Of a stretch of 64,000 nt of DNA, positions 1 through 64,000 are shown in pieces. The DNA lies in the IMG/VR virus record IMGVR_UViG_3300042879_006196, positions 186,001-250,000 of that record; one strand, 5' to 3'. The notes beneath the pieces were generated by a model. That model did no database searches. It saw nothing but the letters and a program-made list of their open reading frames with translations, and was not told where the DNA came from. Made by a program: the position numbers and the translations under genes. Position 1 is the first letter of the stretch. Every line of letters begins with the position of its first letter.

Positions 1-204
1 TCTACTATTTATAAACTCACCTACCCTAAAGGTTCTAACAATCCATATTCTAAGAATTTGGAATCTTCACAAAGAGTGGGGTTTATTGATTATGATGGAA
101 AATATGTTGGAATACAATTTTTTGAGACAGACTTTTTAATGGAAGTGGTCTTTGAAAAATCATTTGCAATCGAAGCAGACTTTAGAAAAATAGGATCTGC
201 TTAG
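1..204 (+). CDS. 3' end of a hypothetical protein (partial, enters from window edge)
   Basis: Frame 1 is open from base 1 (STIYKLTYPKGSNN...DFRKIGSA) to TAG at 202-204; same strand as the downstream block; not in the ORF track. Confidence 0.6.
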   Translation, partial: STIYKLTYPKGSNNPYSKNLESSQRVGFIDYDGKYVGIQFFETDFLMEVVFEKSFAIEADFRKIGSA

Positions 205-240
205 GTGAGGACACAACAAGTGTATAAAATAATAAAGTAA

Positions 241-3200
241 ATGGCAATTGGCACTTCTATTAATTTAAATACTCCAGAAAATTTTGAATTTCTCAACAAT
301 CTTGATACTAAACAACAATTAAAGATATTAGTTGAGTTGGGATATTTTGATATAAAATCTAGATCAAATTTTGCCGCAGGATATATTTCCGAAAATGTTA
401 ATAATCCTTATTTTCCTAATCCAGGAGGAAAACAAGGCGAATCTTTTGTAAAGAACACTGAACTTAAAAAGGTTAAATCACGAAAACTTAATGTTATTAC
501 AAATGGATTAATGCCTCCGCATGTAGAGATTTCTGGCGCTCCTTATTCTACGTTTGTTGAAGGAACTATTTTACCAGGAGAAACGCATCCTTTTTATGAT
601 TTAATTGTCGGTCCAACTCAGCCATTTCCTGCACCTATTATATCAGATGGTAACAACACTTCATTAGATTATTTATTTAGAAATCCTGAAATTTTAGATC
701 AATTTTTTAATGCAGTAAGTAATGTCACCACTCAAGCTTTTAATAAATTAGGAACGCCATTTGTTCCTGGAACAACAAAAACATCTTATGCAGTTAAGGC
801 AAAAAAAGATAACAAAAATATTGAAGCTTTGCCTACATATAATATATGGCAGGTAGATAATTTACCAGGAGCAGTAAATGGTAATAAACTCATAAACTTT
901 TCTTTTGAAAACTATTTAGGCTTCTTACCAAAAACAACTGTTGATACTAAAGATATACAACCTTATGCTCAAACATGGTCATTCACTGATACGGCACAAA
1001 TTCAAGTTTATGCTTCTAATTCACAGGTATCAATGACCAGAATATATCCAATGTTTTATGACTACACATGGAATAGCAAAGCAAAATATTTAATTTATAA
1101 CAATGCAACCTTGGATAAGCAACTTGAAGATGTTAGTGTTGGTTTTTCTACTACAATTAACAAGCCAGTAGGTTTTAGTATAAGATTTTCAAGTGTTGTG
1201 TTAAGCAATAATCCACCAACACAAGCTTCAACAAACGCTGCTGTTTTATCTGAATCTCGCTTGATTATTTCATGGGGGTATTTACCTAACTCCCCTATTA
1301 CTACACAAGCAGATTGTGATAATTTAGTTTCTAACGATAAGGTGTTTTTATATACTTTAGAAATTAGCCCAAATGATTCTCCAAGATTATTTTTTAACTT
1401 GTCAAATTTAAATATGCAAAATATAAATGCGGCAGCAAATTATAAATCCGTTGAATTAAATAATCTTAAACGAATTACATCTCCTAACAAAAACTCTGGA
1501 GACAAAACTCCAAATGATTATGAATTGTATGTTTTCTATTCTGGTCAATATTTGTATATTGGAAATGAAAAAGATCCTTCCTCATGGCAAGTGATTAAAA
1601 AACCAACAATTCCTTTGAGTAATGAACCAGGTAATGCTTTTGCAACAAAAACTTTCGAACACTATTTAGATGAAAAATCATACGTTAACATTCAGGCTCA
1701 ATACATGAATTTCACGTTTTGCTATGGTCCTCCACTTTTTGACCCCCATGACGATCAAAATATTCCAGCTCTGGGCGCAGATAAGCTTGCTAATACTTTA
1801 AACTTTGCTCAATTTAATACACCGTATGATAATAAATCATCAATACCAACAAAAGAACAAGTGCTTAAATCATTAAAAGAAAACACTGCGCTTACATTTG
1901 AAAACACAAACCCTAATCAACAAATTGGCGGAGCAACAGTTTATCATGATATTAGAACTGGTCCAGTTGAAAATTTATATGATGTTTTAATTGAGGATTT
2001 AAATAAAGATAGCACTAAAGGAACTTATGCCACAAAAATTACTTTTCCTAAAACTTTAGGTGGTGATGTATTTAATAAATACACTCCTTCAATAGATATT
2101 CCTGAGCCAGATATTTTAGAAAATTATGTTAAATATGATCTTACGACAAAAGACGGCGTGTCTAATATTTCACAAATCTTAACGGAAACTGTAAGCAATG
2201 TTTCTGTTACAAAAAGTTTAGAGCAAGGCACATCTAACTATGTAAAATCAACTTTAAGTATCACTTTTCAAAATTTAAACGAGTCTGAAGCTGGATTAAA
2301 AATTTTGCAGTTCATGAGACATAATGTATGTGTGCTTCGCGTGTCTGCTGGATATGATACTTTATACCCATACTTCGAAGGGATGGTTTTTAAGATTACT
2401 GCTAATGAAAGCCTAGATAAAACTGAAATTATTGTTGAAGCTCATGATTTGATTGATTCGCTTTTTGAAAGAGATAAAACATTAATTGTCTCCAAAGTGG
2501 CTATGCATTTTCCAGGTATGAGACTTAAAAAAATTATTAACTCTTTGGTTTATTTTTCGGAGCTCCACAATCACTTCAAATATGATCTAGGAGATGTAAC
2601 AAACGAAAACACAATTGCATATTACTTAGAAAATAACCCTGAAGCTGGTCTTCCGCGAATAGCTGATGCTCTTCCAATTCCAAACTTAGGAAAGTTTTTT
2701 GTCTCCCCTTACAGTGCTCAAAACACATATTTCAAAGTTTTGAAACAATGTCGTGATTTATTGATACAAGTAAATATTAACAAAGACGACAGAAAAAGAT
2801 TTGATGTCCCTGTGTACTATTGGTTTACAAGTGGTGTGGAAGGATTAAATAATCGGGGCAGATTTGGTATATCTACAGATGTCAATGGCATAGTTATGAG
2901 CTCACGAACTTTGCCCAAAGATAAAGACACATTTTTCTTGAGAAAAAAAAGCATCAAGCAAATTATGCTAGATGATGTTAATGAACTTCATGGTTATTTA
3001 TCAGCTGAAAACGCATTTACATCTTCTTCTAATGCAGATAACCTATTTTACAGAGGGTTATTTAGATTTTTAGACATTGATACAGAATTCCAACTTGTTC
3101 AAGAAGTATTTCCAAACGCTATTTCACCTTTCCAGACTATTGAAGATGCAAACCAATATATAGGTTATGAAAAAATAGTAATGTTCGATGATCCTGATAG

Positions 3201-3549
3201 CGATCCTGACACACAAACAACTATTGCTGGAATCCATTTGCCAGATAGAAAATTAGCTGAAAATTTTGTCAAAAAATGGATGAATGCCAACTATAACATT
3301 GTTTATGAATCCATTAATTTAAGTGCTTATGTTACAAAGCCTTTAAATGAATGGGGTTGGTTTACGGTTTGTATTGAAAATGAACTTCAAAAAAATCCTA
3401 AAGTAGAAGTAATTAATGATGTTAGTTTTGAATCCACAGAAATTCCTGAGCAATTTTTATATTCTAACATAACATATAAATTCAAACTAGACGAAAATTT
3501 AATTATTGCAGAAATAAATGGATCTAAAAGCCCGATTCAAAACATTTAA
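241..3549 (+). CDS. Large virion protein, putative baseplate hub/tail (gpD/gp27-like) with long N-terminal extension, 1102 aa
   Basis: Segment VLRVSAGYDTLYPYFEGMVFKITANESLDKTEIIVEAHDLIDSL (~2330-2460) resembles the hub/late-control-D pattern; it heads a block of virion genes. Confidence 0.5.
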   Translation: MAIGTSINLNTPENFEFLNNLDTKQQLKILVELGYFDIKSRSNFAAGYISENVNNPYFPNPGGKQGESFVKNTELKKVKSRKLNVITNGLMPPHVEISGAPYSTFVEGTILPGETHPFYDLIVGPTQPFPAPIISDGNNTSLDYLFRNPEILDQFFNAVSNVTTQAFNKLGTPFVPGTTKTSYAVKAKKDNKNIEALPTYNIWQVDNLPGAVNGNKLINFSFENYLGFLPKTTVDTKDIQPYAQTWSFTDTAQIQVYASNSQVSMTRIYPMFYDYTWNSKAKYLIYNNATLDKQLEDVSVGFSTTINKPVGFSIRFSSVVLSNNPPTQASTNAAVLSESRLIISWGYLPNSPITTQADCDNLVSNDKVFLYTLEISPNDSPRLFFNLSNLNMQNINAAANYKSVELNNLKRITSPNKNSGDKTPNDYELYVFYSGQYLYIGNEKDPSSWQVIKKPTIPLSNEPGNAFATKTFEHYLDEKSYVNIQAQYMNFTFCYGPPLFDPHDDQNIPALGADKLANTLNFAQFNTPYDNKSSIPTKEQVLKSLKENTALTFENTNPNQQIGGATVYHDIRTGPVENLYDVLIEDLNKDSTKGTYATKITFPKTLGGDVFNKYTPSIDIPEPDILENYVKYDLTTKDGVSNISQILTETVSNVSVTKSLEQGTSNYVKSTLSITFQNLNESEAGLKILQFMRHNVCVLRVSAGYDTLYPYFEGMVFKITANESLDKTEIIVEAHDLIDSLFERDKTLIVSKVAMHFPGMRLKKIINSLVYFSELHNHFKYDLGDVTNENTIAYYLENNPEAGLPRIADALPIPNLGKFFVSPYSAQNTYFKVLKQCRDLLIQVNINKDDRKRFDVPVYYWFTSGVEGLNNRGRFGISTDVNGIVMSSRTLPKDKDTFFLRKKSIKQIMLDDVNELHGYLSAENAFTSSSNADNLFYRGLFRFLDIDTEFQLVQEVFPNAISPFQTIEDANQYIGYEKIVMFDDPDSDPDTQTTIAGIHLPDRKLAENFVKKWMNANYNIVYESINLSAYVTKPLNEWGWFTVCIENELQKNPKVEVINDVSFESTEIPEQFLYSNITYKFKLDENLIIAEINGSKSPIQNI

Positions 3550-3588
3550 TTTCAAGGATTTGCCTTGTGAAAACACCAATAACTATAT

Positions 3589-3807
3589 ATGCGTTTTAGT
3601 AGTTTATCAGAAGCAATAAAATATCACACACAAGTTACAAGCAAAACTGATAACATTGCACCTTATGGTTCTCTTGCTGCTGAATTATCTCAAATTCCAG
3701 TGTTGAACACAAACTATATAACGCCACAATCTCCTAATGCAATTACCTATGGTGTTACAATCTGGGGCTTAGGTAAAATCACAGAAGTAAATAAACCAGA
3801 AGTATGA
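3589..3807 (+). CDS. Hypothetical protein, 72 aa
   Basis: Fills the gap between two large ORFs and its stop overlaps the next start (ATGA). Confidence 0.65.
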   Translation: MRFSSLSEAIKYHTQVTSKTDNIAPYGSLAAELSQIPVLNTNYITPQSPNAITYGVTIWGLGKITEVNKPEV

Positions 3808-6800
3808 ATCAAACACCCATTTACCAATTAGGTTATTTCATTCCCAATATGACAATTGGGAATGATTTAGATTTAGATAAAAATCGTTTTACAACGATTG
3901 AAAATCAATTATATAATGTTTATAACATTTTCGGCAATGGTGTTTTAACCAAATTTGATGAAAATGGAAAGCAAATCCCCTCTTGGAATTTGTCCGCTGT
4001 TCCATCACAAAAAACAATTAGAGTAAGTGATGGAAAGGGACATGTAAATTATAAATATGCAGAAACTTCAGATTTTGTAGATGTGAATTTGATCTTACCA
4101 GGAAGTGCCACTTCTGGAACTTTTATTTATTATTTTTATGCAGTTCAAAATGTAAACACGCCTGTTGATAAATCAGTAAATTTTACTTTTTCGCTTACAC
4201 AAATTAATGACCCAACAAATTACATAGGCTTAGGCGCAGCTGAGTTAACTTTGAATACAGATGGATCATTTACACTTGTCGCTTATAATGATGTTGAACA
4301 TGGAAGACAAGAAATATCATTATTCAGTTCATTAACAGGTTTAGTAAAAAATCACAAGCACATTGGTGGTTTAAATAACCCATCGCCAATTGATTTATCT
4401 AAACATGTTACAGGATTTCTTTCAGCAGATAATATTGAAGGTTTAGATCTAAGCAGAGTTACCTCTGGAACATTAAGTGCAAATCGATTACCTGTAATAG
4501 ATCACAATACTTTAACAAACATTGGAACTTTAACACATGAACAAATTGATGCATTGTTAGCATCTTTGCAATATCCAGATCAAAATTATAGCTTATCTGA
4601 TTATGGAATTGTTAACAGGCTTCAGATTGTGTTAGCTCTGAAAAAACAATCTGGATTTTTTAACATTGATGGTGAGCAAATTAATTCAATATTTTATGTG
4701 CCATATGCTCAAATGGATAAATTTGTTGATTACACAAATACCACTGCATTGATAAACACAGAGTTGCACAGAGTGTATGGAACCACTGGGCTTGCAAGAC
4801 AATCAAATGTTATAAAAGTAGACACTACGCAGGATTTTAAAACAGCATTATTTTATGCAGAAGATTCAATACCCAACCCTACTGTTTCAAATATTGAAGT
4901 GACAGGCGTTACTACCACTCCTGTTGCTGGGACATTGAATATTCCATATGGTTTAACTGGCTCCGCAAACACAATCTATATTTCAAGTGCCCAAGATTCA
5001 TTTGTTTCTTCTTTCTCAACTACTGGTGTTTATAGAAACAGAAGAATAGATTTTGATTCTAACTTGAATTTGAATTCACCATTAGGATTGTGGTTTGATA
5101 ATGTCAAAAACTATTTATATATCGCTGATACATACAATCATAGAATAATTGTAACAGATAGTAATTTTTCTTCAGTGATTGCAAAAGTAGGCGCAAATAA
5201 TGCTTCTGGAGTTCCTGGAAGTGGAAATGGCGTTGGCTTCAATTACCCAAAAGGTGTATTTGGGCTAGGGAACACATTTTATGTTGCAGACTCAGGCAAT
5301 AATCAAATACAAAAATATTCATGGAGCGGAGGGGTTCCTGTTTATCAAAGAACTTATAAATATTCAGATAGTACAATTCTTGGATTAAACCAATCATTGA
5401 ATGATCCAAGAGGCTTAATTGCTACATCATTCAGAGGTAACAACTATCTTTTTGTTTCTGATTACAACAATCACAGAGTTTTATGTGGTATAGAAACAAA
5501 CAATAAGTATTCTGTTTATCAAATACTTGGAGGAAATAGTGGTGGATTTGGAATTTTTAATACTAGCTTAATCACATACAATGCGTCTTCTAGTGTCACT
5601 GGTATTGGTGCTTCATTTACTTTTAATTCATCTTTCAATGGAGTAATTAGATCTATTGGTGTTTCTTCTTCTGGAGCTGGATATAGCAACAATGATAGTT
5701 TTATACTTAAATACAATGGAAATCAAAATGGGCTTTTTAACGTTCTCACAGATGGTGCTGGTAGAATAACTACAGCTTTTGTTTCTTATGGAATAAACAC
5801 TGCAAATATTTTTGGTTTTGATCATCCACAAGGTTTAGCTATTAATGGTATTGGATCCAGATTGGACATGCTAATCACTGACACTGACAATAACAGAATA
5901 ATTAATTATAGAAGCGTTGTTGGTGTAGGCACTACTTCAGGGCAGTTTGTGTATAGTTATAATATTGGAACATCTGGCTCTCTTGGTATTTCATCACTAT
6001 CAATTTATATGCAAAGACCCGCTGGTGTATATGCACAGCAAGGGTTCAGCACAATTTTTGTTGCTGATAGCTTAAATAACAGGGTGCATAGTTTAGCAAC
6101 ATCTTTTGCAAATAATAGTATAGGCGGAATCACCACTTTTACTTTTGGCATTGGAGACACATCATTAACTAGCGGTGGCATTACTCTTACCAAGCCAATA
6201 TCTTATTTAGGCATTTCTACACCGTCTGTTGCTGGTTCTGCTACGGCAGGTTGGTTTGTAGGTGAACAAATTGCTCAGGGTACACAATTCCAATCGGACT
6301 CCATAGACAGATATTCATATGTAACTTTTTCCACTAAAACACTCACAATACAAGACACAATCGCCGTGTCAATTGCAACATTAAATGAGACAACTGAAAG
6401 AACTTTAGGACAAATAAGTTGTTATTTAATTTTCGCTGATAACTTTTCAGGTGGAACATTAATACCTTTTAGTTTGAGTAACAATACGAACAGAAACTCA
6501 ATTAAAATCTCAGAAAAGATATACACTATAAGGCTGAATGGATCTACAACCAGTCAGTTTTATGATTTTGCGGATTTGACATTATTCACTGAGCAACCAA
6601 ATCCTTCGATAATTGGTTTTGGGTTTAAGTGGTCTACATCAACAGGATGGACAAACAATGATAGTTATCAGCTTGGATGGTATTTGCCGCAGTTTAGCAC
6701 ACAACTTTTGCAGACAAATTATCCAAAAGTTTTAGCGTATAGACAAGCGAATGGTTTGCAAAATTCTATCTTTGCATTTAACGCAAACAGATACGCAGGC

Positions 6801-8849
6801 ACAGGAACATTTGTATTTAGGTTTGATTCTGGCGTGGCAGGTAATGCAACTTTTGATAATGTCATCTATTCATTTGCCACTCCATACTCACCAAAAGGAA
6901 CATCAAGTATACAATTTTATTACAGAGTTGATGATACACTAGATCAATTGAATTTAGATTCTTATACTTTGAATCCATTGTATCCTATCTCAGGTGGAAG
7001 TTATAACATTAATAAAACTGGGCGATATATTGACTTGGTGTTTATTCTTAATGCAGCAAGTGTGGATCAGCTTGCAGCCCCTGTAATTAGCAGTATAGCT
7101 TTGAATTATAGTGTTTATGGAAAAGCCACTGGAATTATTTACGATACCAATGTAAATAATGCACCACAAGGTTTGTATCCGAGATTGAAATGGACACAAG
7201 GTGAAAGTTCAAACATCAGCATAGTGCCAGTGCCAAATGATAACAATCAATCATATCAAATTGAGATAGAAGACACAGCTAACATTGGCAAATACATTTA
7301 TTTATCCACAAACAACCTAGAACTAACAGATTCTTCAGACACAACAGGATTCGTAGACATCAACAACAATCTTTACTTGTCGCCTTATCAAGCTTTCGCA
7401 GAACTAGATGCTGGTCTTTTGAATCCACAGCATTTCTATTCAAATGGACAATCTGGATATTTCATTGCTGACACTGACAATGATAGAGTTATTGAAGTGG
7501 ATTCAACTGGAGCGGCTACAAGAGCTATTCAAGGGAATATTAAGCTTCCAAGATGTGATCGCGCTTTTGCTATTTTAGGGGTTTTTTATAACACAAATAC
7601 ACGTCAGCTTTATGCCACTTTTAGCCAATATTTAATATTTGCTGCTGACTACTTACAATCTTTATCGGTTTCTATAAATGGTGTTTCTTATTCTTTAACA
7701 AATTCTGCTTATTTTGATCAAAATAATGTTGGACTGTTTTCTGTAAATTCTAATAATCAATCGGCAACATTCTATGTCACTGTTACTAGAACAATGGATG
7801 CTTTACTTACAGAGAATCCATATGATGCAAGATTTGAAATACAAAACCCTGCAACTAATCCTCCATTTTTGTTACCAACCACAGGCAGAAGTGATGGAAA
7901 TCAACCTGAAAATGAAACTTTAACTTACACCACTTCTCAGTTTGATGAGTTTACATCGAACAGCGCTCTTGGCTTAGGAACTATTCTAGACTACACATCT
8001 AATGTTGTAGTGAATGTAGTTGATCCAGTGACATTTGGTACAGCTACAGAAACATCAACAGAACTTTGGAGTTATTGGCAAGGCACAAATCAATTCCCTA
8101 ATTACTCAAACTTTTATTCTATACCAATACAAGTTTTTCCAATTTACTTTGATAACATATTTAAGCCTTTACATGTTGATTACACAGAAGCTGGTGCTTT
8201 AGTGATTTCTACCGTTGGAAACAATGCAATTAGAGCGTATAACGAAAACTTTGTTCTGGGATACAAGATTAGCCTTTCAAGTTTTACTTTTAACGAAAAA
8301 CTTGGAGGCTCCACTGTTGTATTAGATAGAGCCGCAGATGAAAGCGGAAATGTATTGCTTGTGGCACAACCAGGTATTTCCACAGACAACATCACTGGAA
8401 AAGCAATCATTTATAATCGAAATTCTGGTTCATTAGTGAATCAATATACTTTCAGTAATTTTGATGCTGTTAAAGCATACTCTGAAGATGATGGATATTT
8501 GATATTGCTTAATGATAGATTAGGCGGAATTAGATCTAAATTGGTAAAAGTTGGTCAAGATGGCTCTAATCAATATACATTAAGTAATGCATTTTCTAGA
8601 CCTGTCTCATTAGAAATAAAAGAAAATGGATATTATTATGTTACAGATTTAACTGGTCAATATGGAACTATTTTCTTTAGAACATTCGTTGCCGATGGTT
8701 CAGGAAATTCTACTGGCTCAAGTTCTTCGGGAGGTGGCGGTTCAACAGGTGGAGGAAACGCAGGTGGTGGAATTATCGGTGGCACAACAGGAGGAACATC
8801 AGGAGGCTCAACAGGCGGAGGCAACATTATAGGTGGTGGTGGTGGTTAA
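3804..8849 (+). CDS. Virion protein with NHL-repeat beta-propeller(s), 1681 aa
   Basis: At least six NHL-type repeats (LNSPLGLWFD..LYIADTYNHRI; FNYPKGVF..FYVADSGNNQI; LNDPRGLI..FVSDYNNHRV; FDHPQGLAI..ITDTDNNRI; RPAGVY..FVADSLNNRV; LNPQHFY..FIADTDNDRV); N-terminus shared with the 3069-aa ORF; Gly-rich C-terminus. Confidence 0.8.
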   Translation: MNQTPIYQLGYFIPNMTIGNDLDLDKNRFTTIENQLYNVYNIFGNGVLTKFDENGKQIPSWNLSAVPSQKTIRVSDGKGHVNYKYAETSDFVDVNLILPGSATSGTFIYYFYAVQNVNTPVDKSVNFTFSLTQINDPTNYIGLGAAELTLNTDGSFTLVAYNDVEHGRQEISLFSSLTGLVKNHKHIGGLNNPSPIDLSKHVTGFLSADNIEGLDLSRVTSGTLSANRLPVIDHNTLTNIGTLTHEQIDALLASLQYPDQNYSLSDYGIVNRLQIVLALKKQSGFFNIDGEQINSIFYVPYAQMDKFVDYTNTTALINTELHRVYGTTGLARQSNVIKVDTTQDFKTALFYAEDSIPNPTVSNIEVTGVTTTPVAGTLNIPYGLTGSANTIYISSAQDSFVSSFSTTGVYRNRRIDFDSNLNLNSPLGLWFDNVKNYLYIADTYNHRIIVTDSNFSSVIAKVGANNASGVPGSGNGVGFNYPKGVFGLGNTFYVADSGNNQIQKYSWSGGVPVYQRTYKYSDSTILGLNQSLNDPRGLIATSFRGNNYLFVSDYNNHRVLCGIETNNKYSVYQILGGNSGGFGIFNTSLITYNASSSVTGIGASFTFNSSFNGVIRSIGVSSSGAGYSNNDSFILKYNGNQNGLFNVLTDGAGRITTAFVSYGINTANIFGFDHPQGLAINGIGSRLDMLITDTDNNRIINYRSVVGVGTTSGQFVYSYNIGTSGSLGISSLSIYMQRPAGVYAQQGFSTIFVADSLNNRVHSLATSFANNSIGGITTFTFGIGDTSLTSGGITLTKPISYLGISTPSVAGSATAGWFVGEQIAQGTQFQSDSIDRYSYVTFSTKTLTIQDTIAVSIATLNETTERTLGQISCYLIFADNFSGGTLIPFSLSNNTNRNSIKISEKIYTIRLNGSTTSQFYDFADLTLFTEQPNPSIIGFGFKWSTSTGWTNNDSYQLGWYLPQFSTQLLQTNYPKVLAYRQANGLQNSIFAFNANRYAGTGTFVFRFDSGVAGNATFDNVIYSFATPYSPKGTSSIQFYYRVDDTLDQLNLDSYTLNPLYPISGGSYNINKTGRYIDLVFILNAASVDQLAAPVISSIALNYSVYGKATGIIYDTNVNNAPQGLYPRLKWTQGESSNISIVPVPNDNNQSYQIEIEDTANIGKYIYLSTNNLELTDSSDTTGFVDINNNLYLSPYQAFAELDAGLLNPQHFYSNGQSGYFIADTDNDRVIEVDSTGAATRAIQGNIKLPRCDRAFAILGVFYNTNTRQLYATFSQYLIFAADYLQSLSVSINGVSYSLTNSAYFDQNNVGLFSVNSNNQSATFYVTVTRTMDALLTENPYDARFEIQNPATNPPFLLPTTGRSDGNQPENETLTYTTSQFDEFTSNSALGLGTILDYTSNVVVNVVDPVTFGTATETSTELWSYWQGTNQFPNYSNFYSIPIQVFPIYFDNIFKPLHVDYTEAGALVISTVGNNAIRAYNENFVLGYKISLSSFTFNEKLGGSTVVLDRAADESGNVLLVAQPGISTDNITGKAIIYNRNSGSLVNQYTFSNFDAVKAYSEDDGYLILLNDRLGGIRSKLVKVGQDGSNQYTLSNAFSRPVSLEIKENGYYYVTDLTGQYGTIFFRTFVADGSGNSTGSSSSGGGGSTGGGNAGGGIIGGTTGGTSGGSTGGGNIIGGGGG
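8700..8846 (+). repeat. Gly/Ser/Thr low-complexity C-terminal tail ending in a GGT run
   Basis: Encodes GSGNSTGSSSSGGGGSTGGGNAGGGIIGGTTGGTSGGSTGGGNIIGGGGG. Confidence 0.8.
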
Positions 8850-10695
8850 TTTCATTTATCCAAAAAAAAATAATGTTTTTAAAGCCTCGCAATATTCAAC
8901 CCAATCAGTGTTTAATGATTTGCCGAAGTATTCAATATCCGTATATGATGATGCAAATTTCATTTACAAAAGACAATCACAAAATGGAAATCAAATCCTT
9001 TCTAACATAATCTCAGATGATTTATTCCCTGATGATTCTAATCAAGAATCAAAAACAAGATACTTAACAGGCAGAGGCACAAATTCTAAAATATTTTATC
9101 TTAAAGTGCTTGTAAATAAACCTGTGCCACAAGACACTCCTGGAAACTATTCAACTATTTTTTATTTAGCTAAAACACAAATATTTGGCGCGGTTTCTAC
9201 AGTATATTATTCATTAAGATGTATTGAAAAGAATCAAAACTACACTGCTTACACATCAGTGATAACAATTAAAAAATCAGATTTTATTTCTCAATTTGAT
9301 GGAAAAATATTTCTTAATCTTGTTGGTGATTATGATGTTTCTGTAAAATTTCCAATTGATTTACAAATTAATAATTCAGCTTCTACTTCAATAAGCCAAA
9401 TAAGTAGTGCAACACCTCAAACTTTAAGCTCCACTACAAATAATTCAGCATATTTTCAGACATACCCAGTGAGCTTTTCTTACTACGAATATTCTGATAG
9501 TCAAGATTTTAATTTTACTTACACAAACTTAGTGCTTACAAATAGTTTATTTTCCACTGCTAACACAATAATTAATTCAAATGTAAGCACAGGTATCTCA
9601 CTTAGGTTTACTTTTTCAGGCGTATATAATATTTCTGACTTTAGTTATTTTGGCTTGACCATTCAAAATACCGATCCATCTTATAATCCCAACGTTGACA
9701 CAATCTTCAAAATTGTTTTTAGAACAGTGGAAGACGAAGTGATAAGTGTAGAAGATTGCTCTATCTTGAATAATCTTAATTCTGGATATTACAATGTAGT
9801 GTTCAAACTCAAAAATATAGACACAAATCTTAATAATCTAAATTACATGCTGATACAAATAATAAGCACAAGAACATTAACACAAAACTACAGTATTACA
9901 TATATCAATTTTATGACAGCTATCACTGCTGGTGCTTTTTCTGTAAAATCGCTGCAAAACAATACACAAGAGGAAAATTTTACTAAAGATCCATTCGATA
10001 AAATACAATATATTGATAATTTAAAAAATCAAGAATTAATTAAAAGCACTGCTTTATTTACCACTGTCGAAAGCTTAATTGAAATAGGGGATGAAGTAGT
10101 TTATGAAATAACAACACAATCTGGAAAAATTTATTTACCAGAAAATGCTATGATATTTACTAGCAATGATTTTTTACCAGCATATTCTTTGGAGCAAGAC
10201 GTTTTAATTTTAGAAAATGATTCTTTCATGCCTATCACTTCAATAAAAATAATGCCTCCAAGAAAAGTGAAAATGATAGATATTTATGAGAATGCTGATT
10301 ATATTTTGAATGGATTTTATGTTAAGAACCCACTGTTTATAAAAAGTTTTCAAAGAATTTTTCTTGAAAGAATTGAAACTAGAAAACAAAATAAAAGTTT
10401 TTCAATAAATGATGAAAAATACTTTTTATTAGAATCAGAAGATTTTCAATATTTTTCAAATGAAATTGTTTTGAAAAAAGGCAATCATATAATTGAGTTT
10501 TCTCCTTCGACAATTTATGCATCGATTTTAATTAGTGGTAATTCTGAAATTGTTGTTCAATCAAAAATTAAACAAAAAGTAGTGGGACAAAATCAAAAAT
10601 TGCAATTAGATATAGATAATAAAAATTTTTTAATATATCTAAAAAGTAATAGCACAATAACTATACACAAACTAATATGTAAACATGAGAGTTAA
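8833..10695 (+). CDS. Putative virion protein with degenerate Hint domain, ~620 aa (start uncertain)
   Basis: Long ORF; ~10030-10329 reads like a Hint domain (IGDEV..VYEITTQSG..YILNGFYVKN) lacking the catalytic Cys and block-B His; paralogous to the next ORF. Confidence 0.7.
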   Translation: MVVVVNFIYPKKNNVFKASQYSTQSVFNDLPKYSISVYDDANFIYKRQSQNGNQILSNIISDDLFPDDSNQESKTRYLTGRGTNSKIFYLKVLVNKPVPQDTPGNYSTIFYLAKTQIFGAVSTVYYSLRCIEKNQNYTAYTSVITIKKSDFISQFDGKIFLNLVGDYDVSVKFPIDLQINNSASTSISQISSATPQTLSSTTNNSAYFQTYPVSFSYYEYSDSQDFNFTYTNLVLTNSLFSTANTIINSNVSTGISLRFTFSGVYNISDFSYFGLTIQNTDPSYNPNVDTIFKIVFRTVEDEVISVEDCSILNNLNSGYYNVVFKLKNIDTNLNNLNYMLIQIISTRTLTQNYSITYINFMTAITAGAFSVKSLQNNTQEENFTKDPFDKIQYIDNLKNQELIKSTALFTTVESLIEIGDEVVYEITTQSGKIYLPENAMIFTSNDFLPAYSLEQDVLILENDSFMPITSIKIMPPRKVKMIDIYENADYILNGFYVKNPLFIKSFQRIFLERIETRKQNKSFSINDEKYFLLESEDFQYFSNEIVLKKGNHIIEFSPSTIYASILISGNSEIVVQSKIKQKVVGQNQKLQLDIDNKNFLIYLKSNSTITIHKLICKHES

Positions 10696-13600
10696 TTTTC
10701 AAGCAAACAAAAATGATGTCAATCTTCTGATTAATGATCAGATTGTGTGTTCGTTTGTTAATTCAAAAATTTTATCAGAAAATACCATTCAATCTGGTGA
10801 AATATCAATCACTTTTGATGTGTCTCAAAATATTATTAATTTCAATTTAGAAAGCAAAAATTTTGAAATTTTATCAATGAAATTTGATTCAATTAAACTT
10901 TTAAAATCAAACAGATACTATTGTGATTTTGGAAATTCTTTAATAGAAATAGATTGTGAAAAAGCTACTTTAATAGCCAATACAAATCTTGTGATAGGTT
11001 TTTCTGGATTTCATAAATTTTCTTACGAAGTAAAAGAGTCATTTTATACATCTAGCTACAGACAACTTTCAGCATCAAGCGATTTAGTTTACAGTAAAGA
11101 AGCCCCTAGTTTTTCAATTACATTTTATAGAGATTTTCAAAACAACAACTTTAGCACTTTGTTTGACTCTTATAAAGACATTCAAATATTGTCGCTTGCT
11201 AATGCAAACTCCACAGAACAACCAAATAGCGCAGTAATTTATGTCAAAATTATATCTTCGAAAATAGATACTTATCCTGCAGTTTCTTTTCCTTTAACAC
11301 CTCAACAGGCAAGCCCAGTTTACACTCTTGCTGTATATTCTGAATATTACACTAATAAAAATAATAAACGTGTTGTACCTATCTATAAACTTTATAACAC
11401 AAACGAAGGAAGTGTATATTTAGCTGAATTTACATTAGAAAATTCTAATTACATTAATTTATTTGATGGAACCAGGCAATTTTTTGTTGAAGTTACAAAG
11501 TTCATTTACAATGGTTATTTGAATGTGAAAACAGAAATTAACGGAGGAACTCAAACAACTTCACCACAATCTAGCATCACTTCTAGTTCATCTACATTAT
11601 CTAGTATTCCATCTCAAAATTGTTGTTTTCAGTTTTACACTGGCTCATTGCCATACTATACCGCAAACTGGAGCAATACAACCTACACTTATGATATAGG
11701 TCGTTTATTGTGTGATTTTTCAATTCCAGAAACAACCACTTATCAAAGCACAAGTTTTGCCACGTCTTCAAACACACTTTTCTATAATGGATCTAATTTT
11801 ATAGGCATCAATGCTAAATATGATTTTTCCAATTTTTCATATAAAAATTATGAATGGATTTCATTATTTTTTGTCTCTTTAGATGATTTAACTAACGCCA
11901 CTATTAATAAAAATCTTTACTATTTAGAGGTACTATATTATTATGTGGAAATAAATCAACCAGATAAATTTGTTTTTTGTATGGACGACGCAAATATAAT
12001 CAATTTTGGGTCAAACTATGGATTACAAGCTTTCTTTGATTTCAATAAATATCTCAGAAAAAATGCAGCTAGTCCAGTTACTTTAAAAACAATTGAAATA
12101 CAATTGCAAAAATCAACTAATGTATTTCCGAATGAGTTTAGGTTATATGATTTTAAGCTATTTACAATTTATTGTGGTGGTCTGCCTAAAAAATATGATA
12201 TTGCTGTTAATGCGTTTGATAAAAATAGCTTAGATGAATTAGAAGCTTTAATCACCAATAGTCCTGCAGATAACAATTTAAATTCTTCTGGGCTTACGCC
12301 TTTCACAAGAAATTTTAATAATGCAACTAATGCTTCATTTACGGCATCAAGCGGACTATGGAAAAACTTAACAGACGGAATTTCTAGAAATTACACATTT
12401 GAATATTGGGTACTCAACAATATTACAGATAACAAAATTTATCAAAACACTTACACAATTGGAGTAAATGCTGATTATATGCTAAGTGCATATTTTTCTT
12501 TGCAATCAGATTCTTCTAGTAGTTCATCTAGTAGCTCATGTGTAGTTTATGGAACAAAAATACACACATCAATAAATGAAACTATTAATGTTGAAAACTT
12601 GAAAGTTGGAGATTACGTATTAGGACTAAATGGTTCAAATAATTTTACAAAATATAAAATTACAAAAATTTCAGAATCTCACTCTGAGCAAATTTATAAA
12701 TTATCTTTTTCTAATAATACATTAGAGTGTTCTGAATCACATTGCGTATTTAGCCCATTAGATTCTGGTTTTAAACAATCGCTTGAACTTAACACAAACA
12801 AAATTTTAAAATGCATTGATAAAAATCATAAAATTGATACAATTGAAATTTTGCCACCTAAAAAAGTAGTGAAACTAGAATTACAAAACAATGGTTGTTA
12901 TTTTGCAAATGGTGTGTTATCTCATTCACAAGATAAACATCCAGATTTTGTTGCTTTTGCTAAAAATCAATATAGAGCGATGAGCAATACTTATGTTGAA
13001 TTTTTGAAATATGGAGATACAACCTGGATCCCACCAAGTGGAATTAATTATTTGAAAATTGAATGTATAGGTGCAGGAGGCTTTTCAAGTTCTACAGCTG
13101 GAGGCGATGGTGGAGACTACTCCATGATTGAGTTTAATAATATATTCCCTGAATTTCCTACATTTGCATCAATTACATTTACAATAGGAGAAAATCCTTA
13201 TGCAATTCCAACATCCTTTATAGCTACATGGGACATAGGTTCTGGTCTTAATCAGTTTTGGGTAGCAGCAAGTTCAGGAGGTGGTATTGGAGGAGATACT
13301 GGCTACTATGGAAGTCCGCCCAATTTAATGTCTTTAGCAAATGGCAAAAGACATTTTGGAGGAAAAGGGGCAACTTTAGATTCTGGCACAGGCTTAGGTG
13401 GGGGTGGCGCAGCTGGCAAAAATGGAAATGGTGAAAGCGGGGGAGATTCTGTTAACTTTAATACTTGGTGGGGTGGTGCTTCAGGGGGAGGAGCATCAAC
13501 TCAAACACAAAGACTTCCTGGAAATCCAGGTGTGGAATACACCGCAAATGCTGGAAAATATGCTGGAGAACAAGCAGGATCTGGTGGAGGCGGAGCAGGT

Positions 13601-14530
13601 CTAATTCAAGGATTATCTTATGGAGGACTTTATGGAGGGGGGCAAGGTAGTTATCCACCATCTGGAATTCCAACGCTAAGCTCATACGGGATCATAATCA
13701 TTACATATAGAATTGGAAGTGAATCTAGTAGCTCTTCATCAACTAAGTCTTCAACTAGCAGTTCAAGCACGTCTGGCTCTACAGGGTCTTCAACTTTTTC
13801 TACACCAAGTAGCTCATCTACAAGTGGCTCATCTACAAGTGGATCATCTACAAGCGGTTCATCTACAAGCGGTTCATCTACAAGCGGTTCATCCACAAGT
13901 AGTTCGCCTCCAAGTAGTTCTTCCAGCTCAAGCTCCGCAACCACGTCTAGTTCTAGTTCAAGTGAGACATCGGTTACATCCCCTAGCACACCTCCAAGCT
14001 CAACCACTAGTTCAGATACTGGATCTTCCACTACTTCAAGTGCAACCAGTAGCATAACAGATTCTGGTTCTGGTTCAATGCCGCCTCCATCTATTCTTGC
14101 ATTAAAATCTGAAAATCAAGTAATGTTTAGTGCTTCAAATAATTATCAAACGCTTTGGAAATATTTAATTTCAAGTGTTTGGAAAAAACCTTTACTTTTT
14201 TCAACCGCAAGCCTTGATTCATTTAATGGCTATGTGTTTGATAATGAATCAAAAATAATGTTCAAATTTATAATTGATATTGAAAGTTATACTGACATTA
14301 TAAACTTTGTTATTATATCTGAAAAAGACAACTTTAATATTGAAAATCAAAATTTCACAACAAAAGATACAATCTCAACAAACAACAAAAATGTAAAAAT
14401 TATATGTTGCCCAAAAAATCCAGAAATTATATTTACACTTCACTCAGAAGAGCCAAACACAATCTATGGTTTTTTTGCCTTGGATGATTCAGAATTAGAT
14501 TCATTCATACTAAATCTTCAAGGTAATTGA
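10685..14530 (+). CDS. Putative virion protein with Hint domain, glycine-rich domain and Ser/Thr-rich tract, 1281 aa
   Basis: Hint CVVYGT..LKVGDYV..CSESH..YFANGVLSHS at 12539-12928; then WIPPSGINYLKIECIGAGG..GGDGG, a glycine-rich domain typical of phage tail proteins; then SSTSG repeats. Confidence 0.8.
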   Translation: MRVNFQANKNDVNLLINDQIVCSFVNSKILSENTIQSGEISITFDVSQNIINFNLESKNFEILSMKFDSIKLLKSNRYYCDFGNSLIEIDCEKATLIANTNLVIGFSGFHKFSYEVKESFYTSSYRQLSASSDLVYSKEAPSFSITFYRDFQNNNFSTLFDSYKDIQILSLANANSTEQPNSAVIYVKIISSKIDTYPAVSFPLTPQQASPVYTLAVYSEYYTNKNNKRVVPIYKLYNTNEGSVYLAEFTLENSNYINLFDGTRQFFVEVTKFIYNGYLNVKTEINGGTQTTSPQSSITSSSSTLSSIPSQNCCFQFYTGSLPYYTANWSNTTYTYDIGRLLCDFSIPETTTYQSTSFATSSNTLFYNGSNFIGINAKYDFSNFSYKNYEWISLFFVSLDDLTNATINKNLYYLEVLYYYVEINQPDKFVFCMDDANIINFGSNYGLQAFFDFNKYLRKNAASPVTLKTIEIQLQKSTNVFPNEFRLYDFKLFTIYCGGLPKKYDIAVNAFDKNSLDELEALITNSPADNNLNSSGLTPFTRNFNNATNASFTASSGLWKNLTDGISRNYTFEYWVLNNITDNKIYQNTYTIGVNADYMLSAYFSLQSDSSSSSSSSSCVVYGTKIHTSINETINVENLKVGDYVLGLNGSNNFTKYKITKISESHSEQIYKLSFSNNTLECSESHCVFSPLDSGFKQSLELNTNKILKCIDKNHKIDTIEILPPKKVVKLELQNNGCYFANGVLSHSQDKHPDFVAFAKNQYRAMSNTYVEFLKYGDTTWIPPSGINYLKIECIGAGGFSSSTAGGDGGDYSMIEFNNIFPEFPTFASITFTIGENPYAIPTSFIATWDIGSGLNQFWVAASSGGGIGGDTGYYGSPPNLMSLANGKRHFGGKGATLDSGTGLGGGGAAGKNGNGESGGDSVNFNTWWGGASGGGASTQTQRLPGNPGVEYTANAGKYAGEQAGSGGGGAGLIQGLSYGGLYGGGQGSYPPSGIPTLSSYGIIIITYRIGSESSSSSSTKSSTSSSSTSGSTGSSTFSTPSSSSTSGSSTSGSSTSGSSTSGSSTSGSSTSSSPPSSSSSSSSATTSSSSSSETSVTSPSTPPSSTTSSDTGSSTTSSATSSITDSGSGSMPPPSILALKSENQVMFSASNNYQTLWKYLISSVWKKPLLFSTASLDSFNGYVFDNESKIMFKFIIDIESYTDIINFVIISEKDNFNIENQNFTTKDTISTNNKNVKIICCPKNPEIIFTLHSEEPNTIYGFFALDDSELDSFILNLQGN
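13814..13903 (+). repeat. Six tandem 15-bp repeats (consensus tcatctacaagYggN) encoding SSTSG
   Basis: Directly visible: tcatctacaagtggc / tcatctacaagtgga / tcatctacaagcggt x3 / tcatccacaagtagt. Confidence 0.95.
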
Positions 14531-14558
14531 TTGAGCAACTAGGAATATTTTTATATCA

Positions 14559-17500
14559 ATGTCGTGGAATTTGCAAATTGTCCCAAAAGGACTCCTATTA
14601 AGTAGATATATTAAAAACGTTATTTTGTTAAATCCAAATAATGTTAAAAATGTCGAGAACAATCCATTGATTCTTGATCAATATCAAACTTATAATGCGG
14701 CAAATAACACAGCAAATATTGTTTTTCAGCTCGCAGTTTATAACACAAATCCACAAAATCAAGCTAGTGAGCCGACAATCACTTCTATAAATTTCATTCA
14801 AATCTCTAACGATCCTTTGTTTAATGAAGTTTATTACTTAATTCCAGCTAAGTTTTCACAAGCCTATAATCTGCAAACTGATTATGAAGTAGACTTAAGC
14901 GCTTACTCATTTACACAAACTGCGTTGCCTGCTTCCCAATCAGTAACTTTCACTGAAAGCAGTGGCACAGGAAATATTTCGATTAAAAACTGGGCTCTTT
15001 CAGGCTCTTCTGGCGCTAAAAAAGTATACTTCAGCATAAATGCCAATTTAAGTGATGGCACAAATGCCACATATCCAGAGGGGCTTGATGTGTATGATGA
15101 AATCATTGTATGTTCAAGTTTTATTTCGTCCCCTGGAGTTCCACAAACTTTAGCTAAATCTAAACAAAATTATTCATCTTCTCCATTATATTTTGAAGCA
15201 GACGTGGCAAGCAATTCTGGAATTAATCAAATTGATGATTATGGAGTTGCATCTTATTTTTGGGATGGATTAATTCTCAAAACCACTGATAATGTTTATA
15301 GAAATAATTATTCACAAGAAAATATTCAATTGTTTAATTCTATTTCGCCAAAAGCATCAAATTTAAATCAAGAAAAACTTCCAGTGGTTTTTTCTACTAC
15401 TTTAACAACAACTAATTGGTCATCTTCTGCATATAAAAAATATATAACAGCAAATGCTTTTACTTTGACAGCTTCTGATAATGTTTATTTCTTTGAATGT
15501 TATGTTAACAATTACTCTAACACATTAAATTATGTTAGTGGGAAGAGTTTTTTTTATGAATTTAATGTTGTAAACAGCACAGGCTCCACTAAGTATTTGA
15601 GACAGCAATTGGTTTTTGATGAACAGTTTAACACATTGGTGATCTATATTTCAATTGATGATACAACATGGTCTAGTGATTCAAGCTATGTCCCTTCTGC
15701 ATTATATAAAACGATCACAATCACAAACCCAGATGTAATTGGTCAAATTACACAATCTGGAAGCTTCATTACATTTATTGAACTTTTAGATTCTGCAAAT
15801 AAAATCTTACAATCTAAAATCATATTCAAGCCTCAAAATTCCACTGATAGTTTTGTGGTATCAGAAACACTTTTCACTTCTAATACTTTTAATTTAGCAA
15901 ATGCCTACGGTGAATTCAGATTCTTTTTACAGAACTCAACATACACTACCGTTCTTGAATCAGTGCAATATGGATTATGCCAGGGGGCAATTTCGGCTGC
16001 AGTAATGCCTAATGATAAAATCATTACAGATTATAGTAGTAAAGTAGAAAATTCGATTTACAATTTCAATGACTCTGCAAAACTTAATACTTGGTTTACA
16101 ATTTCTAACTCTCCAGCCTCAGGTGTTGTTAATACGACAACATCTACTGTGCAGCTTTTTAATAATCAAGAAAATGATGGAATAAATAATTTATCTGCTA
16201 TTGAAATACAATCTTCAGTGCCAACTTTTTCAGTGGATTCCACGCTGATTTCTCGCTTTAGAGTTTCAAGTGCCAATTCTGCTGTATTAAAAACTGCTTA
16301 TTCGTTTGATAGCAATTTAAATTATGAAAATTTTGTTTTTAATGATTTACTCCAAACCTCTAGTGGAGTATATTTACCGCAAAACAACGCATTATATGAA
16401 TACACCACTTCTCTAAGCTGGACTGGATCAAGCAGATTTGATTTAAATGTTTTTAATGTTGGTCTTGGGCAAACTTGTTCAATTACCACAACAAAAACTA
16501 ACAACTTATTTTTCTATTCTCAATCAAACAATAGTGGAACATTAACACCACCAACAATCATTAAAACTGTATCAAATATTTCTAGTACAAATATTTTTAA
16601 TGCTTGGATTAGTACAAATGGCATTTCCACAGCTTTCATTGTTCAAAGTTCTTTATCTGTCAAAAATAAAGGGTTAGTTCCTATTACAATCACTTCATCG
16701 GCAGGATTAAGTACAATTTTACCTGGTCAACCTTTTGTAAATTCAATTTCTACTAATTCTTTGCAACCAACACAAATTATTGTATCTGCTCCTTCAAGTT
16801 CTATATCTAATAGTCTAAATTTCTTATACGATTTTGGCAAGATTGGGACAATCACTGATTTAAGTTTAAAAATTCAGATTGCAACACCACCTGAGTGTCC
16901 ATCTACTTTACCATCCTTCCAATACTCAGTGGAGGTTTCGGACGATTTTATCAATTGGACTTTTGTTTCATCACTCACTGCCACTGATACTTTTTATCCA
17001 TCAACAGGCGATTTGCTGTTGAGTTTTAGTGATATTGATCAAGAAAATGTTAGATATGCAAGAGTGAGATTGTATTATAATATTGCTGTAACTTTTGATC
17101 CAAGAACAATCTATAGATATTCAAGTTTGCAAGGGACAATCTCTTCCTCTTCTTCAATTACAAATACTGGAAAACTCATCTTTGGATTTACTGATACTAG
17201 TGCTAAAAATTCATCTTTAAATCAACTTTACAATCAGCCAACATATTTGAGAAAATATGTGACAAATTCAAGTGTTGTAAATGGAATAATTTTTGATTTC
17301 TCAGAATATTCAACAACAATCGGTGGACCAGTTTATTTAAGTTTACTCACTGAAACTGAAGAAAAAAGATTTTACACAATCGCTAACAATTTCTCATTAA
17401 GCACAGACTATACATTCTCATTTAGTGTGCAGAGGACAAATTCTGATAATGCTTTTCATTTGAAACCATTTTTTACTCTAAGTGGGGGAAATCTAAATGA

Positions 17501-20500
17501 ACTATCATTAAGTCTTGATGATATTCTCACAGAACCTTTAGATACACAATCTCTTACTTTTGGATTTTATCCATTTATATCTTTGATTGGTAATGGCAAC
17601 GCCACTGTATCTTACTCCGTGTTTAGAGGCACTTATAATCATGGGCTAAGTTACCAAAAAGATAAAACATATTTTTCATTGTTATCAAGTGAAAACCCTG
17701 ACTATACTTCTCAGTATGGAAAAAATGTTATTGCTCAAAATACATACGGAATTACCACTTCAGCATTTCCGCAGATAGACACATACTTTTCTAATAACTC
17801 TATAAAGCAATTTAAATACGAAAATGTTACTTTTACAGTTAAAGCAGCATCAACTAGTCCAGTAGGTCTGTATGGACAAACTTATATAGACGGCATATAT
17901 TTAGATTTTTGTGATTATGTTTTGGTTGCTGGTCAAGTTGATAAAACAACAAATGGTGTATATCAAGTTCAAAGCCAAAGATGGGTTAAACAATCTGCAT
18001 TGCCTTCAGGTAGTAATTTATCTGAGCCTACAGTGTTAGTAAGCCAGGGAAATATTTTTGAAAATACACTTTGGATGCTAGATAAAACCTCATCTGAATG
18101 GATTAGCAATGTGATTAGTTGCCCAGTCGTAATTGAGGACAATAATCTTCTTTTCACAGGAGTATCATCTTCTTATAAATATCCACAATATATTAAACTT
18201 GCATGTTCAGTAAATGGAATTGCCAGCCAAAGCACCAGCAACCAAGTACAGATAAAATTGGCGAATTCTCCCACAGAAATTATTCAGGAAACTGATCAGA
18301 TTACACAATGGGTTGGATTATTGCAAAATGGACAACTTTACAATATTCAAGAAAAAAGCAATTCTAATAACACTGTATTTATGAATTTTGGAATTTCAAG
18401 TTCTCAAATTTCAGGAATTACAACAAATAGTTTTCCAGCAGTTTACAATATTTTAACAAGTTATGCTGGTAATTTTGCACCAGCAATATCAAATAATTCA
18501 GATTTTGTTCTTCCAGCTTACGGTTCTGAATATAGAATTTTCAAAAATGCTAGTTTAATTTATCAGCTATTTTCAACCTATGATTCGGTGAGTTTGAGTT
18601 CTTTGTCCACTGCAGTTGTAAACTCTTCAGTGTATGCACTTAATTTTGCAAATCTTAAATCACCACAATCTGGTTATAGTACAGATATATTCATTGATAA
18701 TGTTGCACCAACTATAGGAATTGTTTCTGTTTTAAATGATCAAACAAAATCTGTAACTCTTGGTGTATCCACTGCATTAGACGCTGGGTCTGGTTTATAT
18801 ATAGCAAGAATTGTTCAAAGAAATCCATCCAATGAATTAATATATGGATCTTGGTTTGGTTTTAATACAAACAGTTTTTATGGCTTATCAACCTTTACTG
18901 CATATCCTTCATATGTATCGAATGTAAATGGAATTTCCACTGGAGAACCTCTTTCAGGTTATTATAGATATAGCTTGCAAGTGGCAGACTCTGTAGGAAA
19001 TGTAGCACAAACAAATCAAGTAGAAAGTTTTTATTATGAATCTGCTCTTGTTGACACACAAGGTCCAGGATGTTCTGTTCAGTTTGTCAACTCACAAACA
19101 TTTGAACCGATTTCAATTTCTTCATCTACAATCTTAACTGCTCAGATGTTTGCAACAGACACATTATCTCAGGTCAAAGCTTTTAGATATAGAATTCTAC
19201 CTGATGGAGAATTCGGCAATTGGATTGACTATAATGAATATGCTAACATTTATCTTCCTGAAAATATTTTAGACGGCACACTATCTGTCCAATTTCAGTT
19301 TAAAGATTTTGGCAATAATGTGTTGTATTCAAATTCTACAATCATAAATGATCAAGTTTATGTTTATTCATGGAACATTGTATCAAAACTTATAAACAAT
19401 ACTCTTTTCACTGTCACTGAAGTTACGAAATACAATAATAACTCAGTTCTTTTGATTGGTGCATCTAAGCAAAATGCTGCTACACTTTTTGTGTGGGACA
19501 ACAACAAACTGATTGAATTACAATATTCTGGCTTTACAGGATGTAAAGCTGTTACCGCATTGATAAAAGTGGGAACACAAGTTTTAATTGGAACTGACAA
19601 TGGTTCTATATTCACATACAGAAATGGTGTGGTGGCAGGTCCATTCGCTACTTTGAGTTGGGGCGATACACCTTTGCCAATTTCTAAATTTGAAATTCAC
19701 TCTTACCCAGAAGACAACACAAGTTTTGTTTACGCAACAACATTAAATATTCCAAGAATTTTTAGAACTCCAACTGATAGCTTGAGATCTACTTCTTGGG
19801 AAGTAATTCAACCACCATTTATTTCTCTGGAGAAAATTAATGTATTGAATTCGGGGCTTTGGTCAGGTACACAAATTTCATACACAATCTCATCAAGTTA
19901 TATACCAGCCACATTATCACCAAACTATAGTTATGGTATTTCAAGTGTTATTGTTGCCAGCTCTGGTTCTAATTTACCAAGTGCGCCTACAATTACTGTT
20001 GGTGGACCCATTACAAACCTTGGATTACAGCCAGTAATGCAAGGAAGTATTGGTCAAATTATTTTAATTGCAAGTGGTCAAGGGTATTCGTCTGGAGCCA
20101 CAGTAACAATTGCATCACCAGCAACAGGAGGATCATCAGTACAAGCCACTGGTGTTGCAGTAACAAATTCACTTGGTCAGATTGTGTCGATAGTTTTGAC
20201 TGCTGCAGGCTATGGATATACTGCACAGTACCCAGCTGTAACAATCACAGGAAATTCTGGAAATGGAAGCCAAGCTACCGCTACAGCAATAACACAATTT
20301 GATTCGATTTATTCTGTTACTGTCACTTCAACAGGTATTGCTACAACATCTAACATTACACTGACTACATCAGGTGGCGCGGTTTTAATTCCTACATTCT
20401 TGTATAGAGTGCCATCTATTACATTGACAAGCCCAGGCTTTGGTTATACATCAAGCCCAATTGTTTCAATTAATGGTTTAACAACCTTAGCAAGTTCAGT

Positions 20501-23500
20501 GGCACAATATGGTTCAATACAATCTATCACAGTGAGTGAGCCAGATGTAGAATTTCCAATCACTCTTTCTCCTAGTATATCTTTTATTGGTGGAGCATCC
20601 ACTTCGTTTACCGCTAGTTTATCAACCACATCAATTTCTTTTTCTACAGGTTCGACCGATAGTTTCTTAGGATTTGTATTAAGCTCAGCAAGTATCACAA
20701 CAAGTTCTGTTGGTTTTGGGACTATTCCTCAGATTGTGTTTACAGGAACTGGAACTACAAATATTTTCTTACCACAGCTAGAATATGTTTTATCTGATGA
20801 CATTCTTTTATATACAAAATCTGGTTCAATTTATGATATTAAATCTTTTGATAATAAACTTTTTGTTTCAAGTTCATCAGGCGATATTGTAGAAATTGGT
20901 TATTCAAGCGGAATATTCAGCGCAGAGAGACATAAACTTAATGTCAATAGCAATACTTTTTCTAATATTATTCCTGTTAATTTGGCAAAATATAATGATG
21001 GTATAAGCACTAATCTTTATTTTAGCACAAAAGAAGAGCCTTATATTGGAAAGTTAACAAAAAATCTAAACAGTTTTATTTTTGATTCTTATCGTGATAA
21101 CATTTTACTTTTCAAACCTTTTAATTTTGATATTCTTTCAAACTGGCAACTTAAGAAAATTATCAATGATAATGGTTTTGCAAACGTTTCTTATGGAGAT
21201 TCAAACAATAGTTCTGTTGACATCACAACATTTAATGCTCAAGCTTTTTATGAAACTACAAAAGAGAACACATGGTTCAACAGATGTATTACTAATAATG
21301 ACTATTTAGTGTTGTTTGATTTCCAGGCAGTTATTGGAACACAATCTTTTGAAATTTCAACTTTTAATTCTACACTTAAAGTAGCATTTACAGTTTTAAA
21401 TAACACTCTACAGATTGCTTTTGGAAACAATAACTATTCTACTATTGAAATTGATCTTTCATCTAATTACAATATTTATTTTGCAAAGAGTTCACAAAAT
21501 TTATACATTTACAATGATTCTAACTTAATTTACAGTGAAATAGGATTTTTTGTAACCGTGAGTGCACAACCAGTTATTAAGTTTGGTTACATATTCGAAC
21601 CACAAACTGTTTCAGCCAATGGTGACACTCTGTACATATTTGGTTTACCTTCTAATGCTGAATCTTCACAATTTATTTGGAGACAAATTAAATTCTCATT
21701 TAATAGCAGCACTAATGTATTACCAACTGATTATTATAGTTTAAGTTTACCTTATGTAATGGCTAATTCTAGCTCTGTAAGAGCACTTAGAAATATAAAC
21801 AATAGTTTGTTTGCCGCAACAAAATCAATTTTAGATAGAAGAAGTACAACAAATCTTCCAGATGTTGGCACTAAAGTTTTTAGATTAGATAATGATTACT
21901 GGAGTGATGTTACAGGTAACTTTGATACATATACAGCAAGTGTAAGCACCTCTTATGTAATAACTTCACCAAACGACATTAACGCTTTAGACAATTCGTA
22001 TTTTGTTACAGGTTTGGTTAAATCAATTCCAACAAGACAAGCAGCAAACACAATTATTCTTGGTCTTACATCGAACACAATTTATGAAGAACAAAATGGT
22101 CTTATATTAACAATTATTTACCCATATAATATTGAACCTTCAGGCAAATTCTTGTTTATTTCAAGCACAAATAGTAATGTAACAGTTCCTTCTTCTGTCT
22201 TCTTTAGTTCAAGCGATCAAGTTCAAACTGTTGCTGTGGGAATTGGATCTACATCAGTAAACTCAAATGTCACCTTAACTGTAACTGATGGTGATATTTC
22301 CCAATCTGTTACAGCTAATATTTTGCCAATTGGAATTTCTACTCTTGGATTCAATACAAATCTTTTTGTTGGATATTCTCAAGATTCTGTAATTGCAAAT
22401 ATAAGATTGACATCAGTTCCTAAAACAAACAGAACAATTTTATTATCTAGCAATAATAGTTCAGTGCTGGCAGCACCAACAAATGGAATTGCTACAATTA
22501 CAGCGGGTAATATTGGAATCTTTACTTCATTCTCAGTTGGCACAGCTGTAGCATCTAACACTAGCGTGACTATTGCTGCGTCTTACAGATCAACATTTGG
22601 GATAGCTACAGTTGTTGCATCTCCATTTGTTTTGTCATTAGGCGTAAATACAAATACTTTTGTTGGCAATGAATCCACAAGAAAAGTATTTGTAACATCC
22701 AGCGTTCAAAAATCCCCAATTGGCGTATTAACAGTGAATTACACCTCAAGTAGTAGTGCTATATTAAGTATACAGCCATCCGCTGTAATATCTCCAGCTT
22801 CTTTCAGCACAACTACTCAATTAACAATTGGAAATGCTGTCACTACCAACACTCAAGTCAATTTGACAGGAAGATTTACTGGATCAATTTCCACTGGAAT
22901 TTCTACTGCCACTCCGTTTGTTGTGACTACAGCGACCACTGACTTATCAAGTCCAGTTTTAGGTTTACAAACTTCTAACGTTACATTTACAATTAATACT
23001 ACACCTCTTACTAATGTGTCGGTTAGAAACATTGTGAGTTCACCTTCTTTTGTTAATATGGTGTTCCCTACATTCTCAACAGTCCTTGCTGGTACTTTAT
23101 CTACCACTTTTGCAATATCTACTACAATTCAAACATCAGCAGGATTAGCTATTACAATCAAAGGTGCGCCATTTGGATTCAACACTTCTCCAACTCAAGG
23201 TTTAATACTTTCTTCTGACGTTTGGAAGATTACAGGGTTTTCTATTTCCCCAACTTCAATTGTTGGAAATGGGCTTTTCGCAAATGGCATAGGTCAATCA
23301 TATATTCTAAATGTTTCACTTAATATTGGTTTGCAAACAACAATTCTTATTACATCAAGTACAGGCTTTGTTAGCACAAGAAACATTAATTTCTTGACCA
23401 CAAGCACAGGCTCAGCATCATCTATTGGATATGCCACTGGATTTTCTACTTCTGCAATAACAAACGTAACTATAACAGCCACTGGTCCTAATTCTATATC

Positions 23501-26500
23501 TAGTTCAGTAAGTGGCTTGTTCTTAAATCCACTGTTAATTTCAAGTTTTTCGACAGCTTATGTATGGAATGACATTGCAACATTGTCTCCTAATTATACT
23601 ATAGGAGGTCTAGGGGCAACAGTGATTGGCACTGTTGTGCTTAATTCTTATGTAGCCACAGGTGTTCAAACTATTCTTGTAAGAGCAAGCAATGTAACCA
23701 CTCCTATAAGAATTTATGGTCAATCTTCTTCATCGGAAATTATAGGCTTAGCAACAGTATATACAGGTAGCAACACTACAAGTATTAATTTTGGGGCAAA
23801 TTTTGTTTCTGTAAATACATCAGAGCCAATTACAGCTAGAATAATTTCTTCTGGTAGTGGTGTAGCAACAACGCCTATCAATGTTTACACCTATCCATCT
23901 TACAGTGCAATTTTCTATCCTGTTTACAGTGGTCGAGAAAACTATTTTGCACTTTCTGTTGGAACAAGTTTGCCAGTGAGCATTGGTTTTGCTGTAACTT
24001 TTAATAGTGGAGCTGGAATTGCTATAACAGCCACTCTTTTTGCGCAACAAAATCAAGTGTTGGCAAGCGTAAATCTTGGAACATTTAACACAGATAAGGT
24101 AATTTTAGCAGAAGTTGTGGCTTTAGGCTCAATGCAAACCTATTATGTGACAGGATATGCAAAAACAGGGGACGTTTTTGGTATGGGCTACAATTACTAC
24201 GGGGAACTTTCATATAATTATCCTGTTTTAGGTCCAACAAATGGTTCGGCAGATAAGATTGCAATGAATCTTGGAAACATTGTTAAAACTGTATCAGGCT
24301 ATCATCATAATTTAGCTCTTGATTCATATGGATATGTTTATGGTATTGGTTATAATGCATATAATCAAATAGATTCTACTGGTATATCCACAAATGCTTT
24401 CAAACTCATCAACACAAATAACACATATGTCAGAGACATTTTTGCTCAAGGTAACTCTTCTTACTTTATAACTGCCGATAACAAACTATATGGTTTTGGA
24501 GAAAATAATTCATATAGTTTGGGTACTTCAGGGTTTGCAAGCACAAGTGCTCCTTATCTTATAGCTTCTAATGTTGTTTTAGCTAGTATTATTTATGATA
24601 GAGGTGCTTACGTAACCTATGACAACAGGCAAGGAATACAATCAGTGTATGAGTTTGGTAATGGAGCAGCTGGAATAACAAGTAAGCCCATCACTACATT
24701 GACAGATCAAGGCGTAACAATTCCCATTAGTAATTTGAGAATTTCAAATATTGATAATGGTCAGTATCATACAGTGGCGTGTGGCATATGGTCAAATCAA
24801 ACTTTAGGTTTTTCTTCTAGTGGTGTTTTTGCTTGGGGAAGCAATGCATATTATCAAATAGGAACTTCTATTTCTATTGGCTATATAACAGTGCCTAATA
24901 TTCTTCATAGATTTACCCAAGGAGGGGTTGATCATGTTACACAATCTAATAACATTTACGCTGTTGATAGATTATCTGGTGTTGTTGAAAGTTATATACC
25001 TCAGGATCAATACTTTGTAGGCTCTGTAACAATGAATACTCAAGGAATTGGATATACAGCAGGAGCAACTGTAACGTTTTCTGCTCCTCCTGTAACCCCA
25101 TCTTCCGTTACAGCAACAGGTTACGCAGTCACTAACGCGATTGGAATTGTTTCATCAGTCCTAATTACTAATCAAGGAGCAGGTTATAATCTTGGAGCAG
25201 CTGTTACGTTTTCTCCTCCACCAGCAGGAATAAATACTCGAAATGCTACTGGTACTGTTATTGTAAGCGCCAATAAAGTGGATTCAATTGTTATCACTGA
25301 TTCTGGTAATGGTTATACTGAAGCCCCAACAGTATTTATTTCACCAATAGCTGGTGGCTCAGGAGCGGCAGGAATTTCTTCAATGGCGTATAGCCAAATC
25401 ACACAAATTATCGTCAGCAATTCTGGTTTTGGTTATACAAACGCTCCAACAATAACAATTTCGTCTGTTGTGGGTTCAGGTGCAACAGCCACAGCAAATA
25501 TCGAAACTATTGCTGAGCCAATTAACATTATTTATCAAGTTGGAGTCAGCGTGACTTCGAACGCTACTGGATTTGGTTTAGCTCAAACATCTATCGCTGC
25601 TCCTTTATATGTAACAATACCTCAAGTATTACAGCGTATTTCTAAAAACTCTCAACATTTTGTTTGGACTATGCAATCTGGTTTAGTTTATGTCTCAGGC
25701 GGATCAGTGGGTCCGATACCTCTTACACAGTTAACAACCACATTTACACAATCTGTTAGGCTGTTTGCACAAAATGAACCTCTCTCTACAAATGAACTTT
25801 ATAGTTATGTGTGGTCAGCTGGCTCAAACATAACAATTTCACTATTTGCTGGGGAAATTGTTCAAACTCTGAGTCAAGTTCCTGTAAAAATCAGTAGCCA
25901 AAACCAATGGGGTCCAACTAGTAACAATGAGTGGGGCTGGGCTTTAACACTCAAAACTGATGGTTCAATCGATTTCTTTAGACAACACCCAACGATTGTT
26001 CCTAAGTATGTTCAGAATTATCTACAAAATATTTATGGAAATACTTTTGTTGATGTTTGTGCTACAAGCTATTTCAAGCCTACTAGACTTTATGGTGATT
26101 CAAACTATGCACCTGTAGCTCTTTCTTATTCAGGAGGCAACGTATTTGTTATAAGAACTCAAGGCGTAAGCAGTTACAATGTTTACCTTTCTAAGGCATC
26201 ATCTGTTGCCCCTGTCCTAATTGATTCTGGCTATTTAAGTTATGAATATGCTAGTTTAAGAACTTATGCAAACTTCGCTGTGGCATACGCTGATGGTACA
26301 ATTGAGCTTTATGTCCAAACATCTTTTGGGTTTGGTCATAGCCTTCTCACTTCTTGGAATCCAGATGGATCTCAGATTTCTATTTTAAAGAGTTTAATTA
26401 ATGCAACCACTGATACGATTGTAAATGTTACATCTTCAAGTTCAAATTTTGTGTATCTTTATGTTGGAACGCAAAATAGATTACTAAATTGTTATTATGC

Positions 26501-26975
26501 ATGGAATACCAGCTTCTCGGCTTTAGGCTCTTCTGCTTCACCAACATTATTGAATTCTGTAACAATAAGTTCAGTGTATGGATATGTAAAATATATTGAA
26601 TCATTTGTTGATGGCGTAATAATTGCTGCAACATCAAATAATTATCTGTTAGTCATGGGTGCAACGAATTTAGTTGTTTTTGGCGCAACACTTGTCCCTG
26701 GTGAGATCACATCTATTACGTCAAGTTATCCTGAATACGGAGTAGCTCCATCTGGTAAACCAACTATTTTTGTTACAACTACATATAATGTTTATGCATA
26801 TGAAATTAATATCACGCCAAACTATGAAATAGGTTTGAATTATTATAACATCACTGGAGACTATCAGCTTATGACTCAGAATGGATTCCAAACTGGATCT
26901 CCAGTTACAAATATCATAAACACATCAACAAATGATACATTCACGCTTTTATTGCGCGAACCAACAAGTTCTTAA
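14559..26975 (+). CDS. Giant virion/tail-fibre-like protein, 4138 aa (discoidin-like, Ig-like, GxGY tail repeats, RCC1-like repeats)
   Basis: Uninterrupted 12.4-kb ORF. Discoidin-like YDFG..YSVEVSDDFINW..RYARVR (~16820-17080); Ig-like IDNVAPT / VDTQGP; about 11 repeats of the type SI.vt..G.GYt.aPtvti (19940-20760, 25015-25505); RCC1-like VFGMGYNYYGEL, VYGIGYNAYNQI, LYGFGENNSYSLG, VFAWGSNAYYQIG (24168-24870). Confidence 0.8.
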   Translation: MSWNLQIVPKGLLLSRYIKNVILLNPNNVKNVENNPLILDQYQTYNAANNTANIVFQLAVYNTNPQNQASEPTITSINFIQISNDPLFNEVYYLIPAKFSQAYNLQTDYEVDLSAYSFTQTALPASQSVTFTESSGTGNISIKNWALSGSSGAKKVYFSINANLSDGTNATYPEGLDVYDEIIVCSSFISSPGVPQTLAKSKQNYSSSPLYFEADVASNSGINQIDDYGVASYFWDGLILKTTDNVYRNNYSQENIQLFNSISPKASNLNQEKLPVVFSTTLTTTNWSSSAYKKYITANAFTLTASDNVYFFECYVNNYSNTLNYVSGKSFFYEFNVVNSTGSTKYLRQQLVFDEQFNTLVIYISIDDTTWSSDSSYVPSALYKTITITNPDVIGQITQSGSFITFIELLDSANKILQSKIIFKPQNSTDSFVVSETLFTSNTFNLANAYGEFRFFLQNSTYTTVLESVQYGLCQGAISAAVMPNDKIITDYSSKVENSIYNFNDSAKLNTWFTISNSPASGVVNTTTSTVQLFNNQENDGINNLSAIEIQSSVPTFSVDSTLISRFRVSSANSAVLKTAYSFDSNLNYENFVFNDLLQTSSGVYLPQNNALYEYTTSLSWTGSSRFDLNVFNVGLGQTCSITTTKTNNLFFYSQSNNSGTLTPPTIIKTVSNISSTNIFNAWISTNGISTAFIVQSSLSVKNKGLVPITITSSAGLSTILPGQPFVNSISTNSLQPTQIIVSAPSSSISNSLNFLYDFGKIGTITDLSLKIQIATPPECPSTLPSFQYSVEVSDDFINWTFVSSLTATDTFYPSTGDLLLSFSDIDQENVRYARVRLYYNIAVTFDPRTIYRYSSLQGTISSSSSITNTGKLIFGFTDTSAKNSSLNQLYNQPTYLRKYVTNSSVVNGIIFDFSEYSTTIGGPVYLSLLTETEEKRFYTIANNFSLSTDYTFSFSVQRTNSDNAFHLKPFFTLSGGNLNELSLSLDDILTEPLDTQSLTFGFYPFISLIGNGNATVSYSVFRGTYNHGLSYQKDKTYFSLLSSENPDYTSQYGKNVIAQNTYGITTSAFPQIDTYFSNNSIKQFKYENVTFTVKAASTSPVGLYGQTYIDGIYLDFCDYVLVAGQVDKTTNGVYQVQSQRWVKQSALPSGSNLSEPTVLVSQGNIFENTLWMLDKTSSEWISNVISCPVVIEDNNLLFTGVSSSYKYPQYIKLACSVNGIASQSTSNQVQIKLANSPTEIIQETDQITQWVGLLQNGQLYNIQEKSNSNNTVFMNFGISSSQISGITTNSFPAVYNILTSYAGNFAPAISNNSDFVLPAYGSEYRIFKNASLIYQLFSTYDSVSLSSLSTAVVNSSVYALNFANLKSPQSGYSTDIFIDNVAPTIGIVSVLNDQTKSVTLGVSTALDAGSGLYIARIVQRNPSNELIYGSWFGFNTNSFYGLSTFTAYPSYVSNVNGISTGEPLSGYYRYSLQVADSVGNVAQTNQVESFYYESALVDTQGPGCSVQFVNSQTFEPISISSSTILTAQMFATDTLSQVKAFRYRILPDGEFGNWIDYNEYANIYLPENILDGTLSVQFQFKDFGNNVLYSNSTIINDQVYVYSWNIVSKLINNTLFTVTEVTKYNNNSVLLIGASKQNAATLFVWDNNKLIELQYSGFTGCKAVTALIKVGTQVLIGTDNGSIFTYRNGVVAGPFATLSWGDTPLPISKFEIHSYPEDNTSFVYATTLNIPRIFRTPTDSLRSTSWEVIQPPFISLEKINVLNSGLWSGTQISYTISSSYIPATLSPNYSYGISSVIVASSGSNLPSAPTITVGGPITNLGLQPVMQGSIGQIILIASGQGYSSGATVTIASPATGGSSVQATGVAVTNSLGQIVSIVLTAAGYGYTAQYPAVTITGNSGNGSQATATAITQFDSIYSVTVTSTGIATTSNITLTTSGGAVLIPTFLYRVPSITLTSPGFGYTSSPIVSINGLTTLASSVAQYGSIQSITVSEPDVEFPITLSPSISFIGGASTSFTASLSTTSISFSTGSTDSFLGFVLSSASITTSSVGFGTIPQIVFTGTGTTNIFLPQLEYVLSDDILLYTKSGSIYDIKSFDNKLFVSSSSGDIVEIGYSSGIFSAERHKLNVNSNTFSNIIPVNLAKYNDGISTNLYFSTKEEPYIGKLTKNLNSFIFDSYRDNILLFKPFNFDILSNWQLKKIINDNGFANVSYGDSNNSSVDITTFNAQAFYETTKENTWFNRCITNNDYLVLFDFQAVIGTQSFEISTFNSTLKVAFTVLNNTLQIAFGNNNYSTIEIDLSSNYNIYFAKSSQNLYIYNDSNLIYSEIGFFVTVSAQPVIKFGYIFEPQTVSANGDTLYIFGLPSNAESSQFIWRQIKFSFNSSTNVLPTDYYSLSLPYVMANSSSVRALRNINNSLFAATKSILDRRSTTNLPDVGTKVFRLDNDYWSDVTGNFDTYTASVSTSYVITSPNDINALDNSYFVTGLVKSIPTRQAANTIILGLTSNTIYEEQNGLILTIIYPYNIEPSGKFLFISSTNSNVTVPSSVFFSSSDQVQTVAVGIGSTSVNSNVTLTVTDGDISQSVTANILPIGISTLGFNTNLFVGYSQDSVIANIRLTSVPKTNRTILLSSNNSSVLAAPTNGIATITAGNIGIFTSFSVGTAVASNTSVTIAASYRSTFGIATVVASPFVLSLGVNTNTFVGNESTRKVFVTSSVQKSPIGVLTVNYTSSSSAILSIQPSAVISPASFSTTTQLTIGNAVTTNTQVNLTGRFTGSISTGISTATPFVVTTATTDLSSPVLGLQTSNVTFTINTTPLTNVSVRNIVSSPSFVNMVFPTFSTVLAGTLSTTFAISTTIQTSAGLAITIKGAPFGFNTSPTQGLILSSDVWKITGFSISPTSIVGNGLFANGIGQSYILNVSLNIGLQTTILITSSTGFVSTRNINFLTTSTGSASSIGYATGFSTSAITNVTITATGPNSISSSVSGLFLNPLLISSFSTAYVWNDIATLSPNYTIGGLGATVIGTVVLNSYVATGVQTILVRASNVTTPIRIYGQSSSSEIIGLATVYTGSNTTSINFGANFVSVNTSEPITARIISSGSGVATTPINVYTYPSYSAIFYPVYSGRENYFALSVGTSLPVSIGFAVTFNSGAGIAITATLFAQQNQVLASVNLGTFNTDKVILAEVVALGSMQTYYVTGYAKTGDVFGMGYNYYGELSYNYPVLGPTNGSADKIAMNLGNIVKTVSGYHHNLALDSYGYVYGIGYNAYNQIDSTGISTNAFKLINTNNTYVRDIFAQGNSSYFITADNKLYGFGENNSYSLGTSGFASTSAPYLIASNVVLASIIYDRGAYVTYDNRQGIQSVYEFGNGAAGITSKPITTLTDQGVTIPISNLRISNIDNGQYHTVACGIWSNQTLGFSSSGVFAWGSNAYYQIGTSISIGYITVPNILHRFTQGGVDHVTQSNNIYAVDRLSGVVESYIPQDQYFVGSVTMNTQGIGYTAGATVTFSAPPVTPSSVTATGYAVTNAIGIVSSVLITNQGAGYNLGAAVTFSPPPAGINTRNATGTVIVSANKVDSIVITDSGNGYTEAPTVFISPIAGGSGAAGISSMAYSQITQIIVSNSGFGYTNAPTITISSVVGSGATATANIETIAEPINIIYQVGVSVTSNATGFGLAQTSIAAPLYVTIPQVLQRISKNSQHFVWTMQSGLVYVSGGSVGPIPLTQLTTTFTQSVRLFAQNEPLSTNELYSYVWSAGSNITISLFAGEIVQTLSQVPVKISSQNQWGPTSNNEWGWALTLKTDGSIDFFRQHPTIVPKYVQNYLQNIYGNTFVDVCATSYFKPTRLYGDSNYAPVALSYSGGNVFVIRTQGVSSYNVYLSKASSVAPVLIDSGYLSYEYASLRTYANFAVAYADGTIELYVQTSFGFGHSLLTSWNPDGSQISILKSLINATTDTIVNVTSSSSNFVYLYVGTQNRLLNCYYAWNTSFSALGSSASPTLLNSVTISSVYGYVKYIESFVDGVIIAATSNNYLLVMGATNLVVFGATLVPGEITSITSSYPEYGVAPSGKPTIFVTTTYNVYAYEINITPNYEIGLNYYNITGDYQLMTQNGFQTGSPVTNIINTSTNDTFTLLLREPTSS

Positions 26976-27014
26976 TCTAGGCAAAACCAGTTTAGATCAA
27001 GAAAAATAGAATGA

Positions 27015-30000
27015 ATGTTCACCGCAGTTGCCTCAAATACAAGTTTAACAATTTATTTTCCAGCTACAATCACTGGTGTAAATACAAATCTGATTTATGT
27101 ATTTGATAATAATGTTTTTAGATCAATTTCATCGTATGGAATTGCTTCATCTCAAGTAAATTTTACTTTAAATAAATCTGTAACAGTGGGCGGAACTACC
27201 AAAATAAATCTTTATAGGGGTGGAATAAGTTCAGCAACAGGTTTGTTTACCACATCAGTGATATTTGCCACAAATTCAACAATATATGTTGATAATAATG
27301 AGCCATCATTAATTGAAATGATTGAACAAGGCAATTATAATTTTACCAGTTATGTTTATTCTAATTTTATCACTGGTATTTCTACAGAAGCTAATTTTCC
27401 ATCTGCTAACCTCACTTTGAAAAGACAACCACCGTCTGGTAAAATAACAATTAATGAGGGATATTTAGGGAGCATGAAAGTGCACAGATTTGCCGCATTA
27501 TCTTCAACAATATTTACAGTGAATGAAGCCAGTTTTTTTTATGCACCTAAAAACTTTGCGTTTGATTATAATGTTTTTGGAAATCAAACTTTATATTCAA
27601 TAACTTTAAGTTTTGCTCCAGCTAATGCTTTTGCAACAAATTCGAAAGGATATTTCACATTAAATGAAGATTATTTTGATTCACCTTCGCAAGTTGCGCT
27701 AGGAATTACAACAATTGTTGATTTAACAGGAATAACACAATCTGCTGTTAGATTTACTTTCACTGATCCAGTAGTGCTTTCTGAAGGAAAATATTGGTTT
27801 GTTTTCAAGCCCACTCCAAGTGCGAGTTTTGGCTCTGGAAATCAAATGCAATTAAAACAATCTGTAGCTGACAATTTATATACTACCACTTTCTTAGATT
27901 CAGATGATGGTGTTGTTTTTACTTCCACAGAATACAACGGTGTTGGTTTTACTGTTATTACAGAACGAGGAATTGTTTTGCCATCTGAAGACGCAATTTA
28001 TAATCAGTTGAATCAACCTCAAGCAGAAGAAGTGATTTATGGAGATGAGTCAAATTTAAATGTTTATGTATCTTTAGCAGTTCCGACATCTGCACACTCA
28101 ATAAAGAAAAATTTATTAGATGATTCACAGGTGTATGCAATCGAAACTCTCATTGACTCTTTAGGTCAAAATCAATACGAAGTGGTTGGAGTAAATTCAT
28201 CATATTATTCAATGATTGCAAATGCTTTGACACCAAACATTGTAAGATATGATTTTTACTCTCCTCAAAATATTTATCAAATTAACTTGAATAGCTTGGG
28301 GGATTATTACGCTAAAGGAAATCAAGGAACAGTGTTAGTGTCAGCTTCTGACTTTATTGGTTTGTCAACAATTGAAATTTCCACTTCTCCAAATTTTCCA
28401 TCTAGTGGTACCACTTCAATCACACTATCTGGCAATCCGCAGTTATATTTAGAAAATTTAGATTTTGATTTTGGTGATTTAGGCAAACAATTTGTAGCAG
28501 TGCAATACGAAACAGGTAATCCTATTCGAGCAATTTTTGCAGTGGCAATCAATGGGGTATTTAATTATCTTTTAATTTCTGATTCTGATCTTTATACATA
28601 TGATCAAACTACTATAACAAATGTCTACACCCTTTCTAATTCAATCTTTACCACATATTGTGTTGGAACAGAGGGCATTTTATTGGCAGACACAAATGGT
28701 GTAATTTATAATTTCAATAATAATGCCATCACAACCATTGGTAATGTTGCTAATATTCCTACAGCTTCATCTACGCAAACTACAAACTCATATATTGGTG
28801 TTTCTACTTTGTTAGACACATCTTCAGCGCAAAGTAGAAAAAGAATCTATAAACTTAATAACAATACATTATCTCACTTGTCGTGGTCTACACAAATTCC
28901 AGAACCTGAAATTACATTTATTTATTCCACATCATTTGGATTAATTATTGGTGCTTTTGAACAAAACAGATCTGTTGGTAAAATATACATTTACTACAAT
29001 TCTATCCTCACGCTCCAGTATCAAACTTATCTCAGACCTGATGTTGCTTTCTTTTCAACTACAACAAATAAACTTTATGTAGCGTTTGCTGGTTCTCAAA
29101 TTTTATATGCTTCTTACAGCTCAAATAAACTTGGTAATTTTGAAGATTCAGGTGTTCCAGTTTCAGGAACAGTTGCAAAACAACTTACTGCAACTAAAGA
29201 CTCTGGATATATTTCAGTGATAACAGATTTTTCAGCTTATATTTTCAATGAAACTAATTACACAGCTTCTCAGATTACTTCACCAGGTTACTCATCTGAT
29301 GACCAGAGGGGATTGTTAGTTAGCGTAGAAAATCAAAATCTTAACCTTTCTTATTATAAATCAAGCTACAAAACACAATCTTTTAGCAATGTACAATTTG
29401 ATCCTCTTTTAAATGGATATACATCAGCATTTGTTTACAACGCAAATGGATATATAGTTTTTGATACAATCTCAACTAGTTACACCACTGATTTCTTTTT
29501 GCAGTATCCTAATAATTCTTCCATTCAATACATAAAATTTGATGGGCAAAATTTAAGTTTAGACAATAACACATTTACTCAAACCTTTGAGCCATCTATT
29601 CCAAGACAATTCTCATTTGAAATAGTTGGATTAGCTGTAACAGGCATTGGAACAATTGCGCTCTACAATGGGCTTAATTCTTCCTCTCCTGTGGTGGGGC
29701 TATCAAGCTTTGTTGCACCAAAAACAATAAACTGGTATTACAGAACAGGCGCAGAATATGATGTTTATGGTTTTGCAGATGGTTCTTTAAGAGAAGCAAA
29801 TACTACAGATTTGTCTTCAAACCAATTTAAAGTATATGCTCGATTTTCTGATGTTTTTGGTAACAGAAGTGGTGCTTCCCAGCTTGCCACTGATATTATT
29901 TATAATCAAATTCAACAACAAGCAAACAATCAAGCATTGCCTTCAGGCAAAATATTAGAAATCAATCCTGCAACTACCATGAATGGTGTTACACAATTTG

Positions 30001-31034
30001 TCCCACAATCGGGGACAAATAATTTCATTTATTCAGGTTCAAGAATTGTTAGATCCACTGGAGTATTTGAATCAGATCCTTATTATGCATCTGACGTAGT
30101 TGCGTGGGGTCAATTGCAATTATTAGCAATTATTCCAGGAGTAGCAAGCAGTGGTGAGCATGGCACTTCTGTCACTCTATATGTTAAAACAGGCACAACA
30201 CTATCTAATCTTCAATCAAACTTGTATACCAACTCATACACGGTAAGCACAATTAATAATGGCAACGATTATAGCGCCTCTGTTACATCAATATTAGCAA
30301 ACATTTCAAGTTTGTCAGGTAGATGGATACAATTTAAAATAGAACTTGTTTCTGCATCTGCCAATGTTACACCAGAAGTGAGAAGTGCACTTCTTACCTA
30401 TACTGGTGCTGGAAAATCTGTATTTGTAACTAAAACATATAACACAGCCACACAATCTACTATAAATCCAACACCTAAAATAAGGCGCGGTATTTTAACA
30501 GCTAACTTTGTAACTAATGGAGGCGAATTGGTATTTGGGTATACAACAGATCCAAATGATGGCAATCCTGCAAATTACACAGTTATCACACCCAACCAAA
30601 TTTTCACATTGCCTTCACCATCTTCGACAATTAAATTCGGTGTCATCCTAAAAACTGCCACTGATAACCCAGCTTTCTTAGATGAATTTGCTGTTCAGCT
30701 TGACCTTGGTCCTAATGATGTTTATTTTATGCCACCGCAGGCTTCATTTGAAATTGCACAATATCTGGATCCTGTAACAGGTATTGCAGTGACGAAAACA
30801 TATCAATTTGTTAATAAAACTATTGGAATTGTATCAAGTTACAACTGGAGTTTTGGAACATCTTCATTTACAATCATCAATGGAACAATTTCCACAATAT
30901 ATAATGCACAAAATCCAATAATTGGTTTTGCTAATTCAGGACCATTCACTGTAGGTTTATTTGTTACAGGTTGGGTAGAAAATAATATCGTCTTCAATTC
31001 AGAACTTTACACTAAATCATTCATAGCAACATAA
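27015..31034 (+). CDS. Virion protein with beta-propeller-like region and C-terminal PKD-like domain, 1339 aa
   Basis: C-terminal ASFEI..YQFVNKTIGIVSSYNWSFG..NP...FANSGPFTVGLFV is PKD-like; shares a GR[YW]I domain with the neighbouring giant ORFs. Confidence 0.7.
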   Translation: MFTAVASNTSLTIYFPATITGVNTNLIYVFDNNVFRSISSYGIASSQVNFTLNKSVTVGGTTKINLYRGGISSATGLFTTSVIFATNSTIYVDNNEPSLIEMIEQGNYNFTSYVYSNFITGISTEANFPSANLTLKRQPPSGKITINEGYLGSMKVHRFAALSSTIFTVNEASFFYAPKNFAFDYNVFGNQTLYSITLSFAPANAFATNSKGYFTLNEDYFDSPSQVALGITTIVDLTGITQSAVRFTFTDPVVLSEGKYWFVFKPTPSASFGSGNQMQLKQSVADNLYTTTFLDSDDGVVFTSTEYNGVGFTVITERGIVLPSEDAIYNQLNQPQAEEVIYGDESNLNVYVSLAVPTSAHSIKKNLLDDSQVYAIETLIDSLGQNQYEVVGVNSSYYSMIANALTPNIVRYDFYSPQNIYQINLNSLGDYYAKGNQGTVLVSASDFIGLSTIEISTSPNFPSSGTTSITLSGNPQLYLENLDFDFGDLGKQFVAVQYETGNPIRAIFAVAINGVFNYLLISDSDLYTYDQTTITNVYTLSNSIFTTYCVGTEGILLADTNGVIYNFNNNAITTIGNVANIPTASSTQTTNSYIGVSTLLDTSSAQSRKRIYKLNNNTLSHLSWSTQIPEPEITFIYSTSFGLIIGAFEQNRSVGKIYIYYNSILTLQYQTYLRPDVAFFSTTTNKLYVAFAGSQILYASYSSNKLGNFEDSGVPVSGTVAKQLTATKDSGYISVITDFSAYIFNETNYTASQITSPGYSSDDQRGLLVSVENQNLNLSYYKSSYKTQSFSNVQFDPLLNGYTSAFVYNANGYIVFDTISTSYTTDFFLQYPNNSSIQYIKFDGQNLSLDNNTFTQTFEPSIPRQFSFEIVGLAVTGIGTIALYNGLNSSSPVVGLSSFVAPKTINWYYRTGAEYDVYGFADGSLREANTTDLSSNQFKVYARFSDVFGNRSGASQLATDIIYNQIQQQANNQALPSGKILEINPATTMNGVTQFVPQSGTNNFIYSGSRIVRSTGVFESDPYYASDVVAWGQLQLLAIIPGVASSGEHGTSVTLYVKTGTTLSNLQSNLYTNSYTVSTINNGNDYSASVTSILANISSLSGRWIQFKIELVSASANVTPEVRSALLTYTGAGKSVFVTKTYNTATQSTINPTPKIRRGILTANFVTNGGELVFGYTTDPNDGNPANYTVITPNQIFTLPSPSSTIKFGVILKTATDNPAFLDEFAVQLDLGPNDVYFMPPQASFEIAQYLDPVTGIAVTKTYQFVNKTIGIVSSYNWSFGTSSFTIINGTISTIYNAQNPIIGFANSGPFTVGLFVTGWVENNIVFNSELYTKSFIAT

Positions 31035-34000
31035 TGTCAAAACGAACACCGATCTATAACTATTTATACCTTGAGAGTGGTGATGTCATATATCCAGGTT
31101 ATGACAAAGACAATCAATTTACATCTGAAAATCAAATTTTTGGAATGTACAGTTATTTAGGTCAGGGAATTATTTCTGGTTGGACAATTCATTGGATGGG
31201 CTGTTTATCTGATGCTTATGTTTTGCAACAAAGACAAGCTCTTATAGATGCATATCGCACTGATCGTTTTTCATATTTGGCTTTACAATATCAATCTCTT
31301 AATTATCCAGTAACAGAAGCTGATTGGAAACAATGCATAGTGGTGAAGCCTGGATTAGGCATCGTTGATGTATTTCATGCTGCCACTGAATATCCCACCT
31401 TTTTCAGATTCACAGAAGTAAATCATTACTACGTTTGGGCTCAAAAAAATGTTTGCACAAACACTGAATATCTTTGTGAAATTGTAGCCCCTGAATATCC
31501 AGATGAAGATTATGATTTAGCTAATCAAGCTATCTATATAGGAGAGGTTTTTACAGGAGTAGTGAATTCTAGTGTAGCCGTAACACAAATTACATATTCT
31601 GAAAGAAGAAGAGAATTAAAAAATGCTCAAGGGGATATACAAAGAATTTTAAATCAAGCTTTGATCAACCATGTGCATTCTGGGGAAGGTGATAACCCAA
31701 GCAAAATTAATTTGAGTACAAATGTAACAATTATAGTTCCTATAATAGAAAACAGCAATACTTTCACTTTTACTTTGCCTTCTGGGTTTAACTCAAATAA
31801 TTATGCAACTCCACAAGTGTATTTGAATAGTAATCTGTTAATGTCTAGCCAGTATCAAATTTCTGGTTCAATAATTTATTTGCAAAATAGTGTGCCAATT
31901 ACTTCATCTCTTCAGATTGTGTATCAGCTTGCTCCAGGTCCAAATATTTACATAACAAGTTCTTTAACCCCTCCATTACAAAATATCACTTTAAGTTTCG
32001 AAAAAATATATTATCTTACAGATGGTACAACAACTACTGCCAGTGATGGTACTCAAGTTTTTAATGTTTGGAACTGGAATGATAATAATTATAGCGAAAT
32101 CAAAGTATATCTTTCTACTGAGGCGTTAGATGTTCAAACTTATAGCATCTATCAATTAAAAGGAGTGGATAATAGTGGCGGAAGACTTAAATTTATTGGA
32201 CCCATATTACCTTCAATTTTGAATTATGGAGAAACTGATGTTGTAGTTAAATTTACTGTACCAAGCTTTGAAGTTACTGGGAAGCTTTCTGCGTCAAGAA
32301 TTGCTTCAATAAATGCAAGTAGCTTTACAAGAGGCACACTTTCTAATGCTAGAATATCACGATTAGATCACTTAGGTCTATATAGATTAGACGAAAGAGC
32401 AACAGTAATACCAACAAAAAAATTATTAGATTCTGGTGATCACATTCATTTTTATCCTGAAATAGAAAGTGTAATTCAACATTCTGATTACATTTTAAAT
32501 ACAACAACTACAAGGTATGTAAAAGAAACCTCAGCAGATTCTACCACTTCTCCAAAAACAATTATATCTACCCCCAATGGATTATTTGCATCAAAAAGAT
32601 CTACGCTTGATTTTTCAACAATTGTAAAACTTCCTTGGAATACAGACAATGGTGTAGCAGATGAATTTTCAGAAAACTACTTTGGTAATTTTAATACATA
32701 TCAATTACCAGGCACAACTACTGAAAATTTAAATCCAAAAGCTTTTTGGATTTTGTGCAAGAACAAAAATCAGTTTAAAAATGTTTTATATCTCTCCACT
32801 AATTTTGGAATAACATATTCTAAAATAACCATACCTTTTACTAGTTCAGGATCAATAGTAACAATAAATGATTTTATCTTTACAGTAAATGTATTTCAGT
32901 TCACTGTAGGTGAAGTAATTCTCACACCAAAGCTTGATGTAAATTATATTTATTATATTGCGGCAACAGATGGTTTGTATTCAGCAACAATTTTAAGAAG
33001 CCAAAATAAATTGAAACCAGTTTGGGATAATCCAACAAAAAACACAACAAATGCTTCTACAGGTTCTATAAATAAAATTTCAGAGGCTGTAAATGTTGGC
33101 ACTATCACTACGACATATGATTCAGGTCTTACTGAAAGGAATTATCAAAATTACAGAGCTTTATATGCCGCTTGTGATTCTGGATTGTTTGTGTATCAAT
33201 CTGGAACAGGACTTAAATTTACAACAAACTCAACAGCATATAATTCTGACAATTCAACATTTTATTTTTCTAAATGGCTTGGTGTAGAAGATTCATCTAA
33301 TCAGATTTTTGCAGTGGCGTGGGCTGACAGTTATGGCTTATACTTCTCAAATTCTGGACAAAAAATTACAACTACATCTTCTAGCGGTAGCTCAAGAACT
33401 GTTACAATTACTTTTTATGAGCCTCTTACTTTAAGCAGAACTTCTACAACCACTGTAAGTTGTGCTTCTACCGAAAACATTGATATTACAGAGGCTATCA
33501 CTTCTATTGATGGATATAGTCTAGTAAATTCTGCTTTAGTTTTGCTTAAAAATCAAACAGATCCGAGCCAGAATGGAGTGTATATATGGTCATCAACTTC
33601 AGAGCTTCTTTATAAACAATCTAGTTTTAATACAAAAGTTTATGTTACCAATGGCACACAATCTCAAACAGAATGGATACAACTTGAATCTGATCCAGAA
33701 AATTTAAATGCAATTAATTATGCTTTATGGTTTGCAAATATTCTTTCTTTAGAAAGTAATGATCAGATTGTGTCAATTGCAAATGATAAATCTGGCGGAC
33801 CAAATAGTAATACAACAGAAACAAGATATTATCAATCCTTTTTTGTTGCAACAACTAAATATATCTATAGGGTATTGAATTACAATACTCCGAACATTTA
33901 TCCAACTATTTCACAAATCAACTGGGATTACGAAAATAATGGGCTTATTACCAATATTCAACATTACAGTGTCGAAGATCCAGAAAACGGTCAACTTGTA

Positions 34001-37000
34001 GTGTTTACTGAAAATGGAATTTTTAAATCAAAATCAAGTGCTTTTGAATATGGACCATTGGACTCATCAGGCAATTTGGTTTTACCAAATAATTCTTACG
34101 AAAGATTTATTAACAATGTAACAGCACCCCAAGCAGATAATGCATCAGTGTACGATGCTTATACCTTGGAAGAGTATGTAGGTAAAATCACATCAGTAAG
34201 TATTGCCACTTCAATTGTCACCGTTCCTGATGGCACTTACACGAATCAGCGCGTTTATGCCAATAATACACAAGGCTCTGGGTTGACTGTAGATCTTACA
34301 ATTAAATCAAATGTTATTACAAGTCTAGAGATCAATAGGGGTGGAGTAAATTATGGTGAAGATCTGCCTAATCCATATGTGGTAATTGGTGAACAGAAGA
34401 TTTTCTTACAAAATGCAGTGACACAAGGATACTTTACATGTAATTATGATTCTCAATATTTTGTTTACAGCAAATCTGATGGAATAAATCCTTCTTCTTT
34501 ATTATATGAAGTTAACTACACAAATTTTTATGTGGAGCCTTGGAATAATTTTCCATTAGTTACAGCTAAAATTAACAATACACCTACAAATAATACTTTC
34601 GGATATAATGCAGAAACTGGTGAGATTGTGTTTGTGGATTCGTTGCCTAAATCTTTGAAAGATTCTGTCACCGTTTCTTTGACAAATAAAGGACAATACA
34701 TTTCCAATACTGGTGATACTCCTCACGGTGAAGTATTTAACATAAGCATTGCTGACTCAGTGCCTTCTGCAAGTATATCATCCACTTACTATTCTTCGTC
34801 TGGTTCTAATATTCTGCCTTTAAAAAACATCAACAATACTAGATGGAACTCGGAAATCACATCCCTAAAAGTTACAGGATTGAGACCTGCAACTAATAGT
34901 TCAACTTTGCAATCTTACACTGAGATTTTACAAGTTAGTGTAGACACCACTGCTGGGCTCATTGTTTACATAAAGTCTAAACCGACAACACTGCCTCTCA
35001 CTGTAAACTCAAATGTTTTTATTGTTAGACCTTATGATAATGTTCTTGGAATTGAAGATAAAATTTTTCTTTCAAAATCAAACCTCACATATCACATGGA
35101 TTCTGTTAGTCATGCAAATGTTTACACATTGTCTAATGCTCTCACAAATATTAATCCAGATTTGTATGATTATCCAATTGTGCCAAATGAAACTTTATCA
35201 GGTGTAGATAGAGGGTTAAAAAATACTATTGCTCTGAAAAGTTTGTCAGAATTTGATCCAACAGCTACATTTGTTGGATATACATTTGGTGTTGACCCTA
35301 GCTCTTCAGATGTAGCAGCTTCTCCATCTACAATAAATTTAATCCTTAATTTTTCTTATGGAAATAACCCAACGTTTGCCACTAACAAAGGAATTTGGCA
35401 ATACTTTAGAGCCTCTAAATCTTGGGTTAAACTTGACTCTGTTGGAGATTCTAATGTAATTAATTTTGCTGATAAAACTCTTACAAATTCCTCGAATATA
35501 AGCTTTACATATGCAGGAACTGATCAAGGGCTTTTTTACCAACAAGACGGTGTATATACACTTGATCCTTTATTTACTGAACCAAATTTGAGTGTAAGCA
35601 TGGGATCATGGTATACTTCAGCAAAGAACACAACTAAAAGATTTGAAGCTTATGGAAAAGACAATAGCATGTCTTTTGTTTTGAGAACCACAAAAACCCA
35701 AGAGCAAACAACTACCTTACAAAGTGATTATTTTGAAGGTCATACTATTTATGATCTTTATTACAATACTTTTTACAGATATGATGATAAGGGAAATAGA
35801 ACTGAACATCCTGCAATTTATTTAGCAACGGATTACAGTGTTTGGGCTTTTACCACTGACGCCGCTCCAGGGTCACCTCCACCTTCAAGCAGAGGTGCAA
35901 ATCACACTTTACTTGTAGGTCGCGAAATGTTCGGCAATAATATTCTTAGAAACATAAATAGATTGAATCCAAGTGCGCTTGGTATACCTGTTAAAGTTTA
36001 CAAAATTTTAGAAGTTCCTTCAGGTGGGAGATCAACTTGGCTTGCTGTGGCAACATCAAATGGTGTGTATGTTGTTATAAACTGGAGACAATGTGATGTT
36101 GGTGATCCAAACGGTTTAACTTTTTATCCGCAAAACAAATTCAGTTCAAATGAAACAGTTGGACACTCGTGTTTTGTTATAATTCCAAAATCTACTGATA
36201 CTTCTAATTCCACATATTTTGTTGGCACTGAAGTGGGTGTTTTTAAATCTGTATCAAAATGCGGAGATTGGTCAAGAGTTTCAAAGTTTGATAATCAGGA
36301 TTTGTCAGTAAGCGATTTAAAATATTTCAACGATTCAAGCGGAAACGGTATACTTGTTGCTGCCACGAACTTAGGGCTTTGGGTTTCCAATGATGATGGT
36401 GACACATGGTCAACAGTAGAAGATTATAATGATCCACAAGTGCAAATAGAAACAAGTGCGACATATGGCTCTCCTTTAAGCGATTTGCCAATTCAAACAT
36501 TTACGCCTGTTTCTGACGGCTATGTATCAAAGGCTTTTGCATACTTTAATCCAGGAGATTTAACTGGTATAACAACATTAAAAGCTTACATTTCTAACGG
36601 AACAGCTACAACACAATCTTCATCATCAATAGAATTGAATTCAAGCAGTTATCCAGGCATGTATGGATTTGCATTTTCAAATGTGTCATGTATATCAACC
36701 ATGTCTTATAGTCTAGGAATAGTAACAGATAATGCCACTTACGCTTCACAAGTAACATGGGGATTATCTAATTTGAATAATCCATACACACAAGGATCAG
36801 CATCTACATCTGGTGGCACATTATTAAATAAAGACTTTTTCTTTAGAATAAATTTAACTACCCCTGCTACACCCACTGAAGTAATAGAACCAGTGGGATT
36901 CTATAACACATCTTATTCAATAGGTTTTGCGTCAGGAACATATTTGGGGGCTTCAATTTCAAGTACAGGATATCTTTATTCAAATGTTGGTATTTTGTGC

Positions 37001-40000
37001 AATGTTGTATTTGACACTTCTAAATCTTTTGAAATCAATGATACAGCTATTGTCACACAATCTGGAGTATCCACTTCTTATGTAAGAACTGCAGTAATTA
37101 ATGCCTTAGTGCCAACTGGAATAAACTCTGACACTTTATATACACGCTTGTCGAATGGTTTTGGCACTAGCAAATTGCTTACAGCAATATATGGATTTAA
37201 CAATAAAATCAATGATTTATTGTTTTATTCAACAGCAAATGCTTCTTCATCTTCAAGTTGTTTAACTTCCTCATCAGTATCATTTGAAGGTTACTCAAAT
37301 AACTCAAGTTTGATTTCTGAATCTATTAGTTATGTTTCAAATACTGGAAGATTATCTAAATTGTATGATGCTATGCTTTTTAATGCTCGATTACAATTCC
37401 CAGCTATTGTTTCTGGATTCTATAAAAATAATTTAAGCCAAATTGATACTAACTTTATAAATTTACAATCTGTAAAGGAGCAGTACAAGAGTGATTTTGA
37501 TTTGTATTTAAGTTTAAATCTTAGTTTATTATCATTCACCACTTATAATGTTTACTATGGAGATAACACTAATAATTTTGTTTGGGTGGAAGATAATTAT
37601 AGTTACAGCATTGTGGTTCTTTCGGATGGCTCATGCACAACAAATTTCACTTTCGATTCGACGAATGGAACTTGCACAGTAACATCTTTGCTTACACCTT
37701 TATACTTGTTGCTAAGCAAAGACTGGGATTTTGATGTAAGTATTTCAGATTTGTCCGATGATATAAATATTTGGTCAAGCTCAACTAATGCTTTAGATTT
37801 AGTAACAAATCAATATGCACTCAGTTTTAAGCCTTTAATAATTGTAACCACTGATGGAAATGATGATTCTCAAGCTACTCCTGAATCTGTTAATGCATCA
37901 CTTAAAGTGGCTTATTCTGGAACAGGTACGCAAGTTTTAGTAATTGAGCCAACACAATCTGGAAATGAAAATTACCTCAGAAAGATGATAGAGCAGACAA
38001 ACTCTAAAGTTTTTAAATATCTATCTTATCCTGAAGATGAATTAAAAAATGTTCTTTTTGAAGAAGACAGCCTAAATTTACTTTCATCTTATTGGGAAAG
38101 AAAATATGATTTTGATGAACCTAAATTCATAAGTTATATTTACACATCATTTGTTGAGCCTGGTAATTCATCAGCAAATGTAATGTTCAGATGGTCTGCA
38201 GATCGTGTAGAGTTTAGTAATTACATTAGCTTAATTAACAATTCAAGATATAATTTGAATCAAAAAGTTTTAGCAATAGAATATTTAATAGATATGGTGG
38301 AAGATTATAGTTCTAACACCAGAATTCTTCCATATGTGAAACAACTTTATCATGTAAGTGTAATCCCTGCAACACAAACTTACCTTACATATCCTCAAGA
38401 TATATCTGGGCAACTTTTTGAAACATTAGCTCTTGGTTCTTTCACAAATAGTGCTTTAGTGGACATCACACCAATTGTAGGAAGAACAGAATCTGCTGAC
38501 ACTTCTTATTACGAGCAAGTGCAGCTTAACAGAAACGGTGCATTACCAAACAGGCAAACTTCTTACAGAATTACTCCAGCATTTAGTGTTACAGGTTTAA
38601 AACTAATTCCTGTGACCAATGAAGAGAATAATTCTAGCTACTATATAGTTGATAACAATTCCACGTTGTACACTTGGACAAATAATGATAAATTCTATTT
38701 GTATTCTGACGGAAATCCTATAAGCCCCACTGCCTATTCTACAGTGCCAGAAAGTGGAATATTATTGATTACAAATATTTACACAATTGTGAATGGAGTT
38801 TACTTATATGAATCATTTACTGCACAAATTGATTACGTTGAGTCAAGAGAGACAATTATTGGCGAGCCAACAATAACATACGATTACAAAACATACTATT
38901 TAAGCAATGGCAGAATTCCCACTGATGCAAAAGTGGTTGTTTTAGTAAACCAAGAGATTTATAAAGGTATTTACACAGTTAGTGCATATGATGGAACTAT
39001 TACTTTTGCAAGTATAAGAGAAACATCAGATTATGTGACAGTATTTATTCAATTTTCAAATCAATTTAGGGCTGGCTTACAGATTGAAAGTTATTCAGCT
39101 GATAATTTAACTTTGCAAAGTTTCAATTTCACATACACAAGTGTGCCTAATCTCAATACATATTTAGACTCATTCTATTATGCAAAGCCTTTCCTTTCTG
39201 GATCACCTACATTGTCGCCATTGTCTCCGAACATAGATAGCACTTTGTCTCTTACTTACAGCTATCAAGACGAAAGTAATGCGCCAGAAAATGGATCTAC
39301 TATACAATGGTGGCGGCAAAGAACAGGCATTGAATATGTAACGTTCAATACTGCTGCAAACTTAAGTGTAACTGGAGCTTTAGTGGGCATAAATACATTT
39401 ACTGTTAAATCACTTTATAATCAATCTGAAAATCCATTTATTCTTTCTGTTACTACAAATTCGAATGGCATCACAACTAATGTAGTGAGGGTTGTTATTT
39501 CTGATAGAGGGTCAGGATTTATTGGCACTGGGACAAATCTGCAAGCTTCTGTATCAGTGCCTTTATCAACTAATCCAGTAACGTTTGCGACAATCAATAA
39601 TTTGGGCTTGGCAATAACAGCTTACACTTTGAAAGCACCTTATACACCTGGTTACGCAACCACTGATAACTTCGTGAGAATAAACCCAAATTCTCCAACA
39701 GGCTATGCATCCACAACTTTTGGATATTCATCATCTGTGGTCTTATATTCTTATCCGAACTACGATGGAAGATTGTTTGAGCAAACTAATGATGTTGCTG
39801 GTCGTGTAATTTTTGATGGTAGAGATGTGGTTTATGCAACTGTAACACCAAGCAATGGAGTTTCAGAAGGTTCAACATATCAATCAAATCCAATTACAAT
39901 AAATCCATTTTACACACCTGTTCTTTCCAGCTTGACTATTGTTGGATCAATTTCTAGCTATAATGGAGTTAGTACTAACTTGAATGTTTTTGCAAATACT

Positions 40001-40243
40001 CCTCAAACTCCACTATATAATTTCAATTATGCAATAAGCCCATTCAATCAATACGTGGTAATTAATTGGTTTAAACTTGTTGAGACTGGAGTGAAAAATA
40101 TATCTTCATCAACTACCCTTTCGAGTAATTTGATAAATGCTTCTGATCAAATATATTACACAGCATACCCTGCGGTAATTCAGTCCAACGGAACTTATGG
40201 GTTCGGTAATACAGTTAATTCAGAGATTTACACAGTGATATAG
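31034..40243 (+). CDS. Giant virion protein with Asp-box (BNR) repeats and vWA domain, 3069 aa
   Basis: TAATG overlap with the previous ORF; N-terminus paralogous to the 1681-aa ORF; Asp-boxes LYLSTNFGITYS, GLWVSNDDGDTWS; vWA elements VVFDTSKS..LYDAM..IIVTTDGNDD..LRKMIEQTNSKVF. Confidence 0.8.
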   Translation: MSKRTPIYNYLYLESGDVIYPGYDKDNQFTSENQIFGMYSYLGQGIISGWTIHWMGCLSDAYVLQQRQALIDAYRTDRFSYLALQYQSLNYPVTEADWKQCIVVKPGLGIVDVFHAATEYPTFFRFTEVNHYYVWAQKNVCTNTEYLCEIVAPEYPDEDYDLANQAIYIGEVFTGVVNSSVAVTQITYSERRRELKNAQGDIQRILNQALINHVHSGEGDNPSKINLSTNVTIIVPIIENSNTFTFTLPSGFNSNNYATPQVYLNSNLLMSSQYQISGSIIYLQNSVPITSSLQIVYQLAPGPNIYITSSLTPPLQNITLSFEKIYYLTDGTTTTASDGTQVFNVWNWNDNNYSEIKVYLSTEALDVQTYSIYQLKGVDNSGGRLKFIGPILPSILNYGETDVVVKFTVPSFEVTGKLSASRIASINASSFTRGTLSNARISRLDHLGLYRLDERATVIPTKKLLDSGDHIHFYPEIESVIQHSDYILNTTTTRYVKETSADSTTSPKTIISTPNGLFASKRSTLDFSTIVKLPWNTDNGVADEFSENYFGNFNTYQLPGTTTENLNPKAFWILCKNKNQFKNVLYLSTNFGITYSKITIPFTSSGSIVTINDFIFTVNVFQFTVGEVILTPKLDVNYIYYIAATDGLYSATILRSQNKLKPVWDNPTKNTTNASTGSINKISEAVNVGTITTTYDSGLTERNYQNYRALYAACDSGLFVYQSGTGLKFTTNSTAYNSDNSTFYFSKWLGVEDSSNQIFAVAWADSYGLYFSNSGQKITTTSSSGSSRTVTITFYEPLTLSRTSTTTVSCASTENIDITEAITSIDGYSLVNSALVLLKNQTDPSQNGVYIWSSTSELLYKQSSFNTKVYVTNGTQSQTEWIQLESDPENLNAINYALWFANILSLESNDQIVSIANDKSGGPNSNTTETRYYQSFFVATTKYIYRVLNYNTPNIYPTISQINWDYENNGLITNIQHYSVEDPENGQLVVFTENGIFKSKSSAFEYGPLDSSGNLVLPNNSYERFINNVTAPQADNASVYDAYTLEEYVGKITSVSIATSIVTVPDGTYTNQRVYANNTQGSGLTVDLTIKSNVITSLEINRGGVNYGEDLPNPYVVIGEQKIFLQNAVTQGYFTCNYDSQYFVYSKSDGINPSSLLYEVNYTNFYVEPWNNFPLVTAKINNTPTNNTFGYNAETGEIVFVDSLPKSLKDSVTVSLTNKGQYISNTGDTPHGEVFNISIADSVPSASISSTYYSSSGSNILPLKNINNTRWNSEITSLKVTGLRPATNSSTLQSYTEILQVSVDTTAGLIVYIKSKPTTLPLTVNSNVFIVRPYDNVLGIEDKIFLSKSNLTYHMDSVSHANVYTLSNALTNINPDLYDYPIVPNETLSGVDRGLKNTIALKSLSEFDPTATFVGYTFGVDPSSSDVAASPSTINLILNFSYGNNPTFATNKGIWQYFRASKSWVKLDSVGDSNVINFADKTLTNSSNISFTYAGTDQGLFYQQDGVYTLDPLFTEPNLSVSMGSWYTSAKNTTKRFEAYGKDNSMSFVLRTTKTQEQTTTLQSDYFEGHTIYDLYYNTFYRYDDKGNRTEHPAIYLATDYSVWAFTTDAAPGSPPPSSRGANHTLLVGREMFGNNILRNINRLNPSALGIPVKVYKILEVPSGGRSTWLAVATSNGVYVVINWRQCDVGDPNGLTFYPQNKFSSNETVGHSCFVIIPKSTDTSNSTYFVGTEVGVFKSVSKCGDWSRVSKFDNQDLSVSDLKYFNDSSGNGILVAATNLGLWVSNDDGDTWSTVEDYNDPQVQIETSATYGSPLSDLPIQTFTPVSDGYVSKAFAYFNPGDLTGITTLKAYISNGTATTQSSSSIELNSSSYPGMYGFAFSNVSCISTMSYSLGIVTDNATYASQVTWGLSNLNNPYTQGSASTSGGTLLNKDFFFRINLTTPATPTEVIEPVGFYNTSYSIGFASGTYLGASISSTGYLYSNVGILCNVVFDTSKSFEINDTAIVTQSGVSTSYVRTAVINALVPTGINSDTLYTRLSNGFGTSKLLTAIYGFNNKINDLLFYSTANASSSSSCLTSSSVSFEGYSNNSSLISESISYVSNTGRLSKLYDAMLFNARLQFPAIVSGFYKNNLSQIDTNFINLQSVKEQYKSDFDLYLSLNLSLLSFTTYNVYYGDNTNNFVWVEDNYSYSIVVLSDGSCTTNFTFDSTNGTCTVTSLLTPLYLLLSKDWDFDVSISDLSDDINIWSSSTNALDLVTNQYALSFKPLIIVTTDGNDDSQATPESVNASLKVAYSGTGTQVLVIEPTQSGNENYLRKMIEQTNSKVFKYLSYPEDELKNVLFEEDSLNLLSSYWERKYDFDEPKFISYIYTSFVEPGNSSANVMFRWSADRVEFSNYISLINNSRYNLNQKVLAIEYLIDMVEDYSSNTRILPYVKQLYHVSVIPATQTYLTYPQDISGQLFETLALGSFTNSALVDITPIVGRTESADTSYYEQVQLNRNGALPNRQTSYRITPAFSVTGLKLIPVTNEENNSSYYIVDNNSTLYTWTNNDKFYLYSDGNPISPTAYSTVPESGILLITNIYTIVNGVYLYESFTAQIDYVESRETIIGEPTITYDYKTYYLSNGRIPTDAKVVVLVNQEIYKGIYTVSAYDGTITFASIRETSDYVTVFIQFSNQFRAGLQIESYSADNLTLQSFNFTYTSVPNLNTYLDSFYYAKPFLSGSPTLSPLSPNIDSTLSLTYSYQDESNAPENGSTIQWWRQRTGIEYVTFNTAANLSVTGALVGINTFTVKSLYNQSENPFILSVTTNSNGITTNVVRVVISDRGSGFIGTGTNLQASVSVPLSTNPVTFATINNLGLAITAYTLKAPYTPGYATTDNFVRINPNSPTGYASTTFGYSSSVVLYSYPNYDGRLFEQTNDVAGRVIFDGRDVVYATVTPSNGVSEGSTYQSNPITINPFYTPVLSSLTIVGSISSYNGVSTNLNVFANTPQTPLYNFNYAISPFNQYVVINWFKLVETGVKNISSSTTLSSNLINASDQIYYTAYPAVIQSNGTYGFGNTVNSEIYTVI

Positions 40244-40275
40244 GTTGTAAAGCTTTTTTTTCATAAAATTTAATT

Positions 40276-41202
40276 ATGTCTAATCCAATTAAATTCATTC
40301 CAGATTTAAGAGATAAAATTTTAAATCAAGTTTCTATTCTGAATGAGCAACAGAATTGGGGGCTATCTTTTATTGAAGCTTCTTATGCTTGGCAACATTC
40401 AAAAGGAGAAGATGTAAAGGTGGCAATAATAGACACAGGATGGTTTCCTCACAAAGATTTACAAGTGAATTTTTTAGATGGGTATGATGCCACTGGCAAT
40501 AATGATTTTATGGATCATGGCTCATATCATGGCACACATGTGGCTGGAATAGTTGGTGCTAATTGTGGGCAAAATATTGGCGTAATGGGTGTTGCGCCAA
40601 GCTGTAAACTTATTCCCATAAAGGCACTTGATGATGATGGCACTGGTTCATTTGATTTCATTGCAAACGCTTTACAAATCGCACACGACTTAGATGTAGA
40701 TATAATCAATATGTCTCTTGGAACAGAATCCGATTATGGTCAAAGCAAAGTACATTCATTGATAAAAGATATAACAGCAAAGGGCAAGATTGTGGTTTGT
40801 GCTAGTGGGAATGATGGAGAAGATGTAAACTTTCCAGCAAAATATGATGAATCAATTGCTGTGGCAGCTGTTGAAAATGATGGAAAATTGGCTCGTTTTT
40901 CTTCGAGAGGTCCTGAGCTTGATGTTGCGGCACCTGGTGTAAAAATTTATTCTACTTGGGGAAACAATCAATATGTGAATCTTGATGGCACATCTATGGC
41001 TTGTCCAACTATTTCTGGAATAATTGCATTGATAATTTCTTGGTATAAAAAAAATCCAGACCCAAATTTTCAAATAAATTTCACGAACATGATCAAACTT
41101 ATGTATGATTTAGGTGGACCAGAAGGTGACCATATTGTACAACAAGGATCGTATAATATTGGAGTGCCTAAATTACAAAATTTTAATCCTTGGAAAAATT
41201 AA
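40276..41202 (+). CDS. S8 subtilisin-family serine protease (intracellular-subtilisin-like), 308 aa
   Basis: Catalytic triad motifs IIDTG, HGTHVAG, GTSMACP and oxyanion CASGN; no signal peptide; short N-terminal extension containing KFIPD. Confidence 0.95.
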   Translation: MSNPIKFIPDLRDKILNQVSILNEQQNWGLSFIEASYAWQHSKGEDVKVAIIDTGWFPHKDLQVNFLDGYDATGNNDFMDHGSYHGTHVAGIVGANCGQNIGVMGVAPSCKLIPIKALDDDGTGSFDFIANALQIAHDLDVDIINMSLGTESDYGQSKVHSLIKDITAKGKIVVCASGNDGEDVNFPAKYDESIAVAAVENDGKLARFSSRGPELDVAAPGVKIYSTWGNNQYVNLDGTSMACPTISGIIALIISWYKKNPDPNFQINFTNMIKLMYDLGGPEGDHIVQQGSYNIGVPKLQNFNPWKN

Positions 41203-41204
41203 CA

Positions 41205-41825
41205 ATGTCAGAAAAAGTAACAGATAGAATACAAGAAGTGATTGCACAATCTGTGCCTGCCTCATGCACTATATTTGTAAAAACAAGAAAACAATCTTGG
41301 TCAGGAAGCGGCTTTCACATAGGAAATGGCTATGTTGTTACTGCTTCACATGTTGCACCTGAAGAATTAATGTCCAGTGGAGACGTAAAAGTAACTTTTG
41401 ATGGTTCATTATTATTGGATTGTTCAGTTTTCAAATCAGATCCTAATATAGACGCGGCTATTTTAAAAATTGAATCAGATTGGTCAAATATTCCTTCTGT
41501 AGTTTTAGCAAACTCAGACGCTGTTGAATTGGGTGAAACTGTTGCAGTTATAGGCGCGCCAGAAATGTTTCATGACACAGTAACGGTTGGAAGAGTAAGC
41601 AATACAGATCAATCACTAGGAGATGCCGCCCCATCTCCAGCTTGGAATAATATAATGTTTGTTGATGCAAAAATCATACAAGGAGTAAGCGGCGGAATGT
41701 GCGTTGGCACAGATGGTCTTGTAATTGGTTCAGTAATTGGAGTCACAGGGATGCTTGCAGAATATGGTGTAGGTGAGAATGTTATTTGTCCTTCCAATAA
41801 AATAATTAATCTTTTGAAAAGTTAA
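41205..41825 (+). CDS. Trypsin-like (S1, HtrA-type protease domain) serine protease without PDZ
   Basis: GSGFHI..VVTASHV, DAAILK, GVSGG. ATG at 41205 preferred over the track's TTG at 41190 because it follows the S8 stop. Confidence 0.9.
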   Translation: MSEKVTDRIQEVIAQSVPASCTIFVKTRKQSWSGSGFHIGNGYVVTASHVAPEELMSSGDVKVTFDGSLLLDCSVFKSDPNIDAAILKIESDWSNIPSVVLANSDAVELGETVAVIGAPEMFHDTVTVGRVSNTDQSLGDAAPSPAWNNIMFVDAKIIQGVSGGMCVGTDGLVIGSVIGVTGMLAEYGVGENVICPSNKIINLLKS

Positions 41826-41829
41826 TTAG

Positions 41830-41835
41830 TATAAT
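41830..41835 (+). promoter_or_regulatory. TATAAT -10 box 6 nt upstream of the dnaJ ATG (candidate leaderless promoter)
   Basis: tagTATAATatctatATG; no Shine-Dalgarno is present. Confidence 0.5.
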
Positions 41836-41841
41836 ATCTAT

Positions 41842-42798
41842 ATGGATTATTATTCAATACTTGAATTAGATAGAACGGCGTCTCCCGAAGATATCAAAAA
41901 ATCTTACAGAAAACTAGCAAAACAATATCATCCAGATGTAAACCCCAACGATCCAATATCTGAGGAAAAATTTAAACAAGTAAGTGAAGCATATGAAGTT
42001 CTTTCAGATGAACAAAAAAAACACAACTATGATACTTATGGTAATGTAAATGGTGGGGGTTTTACTGATTTTGGTTTCAATATCAATTTTGATCCTGGTT
42101 CAATATTTGAAGAATTTTTTGGACCCAGGAGGCAACCTGAAAGAAATACTGATCTGCAAATTGAATTGCAATTACAATTAAAGGATTTTGTTAAAGGCTG
42201 CGTTCATACTGTCAAAATCAATAAAAGAAAAAAATGCCTTGATTGTGACGGATTAGGGGGATTTGATTTCAATGCATGCCCTGACTGCAATGGCTCTGGC
42301 ATGATTCAACATTCCAGTTTTAACCATATGTTTTTTGTTCAAACATCTCCTTGTGGCAGATGTAGTGCCAAGGGCAAAATTCCACAAAGACAATGTGATA
42401 AATGTAACGTTACTGGATTCATTAATTACGTTTCAGAAATTAATATCAATATTCCTGAAAATTGTCCAATATTTGCTACTTTACAACTTCAAGGTCAAGG
42501 TAATCAAGAAAAAAATAATTTACCTCCTGGAAATTTGTTTGTAAGACTTGTTCCAGTCTCAAACGGCTTTGAAGTAGATCATGAGGGCAACGTTAAGTTG
42601 ATCAAAGAAATTAATTTGCAAAATTGGGTAAATAACGAAGAAATTTCAATTGATAGATTTGGAATAGAAGCATTCAAATTTTCATTGTATAATTTAAGTA
42701 GCTCTGATAGTCAAATCAAATTTGATGGGATGGGCGCAAAGAATGCAAATAACAGCCGCCAAGGTGACTTTATAGTAGCATTCAGAATAACTAAATAA
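41842..42798 (+). CDS. dnaJ: DnaJ (class A) co-chaperone, 318 aa
   Basis: J-domain with HPD (KQYHPDVN), short G/F region, four Cys repeats ([32 protein letters not shown]) and C-terminal domain ([13 protein letters not shown]). Confidence 0.95.
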
Positions 42799-42802
42799 GG
42801 AG
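42796..42802 (+). promoter_or_regulatory. Shine-Dalgarno TAAGGAG for the 65-aa ORF
   Basis: TAAGGAG lies 10 nt upstream of the ATG at 42813. Confidence 0.7.
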
Positions 42803-42812
42803 AAATAAAAAT

Positions 42813-43010
42813 ATGGCAATGATTAAACAAGGAAAATCAGGAAAAATCAAACAAGTAATTGTTGACGATGTTGAGCATACACCTGCTCCAGACTTACAGT
42901 GGTCTGATGTTGTTATCAAAGACGTTCTTGATGTTCCAACTAGAACAGAACACGTATTGGATGTTGACCTAGACGAAACTGACGGCGATGAAATTGCAGT
43001 AAGAGTTTAA
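42813..43010 (+). CDS. Small acidic hypothetical protein, 65 aa
   Basis: Strong SD upstream and terminator immediately downstream. Confidence 0.8.
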   Translation: MAMIKQGKSGKIKQVIVDDVEHTPAPDLQWSDVVIKDVLDVPTRTEHVLDVDLDETDGDEIAVRV

Positions 43011-43013
43011 ACT

Positions 43014-43041
43014 AAGATCCCAGCAATCTGGGATCTTTTTT
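43014..43041 (+). terminator. Intrinsic (rho-independent) terminator
   Basis: Perfect 10-bp stem AAGATCCCAG-CAAT-CTGGGATCTT continuing into a T run. Confidence 0.85.
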
Positions 43042-43063
43042 GTATTTATTTCGTAAATTATTT

Positions 43064-44707
43064 GTGCTGCAAATTAATTTAAATAATGATTATGCCAGTG
43101 TTTCTGGAGAGTATGATAAAAAAACTATTGATCTCATCAATGAAACCTGCTCATATAAAGTGCCAGATGCCGAGTGGTCTGCTAAATTCCAAAATGGCAC
43201 TTGGAATGGCAAAATTAGCTTGTTTAGTAGGCGAACCATGTCTTTTCCAGCTGGAATATTTAACATCGTTTTAAAAGCTTTGAAAGACAATAATATTAAA
43301 TTTGTCTTCAACGATTGTAGACCAAAACCTAAAATACAAAAGTTAGCACAAGTTGATTTAGGTGAACATTCTTTCAGAGATTATCAACAGGAAGCAATAA
43401 AAAAAATCAAAGAAAAAACTCGTGGCATTCTGGCTATGTGCACTGGTGCTGGAAAAACAAAATCTTCTTGTGGTATCATTTCAGAGCTATCGGTTTACCC
43501 AGTTATTTTTGTGGTGCCTTCTGTATCTTTGTTGAAACAAACAGTTTCAGAATTCAAAAGTTCTTTAAAGCCTTTGGATCCTAATTTCAAAATTGGTGAG
43601 ATAGGTGGAGGCAAATGCGACATAGCTCACCACGGTGTAAATGTCGCAACTTATCAAACTCTTTTAACTGCTTTTGATAAAAAATATTCAGAGCAGAGCA
43701 AAAAAGTTGTTGATGTAGTAATTGATAATACGACATTGCCAGGTCTTGAAAAACAATTGAAAATTCTCAAAGTAGATTTAGAAAACTCACCAGTGAAAAA
43801 AACTAAAAGTATTGAGAAAAAAATTAAAGATTTACAAAACAAAATTTCTGCAAAACTTAAGTTTTTTGATAATAAAAAACAATTAAGAGATCTTGTAGGA
43901 AATTGTCAACTTTTAATTATTGATGAAACACATATTGCCGCTTCTGTTATTGAATGTATATCCCTTAAAGCTTCTAATGCTTATTACAAATGTGGACTTT
44001 CAGGAACTCCAAGGCGGTTAGATAACCAAGACGTAAGAATGTTTGGTAGCACTGGTCCTATTATTCATAAAGTTACTTCTTCAGATTTAATAAAAAGGGG
44101 GTTTTTGACCAAACCTTACATTTACATTGTTGATTTAGATTTTATAGACAAATCTGCTCCCTCTCATCCTGAAACTTACAAGAAAGCCATAGTTAATAAT
44201 GTTCAAAGAAATGAACTAATTCGAGATTTTGCTATAGAAATGAAAGCAGAAGGCAGACCAACTTTAATTTTAGTGGAAAGACTTGAGCATGGAAAAATTT
44301 TAGAAGAAATGATCGAAGATTGTGTCTTTGTTCCTGGCGGAGATGGCTCAGATGATAAAGAAATTCCTGATAAAGAACTAGATTATCGTCGCTATCAATT
44401 AAATAGACTTGAAAACAATGAGATTATAATGGCTGCCACTTCTTGGGCATACACTGGTATTGATGCCCCTAAGATAAGCTGTATTATTCTTGCATGTTCA
44501 ATCTCTTCTCCTAACACAATTACTCAACAAATTGGAAGAGGATTAAGAAATGCTCCAGGCAAAAAAGATTGTGTCATCATTGACTTCAAACATAAAGAAA
44601 AATCTTTAAGGCAACATCATTTTTCAAAAATGAAAGTTTATAATTCTGAAGAAGAATTTGTTGTAAAAATTTTGAAGTATAATAGTAACAAAGGAACTTA
44701 TGTTTAA
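43064..44707 (+). CDS. uvsW: SF2 DNA helicase, UvsW-like
   Basis: Q-motif FRDYQ, Walker A CTGAGKT, IIDETH, GLSGTP, TQQIGRGLR; N-terminal SYKVPDAEWSAKFQNGTWNGKISLF..FPAG matches the UvsW pattern. The track's TTG at 43040 lies in the terminator T-run, so GTG at 43064 is preferred. Confidence 0.75.
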   Translation: MLQINLNNDYASVSGEYDKKTIDLINETCSYKVPDAEWSAKFQNGTWNGKISLFSRRTMSFPAGIFNIVLKALKDNNIKFVFNDCRPKPKIQKLAQVDLGEHSFRDYQQEAIKKIKEKTRGILAMCTGAGKTKSSCGIISELSVYPVIFVVPSVSLLKQTVSEFKSSLKPLDPNFKIGEIGGGKCDIAHHGVNVATYQTLLTAFDKKYSEQSKKVVDVVIDNTTLPGLEKQLKILKVDLENSPVKKTKSIEKKIKDLQNKISAKLKFFDNKKQLRDLVGNCQLLIIDETHIAASVIECISLKASNAYYKCGLSGTPRRLDNQDVRMFGSTGPIIHKVTSSDLIKRGFLTKPYIYIVDLDFIDKSAPSHPETYKKAIVNNVQRNELIRDFAIEMKAEGRPTLILVERLEHGKILEEMIEDCVFVPGGDGSDDKEIPDKELDYRRYQLNRLENNEIIMAATSWAYTGIDAPKISCIILACSISSPNTITQQIGRGLRNAPGKKDCVIIDFKHKEKSLRQHHFSKMKVYNSEEEFVVKILKYNSNKGTYV

Positions 44708-45053
44708 ATCTGTAGTTTTTGGTATGCCTTCAAAATGCCCTAATCGGAATTGTCACGCAATTTTTTATAAAGACTGTCATAAAGGCTGGCTTCCAAAATC
44801 TGAGTTAGAGATTTTTGCTATCATGAGATGTTCAGCTTGTCGTGACACATTTGCTATTGCTCAAATGATTCACATGGTGCATGAATACAAACAAAATCTT
44901 CCAGAAAGAGAAGTGGTTAAAAATCAAATTACAATATTTACCGAAAAAGATCAAGAAACTTTTAGAAAAGAATTATTTTCTGATGATAACCCTCTTTGGA
45001 ATTTGTATGATGGTTATTTCCCAGGTGCTTTAGATTTACCTGAAGATGTATAA
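44700..45053 (+). CDS. Hypothetical Cys-rich (putative Zn-binding) protein, 117 aa
   Basis: CPNRNC and CSAC motifs; coupled to the helicase stop. Confidence 0.7.
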   Translation: MFKSVVFGMPSKCPNRNCHAIFYKDCHKGWLPKSELEIFAIMRCSACRDTFAIAQMIHMVHEYKQNLPEREVVKNQITIFTEKDQETFRKELFSDDNPLWNLYDGYFPGALDLPEDV

Positions 45054-45054
45054 T
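45049..45054 (+). promoter_or_regulatory. TATAAT -10 box 7 nt upstream of the dnaK ATG
   Basis: gTATAATaataaatATG; it overlaps the upstream TAA stop, so chance is possible. Confidence 0.4.
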
Positions 45055-45061
45055 AATAAAT

Positions 45062-46687
45062 ATGGGAATATTTATTGGCTGTGATTTAGGCACAACAAAT
45101 TCTGTTGTTTGCTTTAAAAATTCAAAAAATGAATTTGAATTTGTTAAAGATGAATCAGGAAACAAACTTATTCCATCTGTAGTTTGCTATGCTGATGAGC
45201 TATATGTTGGTAGAGAAGCGGTTGAAAATGAAGAAAATTTTCCTGAAAAAACTATAAGATCTTCTAAAAGATTTATTGGTAATAATAATTCTGATTATGA
45301 CGCAACAGAAGTTGCCAAGCATATCTTAGAGTATTTAAAAAGCATAACAGAATCTCACTCAAAAGAAGCAATTGAAGGCTTAGTAATCACTGTGCCAGCT
45401 TATTTTAATCAAAATCAAAGATTAGAAACTAAAAAAGCTGCTGAACTAGCTGGTTTTAAAGTCTTAAGAATTATTAATGAGCCTACCGCTGCCGCCTTAG
45501 CATACGGGGAAGACACTAACTTAAATGAACTTGTTCTTGTGTACGATTTGGGAGGTGGCACTTTCGATGTAACACTGTTACAGTTATCTGATGATAAAGT
45601 TTATCAGGTGTTAGCGACTTCAGGAAATACAAAACTTGGAGGAGATGATTTTGATAATTTGTTAGTAAATTACATTATTGGCGAGATACCACATCATTTC
45701 AATGAATTTAAAGATTTTCAAGTTAGGCTTAAAAAATTTGCCGAAGAAATAAAAATACAATTAAATTATAAATCTAAGGTGAGCAAAACTTTAAAATATT
45801 GTGGATTATTACATGGTAAACTTTATCATCACAAAGTAGAAATATTAAAAGAAGATTATGAAAAAATGATTCATCCTCTATTACTCAAAACAAAATCTCA
45901 TGTTTTGACAGCTTTAAACGATGCAGACAAAAAAATATCTAATTTGTCTAAAATTATTTTAGTTGGTGGCTCAACAAAATCAAAAATTGTTAGAGAATTT
46001 GTTGAAAAAGAATTTAACACAAAAGTCTTTTATGAAATTGACCCAGATTTAACTGTGAGCGCTGGAGCTGCAAATTTAGCTCACTCTATCGCCGTTAAAA
46101 ACGCTGACAGTGCCATTCTTGTAGATGTCACTCCACTATCACTTGGAATTGAAACTAAAGGGGGATTGTTGAATAAAATTATTCCTAGAAATACGAATGT
46201 ACCAGTAAGTGCTGCGCAAGACTTTATAACAGCAGAAGATAACCAAGAATCTGTGAATATCAAAATTTATCAAGGTGAAAGACCTCTTGCCAAAGATAAT
46301 GAGTTTCTTGGTGAGTTTGTGTTAAGTGGATTTGAAAAACGACCAAAAGGGCAAACAAAAATTGTTGTTAAGTTTGATATTGATGCATCGGGTTTAATTA
46401 CTGTCACTGCTTTTGATAAAATTTCAGGCTTACAGTCTGAAGTCACGTTAAAATCCTTGACTTCAGAAAAAACAAATGAGTTGCTTGATAATATTGAAGC
46501 AAGCTTACATGATGACAAAAAAATACTAGAAAAAATTGAATTAGAAGAATTAAGACAAGAAGCAAAAACTCTTATGCTAACACAAAGTATATTAAATAAA
46601 GATGAAGATTTAGAATCCACTTATGATGCTGTAAAAGATAATCTTGTTGCCCTAAAAGTTTTCATACAATCGTTAAACAATGCATAA
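45062..46687 (+). CDS. dnaK: Hsp70/DnaK chaperone (short form), 541 aa
   Basis: GCDLGTTNS, IINEPTAAALAYG, YDLGGGTFDV, ILVGGST, linker VDVTPLSLGIE and substrate-binding DNQ..V.I.IYQGER. Confidence 0.95.
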   Translation: MGIFIGCDLGTTNSVVCFKNSKNEFEFVKDESGNKLIPSVVCYADELYVGREAVENEENFPEKTIRSSKRFIGNNNSDYDATEVAKHILEYLKSITESHSKEAIEGLVITVPAYFNQNQRLETKKAAELAGFKVLRIINEPTAAALAYGEDTNLNELVLVYDLGGGTFDVTLLQLSDDKVYQVLATSGNTKLGGDDFDNLLVNYIIGEIPHHFNEFKDFQVRLKKFAEEIKIQLNYKSKVSKTLKYCGLLHGKLYHHKVEILKEDYEKMIHPLLLKTKSHVLTALNDADKKISNLSKIILVGGSTKSKIVREFVEKEFNTKVFYEIDPDLTVSAGAANLAHSIAVKNADSAILVDVTPLSLGIETKGGLLNKIIPRNTNVPVSAAQDFITAEDNQESVNIKIYQGERPLAKDNEFLGEFVLSGFEKRPKGQTKIVVKFDIDASGLITVTAFDKISGLQSEVTLKSLTSEKTNELLDNIEASLHDDKKILEKIELEELRQEAKTLMLTQSILNKDEDLESTYDAVKDNLVALKVFIQSLNNA

Positions 46688-47309
46688 AGAATTCGATGAT
46701 AATTTAAGAGCTAAATATGGTTTAAATTTAGTTGGTATTGATGAAGCTGGTCGAGGCGCTTGGGCAGGTCCCTTAGTTGCGGCTGCAGTTTGCCTACCTA
46801 ATGATTTTGTCCTAGAAGGTCTTACTGATTCTAAAAAGTTGTCAGAAAAAAAACGCATTGAGTATTTTGAGATAATTAAAAATAATGCATTAGCTTATTC
46901 TATTCAAGAAATAAGCCCAGAACAAATTGACAAAAATGGTCTGACATGGGCAAACATACAAGCTATGGAATTGGCTGGGCAAACCGTCAAAAATACTCTA
47001 ACAAAGGTGGACATTTATGTTATTGACGAATCACCTTGTAAAAGTTTTAGCCCACTGGTAATGATGCCCAAAGCTGATAGCACATCTATGAGTGTTGCAG
47101 CTGCGTCTGTGTTAGCAAAAGTATACAGAGACGAAATGATGTATGCGTTTGCTAACCAATATCCTGAATATTGTTTTCAGCAAAACAAGGGTTATATTGA
47201 CAAAAATCATGTTGATATTGTCAATAAATTTGGAGTGATTGCTGGCTTGTATAGAGAATCATATAAAGTAAAAGGGTTTAATAAACCCACTCAACTAAAA
47301 CTCGTATAA
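46680..47309 (+). CDS. rnhB: Ribonuclease HII
   Basis: GIDEAGRGAWAGPLVAAAV, LTDSKKLSEKKR, SVAAASVLAKVYRD, NKGY. Confidence 0.95.
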   Translation: MHKEFDDNLRAKYGLNLVGIDEAGRGAWAGPLVAAAVCLPNDFVLEGLTDSKKLSEKKRIEYFEIIKNNALAYSIQEISPEQIDKNGLTWANIQAMELAGQTVKNTLTKVDIYVIDESPCKSFSPLVMMPKADSTSMSVAAASVLAKVYRDEMMYAFANQYPEYCFQQNKGYIDKNHVDIVNKFGVIAGLYRESYKVKGFNKPTQLKLV

Positions 47310-47318
47310 AAAGTAAGT

Positions 47319-47720
47319 ATGAAGAACTTTTTTAAAAAAAATACTGATCAGATTGGCTCCACTCTTTCATTAGTTTGTTTGATTCATTGTTTATTTTTGC
47401 CTATTTTAATTGCCACAGTGCCTTTTGTTTCTTTTATGTCTTTTATGCAATCTTTTTGGGCTGAAGCTTTGATGATTATTTTTGCCATACTAAATGCAAT
47501 TTTAGCTGTTACATCAGGGTTTAAACAACACAAAAACTATATTGTGGTTTCTTTTTTTGTTTCTGGTGCATTGTTTCTTATTTTAAGTTTTATAGTTCAT
47601 AAGTATTTGCATTTTGCAGATTACTTTACACCGATTGGCGCTTTTATTTTAGGTGCTGGTCACTTCTTCAACAAACGGATGTGCAAAACATGTTCAACCT
47701 GTAATACTATCAATGAATAA
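47319..47720 (+). CDS. MerC-family membrane protein, 133 aa
   Basis: DQIGSTLSLVCLIHCLFLP (MerC-type CxxHC), four hydrophobic segments, terminal AGHFFN. Confidence 0.8.
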   Translation: MKNFFKKNTDQIGSTLSLVCLIHCLFLPILIATVPFVSFMSFMQSFWAEALMIIFAILNAILAVTSGFKQHKNYIVVSFFVSGALFLILSFIVHKYLHFADYFTPIGAFILGAGHFFNKRMCKTCSTCNTINE

Positions 47721-48168
47721 AACCACAGAACTTTTTGAATTGCTGCCTTGCGAAATGAATCAGATTGTGTTAGAGAACCAAAATGATTACATCGTAGGAA
47801 TATTAGCCGAAGAAAAAGAAGTGGGAATAATTTTAAGTGGATATGATGGGAGCATTCTTACTTTTGTTGATAGTGGTTGTGCTGATCATGCTCATATCAA
47901 TACTGTTCATCAGTTGTTAATTAAATTCAAACAAAGTTGCGGTTTCAAGTTGAGTAGGTCTATAATTGAAGCAAAATATGGCGACGTAATTTATTGCAGA
48001 CTTCATTGGAAGAATGAAAAAGGAGATATTTATAATGTATGCAGCATTGGAGATGCATTAATTCTACACAGTCTAACAGGATGTGATTTGTTTATTTCAA
48101 AAAATGTCTTTGATCAATTTGAGCCATTTGATTCTCAGGGATATTTTCATTCTTTTGAAGATTTTTAA
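47713..48168 (+). CDS. Divergent DUF151/bifunctional-nuclease (BFN)-like protein
   Basis: GIILSGYDGSIL..TVHQLL..SIIEAKYGDVIYCRL..SIGDALIL..LFISKNVF parallels the DUF151 consensus; ATG at 47713 overlaps the merC stop. Confidence 0.6.
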   Translation: MNKTTELFELLPCEMNQIVLENQNDYIVGILAEEKEVGIILSGYDGSILTFVDSGCADHAHINTVHQLLIKFKQSCGFKLSRSIIEAKYGDVIYCRLHWKNEKGDIYNVCSIGDALILHSLTGCDLFISKNVFDQFEPFDSQGYFHSFEDF

Positions 48169-49217
48169 ATTCCTACATAAGCATGAACTTCAAAGGTTAC
48201 TTTCATATCACCCTCTGAAAAACTATTATTAGTCTGAGTTATTACAGCCTTATTGATTGCAAATGGTGCAGGAATTACTGTTTGTAACACTGAGTTTGCA
48301 GTGAAATAAATGTTAAAATTATCTTGGACATATCTCAGTACACCAGTGGGCTGCAAAGTAACATTTCCTCTTTGTATTAATTCGCTTGTGCTTGCTGTCG
48401 GGATGTCGTTATATTTCCAGTTTATTATGCTTCCTGTTTCATTGTCTATTGAAATAGACGCAGTTCCACTAGCTGTAATTTCAATTCCACCAACAGATAA
48501 GAATGGAAATTGCCAACCTGAATAAGAAGCAATATCTGCATCACTTGTTGGATTCCAAATTCCTCCATGAAGCCCGTCGTAAGGCACTGAGTTAAAGGGC
48601 GGATAATAAGGGTAAACACCTAAGAAATTTTTTTGTGAAGTTTTTATATCTATTGTTATTGTGCATTTTTCAACAAAATATGCAAAACCGCCAAAATCAA
48701 CACAAAAATCATAATTAGAAGCATCTCTAGAAGCATAATTCAAACCAGTTTCTTCAATGAAACTTTGAGCTGTTGCTCCGTAATTAATTTTGTAAACATT
48801 AGTTGCATTATTGGGGTCTCCATCTGACAACAGAGTAAAATCCACGCTTGAACCATCAACACCAATATTTATAACAATTTTAGATAGTAAAGGCAGAAAA
48901 TTATTTGGTAAATTATTTGTATATTGAAAAGCAACTAAATCATTCAATAACTTTAATGCATCACTCATTGTTTGCCCTTGTTCTGGAACTAAAATAGGCG
49001 CGTTTAAAGTAATATTTTCTGTTACTTGTTTTATATCCAAAACTCTAGTTAAAGGCGTTCCTTGCATATAAAATTTAGCATTAGTAGGCATTGAATTATT
49101 ATCGTTTAATGTTTTAATAATATATGGATACTTACCAGTATTATCTTGACCGCCATTAGGTGATGTCCTAACTGTGACAAACTTATATACACCATAAAAG
49201 TTATTATTGAGCGGCAT
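48165..49217 (-). CDS. Tail-tube-like structural protein, 350 aa
   Basis: Beta-rich; YMQG motif and D....F....VEK.TITI pattern shared with the adjacent 313-aa ORF. Confidence 0.5.
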   Translation of the reverse strand: MPLNNNFYGVYKFVTVRTSPNGGQDNTGKYPYIIKTLNDNNSMPTNAKFYMQGTPLTRVLDIKQVTENITLNAPILVPEQGQTMSDALKLLNDLVAFQYTNNLPNNFLPLLSKIVINIGVDGSSVDFTLLSDGDPNNATNVYKINYGATAQSFIEETGLNYASRDASNYDFCVDFGGFAYFVEKCTITIDIKTSQKNFLGVYPYYPPFNSVPYDGLHGGIWNPTSDADIASYSGWQFPFLSVGGIEITASGTASISIDNETGSIINWKYNDIPTASTSELIQRGNVTLQPTGVLRYVQDNFNIYFTANSVLQTVIPAPFAINKAVITQTNNSFSEGDMKVTFEVHAYVGI

Positions 49218-49249
49218 AATTATAATTTACAATTAATTGTTGTAAAAGC

Positions 49250-50191
49250 CTATGTAATTGTAAATAGGAAGTTCTCATTCAATGGTGTGGATGGAGACAT
49301 TCTGAAGAATCCTTCGGTAGTTCTTTCAATGATATCTGGAGTTAAATTTTGCACAGAAATTTTTAACAATGAATCAGGAATTAAGAATGATATTGGTCCT
49401 ATTGTGCCAGTTAAATTGAATTCATTAAAAAAACCACCCAAAGAATATCCGAAAATATCAAATGCCGAAGTTATATGCTCTACGATTTTGAAAGATACTC
49501 CCACTGATTTTACGCCAGTAGAAAAAGGTCTGTCATACCTATCTGCTTGCGCACAGTACATCAAGAAAAATTTTTGATCTACTTCTTTTTCTATAGTAAA
49601 TGAGAACTCAATTAAGTTTTCAAGTTGCGAACCATTTCTTTCAAAAAAACAATCGTACCAATCTACATTTCTATATAAGTTTGTGTCATCAGCAGGTATT
49701 GTGAGCGGATTTAAATTTGCAACATCAGTTTGACCCTTGATGCTTATACTTACATTTACTGGTCCATTTTTTTTTGCTGTAATTGTTGTTTTTTCAACAA
49801 CACATGTGTCAAAAACAAGTGAATTCGTACTATATACATAAGGATCACTTTCTGCTGTTAATGCGGCGTTATAAGGTAACAAAAAAGTGGTTAGTGTAAC
49901 CAATGAATTATAATTTTGTCCAGAATTTAATAAGTCAATTATTCCAGACTGTAAAGCGTTAGACTCATTTATTCTCAAAGGAAAAGAAATGTTGCCATCA
50001 ATAATTTTTTTACTTATACTAGCCACTGCTTTGCCAGGTCCACCTTGCATGTATGAGCTATCTAAGCTTATTTTCTGATTCATTTGAACAGAATAATCTT
50101 GTGTTTTGATTGGGTAAGATCCATTTACAATTACAGGTGGTGATAAAACACCTGATAAAATAACTGATCTATCAAAATAGGTGGATGACAT
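49250..50191 (-). CDS. Tail-tube-like structural protein, 313 aa
   Basis: IDGNISFP..FDTCVVEKTTITA..VNVSISIKG..WYDCFF..FSFTIEK..P...GVKSVGV follows the two-domain phage tube pattern. Confidence 0.6.
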   Translation of the reverse strand: MSSTYFDRSVILSGVLSPPVIVNGSYPIKTQDYSVQMNQKISLDSSYMQGGPGKAVASISKKIIDGNISFPLRINESNALQSGIIDLLNSGQNYNSLVTLTTFLLPYNAALTAESDPYVYSTNSLVFDTCVVEKTTITAKKNGPVNVSISIKGQTDVANLNPLTIPADDTNLYRNVDWYDCFFERNGSQLENLIEFSFTIEKEVDQKFFLMYCAQADRYDRPFSTGVKSVGVSFKIVEHITSAFDIFGYSLGGFFNEFNLTGTIGPISFLIPDSLLKISVQNLTPDIIERTTEGFFRMSPSTPLNENFLFTIT

Positions 50192-50738
50192 CGTTTATCA
50201 AATTCTGAATCTTATCAGCATACTTAAAATCACCATTATTATCAGCTATGTTAGCTATTCTTACCCAATTTTTAACATAAGCTGTGGCTGGTTTATTATT
50301 CATTTTTGCAAGCATAGCAAATCCACTTCTGATTGCTGTCTCTAATGATTGAGGATCAGTGATTTCTTCAATGCTTACACCTTCTGGTAATCTTTCCCAT
50401 TTAGTTTTTCGGGTCCTGTTATACTCTTCTTGTTGCAAAGTGTCTTGTTCAGTTGGATCACTTGACTCTGGAGAATCTTTTCTTTTTCCTTTTTTCCCTT
50501 CGCTCAATTCATCTTCAGGACCACCATACATTACCCATAAATCGTGTGCTAATTCTTCGGGATTTGTTCCAAAGTTGTTTTGTAAAAATGTTTTAAAATC
50601 AACATCCGCAAGTATTTTCCCCAAAGAATCTAGTGGTGAGTAAATAATTTTAAATGAAGGCGCAGGAGGTGCTTCAGGAGCAGGGGCTCCACCCATTGGC
50701 ATTACACCAAGATCCTGAGATAATTTTATATTTTTCAT
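50172..50738 (-). CDS. Hypothetical protein, 188 aa (Pro-rich N-terminus; C-terminal helical motif)
   Basis: ORF track; coupled overlaps on both sides. Confidence 0.75.
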   Translation of the reverse strand: MKNIKLSQDLGVMPMGGAPAPEAPPAPSFKIIYSPLDSLGKILADVDFKTFLQNNFGTNPEELAHDLWVMYGGPEDELSEGKKGKRKDSPESSDPTEQDTLQQEEYNRTRKTKWERLPEGVSIEEITDPQSLETAIRSGFAMLAKMNNKPATAYVKNWVRIANIADNNGDFKYADKIQNLINDVIHLF

Positions 50739-51145
50739 TTCACATTAAAATCTGATCTGTGTTGTGGATTTCCTTCTGCTCTCATAACATCGGTGGGATG
50801 ATAAAATGGATAGGTGTCAGAAAAAACATCTCCATCAAATTTTTTTTCTGTCATTTTGTTTAAAAAATCACCAATCTCATCTGTATTTCTAATCTCAAAA
50901 GGCTTTTGTTCACCTTCGCTTTCTGAAAAATCTTGAAATATTTTTGGCAAAGTTGCTTGAGATTCTCTATACATTCCTTTACTTAAATCATTAATTTTTG
51001 ATAAAACTAAAGAAGTAACATTTCCTGCAAGTCTAGTATTAGAAATTTCGTTTTTTACATCTGCAACAATCAAAGATTTTTCTCTGAGTGAGAGATTATT
51101 TAGTGTAACAGATTCAACAATATCTAAAATTTGGTTTTCATGCAT
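50735..51145 (-). CDS. Hypothetical protein, 136 aa
   Basis: ORF track; ATGA overlap with the next gene. Confidence 0.7.
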   Translation of the reverse strand: MHENQILDIVESVTLNNLSLREKSLIVADVKNEISNTRLAGNVTSLVLSKINDLSKGMYRESQATLPKIFQDFSESEGEQKPFEIRNTDEIGDFLNKMTEKKFDGDVFSDTYPFYHPTDVMRAEGNPQHRSDFNVK

Positions 51146-51169
51146 ATTTAATTTTTAGTAAAATTGCAT

Positions 51170-52333
51170 TTAATAACCTTCTTTTATTTGATAACTTACA
51201 TTAACATTATATAGGATTGAGTTAGGAAACCAATTAGACACACCAATACCTAAAATAAATGTATCAGATTTTTTAGATGAATCTGAGATTGTGTTTAATT
51301 GAAGAATTAAACTTGAATTATCATAATTATCTTTGAAGAGAGGTGTGTATTTAGTTGGGTCGTTTTGAATTGGGTTTGTAAACTTTGTCAATTTTAACGC
51401 CTTTGTAAATGAATCACTTGTATACCCATATTCAAAAGGCACATAGTAAACGGCTGTGTTATACGTAAGTGAGTTTGAATTATCTAAATTTATTTTTATA
51501 TTAAACGTTTGTCCTGGAAAATTATTTACAATGTTTCCTCTTGATAATATTACGCTGTTTGTGATTGCTTGAATCACATACACCCCAGAATATGTATCGT
51601 CGTAATTAACATTGTTTATTAATATTGTTTTGCCTTTTGATGGGATAATTCCATTAAAACTACTTATAGAAATATTTGTGCCATTGAATCCAGATGCATT
51701 GATAGTAAAATAATAATCAATATCATTAAAAAAAACATTGTTTGGTAATTCATACCATCTAAAATTATTTGGAATCGTCGCTCCTATTGATTGTGGCACT
51801 GCCAAAAAGTATTTTGAATGCGTGTTATCTTCAAAACTTACGTATACAAAATTTTGCACTCCAGATGATGGTAGTGTGTAATTTAAGCTAGTTCCAAAGT
51901 AACTTGTCGTTAGCCCAGTTGGAAATGTTGAAGTTTTTGTATAGATATTGCCAGGATCATTAAAATTTTTAATATATTTGTCTCCAGCAATAAACGTGTC
52001 AGCATATATAGTTTGACCAGCACCTAGCTCATAGCTTTTTATTTTACAAAGCTCAACAATTGTTGGTTTGCTCAAGTTTGCAGATAAACCCTTAAAATTA
52101 TATTCATTCAGATCAAAATTTGAAAAAGAAAAATTATTGCTAGATGAGTTGCTTATTAAATTACCATATTTTTCAAAACTAACACCAATGGTTTTGGCTG
52201 TAAAATTTACAGTGGTAAAATACATTGGGTCAGAGGTGCTTATTCCTTCACGTTGCGTAGAATAAAAAATTAAATTATCATCTTGATAAGATGAGTTTGT
52301 GTTTGCATTTTTAAGAAGAATTCCATACGACAT
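51170..52333 (-). CDS. Putative virion structural protein, 387 aa
   Basis: S/T/N/Y-rich like the giant virion ORFs; contains a KTILINN..YSGVYVI motif copy. Confidence 0.6.
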   Translation of the reverse strand: MSYGILLKNANTNSSYQDDNLIFYSTQREGISTSDPMYFTTVNFTAKTIGVSFEKYGNLISNSSSNNFSFSNFDLNEYNFKGLSANLSKPTIVELCKIKSYELGAGQTIYADTFIAGDKYIKNFNDPGNIYTKTSTFPTGLTTSYFGTSLNYTLPSSGVQNFVYVSFEDNTHSKYFLAVPQSIGATIPNNFRWYELPNNVFFNDIDYYFTINASGFNGTNISISSFNGIIPSKGKTILINNVNYDDTYSGVYVIQAITNSVILSRGNIVNNFPGQTFNIKINLDNSNSLTYNTAVYYVPFEYGYTSDSFTKALKLTKFTNPIQNDPTKYTPLFKDNYDNSSLILQLNTISDSSKKSDTFILGIGVSNWFPNSILYNVNVSYQIKEGY

Positions 52334-53611
52334 TTATTGTATCACCGCTTGATCTTGCACTGCAAGCATGTTAGTATTATATGAAAGACTCAAAGATAAC
52401 CCCTCTACTACATTTTCAGTCCACGTAGGAGGTTTTATTGCCATACTGAAAATATCTGAATTTCTCAAATAATTATTGTTAACTAATCTGGTATAAATGG
52501 TTACGCCAAGAACAGTATCTGAAGCCGCTCCTACTTGTCTAGCCCACAAAGATGGTGTATTTGTTACTGAGCTAATGTTCAACGTTAAAAAATTAAAAAA
52601 TACAGACGAATATAAATAATTTGATGACGTTACTGTTGCAGGGTTAACATACCAAATGACGTTTGATGATAAAGTTGTTAAATCATATCCCACTTCAAAG
52701 AATTGATGTATAAAAACATAATCTGGATATATTGGCTGTATATAAACAAAGCCATTAACAATTTTAGTGATCAAATATAGTCCTGATGTTTTCCCCCCTA
52801 AAGATCCTGCGCCATCTGTTAAGACGTTTACTGCTACTACTTGATTTAGCTCTAAACTAACACTCGAAAATAAACTTGCATTTAATTTATTTTCAGAAAG
52901 TTCACTACTTAGTGTGATGCCATAATCTGCAGAGGTTAGTTTTAAATTTGCAGTTTGAGACACCCAAAAATATCCACTTGTGTTATACAATCCGTAAAAT
53001 GAATCCCCGTATTGGTCACTGACTTTAACTCTTGTAAAAATATATGATTGGTTTTGAGTTAACAATGAATTTACGCTTGCTGTGTCGCTTGAATCATCAT
53101 ATACTGTTAAATTTATACCAGTTATAGTTGTAACTCTGTATATTTTATTTTCTGAGTTAGTGGTTTGATTTTTTAGCAAAATTAAATCATTTAAATTTAA
53201 TGTGTTTGACAATACAGAAGTATAACTGGCAATTTGATAATAGTTACTGCCTATTGCAGTAAGTGTTACGTTCGTACTTTTATCTGTAGCTGAAACCAAA
53301 GGAAAAAAACATACTGTTGGGCTATTATAATTTAAAAACCTATAATCAAAGCCTCTGTCAAACCCATTCAAAGAATAATATGTGGAATTTCTGATAGAAG
53401 AAACATTTTTGTCATCAAATGACATCGAAAGTTCTAATGCATTTTGATTAGTTATAGTGAACAGAAATTGTTTATTCTGAAGATTCATGTATGTGTTATT
53501 ATCGCCATTATCAGAAATAGATAATAGCGATAATTTCGGCTCAATGACCGCATTATTTGCCACTTGATATAATCTCACATCTTGTGGCAAAGGTATATCG
53601 TTGTAGTTCAT
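52334..53611 (-). CDS. Putative virion structural protein, 425 aa
   Basis: Contains LNDLILLKNQTTNSENKIYRV and a second degenerate copy of this phage-tail motif. Confidence 0.6.
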   Translation of the reverse strand: MNYNDIPLPQDVRLYQVANNAVIEPKLSLLSISDNGDNNTYMNLQNKQFLFTITNQNALELSMSFDDKNVSSIRNSTYYSLNGFDRGFDYRFLNYNSPTVCFFPLVSATDKSTNVTLTAIGSNYYQIASYTSVLSNTLNLNDLILLKNQTTNSENKIYRVTTITGINLTVYDDSSDTASVNSLLTQNQSYIFTRVKVSDQYGDSFYGLYNTSGYFWVSQTANLKLTSADYGITLSSELSENKLNASLFSSVSLELNQVVAVNVLTDGAGSLGGKTSGLYLITKIVNGFVYIQPIYPDYVFIHQFFEVGYDLTTLSSNVIWYVNPATVTSSNYLYSSVFFNFLTLNISSVTNTPSLWARQVGAASDTVLGVTIYTRLVNNNYLRNSDIFSMAIKPPTWTENVVEGLSLSLSYNTNMLAVQDQAVIQ

Positions 53612-54966
53612 TTTCTTAATTTAAAAATGCTTGAAGCTGCAGCTGACAAAATAGATCTTTCCACTTTGTTCATTGTAATTGCTGCGGCAACTTCATGAGT
53701 TTTACTACCATTGATTGCATGAGCTAATCCACAAGAATTTTTATCAAGATACGGATTTTCTATTTGTGACATATCTCCTAATAATATAACTTTAGAATTT
53801 TTCCCACATCTTTCAACAACCATTCTTGCTTCTTTAGGGCTTACATTTTCTGCTTCATCTAAGATGATAAAACTATTTGGAATAGATCTTCCTTGAATAA
53901 AAGCCATTGCCTCCACTTCTATGATTCCTTCTTCAACCATATCTTCAAAGCTATTTCCTCCAAATTTTCCATCATACCCTTTAAAAGCTGTTAACTGTAC
54001 AATGTTGTCTTTGATTGGACCCAGCCAAGCACTTACTTTTTCTAATTTAGAACCTGGCAAAAATCCAATTTCTTTGCCACCTACGGCAACCATTGGTTTC
54101 ATAACAATTATTCTATCATATTGTCCAAGATTTACTTTTTCTAGCCCCACTGCAATAGCCATTAAAGTTTTTCCGCTACCTGCTGGTCCACTTAAGCACA
54201 CAAGAGGTATATTATCATTTGCCAACGCCTCAAGAGCAAATCTTTGCTCCATGTTCTTTGCAGTAATTCCCATGTAAGATTCTTTTTTCTTTTTGTCATC
54301 CATGAACTTAATTTCTCTTTCGTAAAACCAAGCTAACACAGACTGATTTCCAAATCTAAAACAAATAAATTCATTAGGATTTAAATTTTCTAATTGATCT
54401 TGGCAGACTAAATTTGAAATTTTGCATTCTTCTCTTTTTGACAAATATTCCCAATCTGACAATTCATTTATAGAAACAATTCTATAACCCTCAAAAAAGT
54501 TTTTCTCTGATAACAAATCACTTTTGTAATTTTCAGCAACGCAACCCCAAGATATCGCCCTTACTCTTAATCCAGTGTCTTTGGAAACCACTACTACTTT
54601 TCTTTTTGGATTTGCGGCTTTTAATGAAATTGCCGAGTCAATAATTGCATTATCAGAGTTCACTCTAGTAATAGATGGTTTTTCATTTCTCATTAAAGGT
54701 GCTTCATTGTTATAAATAAAAAGTTTGCCACCTTTTTCATTTATCACCACTCCTTTAGTCATTTGTTGAATATCATATTGATCTAAATTTCTAAAAACTT
54801 CTCTAGCCGCCCATCCTGCGGTTTCTTTTCTTGTTTTAATTTCATCTAAATCATCAATGCAAGCCAGAGGAATGTAAATATCATTTTCTTCAAATTTGTA
54901 AATACAATCTGGATCGTGCAATAATACGCATGTGTCAATTACGAAGATGTGTTTGGGTTTTGCCAT
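53608..54966 (-). CDS. phoH: PIN-PhoH (PhoH2/YlaK-like) protein, 452 aa
   Basis: N-terminal PIN (VIDTCVLLHD, NSDNAII, VSKDTGLR); PhoH ATPase GPAGSGKT, IGFLPG, QGRSI, ILDEAEN, LLGDMSQI; SD-like GAAGG upstream. Confidence 0.9.
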   Translation of the reverse strand: MAKPKHIFVIDTCVLLHDPDCIYKFEENDIYIPLACIDDLDEIKTRKETAGWAAREVFRNLDQYDIQQMTKGVVINEKGGKLFIYNNEAPLMRNEKPSITRVNSDNAIIDSAISLKAANPKRKVVVVSKDTGLRVRAISWGCVAENYKSDLLSEKNFFEGYRIVSINELSDWEYLSKREECKISNLVCQDQLENLNPNEFICFRFGNQSVLAWFYEREIKFMDDKKKKESYMGITAKNMEQRFALEALANDNIPLVCLSGPAGSGKTLMAIAVGLEKVNLGQYDRIIVMKPMVAVGGKEIGFLPGSKLEKVSAWLGPIKDNIVQLTAFKGYDGKFGGNSFEDMVEEGIIEVEAMAFIQGRSIPNSFIILDEAENVSPKEARMVVERCGKNSKVILLGDMSQIENPYLDKNSCGLAHAINGSKTHEVAAAITMNKVERSILSAAASSIFKLRK

Positions 54967-54997
54967 ATTTTTTACCTTCTGTTATAATTTGAGAAAT

Positions 54998-55006
54998 GAG
55001 TGCTAA
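54998..55006 (-). promoter_or_regulatory. Single CIRCE-like half-site TTAGCACTC upstream of phoH
   Basis: 9/9 match to one CIRCE arm; the partner arm is absent at the N9 spacing. Confidence 0.2.
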
Positions 55007-55013
55007 CCCTCCT

Positions 55014-55859
55014 TTAAAGTTTATCAAGGAAATCAGCTGCATTTTCATCGAATTTTGTTGAAAATAACTTTAAATTTTGCAAGTATTCCAATACTTTTCT
55101 GTCTTTATCGATAGCTTCATTAACTTTTTTTGTTTTTAAAACATTATTATTTTTTGAGACAAAAGTATCATTCAATATAGACTGTATATCACTTTTGATG
55201 TTTTCTTTGTTCTCAAAGTACTTAGAAATGTCAGACGCTCTTGAAGATTCGATTAATATTTTATCATTAAATGTAAGCATAATTGAATTATCATAAGCTA
55301 CATTGGTGGTTGCCAAAGTCTTTGAAGGAACAAATAAACACACTAAAACAGAAAGTGAATCATCAGAGTACAGGTTGTGTGAAAGCTCTGCGAGTTCTTC
55401 TGACAAATTTATAACGTTCAAACATAATTCTAAGTTTGTGTCAAGTATTTTGAAGATCCATTCATAAACATCTTCTGAAGTTGTTGGTTTGTATAAGGGC
55501 TTTAAGTTCAAATCCGTTTTCCAGTCAGAAATTAAATCAAAAAGTTGGTTTCCTAGTTTAGAAGCTAGAGAATTTTTATCAAACCAATTAAAATTATTAT
55601 CATTAATACCTAAAGAGACATTGGTTTCTTTTGAGTTATCTTCAATCAGTTTTTGTTTGCTTTTCATTAAAAACTTAAAGTCTTCATCTTTTCCGCCATA
55701 GTCTGGATGATATTTACGAGCTAATTTTCTGAAGTTTGCTTCCACCAACTTACACAATTCTTGTTTATTTACATTGTCATTTTTAATTGGAATGTCATTT
55801 TTTTCTATCTCCAAAAAATCTAAATATAGTTGATTATCAATGTAAAATTTTTCAATCAT
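55014..55859 (-). CDS. Class C J-domain protein with novel C-terminal domain, 281 aa
   Basis: NFRKLARKYHPDYGGKDEDFKFL matches J-domain helices II-III with HPD. Confidence 0.8.
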   Translation of the reverse strand: MIEKFYIDNQLYLDFLEIEKNDIPIKNDNVNKQELCKLVEANFRKLARKYHPDYGGKDEDFKFLMKSKQKLIEDNSKETNVSLGINDNNFNWFDKNSLASKLGNQLFDLISDWKTDLNLKPLYKPTTSEDVYEWIFKILDTNLELCLNVINLSEELAELSHNLYSDDSLSVLVCLFVPSKTLATTNVAYDNSIMLTFNDKILIESSRASDISKYFENKENIKSDIQSILNDTFVSKNNNVLKTKKVNEAIDKDRKVLEYLQNLKLFSTKFDENAADFLDKL

Positions 55860-56430
55860 CTATAAATTGTACAGTTAAGCTTGAAAAATCTATAGTTAAT
55901 TTAGTTTCATTCAAATCGAAGTAATTGAATTTATTTTTAATTAAGGTTTTTGACATTTTTTCAGCAAGATGAGGGTTTTTAAAATTCTTGAAAGATAATG
56001 ATCTCAATTTTTTGTTGTCTAATTTATCTTCATTTTTTGTTAAAAGTAAATATTTAAAAAGATTGTTTTCAAAATCTCTAAAATCATTTTTAAATGAAAT
56101 CATTTCATTCAAAGAGAATTGATCATACAAATTGAATATAAATTCTTCAATTTTAATTTTTTTCTTTAAACCCAAGCATTGAAGCTGTATTTTTGAAAAA
56201 AAATCAATAGGTTCGCCATAAATTTGATGAAGAATTTCATTTTCAATCAGAAAAACACGAACTGGTTTATTTTTGATAAATTCAACCACCAATAAATCGC
56301 CCGATTTTACTTCATTTATAATCAAAGATAAAGGAGGTAAATTATTTGTAAATATAGTTTCTATCACTGTTGAAAAAGGATAGCTAATTTTCTTATAAGT
56401 TTTATTAATCAAACATTTGAATTCATGCAC
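55852..56430 (-). CDS. Hypothetical protein, 192 aa
   Basis: ORF track; coupled overlaps. Confidence 0.7.
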   Translation of the reverse strand: MHEFKCLINKTYKKISYPFSTVIETIFTNNLPPLSLIINEVKSGDLLVVEFIKNKPVRVFLIENEILHQIYGEPIDFFSKIQLQCLGLKKKIKIEEFIFNLYDQFSLNEMISFKNDFRDFENNLFKYLLLTKNEDKLDNKKLRSLSFKNFKNPHLAEKMSKTLIKNKFNYFDLNETKLTIDFSSLTVQFIDD

Positions 56431-56959
56431 TGATAATATTATTCACTATGTTATCGTCATATTCATTCAAGTACGAACTAGATTTACTCCATTTATACTT
56501 CCAAACTTGATTTAATTTATGACAAATTACTTTTGTTGTAATACATGACATATCATCTAAATGTGCAGCATTTGATTTCAAGAAATTTTTTCTTTCAATG
56601 CTCCTCAGATTTAAGTTGAAAAGTTTTTTGAACTTGTTTGGAAGATAATCAAAAAAGTCATCATTTTTATCAAAACACAATCTGCACAAATCAAACACAA
56701 TCTCATATTCTATGTCTTCTAAAAAAGAATCTAAAAAATTTTCTTCAATTATTTCAAAGTATTTTTTATCCATTTCAACAAAATGAAATTCATCCTTTGT
56801 TAAAAAATTTTTCACTTTAGACAATTTCAATCTAGTGTTTTTTTTAATAATAAATCTGGGTATACCAAAAAGATTTTTTTGTTTTGCTACACATGAAGCA
56901 ATGAAATTTTCTGCTTCATGTTCATTCAATTCCTCTAAAATAACATTTAATTTATTCAA
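56423..56959 (-). CDS. Hypothetical protein, 178 aa
   Basis: ORF track; coupled overlaps. Confidence 0.7.
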   Translation of the reverse strand: MNKLNVILEELNEHEAENFIASCVAKQKNLFGIPRFIIKKNTRLKLSKVKNFLTKDEFHFVEMDKKYFEIIEENFLDSFLEDIEYEIVFDLCRLCFDKNDDFFDYLPNKFKKLFNLNLRSIERKNFLKSNAAHLDDMSCITTKVICHKLNQVWKYKWSKSSSYLNEYDDNIVNNIISA

Positions 56960-57189
56960 TTTATTTTTAATTCATCCACTGCTTGTTGAACGAATGGTGT
57001 TACCAAGCCATAATCGTCGTGAATTCGCACATGATTTAGCCTTCCGTGTTTTTCTTTTAAAATTTCTATCACTCTGTTGATAAAAAAAGTTAACTGTCTT
57101 GCCGAAGGAAACTCTTCTTTTATTGAAAGGTATTTCCTTTGGATAAGTTTTGATGCTATATATCTTATCAACTTTTCTTCAAAATTCAT
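56956..57189 (-). CDS. Hypothetical protein (~77 aa; weak GntR-like FPSARQL segment)
   Basis: ATG at 57189 overlaps the upstream TGA (ATGA), so it is preferred to 57207; the GntR recognition helix is not evident. Confidence 0.6.
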   Translation of the reverse strand: MNFEEKLIRYIASKLIQRKYLSIKEEFPSARQLTFFINRVIEILKEKHGRLNHVRIHDDYGLVTPFVQQAVDELKIN

Positions 57190-57389
57190 TTTACCATTCT
57201 TACCCAAGCTACATTTTGAGATGGGACATTTAATAAGGTGATTTTAAAATTCGCATCTTCAAAGATTGTGTGGTGATCTTTTGTGATCATTAAAAAACCT
57301 TTGATTGATGGCAGCATTTTGTTTGGATTGTAAATTTCAATAATCCATTCACCGTATCCTCTATTTAAAGGTATCATTTCGTTTCCCAC
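57186..57389 (-). CDS. Hypothetical small beta-rich protein, 67 aa
   Basis: First gene of the minus-strand run after the divergent gap 57390-57451. Confidence 0.6.
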   Translation of the reverse strand: MGNEMIPLNRGYGEWIIEIYNPNKMLPSIKGFLMITKDHHTIFEDANFKITLLNVPSQNVAWVRMVK

Positions 57390-57451
57390 AAATTAATATT
57401 TAAGCTAATAAAAGTTTAATGCCTTGCGTATATTGAAATAAGAAACAAATT

Positions 57452-58891
57452 ATGAGAAAAAAAGACTCTAAAACTGAAAATTGTACTATTTGTGCAGCTC
57501 CTGTAGATCCATCCAACGCATTTGTGTTTTATTTTAACAATCAAGAACACTTTTTCTGTGAATCTCATGAAAGACCATTCAAAATGGGCATTGATATTGG
57601 TCAAATAGAAATGAACTCAAAGTTTATATCTTTTATCTCTGATTTACCAGACCCTACCCCTAAAAATGAATTAAAATCTGCATTAAGGCAATTCATTCCT
57701 ATGACAAAAATGCAAGATCCAGAATTCAAGGAAAAAGAAAATTTTATATTATCTACAAAAATTTCTAGCCCCAAACAACTGTTCGATGAAATAGGTAAAA
57801 CAGTAATTGGTCAAGATGAGGCTAGAAAAACTATTTCAGTTTCTGTAATCAACCATTTACAATTGCTAAACCAAGATGTGGAGCAAGTTACACAATCTGA
57901 CAAGCATCATGTTTTAATGCTTGGCAAGTCAGGTTCAGGTAAAACTTTAATTGCAAATACTGTTGCAAATCTTTTCAATTTACCATTTGCCGTAGGAGAT
58001 GCTACAAATTACTCCCCTACTGGTTTTCAAGGATCTGATGCAGAGTCTATCATACATGATCTTTTGTTTAAAGCAGATATGAATTTTGATTTAGCCGAGA
58101 GAGGGATTGCATTTATTGATGAAATTGACAAAATTTGTAGTTCAAATAAATCTTCTGGAAGGTATGAATCTTTTATTGGATCAACACAATCCACTCTATT
58201 GAAACTAGTAGAAGGCAAAACTATTAAAGTACCAAGCACAGTCTTGGGTGATGGACCTGGAGCGCCATATGACTGCAGCTCGGAAAGAGTGTTGTTCTTC
58301 TTAGGTGGCGCCTTTAATGGCTTATCAGAAATTCTTGCCAAAAAGATGGGAATGAAAGAAAGGTCTGTTGGATTTATCAAAACACATGATGAAAAAAGTA
58401 AAGATATTGATGAAGCAATGAAGTCATATGAAATTTTTTCACAAGCTTCGCGTGAGGATATGGTAGAGTCTTTAATTGAATTTGGAATGCTTTCCGAACT
58501 AGTAGGAAGAATTCCATCGATAGTTGCTCTTAAGCCCTTGAGCAAAGAAGATTTAACAAAAGTTTTAGTTGAGTCCACTGTATCTCCGTTAGAAAAACAA
58601 AAGTATATTTTTGAAAAATCTGGTTATAAATTGGAATTCACTGAAGAATTCATCAAAGCAACTGTAGAAAAATCTTACAAATCAGCTGTTGGCACCAGGG
58701 CTCTTGATTCATATGTCAAAAAAGCTGTTAGCGCCGCTAGTTTTGATTTATTGTCTTTGATTAATGTGTCTGGGTCAAAAGGCACAGTACTTATCACAGA
58801 TGAGTGTTTAACAAACCCTGCCGCTTATCAAACTAGTAAAATTCTTGTTGCCAGCAGTCCTGTGTCTTTTCAAAATTCATTAACCATCTAA
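57452..58891 (+). CDS. clpX: ClpX-family AAA+ unfoldase, 479 aa
   Basis: VIGQDEARKTISVSVINH, Walker A GKSGSGKT, DAT..S.TGFQGSDAE, Walker B IAFIDEIDKI, QSTLLKLVEG, GGAFNGL, FGMLSELVGRIP, GTRAL; N-terminal Zn finger. Confidence 0.9.
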   Translation: MRKKDSKTENCTICAAPVDPSNAFVFYFNNQEHFFCESHERPFKMGIDIGQIEMNSKFISFISDLPDPTPKNELKSALRQFIPMTKMQDPEFKEKENFILSTKISSPKQLFDEIGKTVIGQDEARKTISVSVINHLQLLNQDVEQVTQSDKHHVLMLGKSGSGKTLIANTVANLFNLPFAVGDATNYSPTGFQGSDAESIIHDLLFKADMNFDLAERGIAFIDEIDKICSSNKSSGRYESFIGSTQSTLLKLVEGKTIKVPSTVLGDGPGAPYDCSSERVLFFLGGAFNGLSEILAKKMGMKERSVGFIKTHDEKSKDIDEAMKSYEIFSQASREDMVESLIEFGMLSELVGRIPSIVALKPLSKEDLTKVLVESTVSPLEKQKYIFEKSGYKLEFTEEFIKATVEKSYKSAVGTRALDSYVKKAVSAASFDLLSLINVSGSKGTVLITDECLTNPAAYQTSKILVASSPVSFQNSLTI

Positions 58892-58927
58892 AAGGATGTT
58901 GAGTTTATTGACTATAATATATAATTA

Positions 58928-59209
58928 ATGGGCGGTATTTTCAAAAAATCACAAACTGACAGTGGTCAACCTGAAACAATAAACATAGGAACTGGTAATT
59001 TTCCATTACCGCCTATGACCAAAAAAGATATTTTGCTTTTCACAAGTAGAGCACCTGACATCGAGCAAATAGAGATATTTGCGCAAAGAATTAAAGAAAA
59101 CAATCCAAATGCTAGTTCAGATCAGCTTGCTGCAATGCTTGAAGAAAAAATAAAACAAGTTTATGGAAAATTTATAGATGATTGGAGTAAAAAATTTAAT
59201 TTAAAATAA
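58928..59209 (+). CDS. Hypothetical protein, 93 aa
   Basis: ORF track; TATAAT boxes just upstream. Confidence 0.7.
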   Translation: MGGIFKKSQTDSGQPETINIGTGNFPLPPMTKKDILLFTSRAPDIEQIEIFAQRIKENNPNASSDQLAAMLEEKIKQVYGKFIDDWSKKFNLK

Positions 59210-59210
59210 A

Positions 59211-59762
59211 ATGATAAACCAAGCAAATAATTTTTTTTCAGAAATAGAGTATTATGAATCACGAGGCAATTATGTACTTGCTGACAAACTCACAAAAAGT
59301 TTTTTAAAAATTGCTTATCAGGCTAATATTTCCGATATTGGAAAAGATTACTCCGAAGCTTTTGCAGATAAGTTTTCTTTAGATGTTATTTATCATTATG
59401 CGAGCCTTATTCCAGAATGTTTAGAAGTATTAAAATCTGATCCAAATTTGCTTCCATTTTTAGCCAAAGATTACAAAGATTTAATTTACGAAAAAACACA
59501 ATCTGGAAAAGATGTTGATTCTGCTGCTTATGAAGCTGCAGAAGAAATGGAAACATCTTATGAACAAAGAATGAACTTAGATCAATTTATTAAAGGAGAT
59601 AAAGATTTAGCATATGATTGTATAGAAAAAATATCTAAAATCTTTGGGCAAGAATCTAAAGAGTCTAAAAATTTGGATCCAGCAAATCCAGCTAATTCAA
59701 AAAATTCAACAAAAGTTACAACTCCTCCTTCAAGAGCTGTGCCTCCGATACCAGCTAAGTAA
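59211..59762 (+). CDS. Hypothetical protein, 183 aa (N-terminal helical motif shared with the 188-aa ORF)
   Basis: YESRGNYVLADKL resembles ADNNGDFKYADKI. Confidence 0.75.
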   Translation: MINQANNFFSEIEYYESRGNYVLADKLTKSFLKIAYQANISDIGKDYSEAFADKFSLDVIYHYASLIPECLEVLKSDPNLLPFLAKDYKDLIYEKTQSGKDVDSAAYEAAEEMETSYEQRMNLDQFIKGDKDLAYDCIEKISKIFGQESKESKNLDPANPANSKNSTKVTTPPSRAVPPIPAK

Positions 59763-59769
59763 TTTTTTG

Positions 59770-59775
59770 TATAAT
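59770..59775 (+). promoter_or_regulatory. TATAAT -10 box 7 nt upstream of the GTG start of the macrodomain gene
   Basis: ttgTATAATttagattGTG; no SD. Confidence 0.5.
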
Positions 59776-59782
59776 TTAGATT

Positions 59783-60499
59783 GTGTCATTAAAATGCCCA
59801 TTTTATAATCAAGCTTGTATACTTAAGCCCCAAGCAAATCTTCCTGAGTTTAAAGCTGAGCATGACTGCAAATCCCATATACAAGCTTGTTCGTTTTTTA
59901 TTAAAGAAAAAATCAAACAAATAAAAGTAGACACTAAAATTAAAATTATTATTAAACAAGTAAATAATGTTTATCTTGTGCAAGCTGATGGGTTAGTGTA
60001 TCCAAACAATAATTTATTACATATTGATGATCCTCTTTTAAATAAGATGACCTTAAATCAAGCTCAGGCAAAATGCGATAATATTATCAAAAATCCTGTT
60101 AAAATGGGATATCCTTATAGTTTCCCTGTTCCCTCTAATTGGAAAATCAAACAAAAACATTTTATTAATGCTGTCATAGCTGGCGCTTCTAGACTTGTTA
60201 ACGAAGCTGATGTTGCAAGTGCAATGAAGAAAACAATTTTATATGCAGATGAAATCGGCTTACAATCATTATTGTTTATGCCTTGTGATAATGGCACTCA
60301 CGATATTTCCTTGACAAGTTTGTCACAACTGTCCTCAATCTTCACAATTTGTCAAAAACATGATTTCAAAAATTTAAAAACTATTTTTATTTGCATGGCT
60401 GACGAGGAATCGGAGCAGGCTTTCATAGAATATTATAATAGGATCTTCGGGAGCAAAAATGAGCCAGGAAATGAAATCAACGTTGCAATCAATTCTTAA
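59783..60499 (+). CDS. Degenerate macrodomain protein with Cys/His-rich N-terminus, 238 aa
   Basis: KIIIKQVNNVYLVQADGLVYPNN..KHFINAVI..SAMKKTILYADEIGLQSLLFMP..LKTIFIC follows the macro fold order. Confidence 0.6.
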   Translation: MSLKCPFYNQACILKPQANLPEFKAEHDCKSHIQACSFFIKEKIKQIKVDTKIKIIIKQVNNVYLVQADGLVYPNNNLLHIDDPLLNKMTLNQAQAKCDNIIKNPVKMGYPYSFPVPSNWKIKQKHFINAVIAGASRLVNEADVASAMKKTILYADEIGLQSLLFMPCDNGTHDISLTSLSQLSSIFTICQKHDFKNLKTIFICMADEESEQAFIEYYNRIFGSKNEPGNEINVAINS

Positions 60500-60737
60500 C
60501 TCAATTGAAAAGCCTGCATTTTTAAAACATCACAATAAAATAGAATTAGTTAATGAATTATTTTTGAGCCAGGGTTATACCACTCAAAACTATTTAGACA
60601 AAAGCAAAGAAGCTGGCTGCTATATAGAAGAAAAAGACATTAATAATGATATGAAAATATGTGAAATTAAAAATTGCGACTTACAACTCCTGAAACAATC
60701 TCAACAAAAACTTACAAAGGCAATGGCACTACTCTAA
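60459..60737 (+). CDS. Hypothetical protein, 92 aa
   Basis: ORF track; TAATG overlap with the next gene. Confidence 0.65.
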   Translation: MSQEMKSTLQSILNSIEKPAFLKHHNKIELVNELFLSQGYTTQNYLDKSKEAGCYIEEKDINNDMKICEIKNCDLQLLKQSQQKLTKAMALL

Positions 60738-61318
60738 TGGAAGAAAGAAACTACGATTTTTCAACTTTATCAGAAAGAATTTCTGCACAAACTCAAGCAT
60801 ACGTTGAGTTTTCTAATGCTCTCGTTAAAATTATTGAGCAAACTGCTGCCATTAGGGACACTAACAATCACTTACTAGATGATTACAAAAATTTAAATGA
60901 AAAATTTCAAAAACTACTAGTTGATTTTAACACTTTTTCATTCCAAGCTAATTCAAGTTTTCAAGATCTTGACAGAGATTTAGTTGTCATTAAAACAAGT
61001 TTAGAAGATTATGAAAAACAATTGAAGGAACTCATTGAAGAAATGAATGAGCGCAACACCACTTTGTTTGATATGATTGAAGAACTTACAAAGCATTCAG
61101 AGCAAGTAAAAGAACACATAAGTTCTGATAACAATGGAGTAAAGAAAGCATTGGAAGATCTATCTGTGAGAGTGGAAAACCAGAATGTATTAATTGCTGA
61201 ATTTAAAAAATCAATTGATAAATTCAAAATGTTTTTCTGGACAGTGGGTGTTTTTCTTTCTATAATAGGCGCACTATCTCAGTTTGGAATTATTTCCATT
61301 ACTTGGTTTAAAAAATAA
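60737..61318 (+). CDS. Coiled-coil protein with C-terminal transmembrane helix
   Basis: Long heptad-like region then FFWTVGVFLSIIGALSQFGIISITWFKK; ATG at 60737 (TAATG) preferred to 60674. Confidence 0.7.
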   Translation: MEERNYDFSTLSERISAQTQAYVEFSNALVKIIEQTAAIRDTNNHLLDDYKNLNEKFQKLLVDFNTFSFQANSSFQDLDRDLVVIKTSLEDYEKQLKELIEEMNERNTTLFDMIEELTKHSEQVKEHISSDNNGVKKALEDLSVRVENQNVLIAEFKKSIDKFKMFFWTVGVFLSIIGALSQFGIISITWFKK

Positions 61319-61564
61319 TCACCCTAGTTTTTTGAAAAATTCTTCAACATTTGCTTCTTTCAATGGTTGAATAAATTTTTTGAAATTTTCTTCACAAAGT
61401 GGGCAAAACCATTCTTTCACAAACAAGGGTCTGTGATTGTAGCAGAAATATTGTTTACAACCATCACATACACAATAAGTTCTTAATGGAAGCCCATTGT
61501 TGCATAATGCACAGGTTTTTTGACCATTATTGTAATCTCCATATTGTCTTTCTTGATCAAACAC
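61319..61564 (-). CDS. Binuclear (cross-brace-type) zinc-finger protein, 81 aa
   Basis: CALC..CDGC..FCYNH..WFCPLC supplies eight appropriately spaced ligands; it fills the gap exactly. Confidence 0.7.
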   Translation of the reverse strand: MFDQERQYGDYNNGQKTCALCNNGLPLRTYCVCDGCKQYFCYNHRPLFVKEWFCPLCEENFKKFIQPLKEANVEEFFKKLG

Positions 61565-61617
61565 TTTAAATATTTCAACAAGTGGAATCCGCTTGCCTTC
61601 AAGAATTATAAATTATA

Positions 61618-62499
61618 ATGTCACTTATTTTCAGAGATCGTGTAAGACAAAAAGCAAACCCTTCAGGTACAGGATCTGTAACTTTAGGAGCTTCAGTAGC
61701 AACATATAAACAATTTGTTAATGCTGACCTAAATAATGATAGTTTCCCTTATGCAATTGTAAATACATCTCAATTTGAAGTGGGAATTGGCAATTACATA
61801 ACGCCTCTTGCTTCTGGAACTACTTATGGTGTATTAAATAGAAACTTAGTGTTATCTAATTCAAACAATGACACAAGCTTTATAGCCTTTAATGGAAGCT
61901 CCGCTGATGTAATTATAACGAATGCTGCTGAGCTTTCCGTGTTAGTTTCCTCTCAGCCTGCCCCAGCTACATTTAAGCTCATAAAATGGACTGGGGCTCA
62001 ATATGAGCTGATTGATCCAATTGAGAATTTTACATCTCTTGGCACATCAATTGATTCATCAGTGATGTTTTTTAATGCTACAAACACAAATTTTCAAGCT
62101 GATCCAAAATTTCAATACTATCAAGGGAATGTTCCTGAATTATATTTAGATGGAGTGTTTCAAGCTACTGCAAAAGCTTTCAAAATTCCGCATCCGACAA
62201 AGCCAAAAGTTCATCTTCAACATGGTTGTTTAGAAGGACCTGAATATGGGATTTATCTTCGAGGCACAGCATCAATAAATTACAAAACTTCTATAATTTT
62301 GCCCGATTATTTTACAGCACTAACACAATCTGACTCTTACACTGTTAGTGTATCAAGTAATTCCTTTATACCAGTGAAACACAAGAAAGAAAAAAATAAA
62401 GTGGTTTTTAGTTTATTATTTCCTACAATCAAGCCAATAGAAATAGATTTCTTAATCATAGATAAAAGAACAGACATTGATTTCAAATTGGAGGTTTAA
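61618..62499 (+). CDS. Phage tail-associated protein, 293 aa
   Basis: N-terminal DRVRQ..SGTGSVTLG..FEVGIG..LNRNLVLSNSN and C-terminal KAFKIPHP..HGCLEGPE..GIYLRG..LPDYF, both recurrent in phage tail proteins. Confidence 0.7.
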   Translation: MSLIFRDRVRQKANPSGTGSVTLGASVATYKQFVNADLNNDSFPYAIVNTSQFEVGIGNYITPLASGTTYGVLNRNLVLSNSNNDTSFIAFNGSSADVIITNAAELSVLVSSQPAPATFKLIKWTGAQYELIDPIENFTSLGTSIDSSVMFFNATNTNFQADPKFQYYQGNVPELYLDGVFQATAKAFKIPHPTKPKVHLQHGCLEGPEYGIYLRGTASINYKTSIILPDYFTALTQSDSYTVSVSSNSFIPVKHKKEKNKVVFSLLFPTIKPIEIDFLIIDKRTDIDFKLEV

Positions 62500-62780
62500 T
62501 GTTTGGCGATTTAACTTTTGCAGGTGGCACATTTGCAGATATATTTGTAATATCTGGACAAATTGAATACTCTTATCGCAAAGGTCGCACTGCCGTTATT
62601 GCTGTTATTCCTGAAAATGGTAGCGTGGTCACAGGTGTTAGTGCTAAATTCATTCGCTCTAAAGTTGAGGCAATTTTACCTGAAGAAGGAACAATAACAA
62701 CTAATGTAATTGTGAGAAAATTAAGAACAAAAGTAGAAAAAACTAAAACTGTAAACACAAACCCTCAACCAGGTTTGTAG
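62499..62780 (+). CDS. Small putative virion protein, 93 aa
   Basis: Begins MFGDLTFAGGTFAD, an N-terminus I recall following the previous gene type in phages; TAATG overlap. Confidence 0.6.
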   Translation: MFGDLTFAGGTFADIFVISGQIEYSYRKGRTAVIAVIPENGSVVTGVSAKFIRSKVEAILPEEGTITTNVIVRKLRTKVEKTKTVNTNPQPGL

Positions 62781-62803
62781 CTCCAAAACTTTAATATTAT
62801 AAC

Positions 62804-63160
62804 GTGGCTAATTTATTTTATCGAAACACTAATGCTAAAATTTCTTTTGAAGTTCTTGATGCTAATAATAATTTAGTTGGCTTATCTACTTCAAGAGAGG
62901 TATATTGGTATATTTTAACACCTGACAATCAGATTGTGTCAAATGATACAGATATTACCAGTTCTACATTTGCTAATGGCACACCAGTTTACTCTGCCAC
63001 ACCAGTAGTTCAAGAAGAAGAACCAGGCATTTATTACATTAATTATGTGTTGGCAAAGGTAGGTGAGTATAAATATAAATTTCAGGTGATTGACAATCCT
63101 ACATCAACAAATGTAGCTATTTCTGGAAATATAAAAGTAATAACTGACGGAATATTTTAA
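62804..63160 (+). CDS. Ig-like/BppU-like small structural protein, 118 aa
   Basis: All-beta pattern ISFEVLDA..VYWYILTPD..GIYYINY..GEYKYKF. Confidence 0.55.
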   Translation: MANLFYRNTNAKISFEVLDANNNLVGLSTSREVYWYILTPDNQIVSNDTDITSSTFANGTPVYSATPVVQEEEPGIYYINYVLAKVGEYKYKFQVIDNPTSTNVAISGNIKVITDGIF

Positions 63161-64000
63161 TGGCAAATACTAATAAAAATATATTGATTACTCCTGGTAT
63201 TGGTGGAATTTTATCTTCCTCAATATCACAAATCGATTTTATTTGGTATGAGTCTGGGATAGGCACAAATATTTTTGCTCCGAATATCAATGATCTACGT
63301 TCAACTATATACACTTGGGAACAAAATTCCGAGCCTGTGCTTTTGATTGGTGGTATAGGAACACTAAATAATCAACGAAAATTTGTTGGACCATATCAAG
63401 ATTTTGTTGGCAGTTTCACTGGTATATCAAGTTTTCCTAACATACAATTTTTTCCTTTGTCTGGAAAAATTGTAGGAAACACAATTTCAGTGAGTGGTGT
63501 ATCCACTTTAGCTGGTATATATTTATCAGGTCCTTTATATGATATAAACAACAGAAGTGGATCGTTTGGACAAATATTGTCATCTACCGCATCAGGTGTA
63601 GCCTGGACAAGCATTAGCTATACTGGAATTATTACTGCTATAGGTGGCATCACAAATAGATTAGCGAAATTTTTAGACGAAGATTCTTTAGGAAATAGTT
63701 CAATTATTGATAATGGTACACAAGTTATTTTTGGAGTGGGCGTATCAGTTTTAGGCTTCTCCACTTCTCTTGGGTTTTTTGGACCAGGTACTAATCTTAC
63801 TAATCTGAATGCATCTAATCTTTTCTTTGGCACAGTGCCTAGTTCAGTGGTATCAGGTTCTTATTCAGGCATAACATCTGTCGGAAATCTTTCCAACTTG
63901 TTTGTTACTGGTCTCAGTACATCTCTAGCTTATTTTGGTTTTGGTTCAAATCTTACTAATCTAAATGCATCTAATTTATTCTCTGGAACAGTGCCTAGTT
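63160..64000 (+). CDS. 5' part of a tail-fibre-like protein (partial, runs off window; absent from ORF track)
   Basis: ATG overlaps the previous stop (TAATG); frame stays open for 280 codons: MANTNKNILITP..SGVSTLAGI..LYDINNRSGSFGQILSST.SGVAW..GTNLTNLNASNL. Confidence 0.85.
   Translation, partial: MANTNKNILITPGIGGILSSSISQIDFIWYESGIGTNIFAPNINDLRSTIYTWEQNSEPVLLIGGIGTLNNQRKFVGPYQDFVGSFTGISSFPNIQFFPLSGKIVGNTISVSGVSTLAGIYLSGPLYDINNRSGSFGQILSSTASGVAWTSISYTGIITAIGGITNRLAKFLDEDSLGNSSIIDNGTQVIFGVGVSVLGFSTSLGFFGPGTNLTNLNASNLFFGTVPSSVVSGSYSGITSVGNLSNLFVTGLSTSLAYFGFGSNLTNLNASNLFSGTVPS
63787..64000 (+). repeat. 52-aa-period tandem repeat (G[TS]NLTNLNASNLF.GTVPS)
   Basis: Units start at 63787 and 63943 (156-nt period) with near-identical DNA aatcttactaatct.aatgcatctaat. 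Confidence 0.85.

What the first reader, a model, noticed from the sequence alone, without database searches (positions are those of the whole stretch)
57452..58891. ClpX with every substrate-recognition loop rewired but the ClpP-docking motif retained
Seen: pore-1 reads GFQG (58022-58033) instead of GYVG, the pore-2 region reads SSGRYESFIGS instead of RDVSGEG, the RKH-loop position reads LGDGPGA, and an IGF-like SVGF remains. Walker A/B, arginine finger and sensor-2 look intact. Established: these loops set ClpX specificity (ssrA etc.), and the IGF loop docks on ClpP. Inference: a viral unfoldase that could capture host ClpP and redirect proteolysis, for example to defence proteins or virion scaffolds.
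Basis: partly seen in the sequence, partly recalled or inferred. Interest (0 to 1): 0.62.

Follow-up and report, generated by a model that had tools for sequence, protein, structure and literature searches.

The report
Jumbo-phage ClpX with rewired specificity loops
A lake-water giant phage encodes a strongly diverged ClpX protein-unfolding motor whose substrate-reading loops are all replaced, and it carries its own ClpP protease and an unusual basic-tag tmRNA, so it probably runs a private protein-degradation machine rather than hijacking the host's ClpP.

Summary
ORF 57452-58891 (+), 479 aa, is a ClpX homologue (33% identical to E. coli ClpX; best folds are ClpX chains). Its ATPase motifs and a V-G-F ClpP-docking tripeptide are intact. 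Pore-1 reads GFQG, pore-2 is rebuilt, and RKH is replaced by an acidic G-D-G-P-G. These variants are not private or decayed. They are the conserved signature of a deep, monophyletic family (120 relatives examined, down to 40% identity) found on jumbo-phage contigs and essentially absent from about 185,000 species genomes.

The interpretation needs correcting. The 347-kb phage encodes its own canonical ClpP, with an intact catalytic triad. ClpP was present on all five long contigs where a family member's presence could be checked, so capturing host ClpP is unnecessary.

The phage also encodes a tmRNA 3 kb from ClpP. Its 23-residue tag is strongly basic (+5) and ends in VA. Related tags occur in three related lineages. 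Thirty bacterial tags and ten other phage tags are neutral or acidic.

My reading is a phage ClpXP with private, charge-inverted specificity. The phage tag is a candidate degron, but this is speculative, because at least one family genome lacks a tmRNA. Binding and substrates are untested.

The parts
57452..58891 (+). CDS of the ClpX-like AAA+ unfoldase (479 aa, P0001)
   Evidence: (NCBIfam ClpX 249.7 bits, below the 359 cut-off)
57482..57568 (+). N-terminal Zn-finger-like module: C11-x2-C14 ... C36-x2-H39. The three Cys are invariant in the family, and position 39 alternates His/Cys.
   Evidence: The fold is confident for residues 11-40, but there is no significant structural match and no PF06689 hit.
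57923..57946 (+). Walker A motif GKSGSGKT (residues 158-165)
58022..58033 (+). Pore-1 loop GFQG (residues 191-194) in place of GYVG
58118..58123 (+). Walker B residues D223 and E224
58157..58180 (+). Pore-2 region GRYESFIG (residues 236-243) in place of TRDVSGEG. The family consensus is R-x-E-S-F.
58247..58261 (+). RKH-loop equivalent GDGPG (residues 266-270), acidic instead of basic
   Evidence: loop net charge -1 in 110 of 120 relatives; E. coli +1
58367..58375 (+). VGF tripeptide (residues 306-308), equivalent to the ClpP-docking IGF
58508..58510 (+). R353, the arginine-finger equivalent (E. coli R307)
58697..58699 (+). R416, the sensor-2 equivalent (E. coli R370)
58802..58819 (+). Conserved motif in the C-terminal extension (C452 and P456 nearly invariant); function unknown
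55014..55859 (-). J-domain-like protein (HPD motif) in conserved synteny with the ClpX-like gene
   Evidence: PF00226, E = 5e-4, below the cut-off. The syntenic gene hits DnaJ in relatives.
53608..54966 (-). PIN-PhoH ATPase, a conserved syntenic neighbour

Best explanation
The gene encodes the ATPase (unfoldase) subunit of a phage-encoded ClpXP-type protease with its own substrate specificity. Shown: it is a ClpX-fold AAA+ protein with all ATP-hydrolysis motifs intact and a retained [IVLM]-G-[FL] docking tripeptide. It belongs to a deep, monophyletic ClpX family found on phage contigs. In that family the six positions that read the ssrA degron in E. coli ClpX (Y153, V154, T199, V202, R228, H230) are replaced by a different, conserved set, and the entry loop is acidic instead of basic. 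The genome encodes a canonical ClpP and no other Clp/Hsp100-type ATPase. Inferred: hexamers of this protein dock through VGF on the phage's own ClpP and feed it substrates chosen by the new loops. Because the entry-ring charge is inverted, I expect it to disfavour canonical ssrA-type degrons and to favour basic degrons or basic substrate surfaces. A candidate substrate class is proteins tagged by the phage's own tmRNA, whose tag is strongly basic. The gene sits within a larger phage proteostasis set (two Hsp70s, DnaJ, a second J-protein, GroEL-like, ClpS).
For: Identity and fold. Motif conservation in 120 relatives. Monophyly, with a long branch and SH-aLRT of 100. Other phage and cellular ClpX keep GYVG, RDVSG, RKH, IGF and CxxC..CxxC. 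Phage contexts with conserved PIN-PhoH / J-protein synteny. Only one family member (a 2.5-kb contig in a MAG, almost identical to a viral contig) turned up among about 185,000 species genomes. Own ClpP with an intact triad and a conserved pocket core (L23, L48, F49, Y62, L114). Only one AAA_2-type ATPase in the genome. Role of the six residues and of RKH charge: PMC7652416 and bioRxiv 10.64898/2026.07.31.739446. tmRNA and tags; controls.
Against: No physical evidence of binding exists, and the complex prediction gave no verdict. The ClpX-like gene and ClpP lie about 81 kb apart and are not an operon. The ClpX-like gene is syntenic with a J-protein and PIN-PhoH, not with ClpP. Twenty of 25 long ClpP-bearing phage records have no ClpX at all, so phage ClpP can work without a phage ClpX. 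A few family members have V-S-L or V-T-L in place of IGF. The phage ClpS implies some dealing with host ClpA-ClpP. For the tag idea: G004 (family ClpX-like plus ClpP, 89% complete) has no tmRNA, and L181 lacks one at the syntenic site. The loop signature is therefore older and wider than the tmRNA.
Confidence: 0.6

Rival explanations
1. One reading: the phage unfoldase docks mainly on host ClpP and redirects host proteolysis, for example toward defence proteins or scaffolds.
For: The docking tripeptide is retained. ClpP is so conserved (the phage ClpP is about 70% identical to bacterial ClpPs) that cross-docking is plausible. The phage also carries ClpS without a ClpA, which shows that it engages the host Clp system in some way. 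Iyer et al. suggest this for phage ClpS (PMC7824862).
Against: The phage has its own intact ClpP, and ClpP accompanies the family wherever long contigs allow a check. Nothing indicates the proposed targets.
Confidence: 0.12
2. It is a ClpP-independent remodelling or assembly chaperone. It would unfold or disassemble phage or host complexes (as ClpX does with MuA), possibly in virion assembly, working with the neighbouring J-protein and Hsp70 system.
For: The conserved synteny is with a J-domain protein and PIN-PhoH, beside structural-looking genes, not with ClpP. Iyer et al. propose translocase or assembly roles for phage ClpX. In phage G both ClpX and ClpP are found in virions (PMC12484599). 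Some family members have lost the Gly or Phe of the tripeptide.
Against: The tripeptide is kept as [IVLM]-G-[FL] in at least 115 of 120 relatives. That conservation is hard to explain without a ClpP partner. ClpP co-occurs wherever this could be tested.
Confidence: 0.18
3. It is a decaying or non-functional ClpX copy, or a mis-assigned HslU or other AAA+ protein, whose odd loops reflect relaxed selection.
For: It scores below the ClpX equivalog cut-offs.
Against: All catalytic motifs are invariant, and the variant loops are themselves conserved over 120 relatives down to 40% identity. The ORF is intact. The best sequence and fold matches are ClpX. HslU scores far lower (120 bits) and only over the N-terminal part.
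Confidence: 0.02

Closest known systems
Bacterial ClpX (E. coli ClpX; NCBIfam TIGR00382 / NF003745)
   Same: Same AAA+ module and fold (33% identity over 390 residues; Foldseek TM-score by target up to 0.84). Walker A/B, Arg finger, sensor-2 and an IGF-type ClpP-docking tripeptide are shared. A Zn-Cys module sits at the N-terminus.
   Different: It scores below both equivalog cut-offs. GYVG becomes GFQG, pore-2 is rebuilt, and RKH becomes an acidic G-D-G. The N-domain is C3H with a longer spacer and has no zf-C4_ClpX hit. It has an extra conserved linker and C-terminal extension. The gene is not next to clpP. The family branches outside all sampled cellular and phage ClpX.
Canonical phage-encoded ClpX or ClpXP (for example Agrobacterium phage Atu_ph07, Bacillus phage G, IMG/VR loci L011, L013, L026, L143-L145)
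   Same: These are ClpX genes carried by jumbo phages, often together with ClpP and sometimes a tmRNA.
   Different: They keep the canonical C4 Zn domain, GYVG, RDVSG, an RKH-type basic loop and IGF. The two that also have tmRNAs carry ordinary tags ending in AA (G020 and G025).
Human mitochondrial CLPX
   Same: It is a natural ClpX that does not read ssrA tags, because pore-2 and RKH positions differ (Leu at the T199 and H230 equivalents). Transplanting the E. coli loops restores ssrA recognition (PMC7652416).
   Different: The human protein keeps an RKL loop, so it remains basic. The phage family inverts the charge and also changes pore-1.
HslU
   Same: It is the next-closest AAA+ unfoldase by sequence.
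   Different: It reaches only 120 bits against a 362 cut-off, and the match is split. The present protein has the IGF-type loop of ClpX. HslV was not searched for.
Orthogonal tag/protease pairs such as Mesoplasma florum Lon with its own ssrA tag (recalled from memory, not tested here)
   Same: The concept is the same: a tmRNA tag read by a cognate protease and not by E. coli ClpXP. This is an analogy for how the system might work.
   Different: That system uses a different protease family and is cellular, not viral. No data here show that the phage tag is read by the phage ClpX-like protein.

Membership tests
ClpX (NCBIfam equivalogs NF003745 / TIGR00382) | Whole-protein HMM score at or above the curated cut-off | tested here: not met
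   249.7 bits against 359, and 227.4 against 370.75; 227.1 bits in the genome search
ClpX | AAA+ module with Walker A/B, arginine finger and sensor-2, and a ClpX-type fold | tested here: met
   Motifs are invariant in 120 relatives. The top PDB sequence and fold matches are all ClpX.
ClpX | N-terminal C4 zinc-binding domain (Pfam PF06689, zf-C4_ClpX) | tested here: inconclusive
   No PF06689 hit in any of the 32 members scanned. A conserved C-x2-C...C-x2-[H/C] motif aligns with the E. coli Cys columns. The domain model has no significant structural match (best Foldseek E = 0.07, best VIA Z = 4.0).
ClpX | GYVG pore-1 loop | tested here: not met
   It reads GFQG. The family has F/Y followed by Q/H.
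ClpX | RKH loop (ClpX-specific basic entry loop) | tested here: not met
   It reads G-D-G. Loop net charge is -1 in 110 of 120 relatives.
ClpX | IGF-type tripeptide loop for docking on ClpP | tested here: met
   VGF at residues 306-308. The family pattern is [IVLM]-G(115/120)-F(109)/L(11).
ClpX | Physical and functional partnership with ClpP | not testable with these tools
   Only genomic co-occurrence is shown. The complex prediction gave no verdict.
ClpP (Pfam PF00574), for the proposed partner at G000:324775-325350 | HMM score over the cut-off and a Ser-His-Asp triad | tested here: met
   251.7 bits against 20.2. S97, H122 and D171 are conserved, and the protein is 51% identical to E. coli ClpP.
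tmRNA (Rfam RF00023), for the proposed tag source at G000:321534-321917 | Covariance-model score over the gathering threshold and an in-frame tag ORF | tested here: met
   108.2 bits against 47, full length. ARAGORN reports a tag. SmpB is absent from the phage.
HslU | HMM score over the cut-off | tested here: not met
   120.1 bits against 362.45, split into 3 stretches

The most novel reading that the evidence does not exclude
The phage runs a private tag-and-destroy circuit. Its own tmRNA, using host SmpB and ribosomes, appends a long, strongly basic tag (+5 or +6, ending in VA, FA or TA). Host ClpXP, with its basic RKH ring, would handle this tag poorly. The phage's charge-inverted ClpX-like protein would read it specifically and deliver tagged proteins to the phage ClpP. 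The result would be an orthogonal degron/protease pair that evolved inside a virus.
Probability: 0.2. Interest if true: 0.85.

Novelty: new variant of a known kind. Interest (0 to 1): 0.6.

Why it matters
ClpX is the textbook model for how AAA+ proteases choose substrates. Six loop residues and the positive RKH ring are known to set that choice. Here nature has replaced all of them at once, inverted the ring's charge, and kept the result stable across a large group of jumbo phages that also carry ClpP. That gives a ready-made natural experiment on ClpX specificity, and a concrete test of the recent proposal that entry-ring electrostatics govern unfolding. For phage biology, it suggests that some giant phages bring a self-contained proteolysis machine, within a wider chaperone kit, rather than depending on host ClpXP. 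If the basic tmRNA tag proves to be its degron, this would be the first viral orthogonal tagging-and-degradation system. It could also be a useful orthogonal degron/protease pair for synthetic biology.

Tried and rejected
1. Complex prediction of the ClpX-like AAA+ module (residues 100-465) with two copies of the phage ClpP gave no answer (score 0.06, mark 0.32). It is not evidence either way.

2. The single-protein scan of viral contigs found nothing. The alignment-based scan found only three family members, all on fragments without ClpP, which is uninformative.

3. A back-translated KKTRRFNP pattern in viral contigs gave three chance matches with no tmRNA, ClpP or ClpX-like gene.

4. The metagenome scan with a tmRNA-block pattern added no new distinct tags beyond the four lineages.

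5. ARAGORN alone missed the tmRNAs in L176 and L179, which Rfam found.

6. Candidate host: the only 'cellular' family hit is a 2.5-kb contig binned to a Kapaibacterium MAG. It is almost identical to a viral contig, and the MAG yielded no tmRNA. The host remains unknown.

7. The idea that an acidic ring fits a basic phage proteome is rejected. Of 302 predicted phage proteins, 68% are net negative, with a median charge of -4.

8. Expression: the two 'RNA?' runs are probably DNA and the one true RNA run holds nothing, so there is no evidence either way.

9. N-domain homology to the ClpX ZBD could not be established.

10. The large all-against-all protein search was not run. The word search and family scans settled identity, and the absence claim was tested with the genome-contig scan instead.

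11. Record-name confirmation that P0003 lies on the 239,548-bp contig failed, because the place was not shown.

Full report
**What is there.** The ORF 57452..58891 (+) encodes a 479-aa protein. NCBIfam places it nearest the ClpX equivalogs, but clearly below their cut-offs: 249.7 bits against 359, and 227.4 against 370.75. HslU is far behind at 120 bits. Pfam sees AAA_2, AAA and the ClpB_D2-small lid. The best matches among solved structures are all ClpX, with E. coli at 1e-53. BLASTP gives 33% identity over 390 residues. An AlphaFold2 model (mean pLDDT 77.6) finds ClpX chains from ClpXP complexes as its top Foldseek matches, with TM-score by target up to 0.84.

| Element | E. coli ClpX | This protein | Window coordinates |
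|---|---|---|---|
| Pore-1 | GYVG | GFQG (191-194) | 58022-58033 |
| Pore-2 | TRDVSGEG | GRYESFIG (236-243) | 58157-58180 |
| Entry loop | RKH | G266-D267-G268 | within 58247-58261 |
| ClpP docking | IGF | VGF (306-308) | 58367-58375 |

Walker A, Walker B (D223/E224), R353 (Arg finger) and R416 (sensor-2) are intact.

**Not a one-off, not decay.** A word-based search returned 1,923 relatives. The 120 best fall into two tiers, 50-73% and 40-45% identical. Aligned with E. coli ClpX, they all share the variant loops:
- Pore-1 is F (111) or Y (9), followed by Q (103) or H (16).
- The R228 equivalent is G in 112.
- The K229 equivalent is D or E in 107.
- The loop's net charge is -1 in 110 of 120, against +1 in E. 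coli.
- The pore-2 consensus is R-x-E-S-F.
- The docking tripeptide is [IVLM]-G(115)-F(109)/L(11).
- The four catalytic residues are invariant in all 120.

HMMER/BLAST and MAFFT differ by one or two residues in the pore-2 register. Under either register the equivalents of T199 and V202 are replaced.

**Distinct from other ClpX.** Other phage ClpX genes (L011, L013, L026, L143-L145) and cellular ones (L042-L044, L178) keep CxxC..CxxC, GYVG, RDVSG, GGRKHP and IGF. In a maximum-likelihood tree of 64 sequences, the 38 family rows form one group separated from all other ClpX by a long branch with SH-aLRT support of 100. This is the quick tree, because the careful search did not finish.

**Viral, not cellular.** The window is positions 186001-250000 of a 347,392-bp IMG/VR virus record estimated 99% complete. 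It is about 32% G+C and has 23 tRNAs. The DNA is found in 18 lake-water metagenome runs. Family members from both tiers lie on contigs of up to 370 kb. Their neighbours are phage-type, and the local gene order is strikingly conserved: PIN-PhoH, a J-domain protein, three or four small genes, then the divergently transcribed ClpX-like gene. The window has the same order, with PIN-PhoH at 53608-54966 and the J-protein at 55014-55859. A scan of one genome for each of about 185,000 prokaryote species found a single family member. It is a 2.5-kb contig binned to a Kapaibacterium MAG, and it sits at almost zero distance from viral contig L009 in the tree, so it is most likely a mis-binned phage fragment. 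No GenBank phage holds a family member; the best match is 36% identical.

**The phage has its own ClpP.** At G000:324775-325350 lies a 191-aa ClpP scoring 251.7 bits on PF00574. It is 51% identical to E. coli ClpP, has S97, H122 and D171, and begins at the mature N-terminus. It is about 70% identical to bacterial ClpPs, far more conserved than the ClpX-like protein. The core of the docking pocket (L23, L48, F49, Y62, L114) is invariant. The variable pocket positions also vary among its bacterial relatives. The ClpX-like gene is the only AAA_2-type ATPase in the genome.

**Co-occurrence of ClpX-like and ClpP.**
- Direct, same record: G000; G004 (358 kb); G005 (166 kb); and KRAE22 scaffold_22 (207,455 bp), with ClpX-like P0023 at about 89-92 kb and ClpP P0234 at about 158 kb.
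A 158,595-bp contig is suggested the same way.
- Conversely, 20 of 25 long ClpP-bearing phage records have no ClpX at all, and three have a canonical one.

So the family occurs within ClpP-bearing phages, but ClpP does not require it.

**What the replaced residues do in the model system.** In the E. coli recognition complex, Y153 and V154 (pore-1), T199 and V202 (pore-2), and R228 and H230 (RKH) contact the ssrA degron and control binding and specificity. R228A shifts specificity away from ssrA. Human ClpX has Leu at the T199 and H230 equivalents and does not degrade ssrA substrates (PMC7652416). A 2026 preprint reports that the positive RKH ring favours negatively charged substrates and frustrates unfolding of positively charged ones (10.64898/2026.07.31.739446). 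By inference, the phage protein should not read canonical ssrA-type degrons, and its acidic ring should shift preference toward basic degrons or surfaces. The simple alternative, that the ring matches a basic phage proteome, fails: 68% of 302 predicted phage proteins are net negative.

**An unexpected companion: a tmRNA with a basic tag.** ARAGORN on the whole genome found a tmRNA at G000:321534-321917, 3 kb upstream of ClpP. Rfam confirms it at 108.2 bits against a gathering score of 47. SmpB is absent. Syntenic tmRNAs upstream of ClpP occur in three related lineages:
- L039/L194, 119 bits.
- L176, 51.1 bits, on the same scaffold as ClpX-like P0023.
- L179, 97.3 bits, linked to the lineage by synteny only.

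Read in register, all four tags are 23 residues long and share a K-K-(T/N)-R-R core. The two scored have a net charge of +5 and +6; the other two were read but not scored. They end in M-V-A, M-F-A or M-T-A. The tag of this phage is GKNAKKNRRNGFGSAQAGFAMVA.

Controls:
- Ten other tags from ClpP-bearing jumbo phages have net charge from -5 to 0.
- Thirty Bacteroidota tags are 8-10 residues long, with net charge -2 to 0, and 29 of 30 end in AA.
- The two phages with a canonical-loop ClpX and a tmRNA (G020 and G025) have ordinary tags ending in AA.

This parallel between charge-inverted tags and a charge-inverted entry ring is suggestive. It is not proof. G004 (family ClpX-like plus ClpP, 89% complete) has no tmRNA, and L181 lacks one at the syntenic site. 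The loop signature is therefore older and wider than the tag, and the tag can be at most one substrate class.

**What is already known.** Phage-encoded ClpP, ClpX and ClpS were catalogued by Iyer et al., who suggested translocase or assembly roles for ClpX and host-directed proteolysis for ClpP and ClpS (PMC7824862). Huge phages are known to carry tmRNAs (PMC7162821). Phage G has adjacent ClpP and ClpX genes, a tmRNA, and both Clp proteins in its virions (PMC12484599). I found no description of a ClpX family with these loops, nor of a link between a phage tag and a phage ClpX. That is the result of a limited library search, not proof of absence.

**Verdict.** Its central inference, capture of host ClpP, is unnecessary, because the phage brings its own ClpP. 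The most likely mechanism is a phage ClpXP with private, charge-inverted specificity (confidence about 0.6). The ClpP-independent chaperone (0.18) and host-ClpP capture (0.12) are the live rivals. The tmRNA-tag connection is the most novel reading that the evidence does not exclude (about 0.2). Binding, substrates, host and expression remain untested. The complex prediction gave no verdict, and the read data were uninformative.

Noticed in passing
outside the window: G000:C1:321534-321917 (locus L060 5535-5918): The phage encodes a tmRNA (Rfam 108.2 bits) with a 23-residue, strongly basic tag ending in AMVA, 3 kb upstream of its ClpP. Related tags occur in three related phage lineages. The phage has no SmpB.
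   Followed up: yes
window 41842-42798 (+), 45062-46687 (+), 55014-55859 (-); outside: G000:333783-335567 (-), 266293-267798 (+), 272550-272723 (-): The phage carries a large proteostasis kit: a full type-I DnaJ, an Hsp70-like protein of 541 aa, a second J-domain protein, a full DnaK (780 bits), a GroEL-like chaperonin (216 bits) and a ClpS adaptor. There is no GrpE and no ClpA, so ClpS would need host ClpA.
   Followed up: partly
window 40276-41202 (+) and 41190-41825 (+): An S8 subtilase (175 bits) and a trypsin-like serine peptidase sit next to each other just downstream of the giant ORFs. They may be virion-maturation proteases, which would argue that ClpP is not the prohead protease.
   Followed up: no
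window 14559-26975 (+), 31034-40243 (+), 3804-8849 (+), 10685-14530 (+), 27015-31034 (+), 241-3549 (+): A run of giant ORFs (4138, 3069, 1681, 1281, 1339 and 1102 aa) on one strand. Only RCC1-like repeats (in the 4138-aa protein) and an NHL repeat (in the 1681-aa protein) are recognisable. The 3069-aa protein has no Pfam hit.
   Followed up: partly
window 53608-57389 (-) and relatives L004, L035, L036, L037: The block PIN-PhoH / J-domain protein / 3-4 small ORFs, transcribed divergently from the ClpX-like gene, is conserved even between family members only about 42% identical. This suggests a functional module of unknown role.
   Followed up: partly
loci L012, L016, L018, L019, L025 (IMG/VR viral contigs): A second, unrelated phage ClpX subgroup keeps GYVG and RDVSG. 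It replaces the RKH loop with a short acidic stretch and has I-G-I instead of IGF. Loss of the basic entry ring may therefore have happened more than once in phages.
   Followed up: no
L176 2255-2610 and L179 2080-2463: ARAGORN misses these two tmRNAs, which the Rfam covariance model detects (51.1 and 97.3 bits). Surveys of phage tmRNAs that rely on ARAGORN alone will undercount this lineage.
   Followed up: yes
L041 (JALRHN010000240.1, 2,476 bp, binned to a Candidatus Kapaibacterium MAG): Its ClpX-like protein is almost identical to that of viral contig L009. The contig is probably a phage fragment mis-binned into the MAG, or at best a weak host hint.
   Followed up: partly
L176 4054-5223 (-): In one relative, an IS605 OrfB/TnpB-type gene (Cas12f-like TNB domain) is inserted between the tmRNA and ClpP.
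   Followed up: no
G000 as a whole: IMG/VR labels this 347-kb, 99%-complete jumbo-phage record a 'provirus'. The identical ClpP is listed on a contig of 356,595 bp, so about 9 kb may have been trimmed as host. I did not examine the ends.
   Followed up: no
25 long ClpP-bearing IMG/VR records (G004-G028): ClpP without any ClpX is the common state in jumbo phages (20 of 25). At least 13 of the 25 carry a tmRNA, including permuted two-piece forms. ClpP plus tmRNA is a recurrent phage combination.
   Followed up: partly
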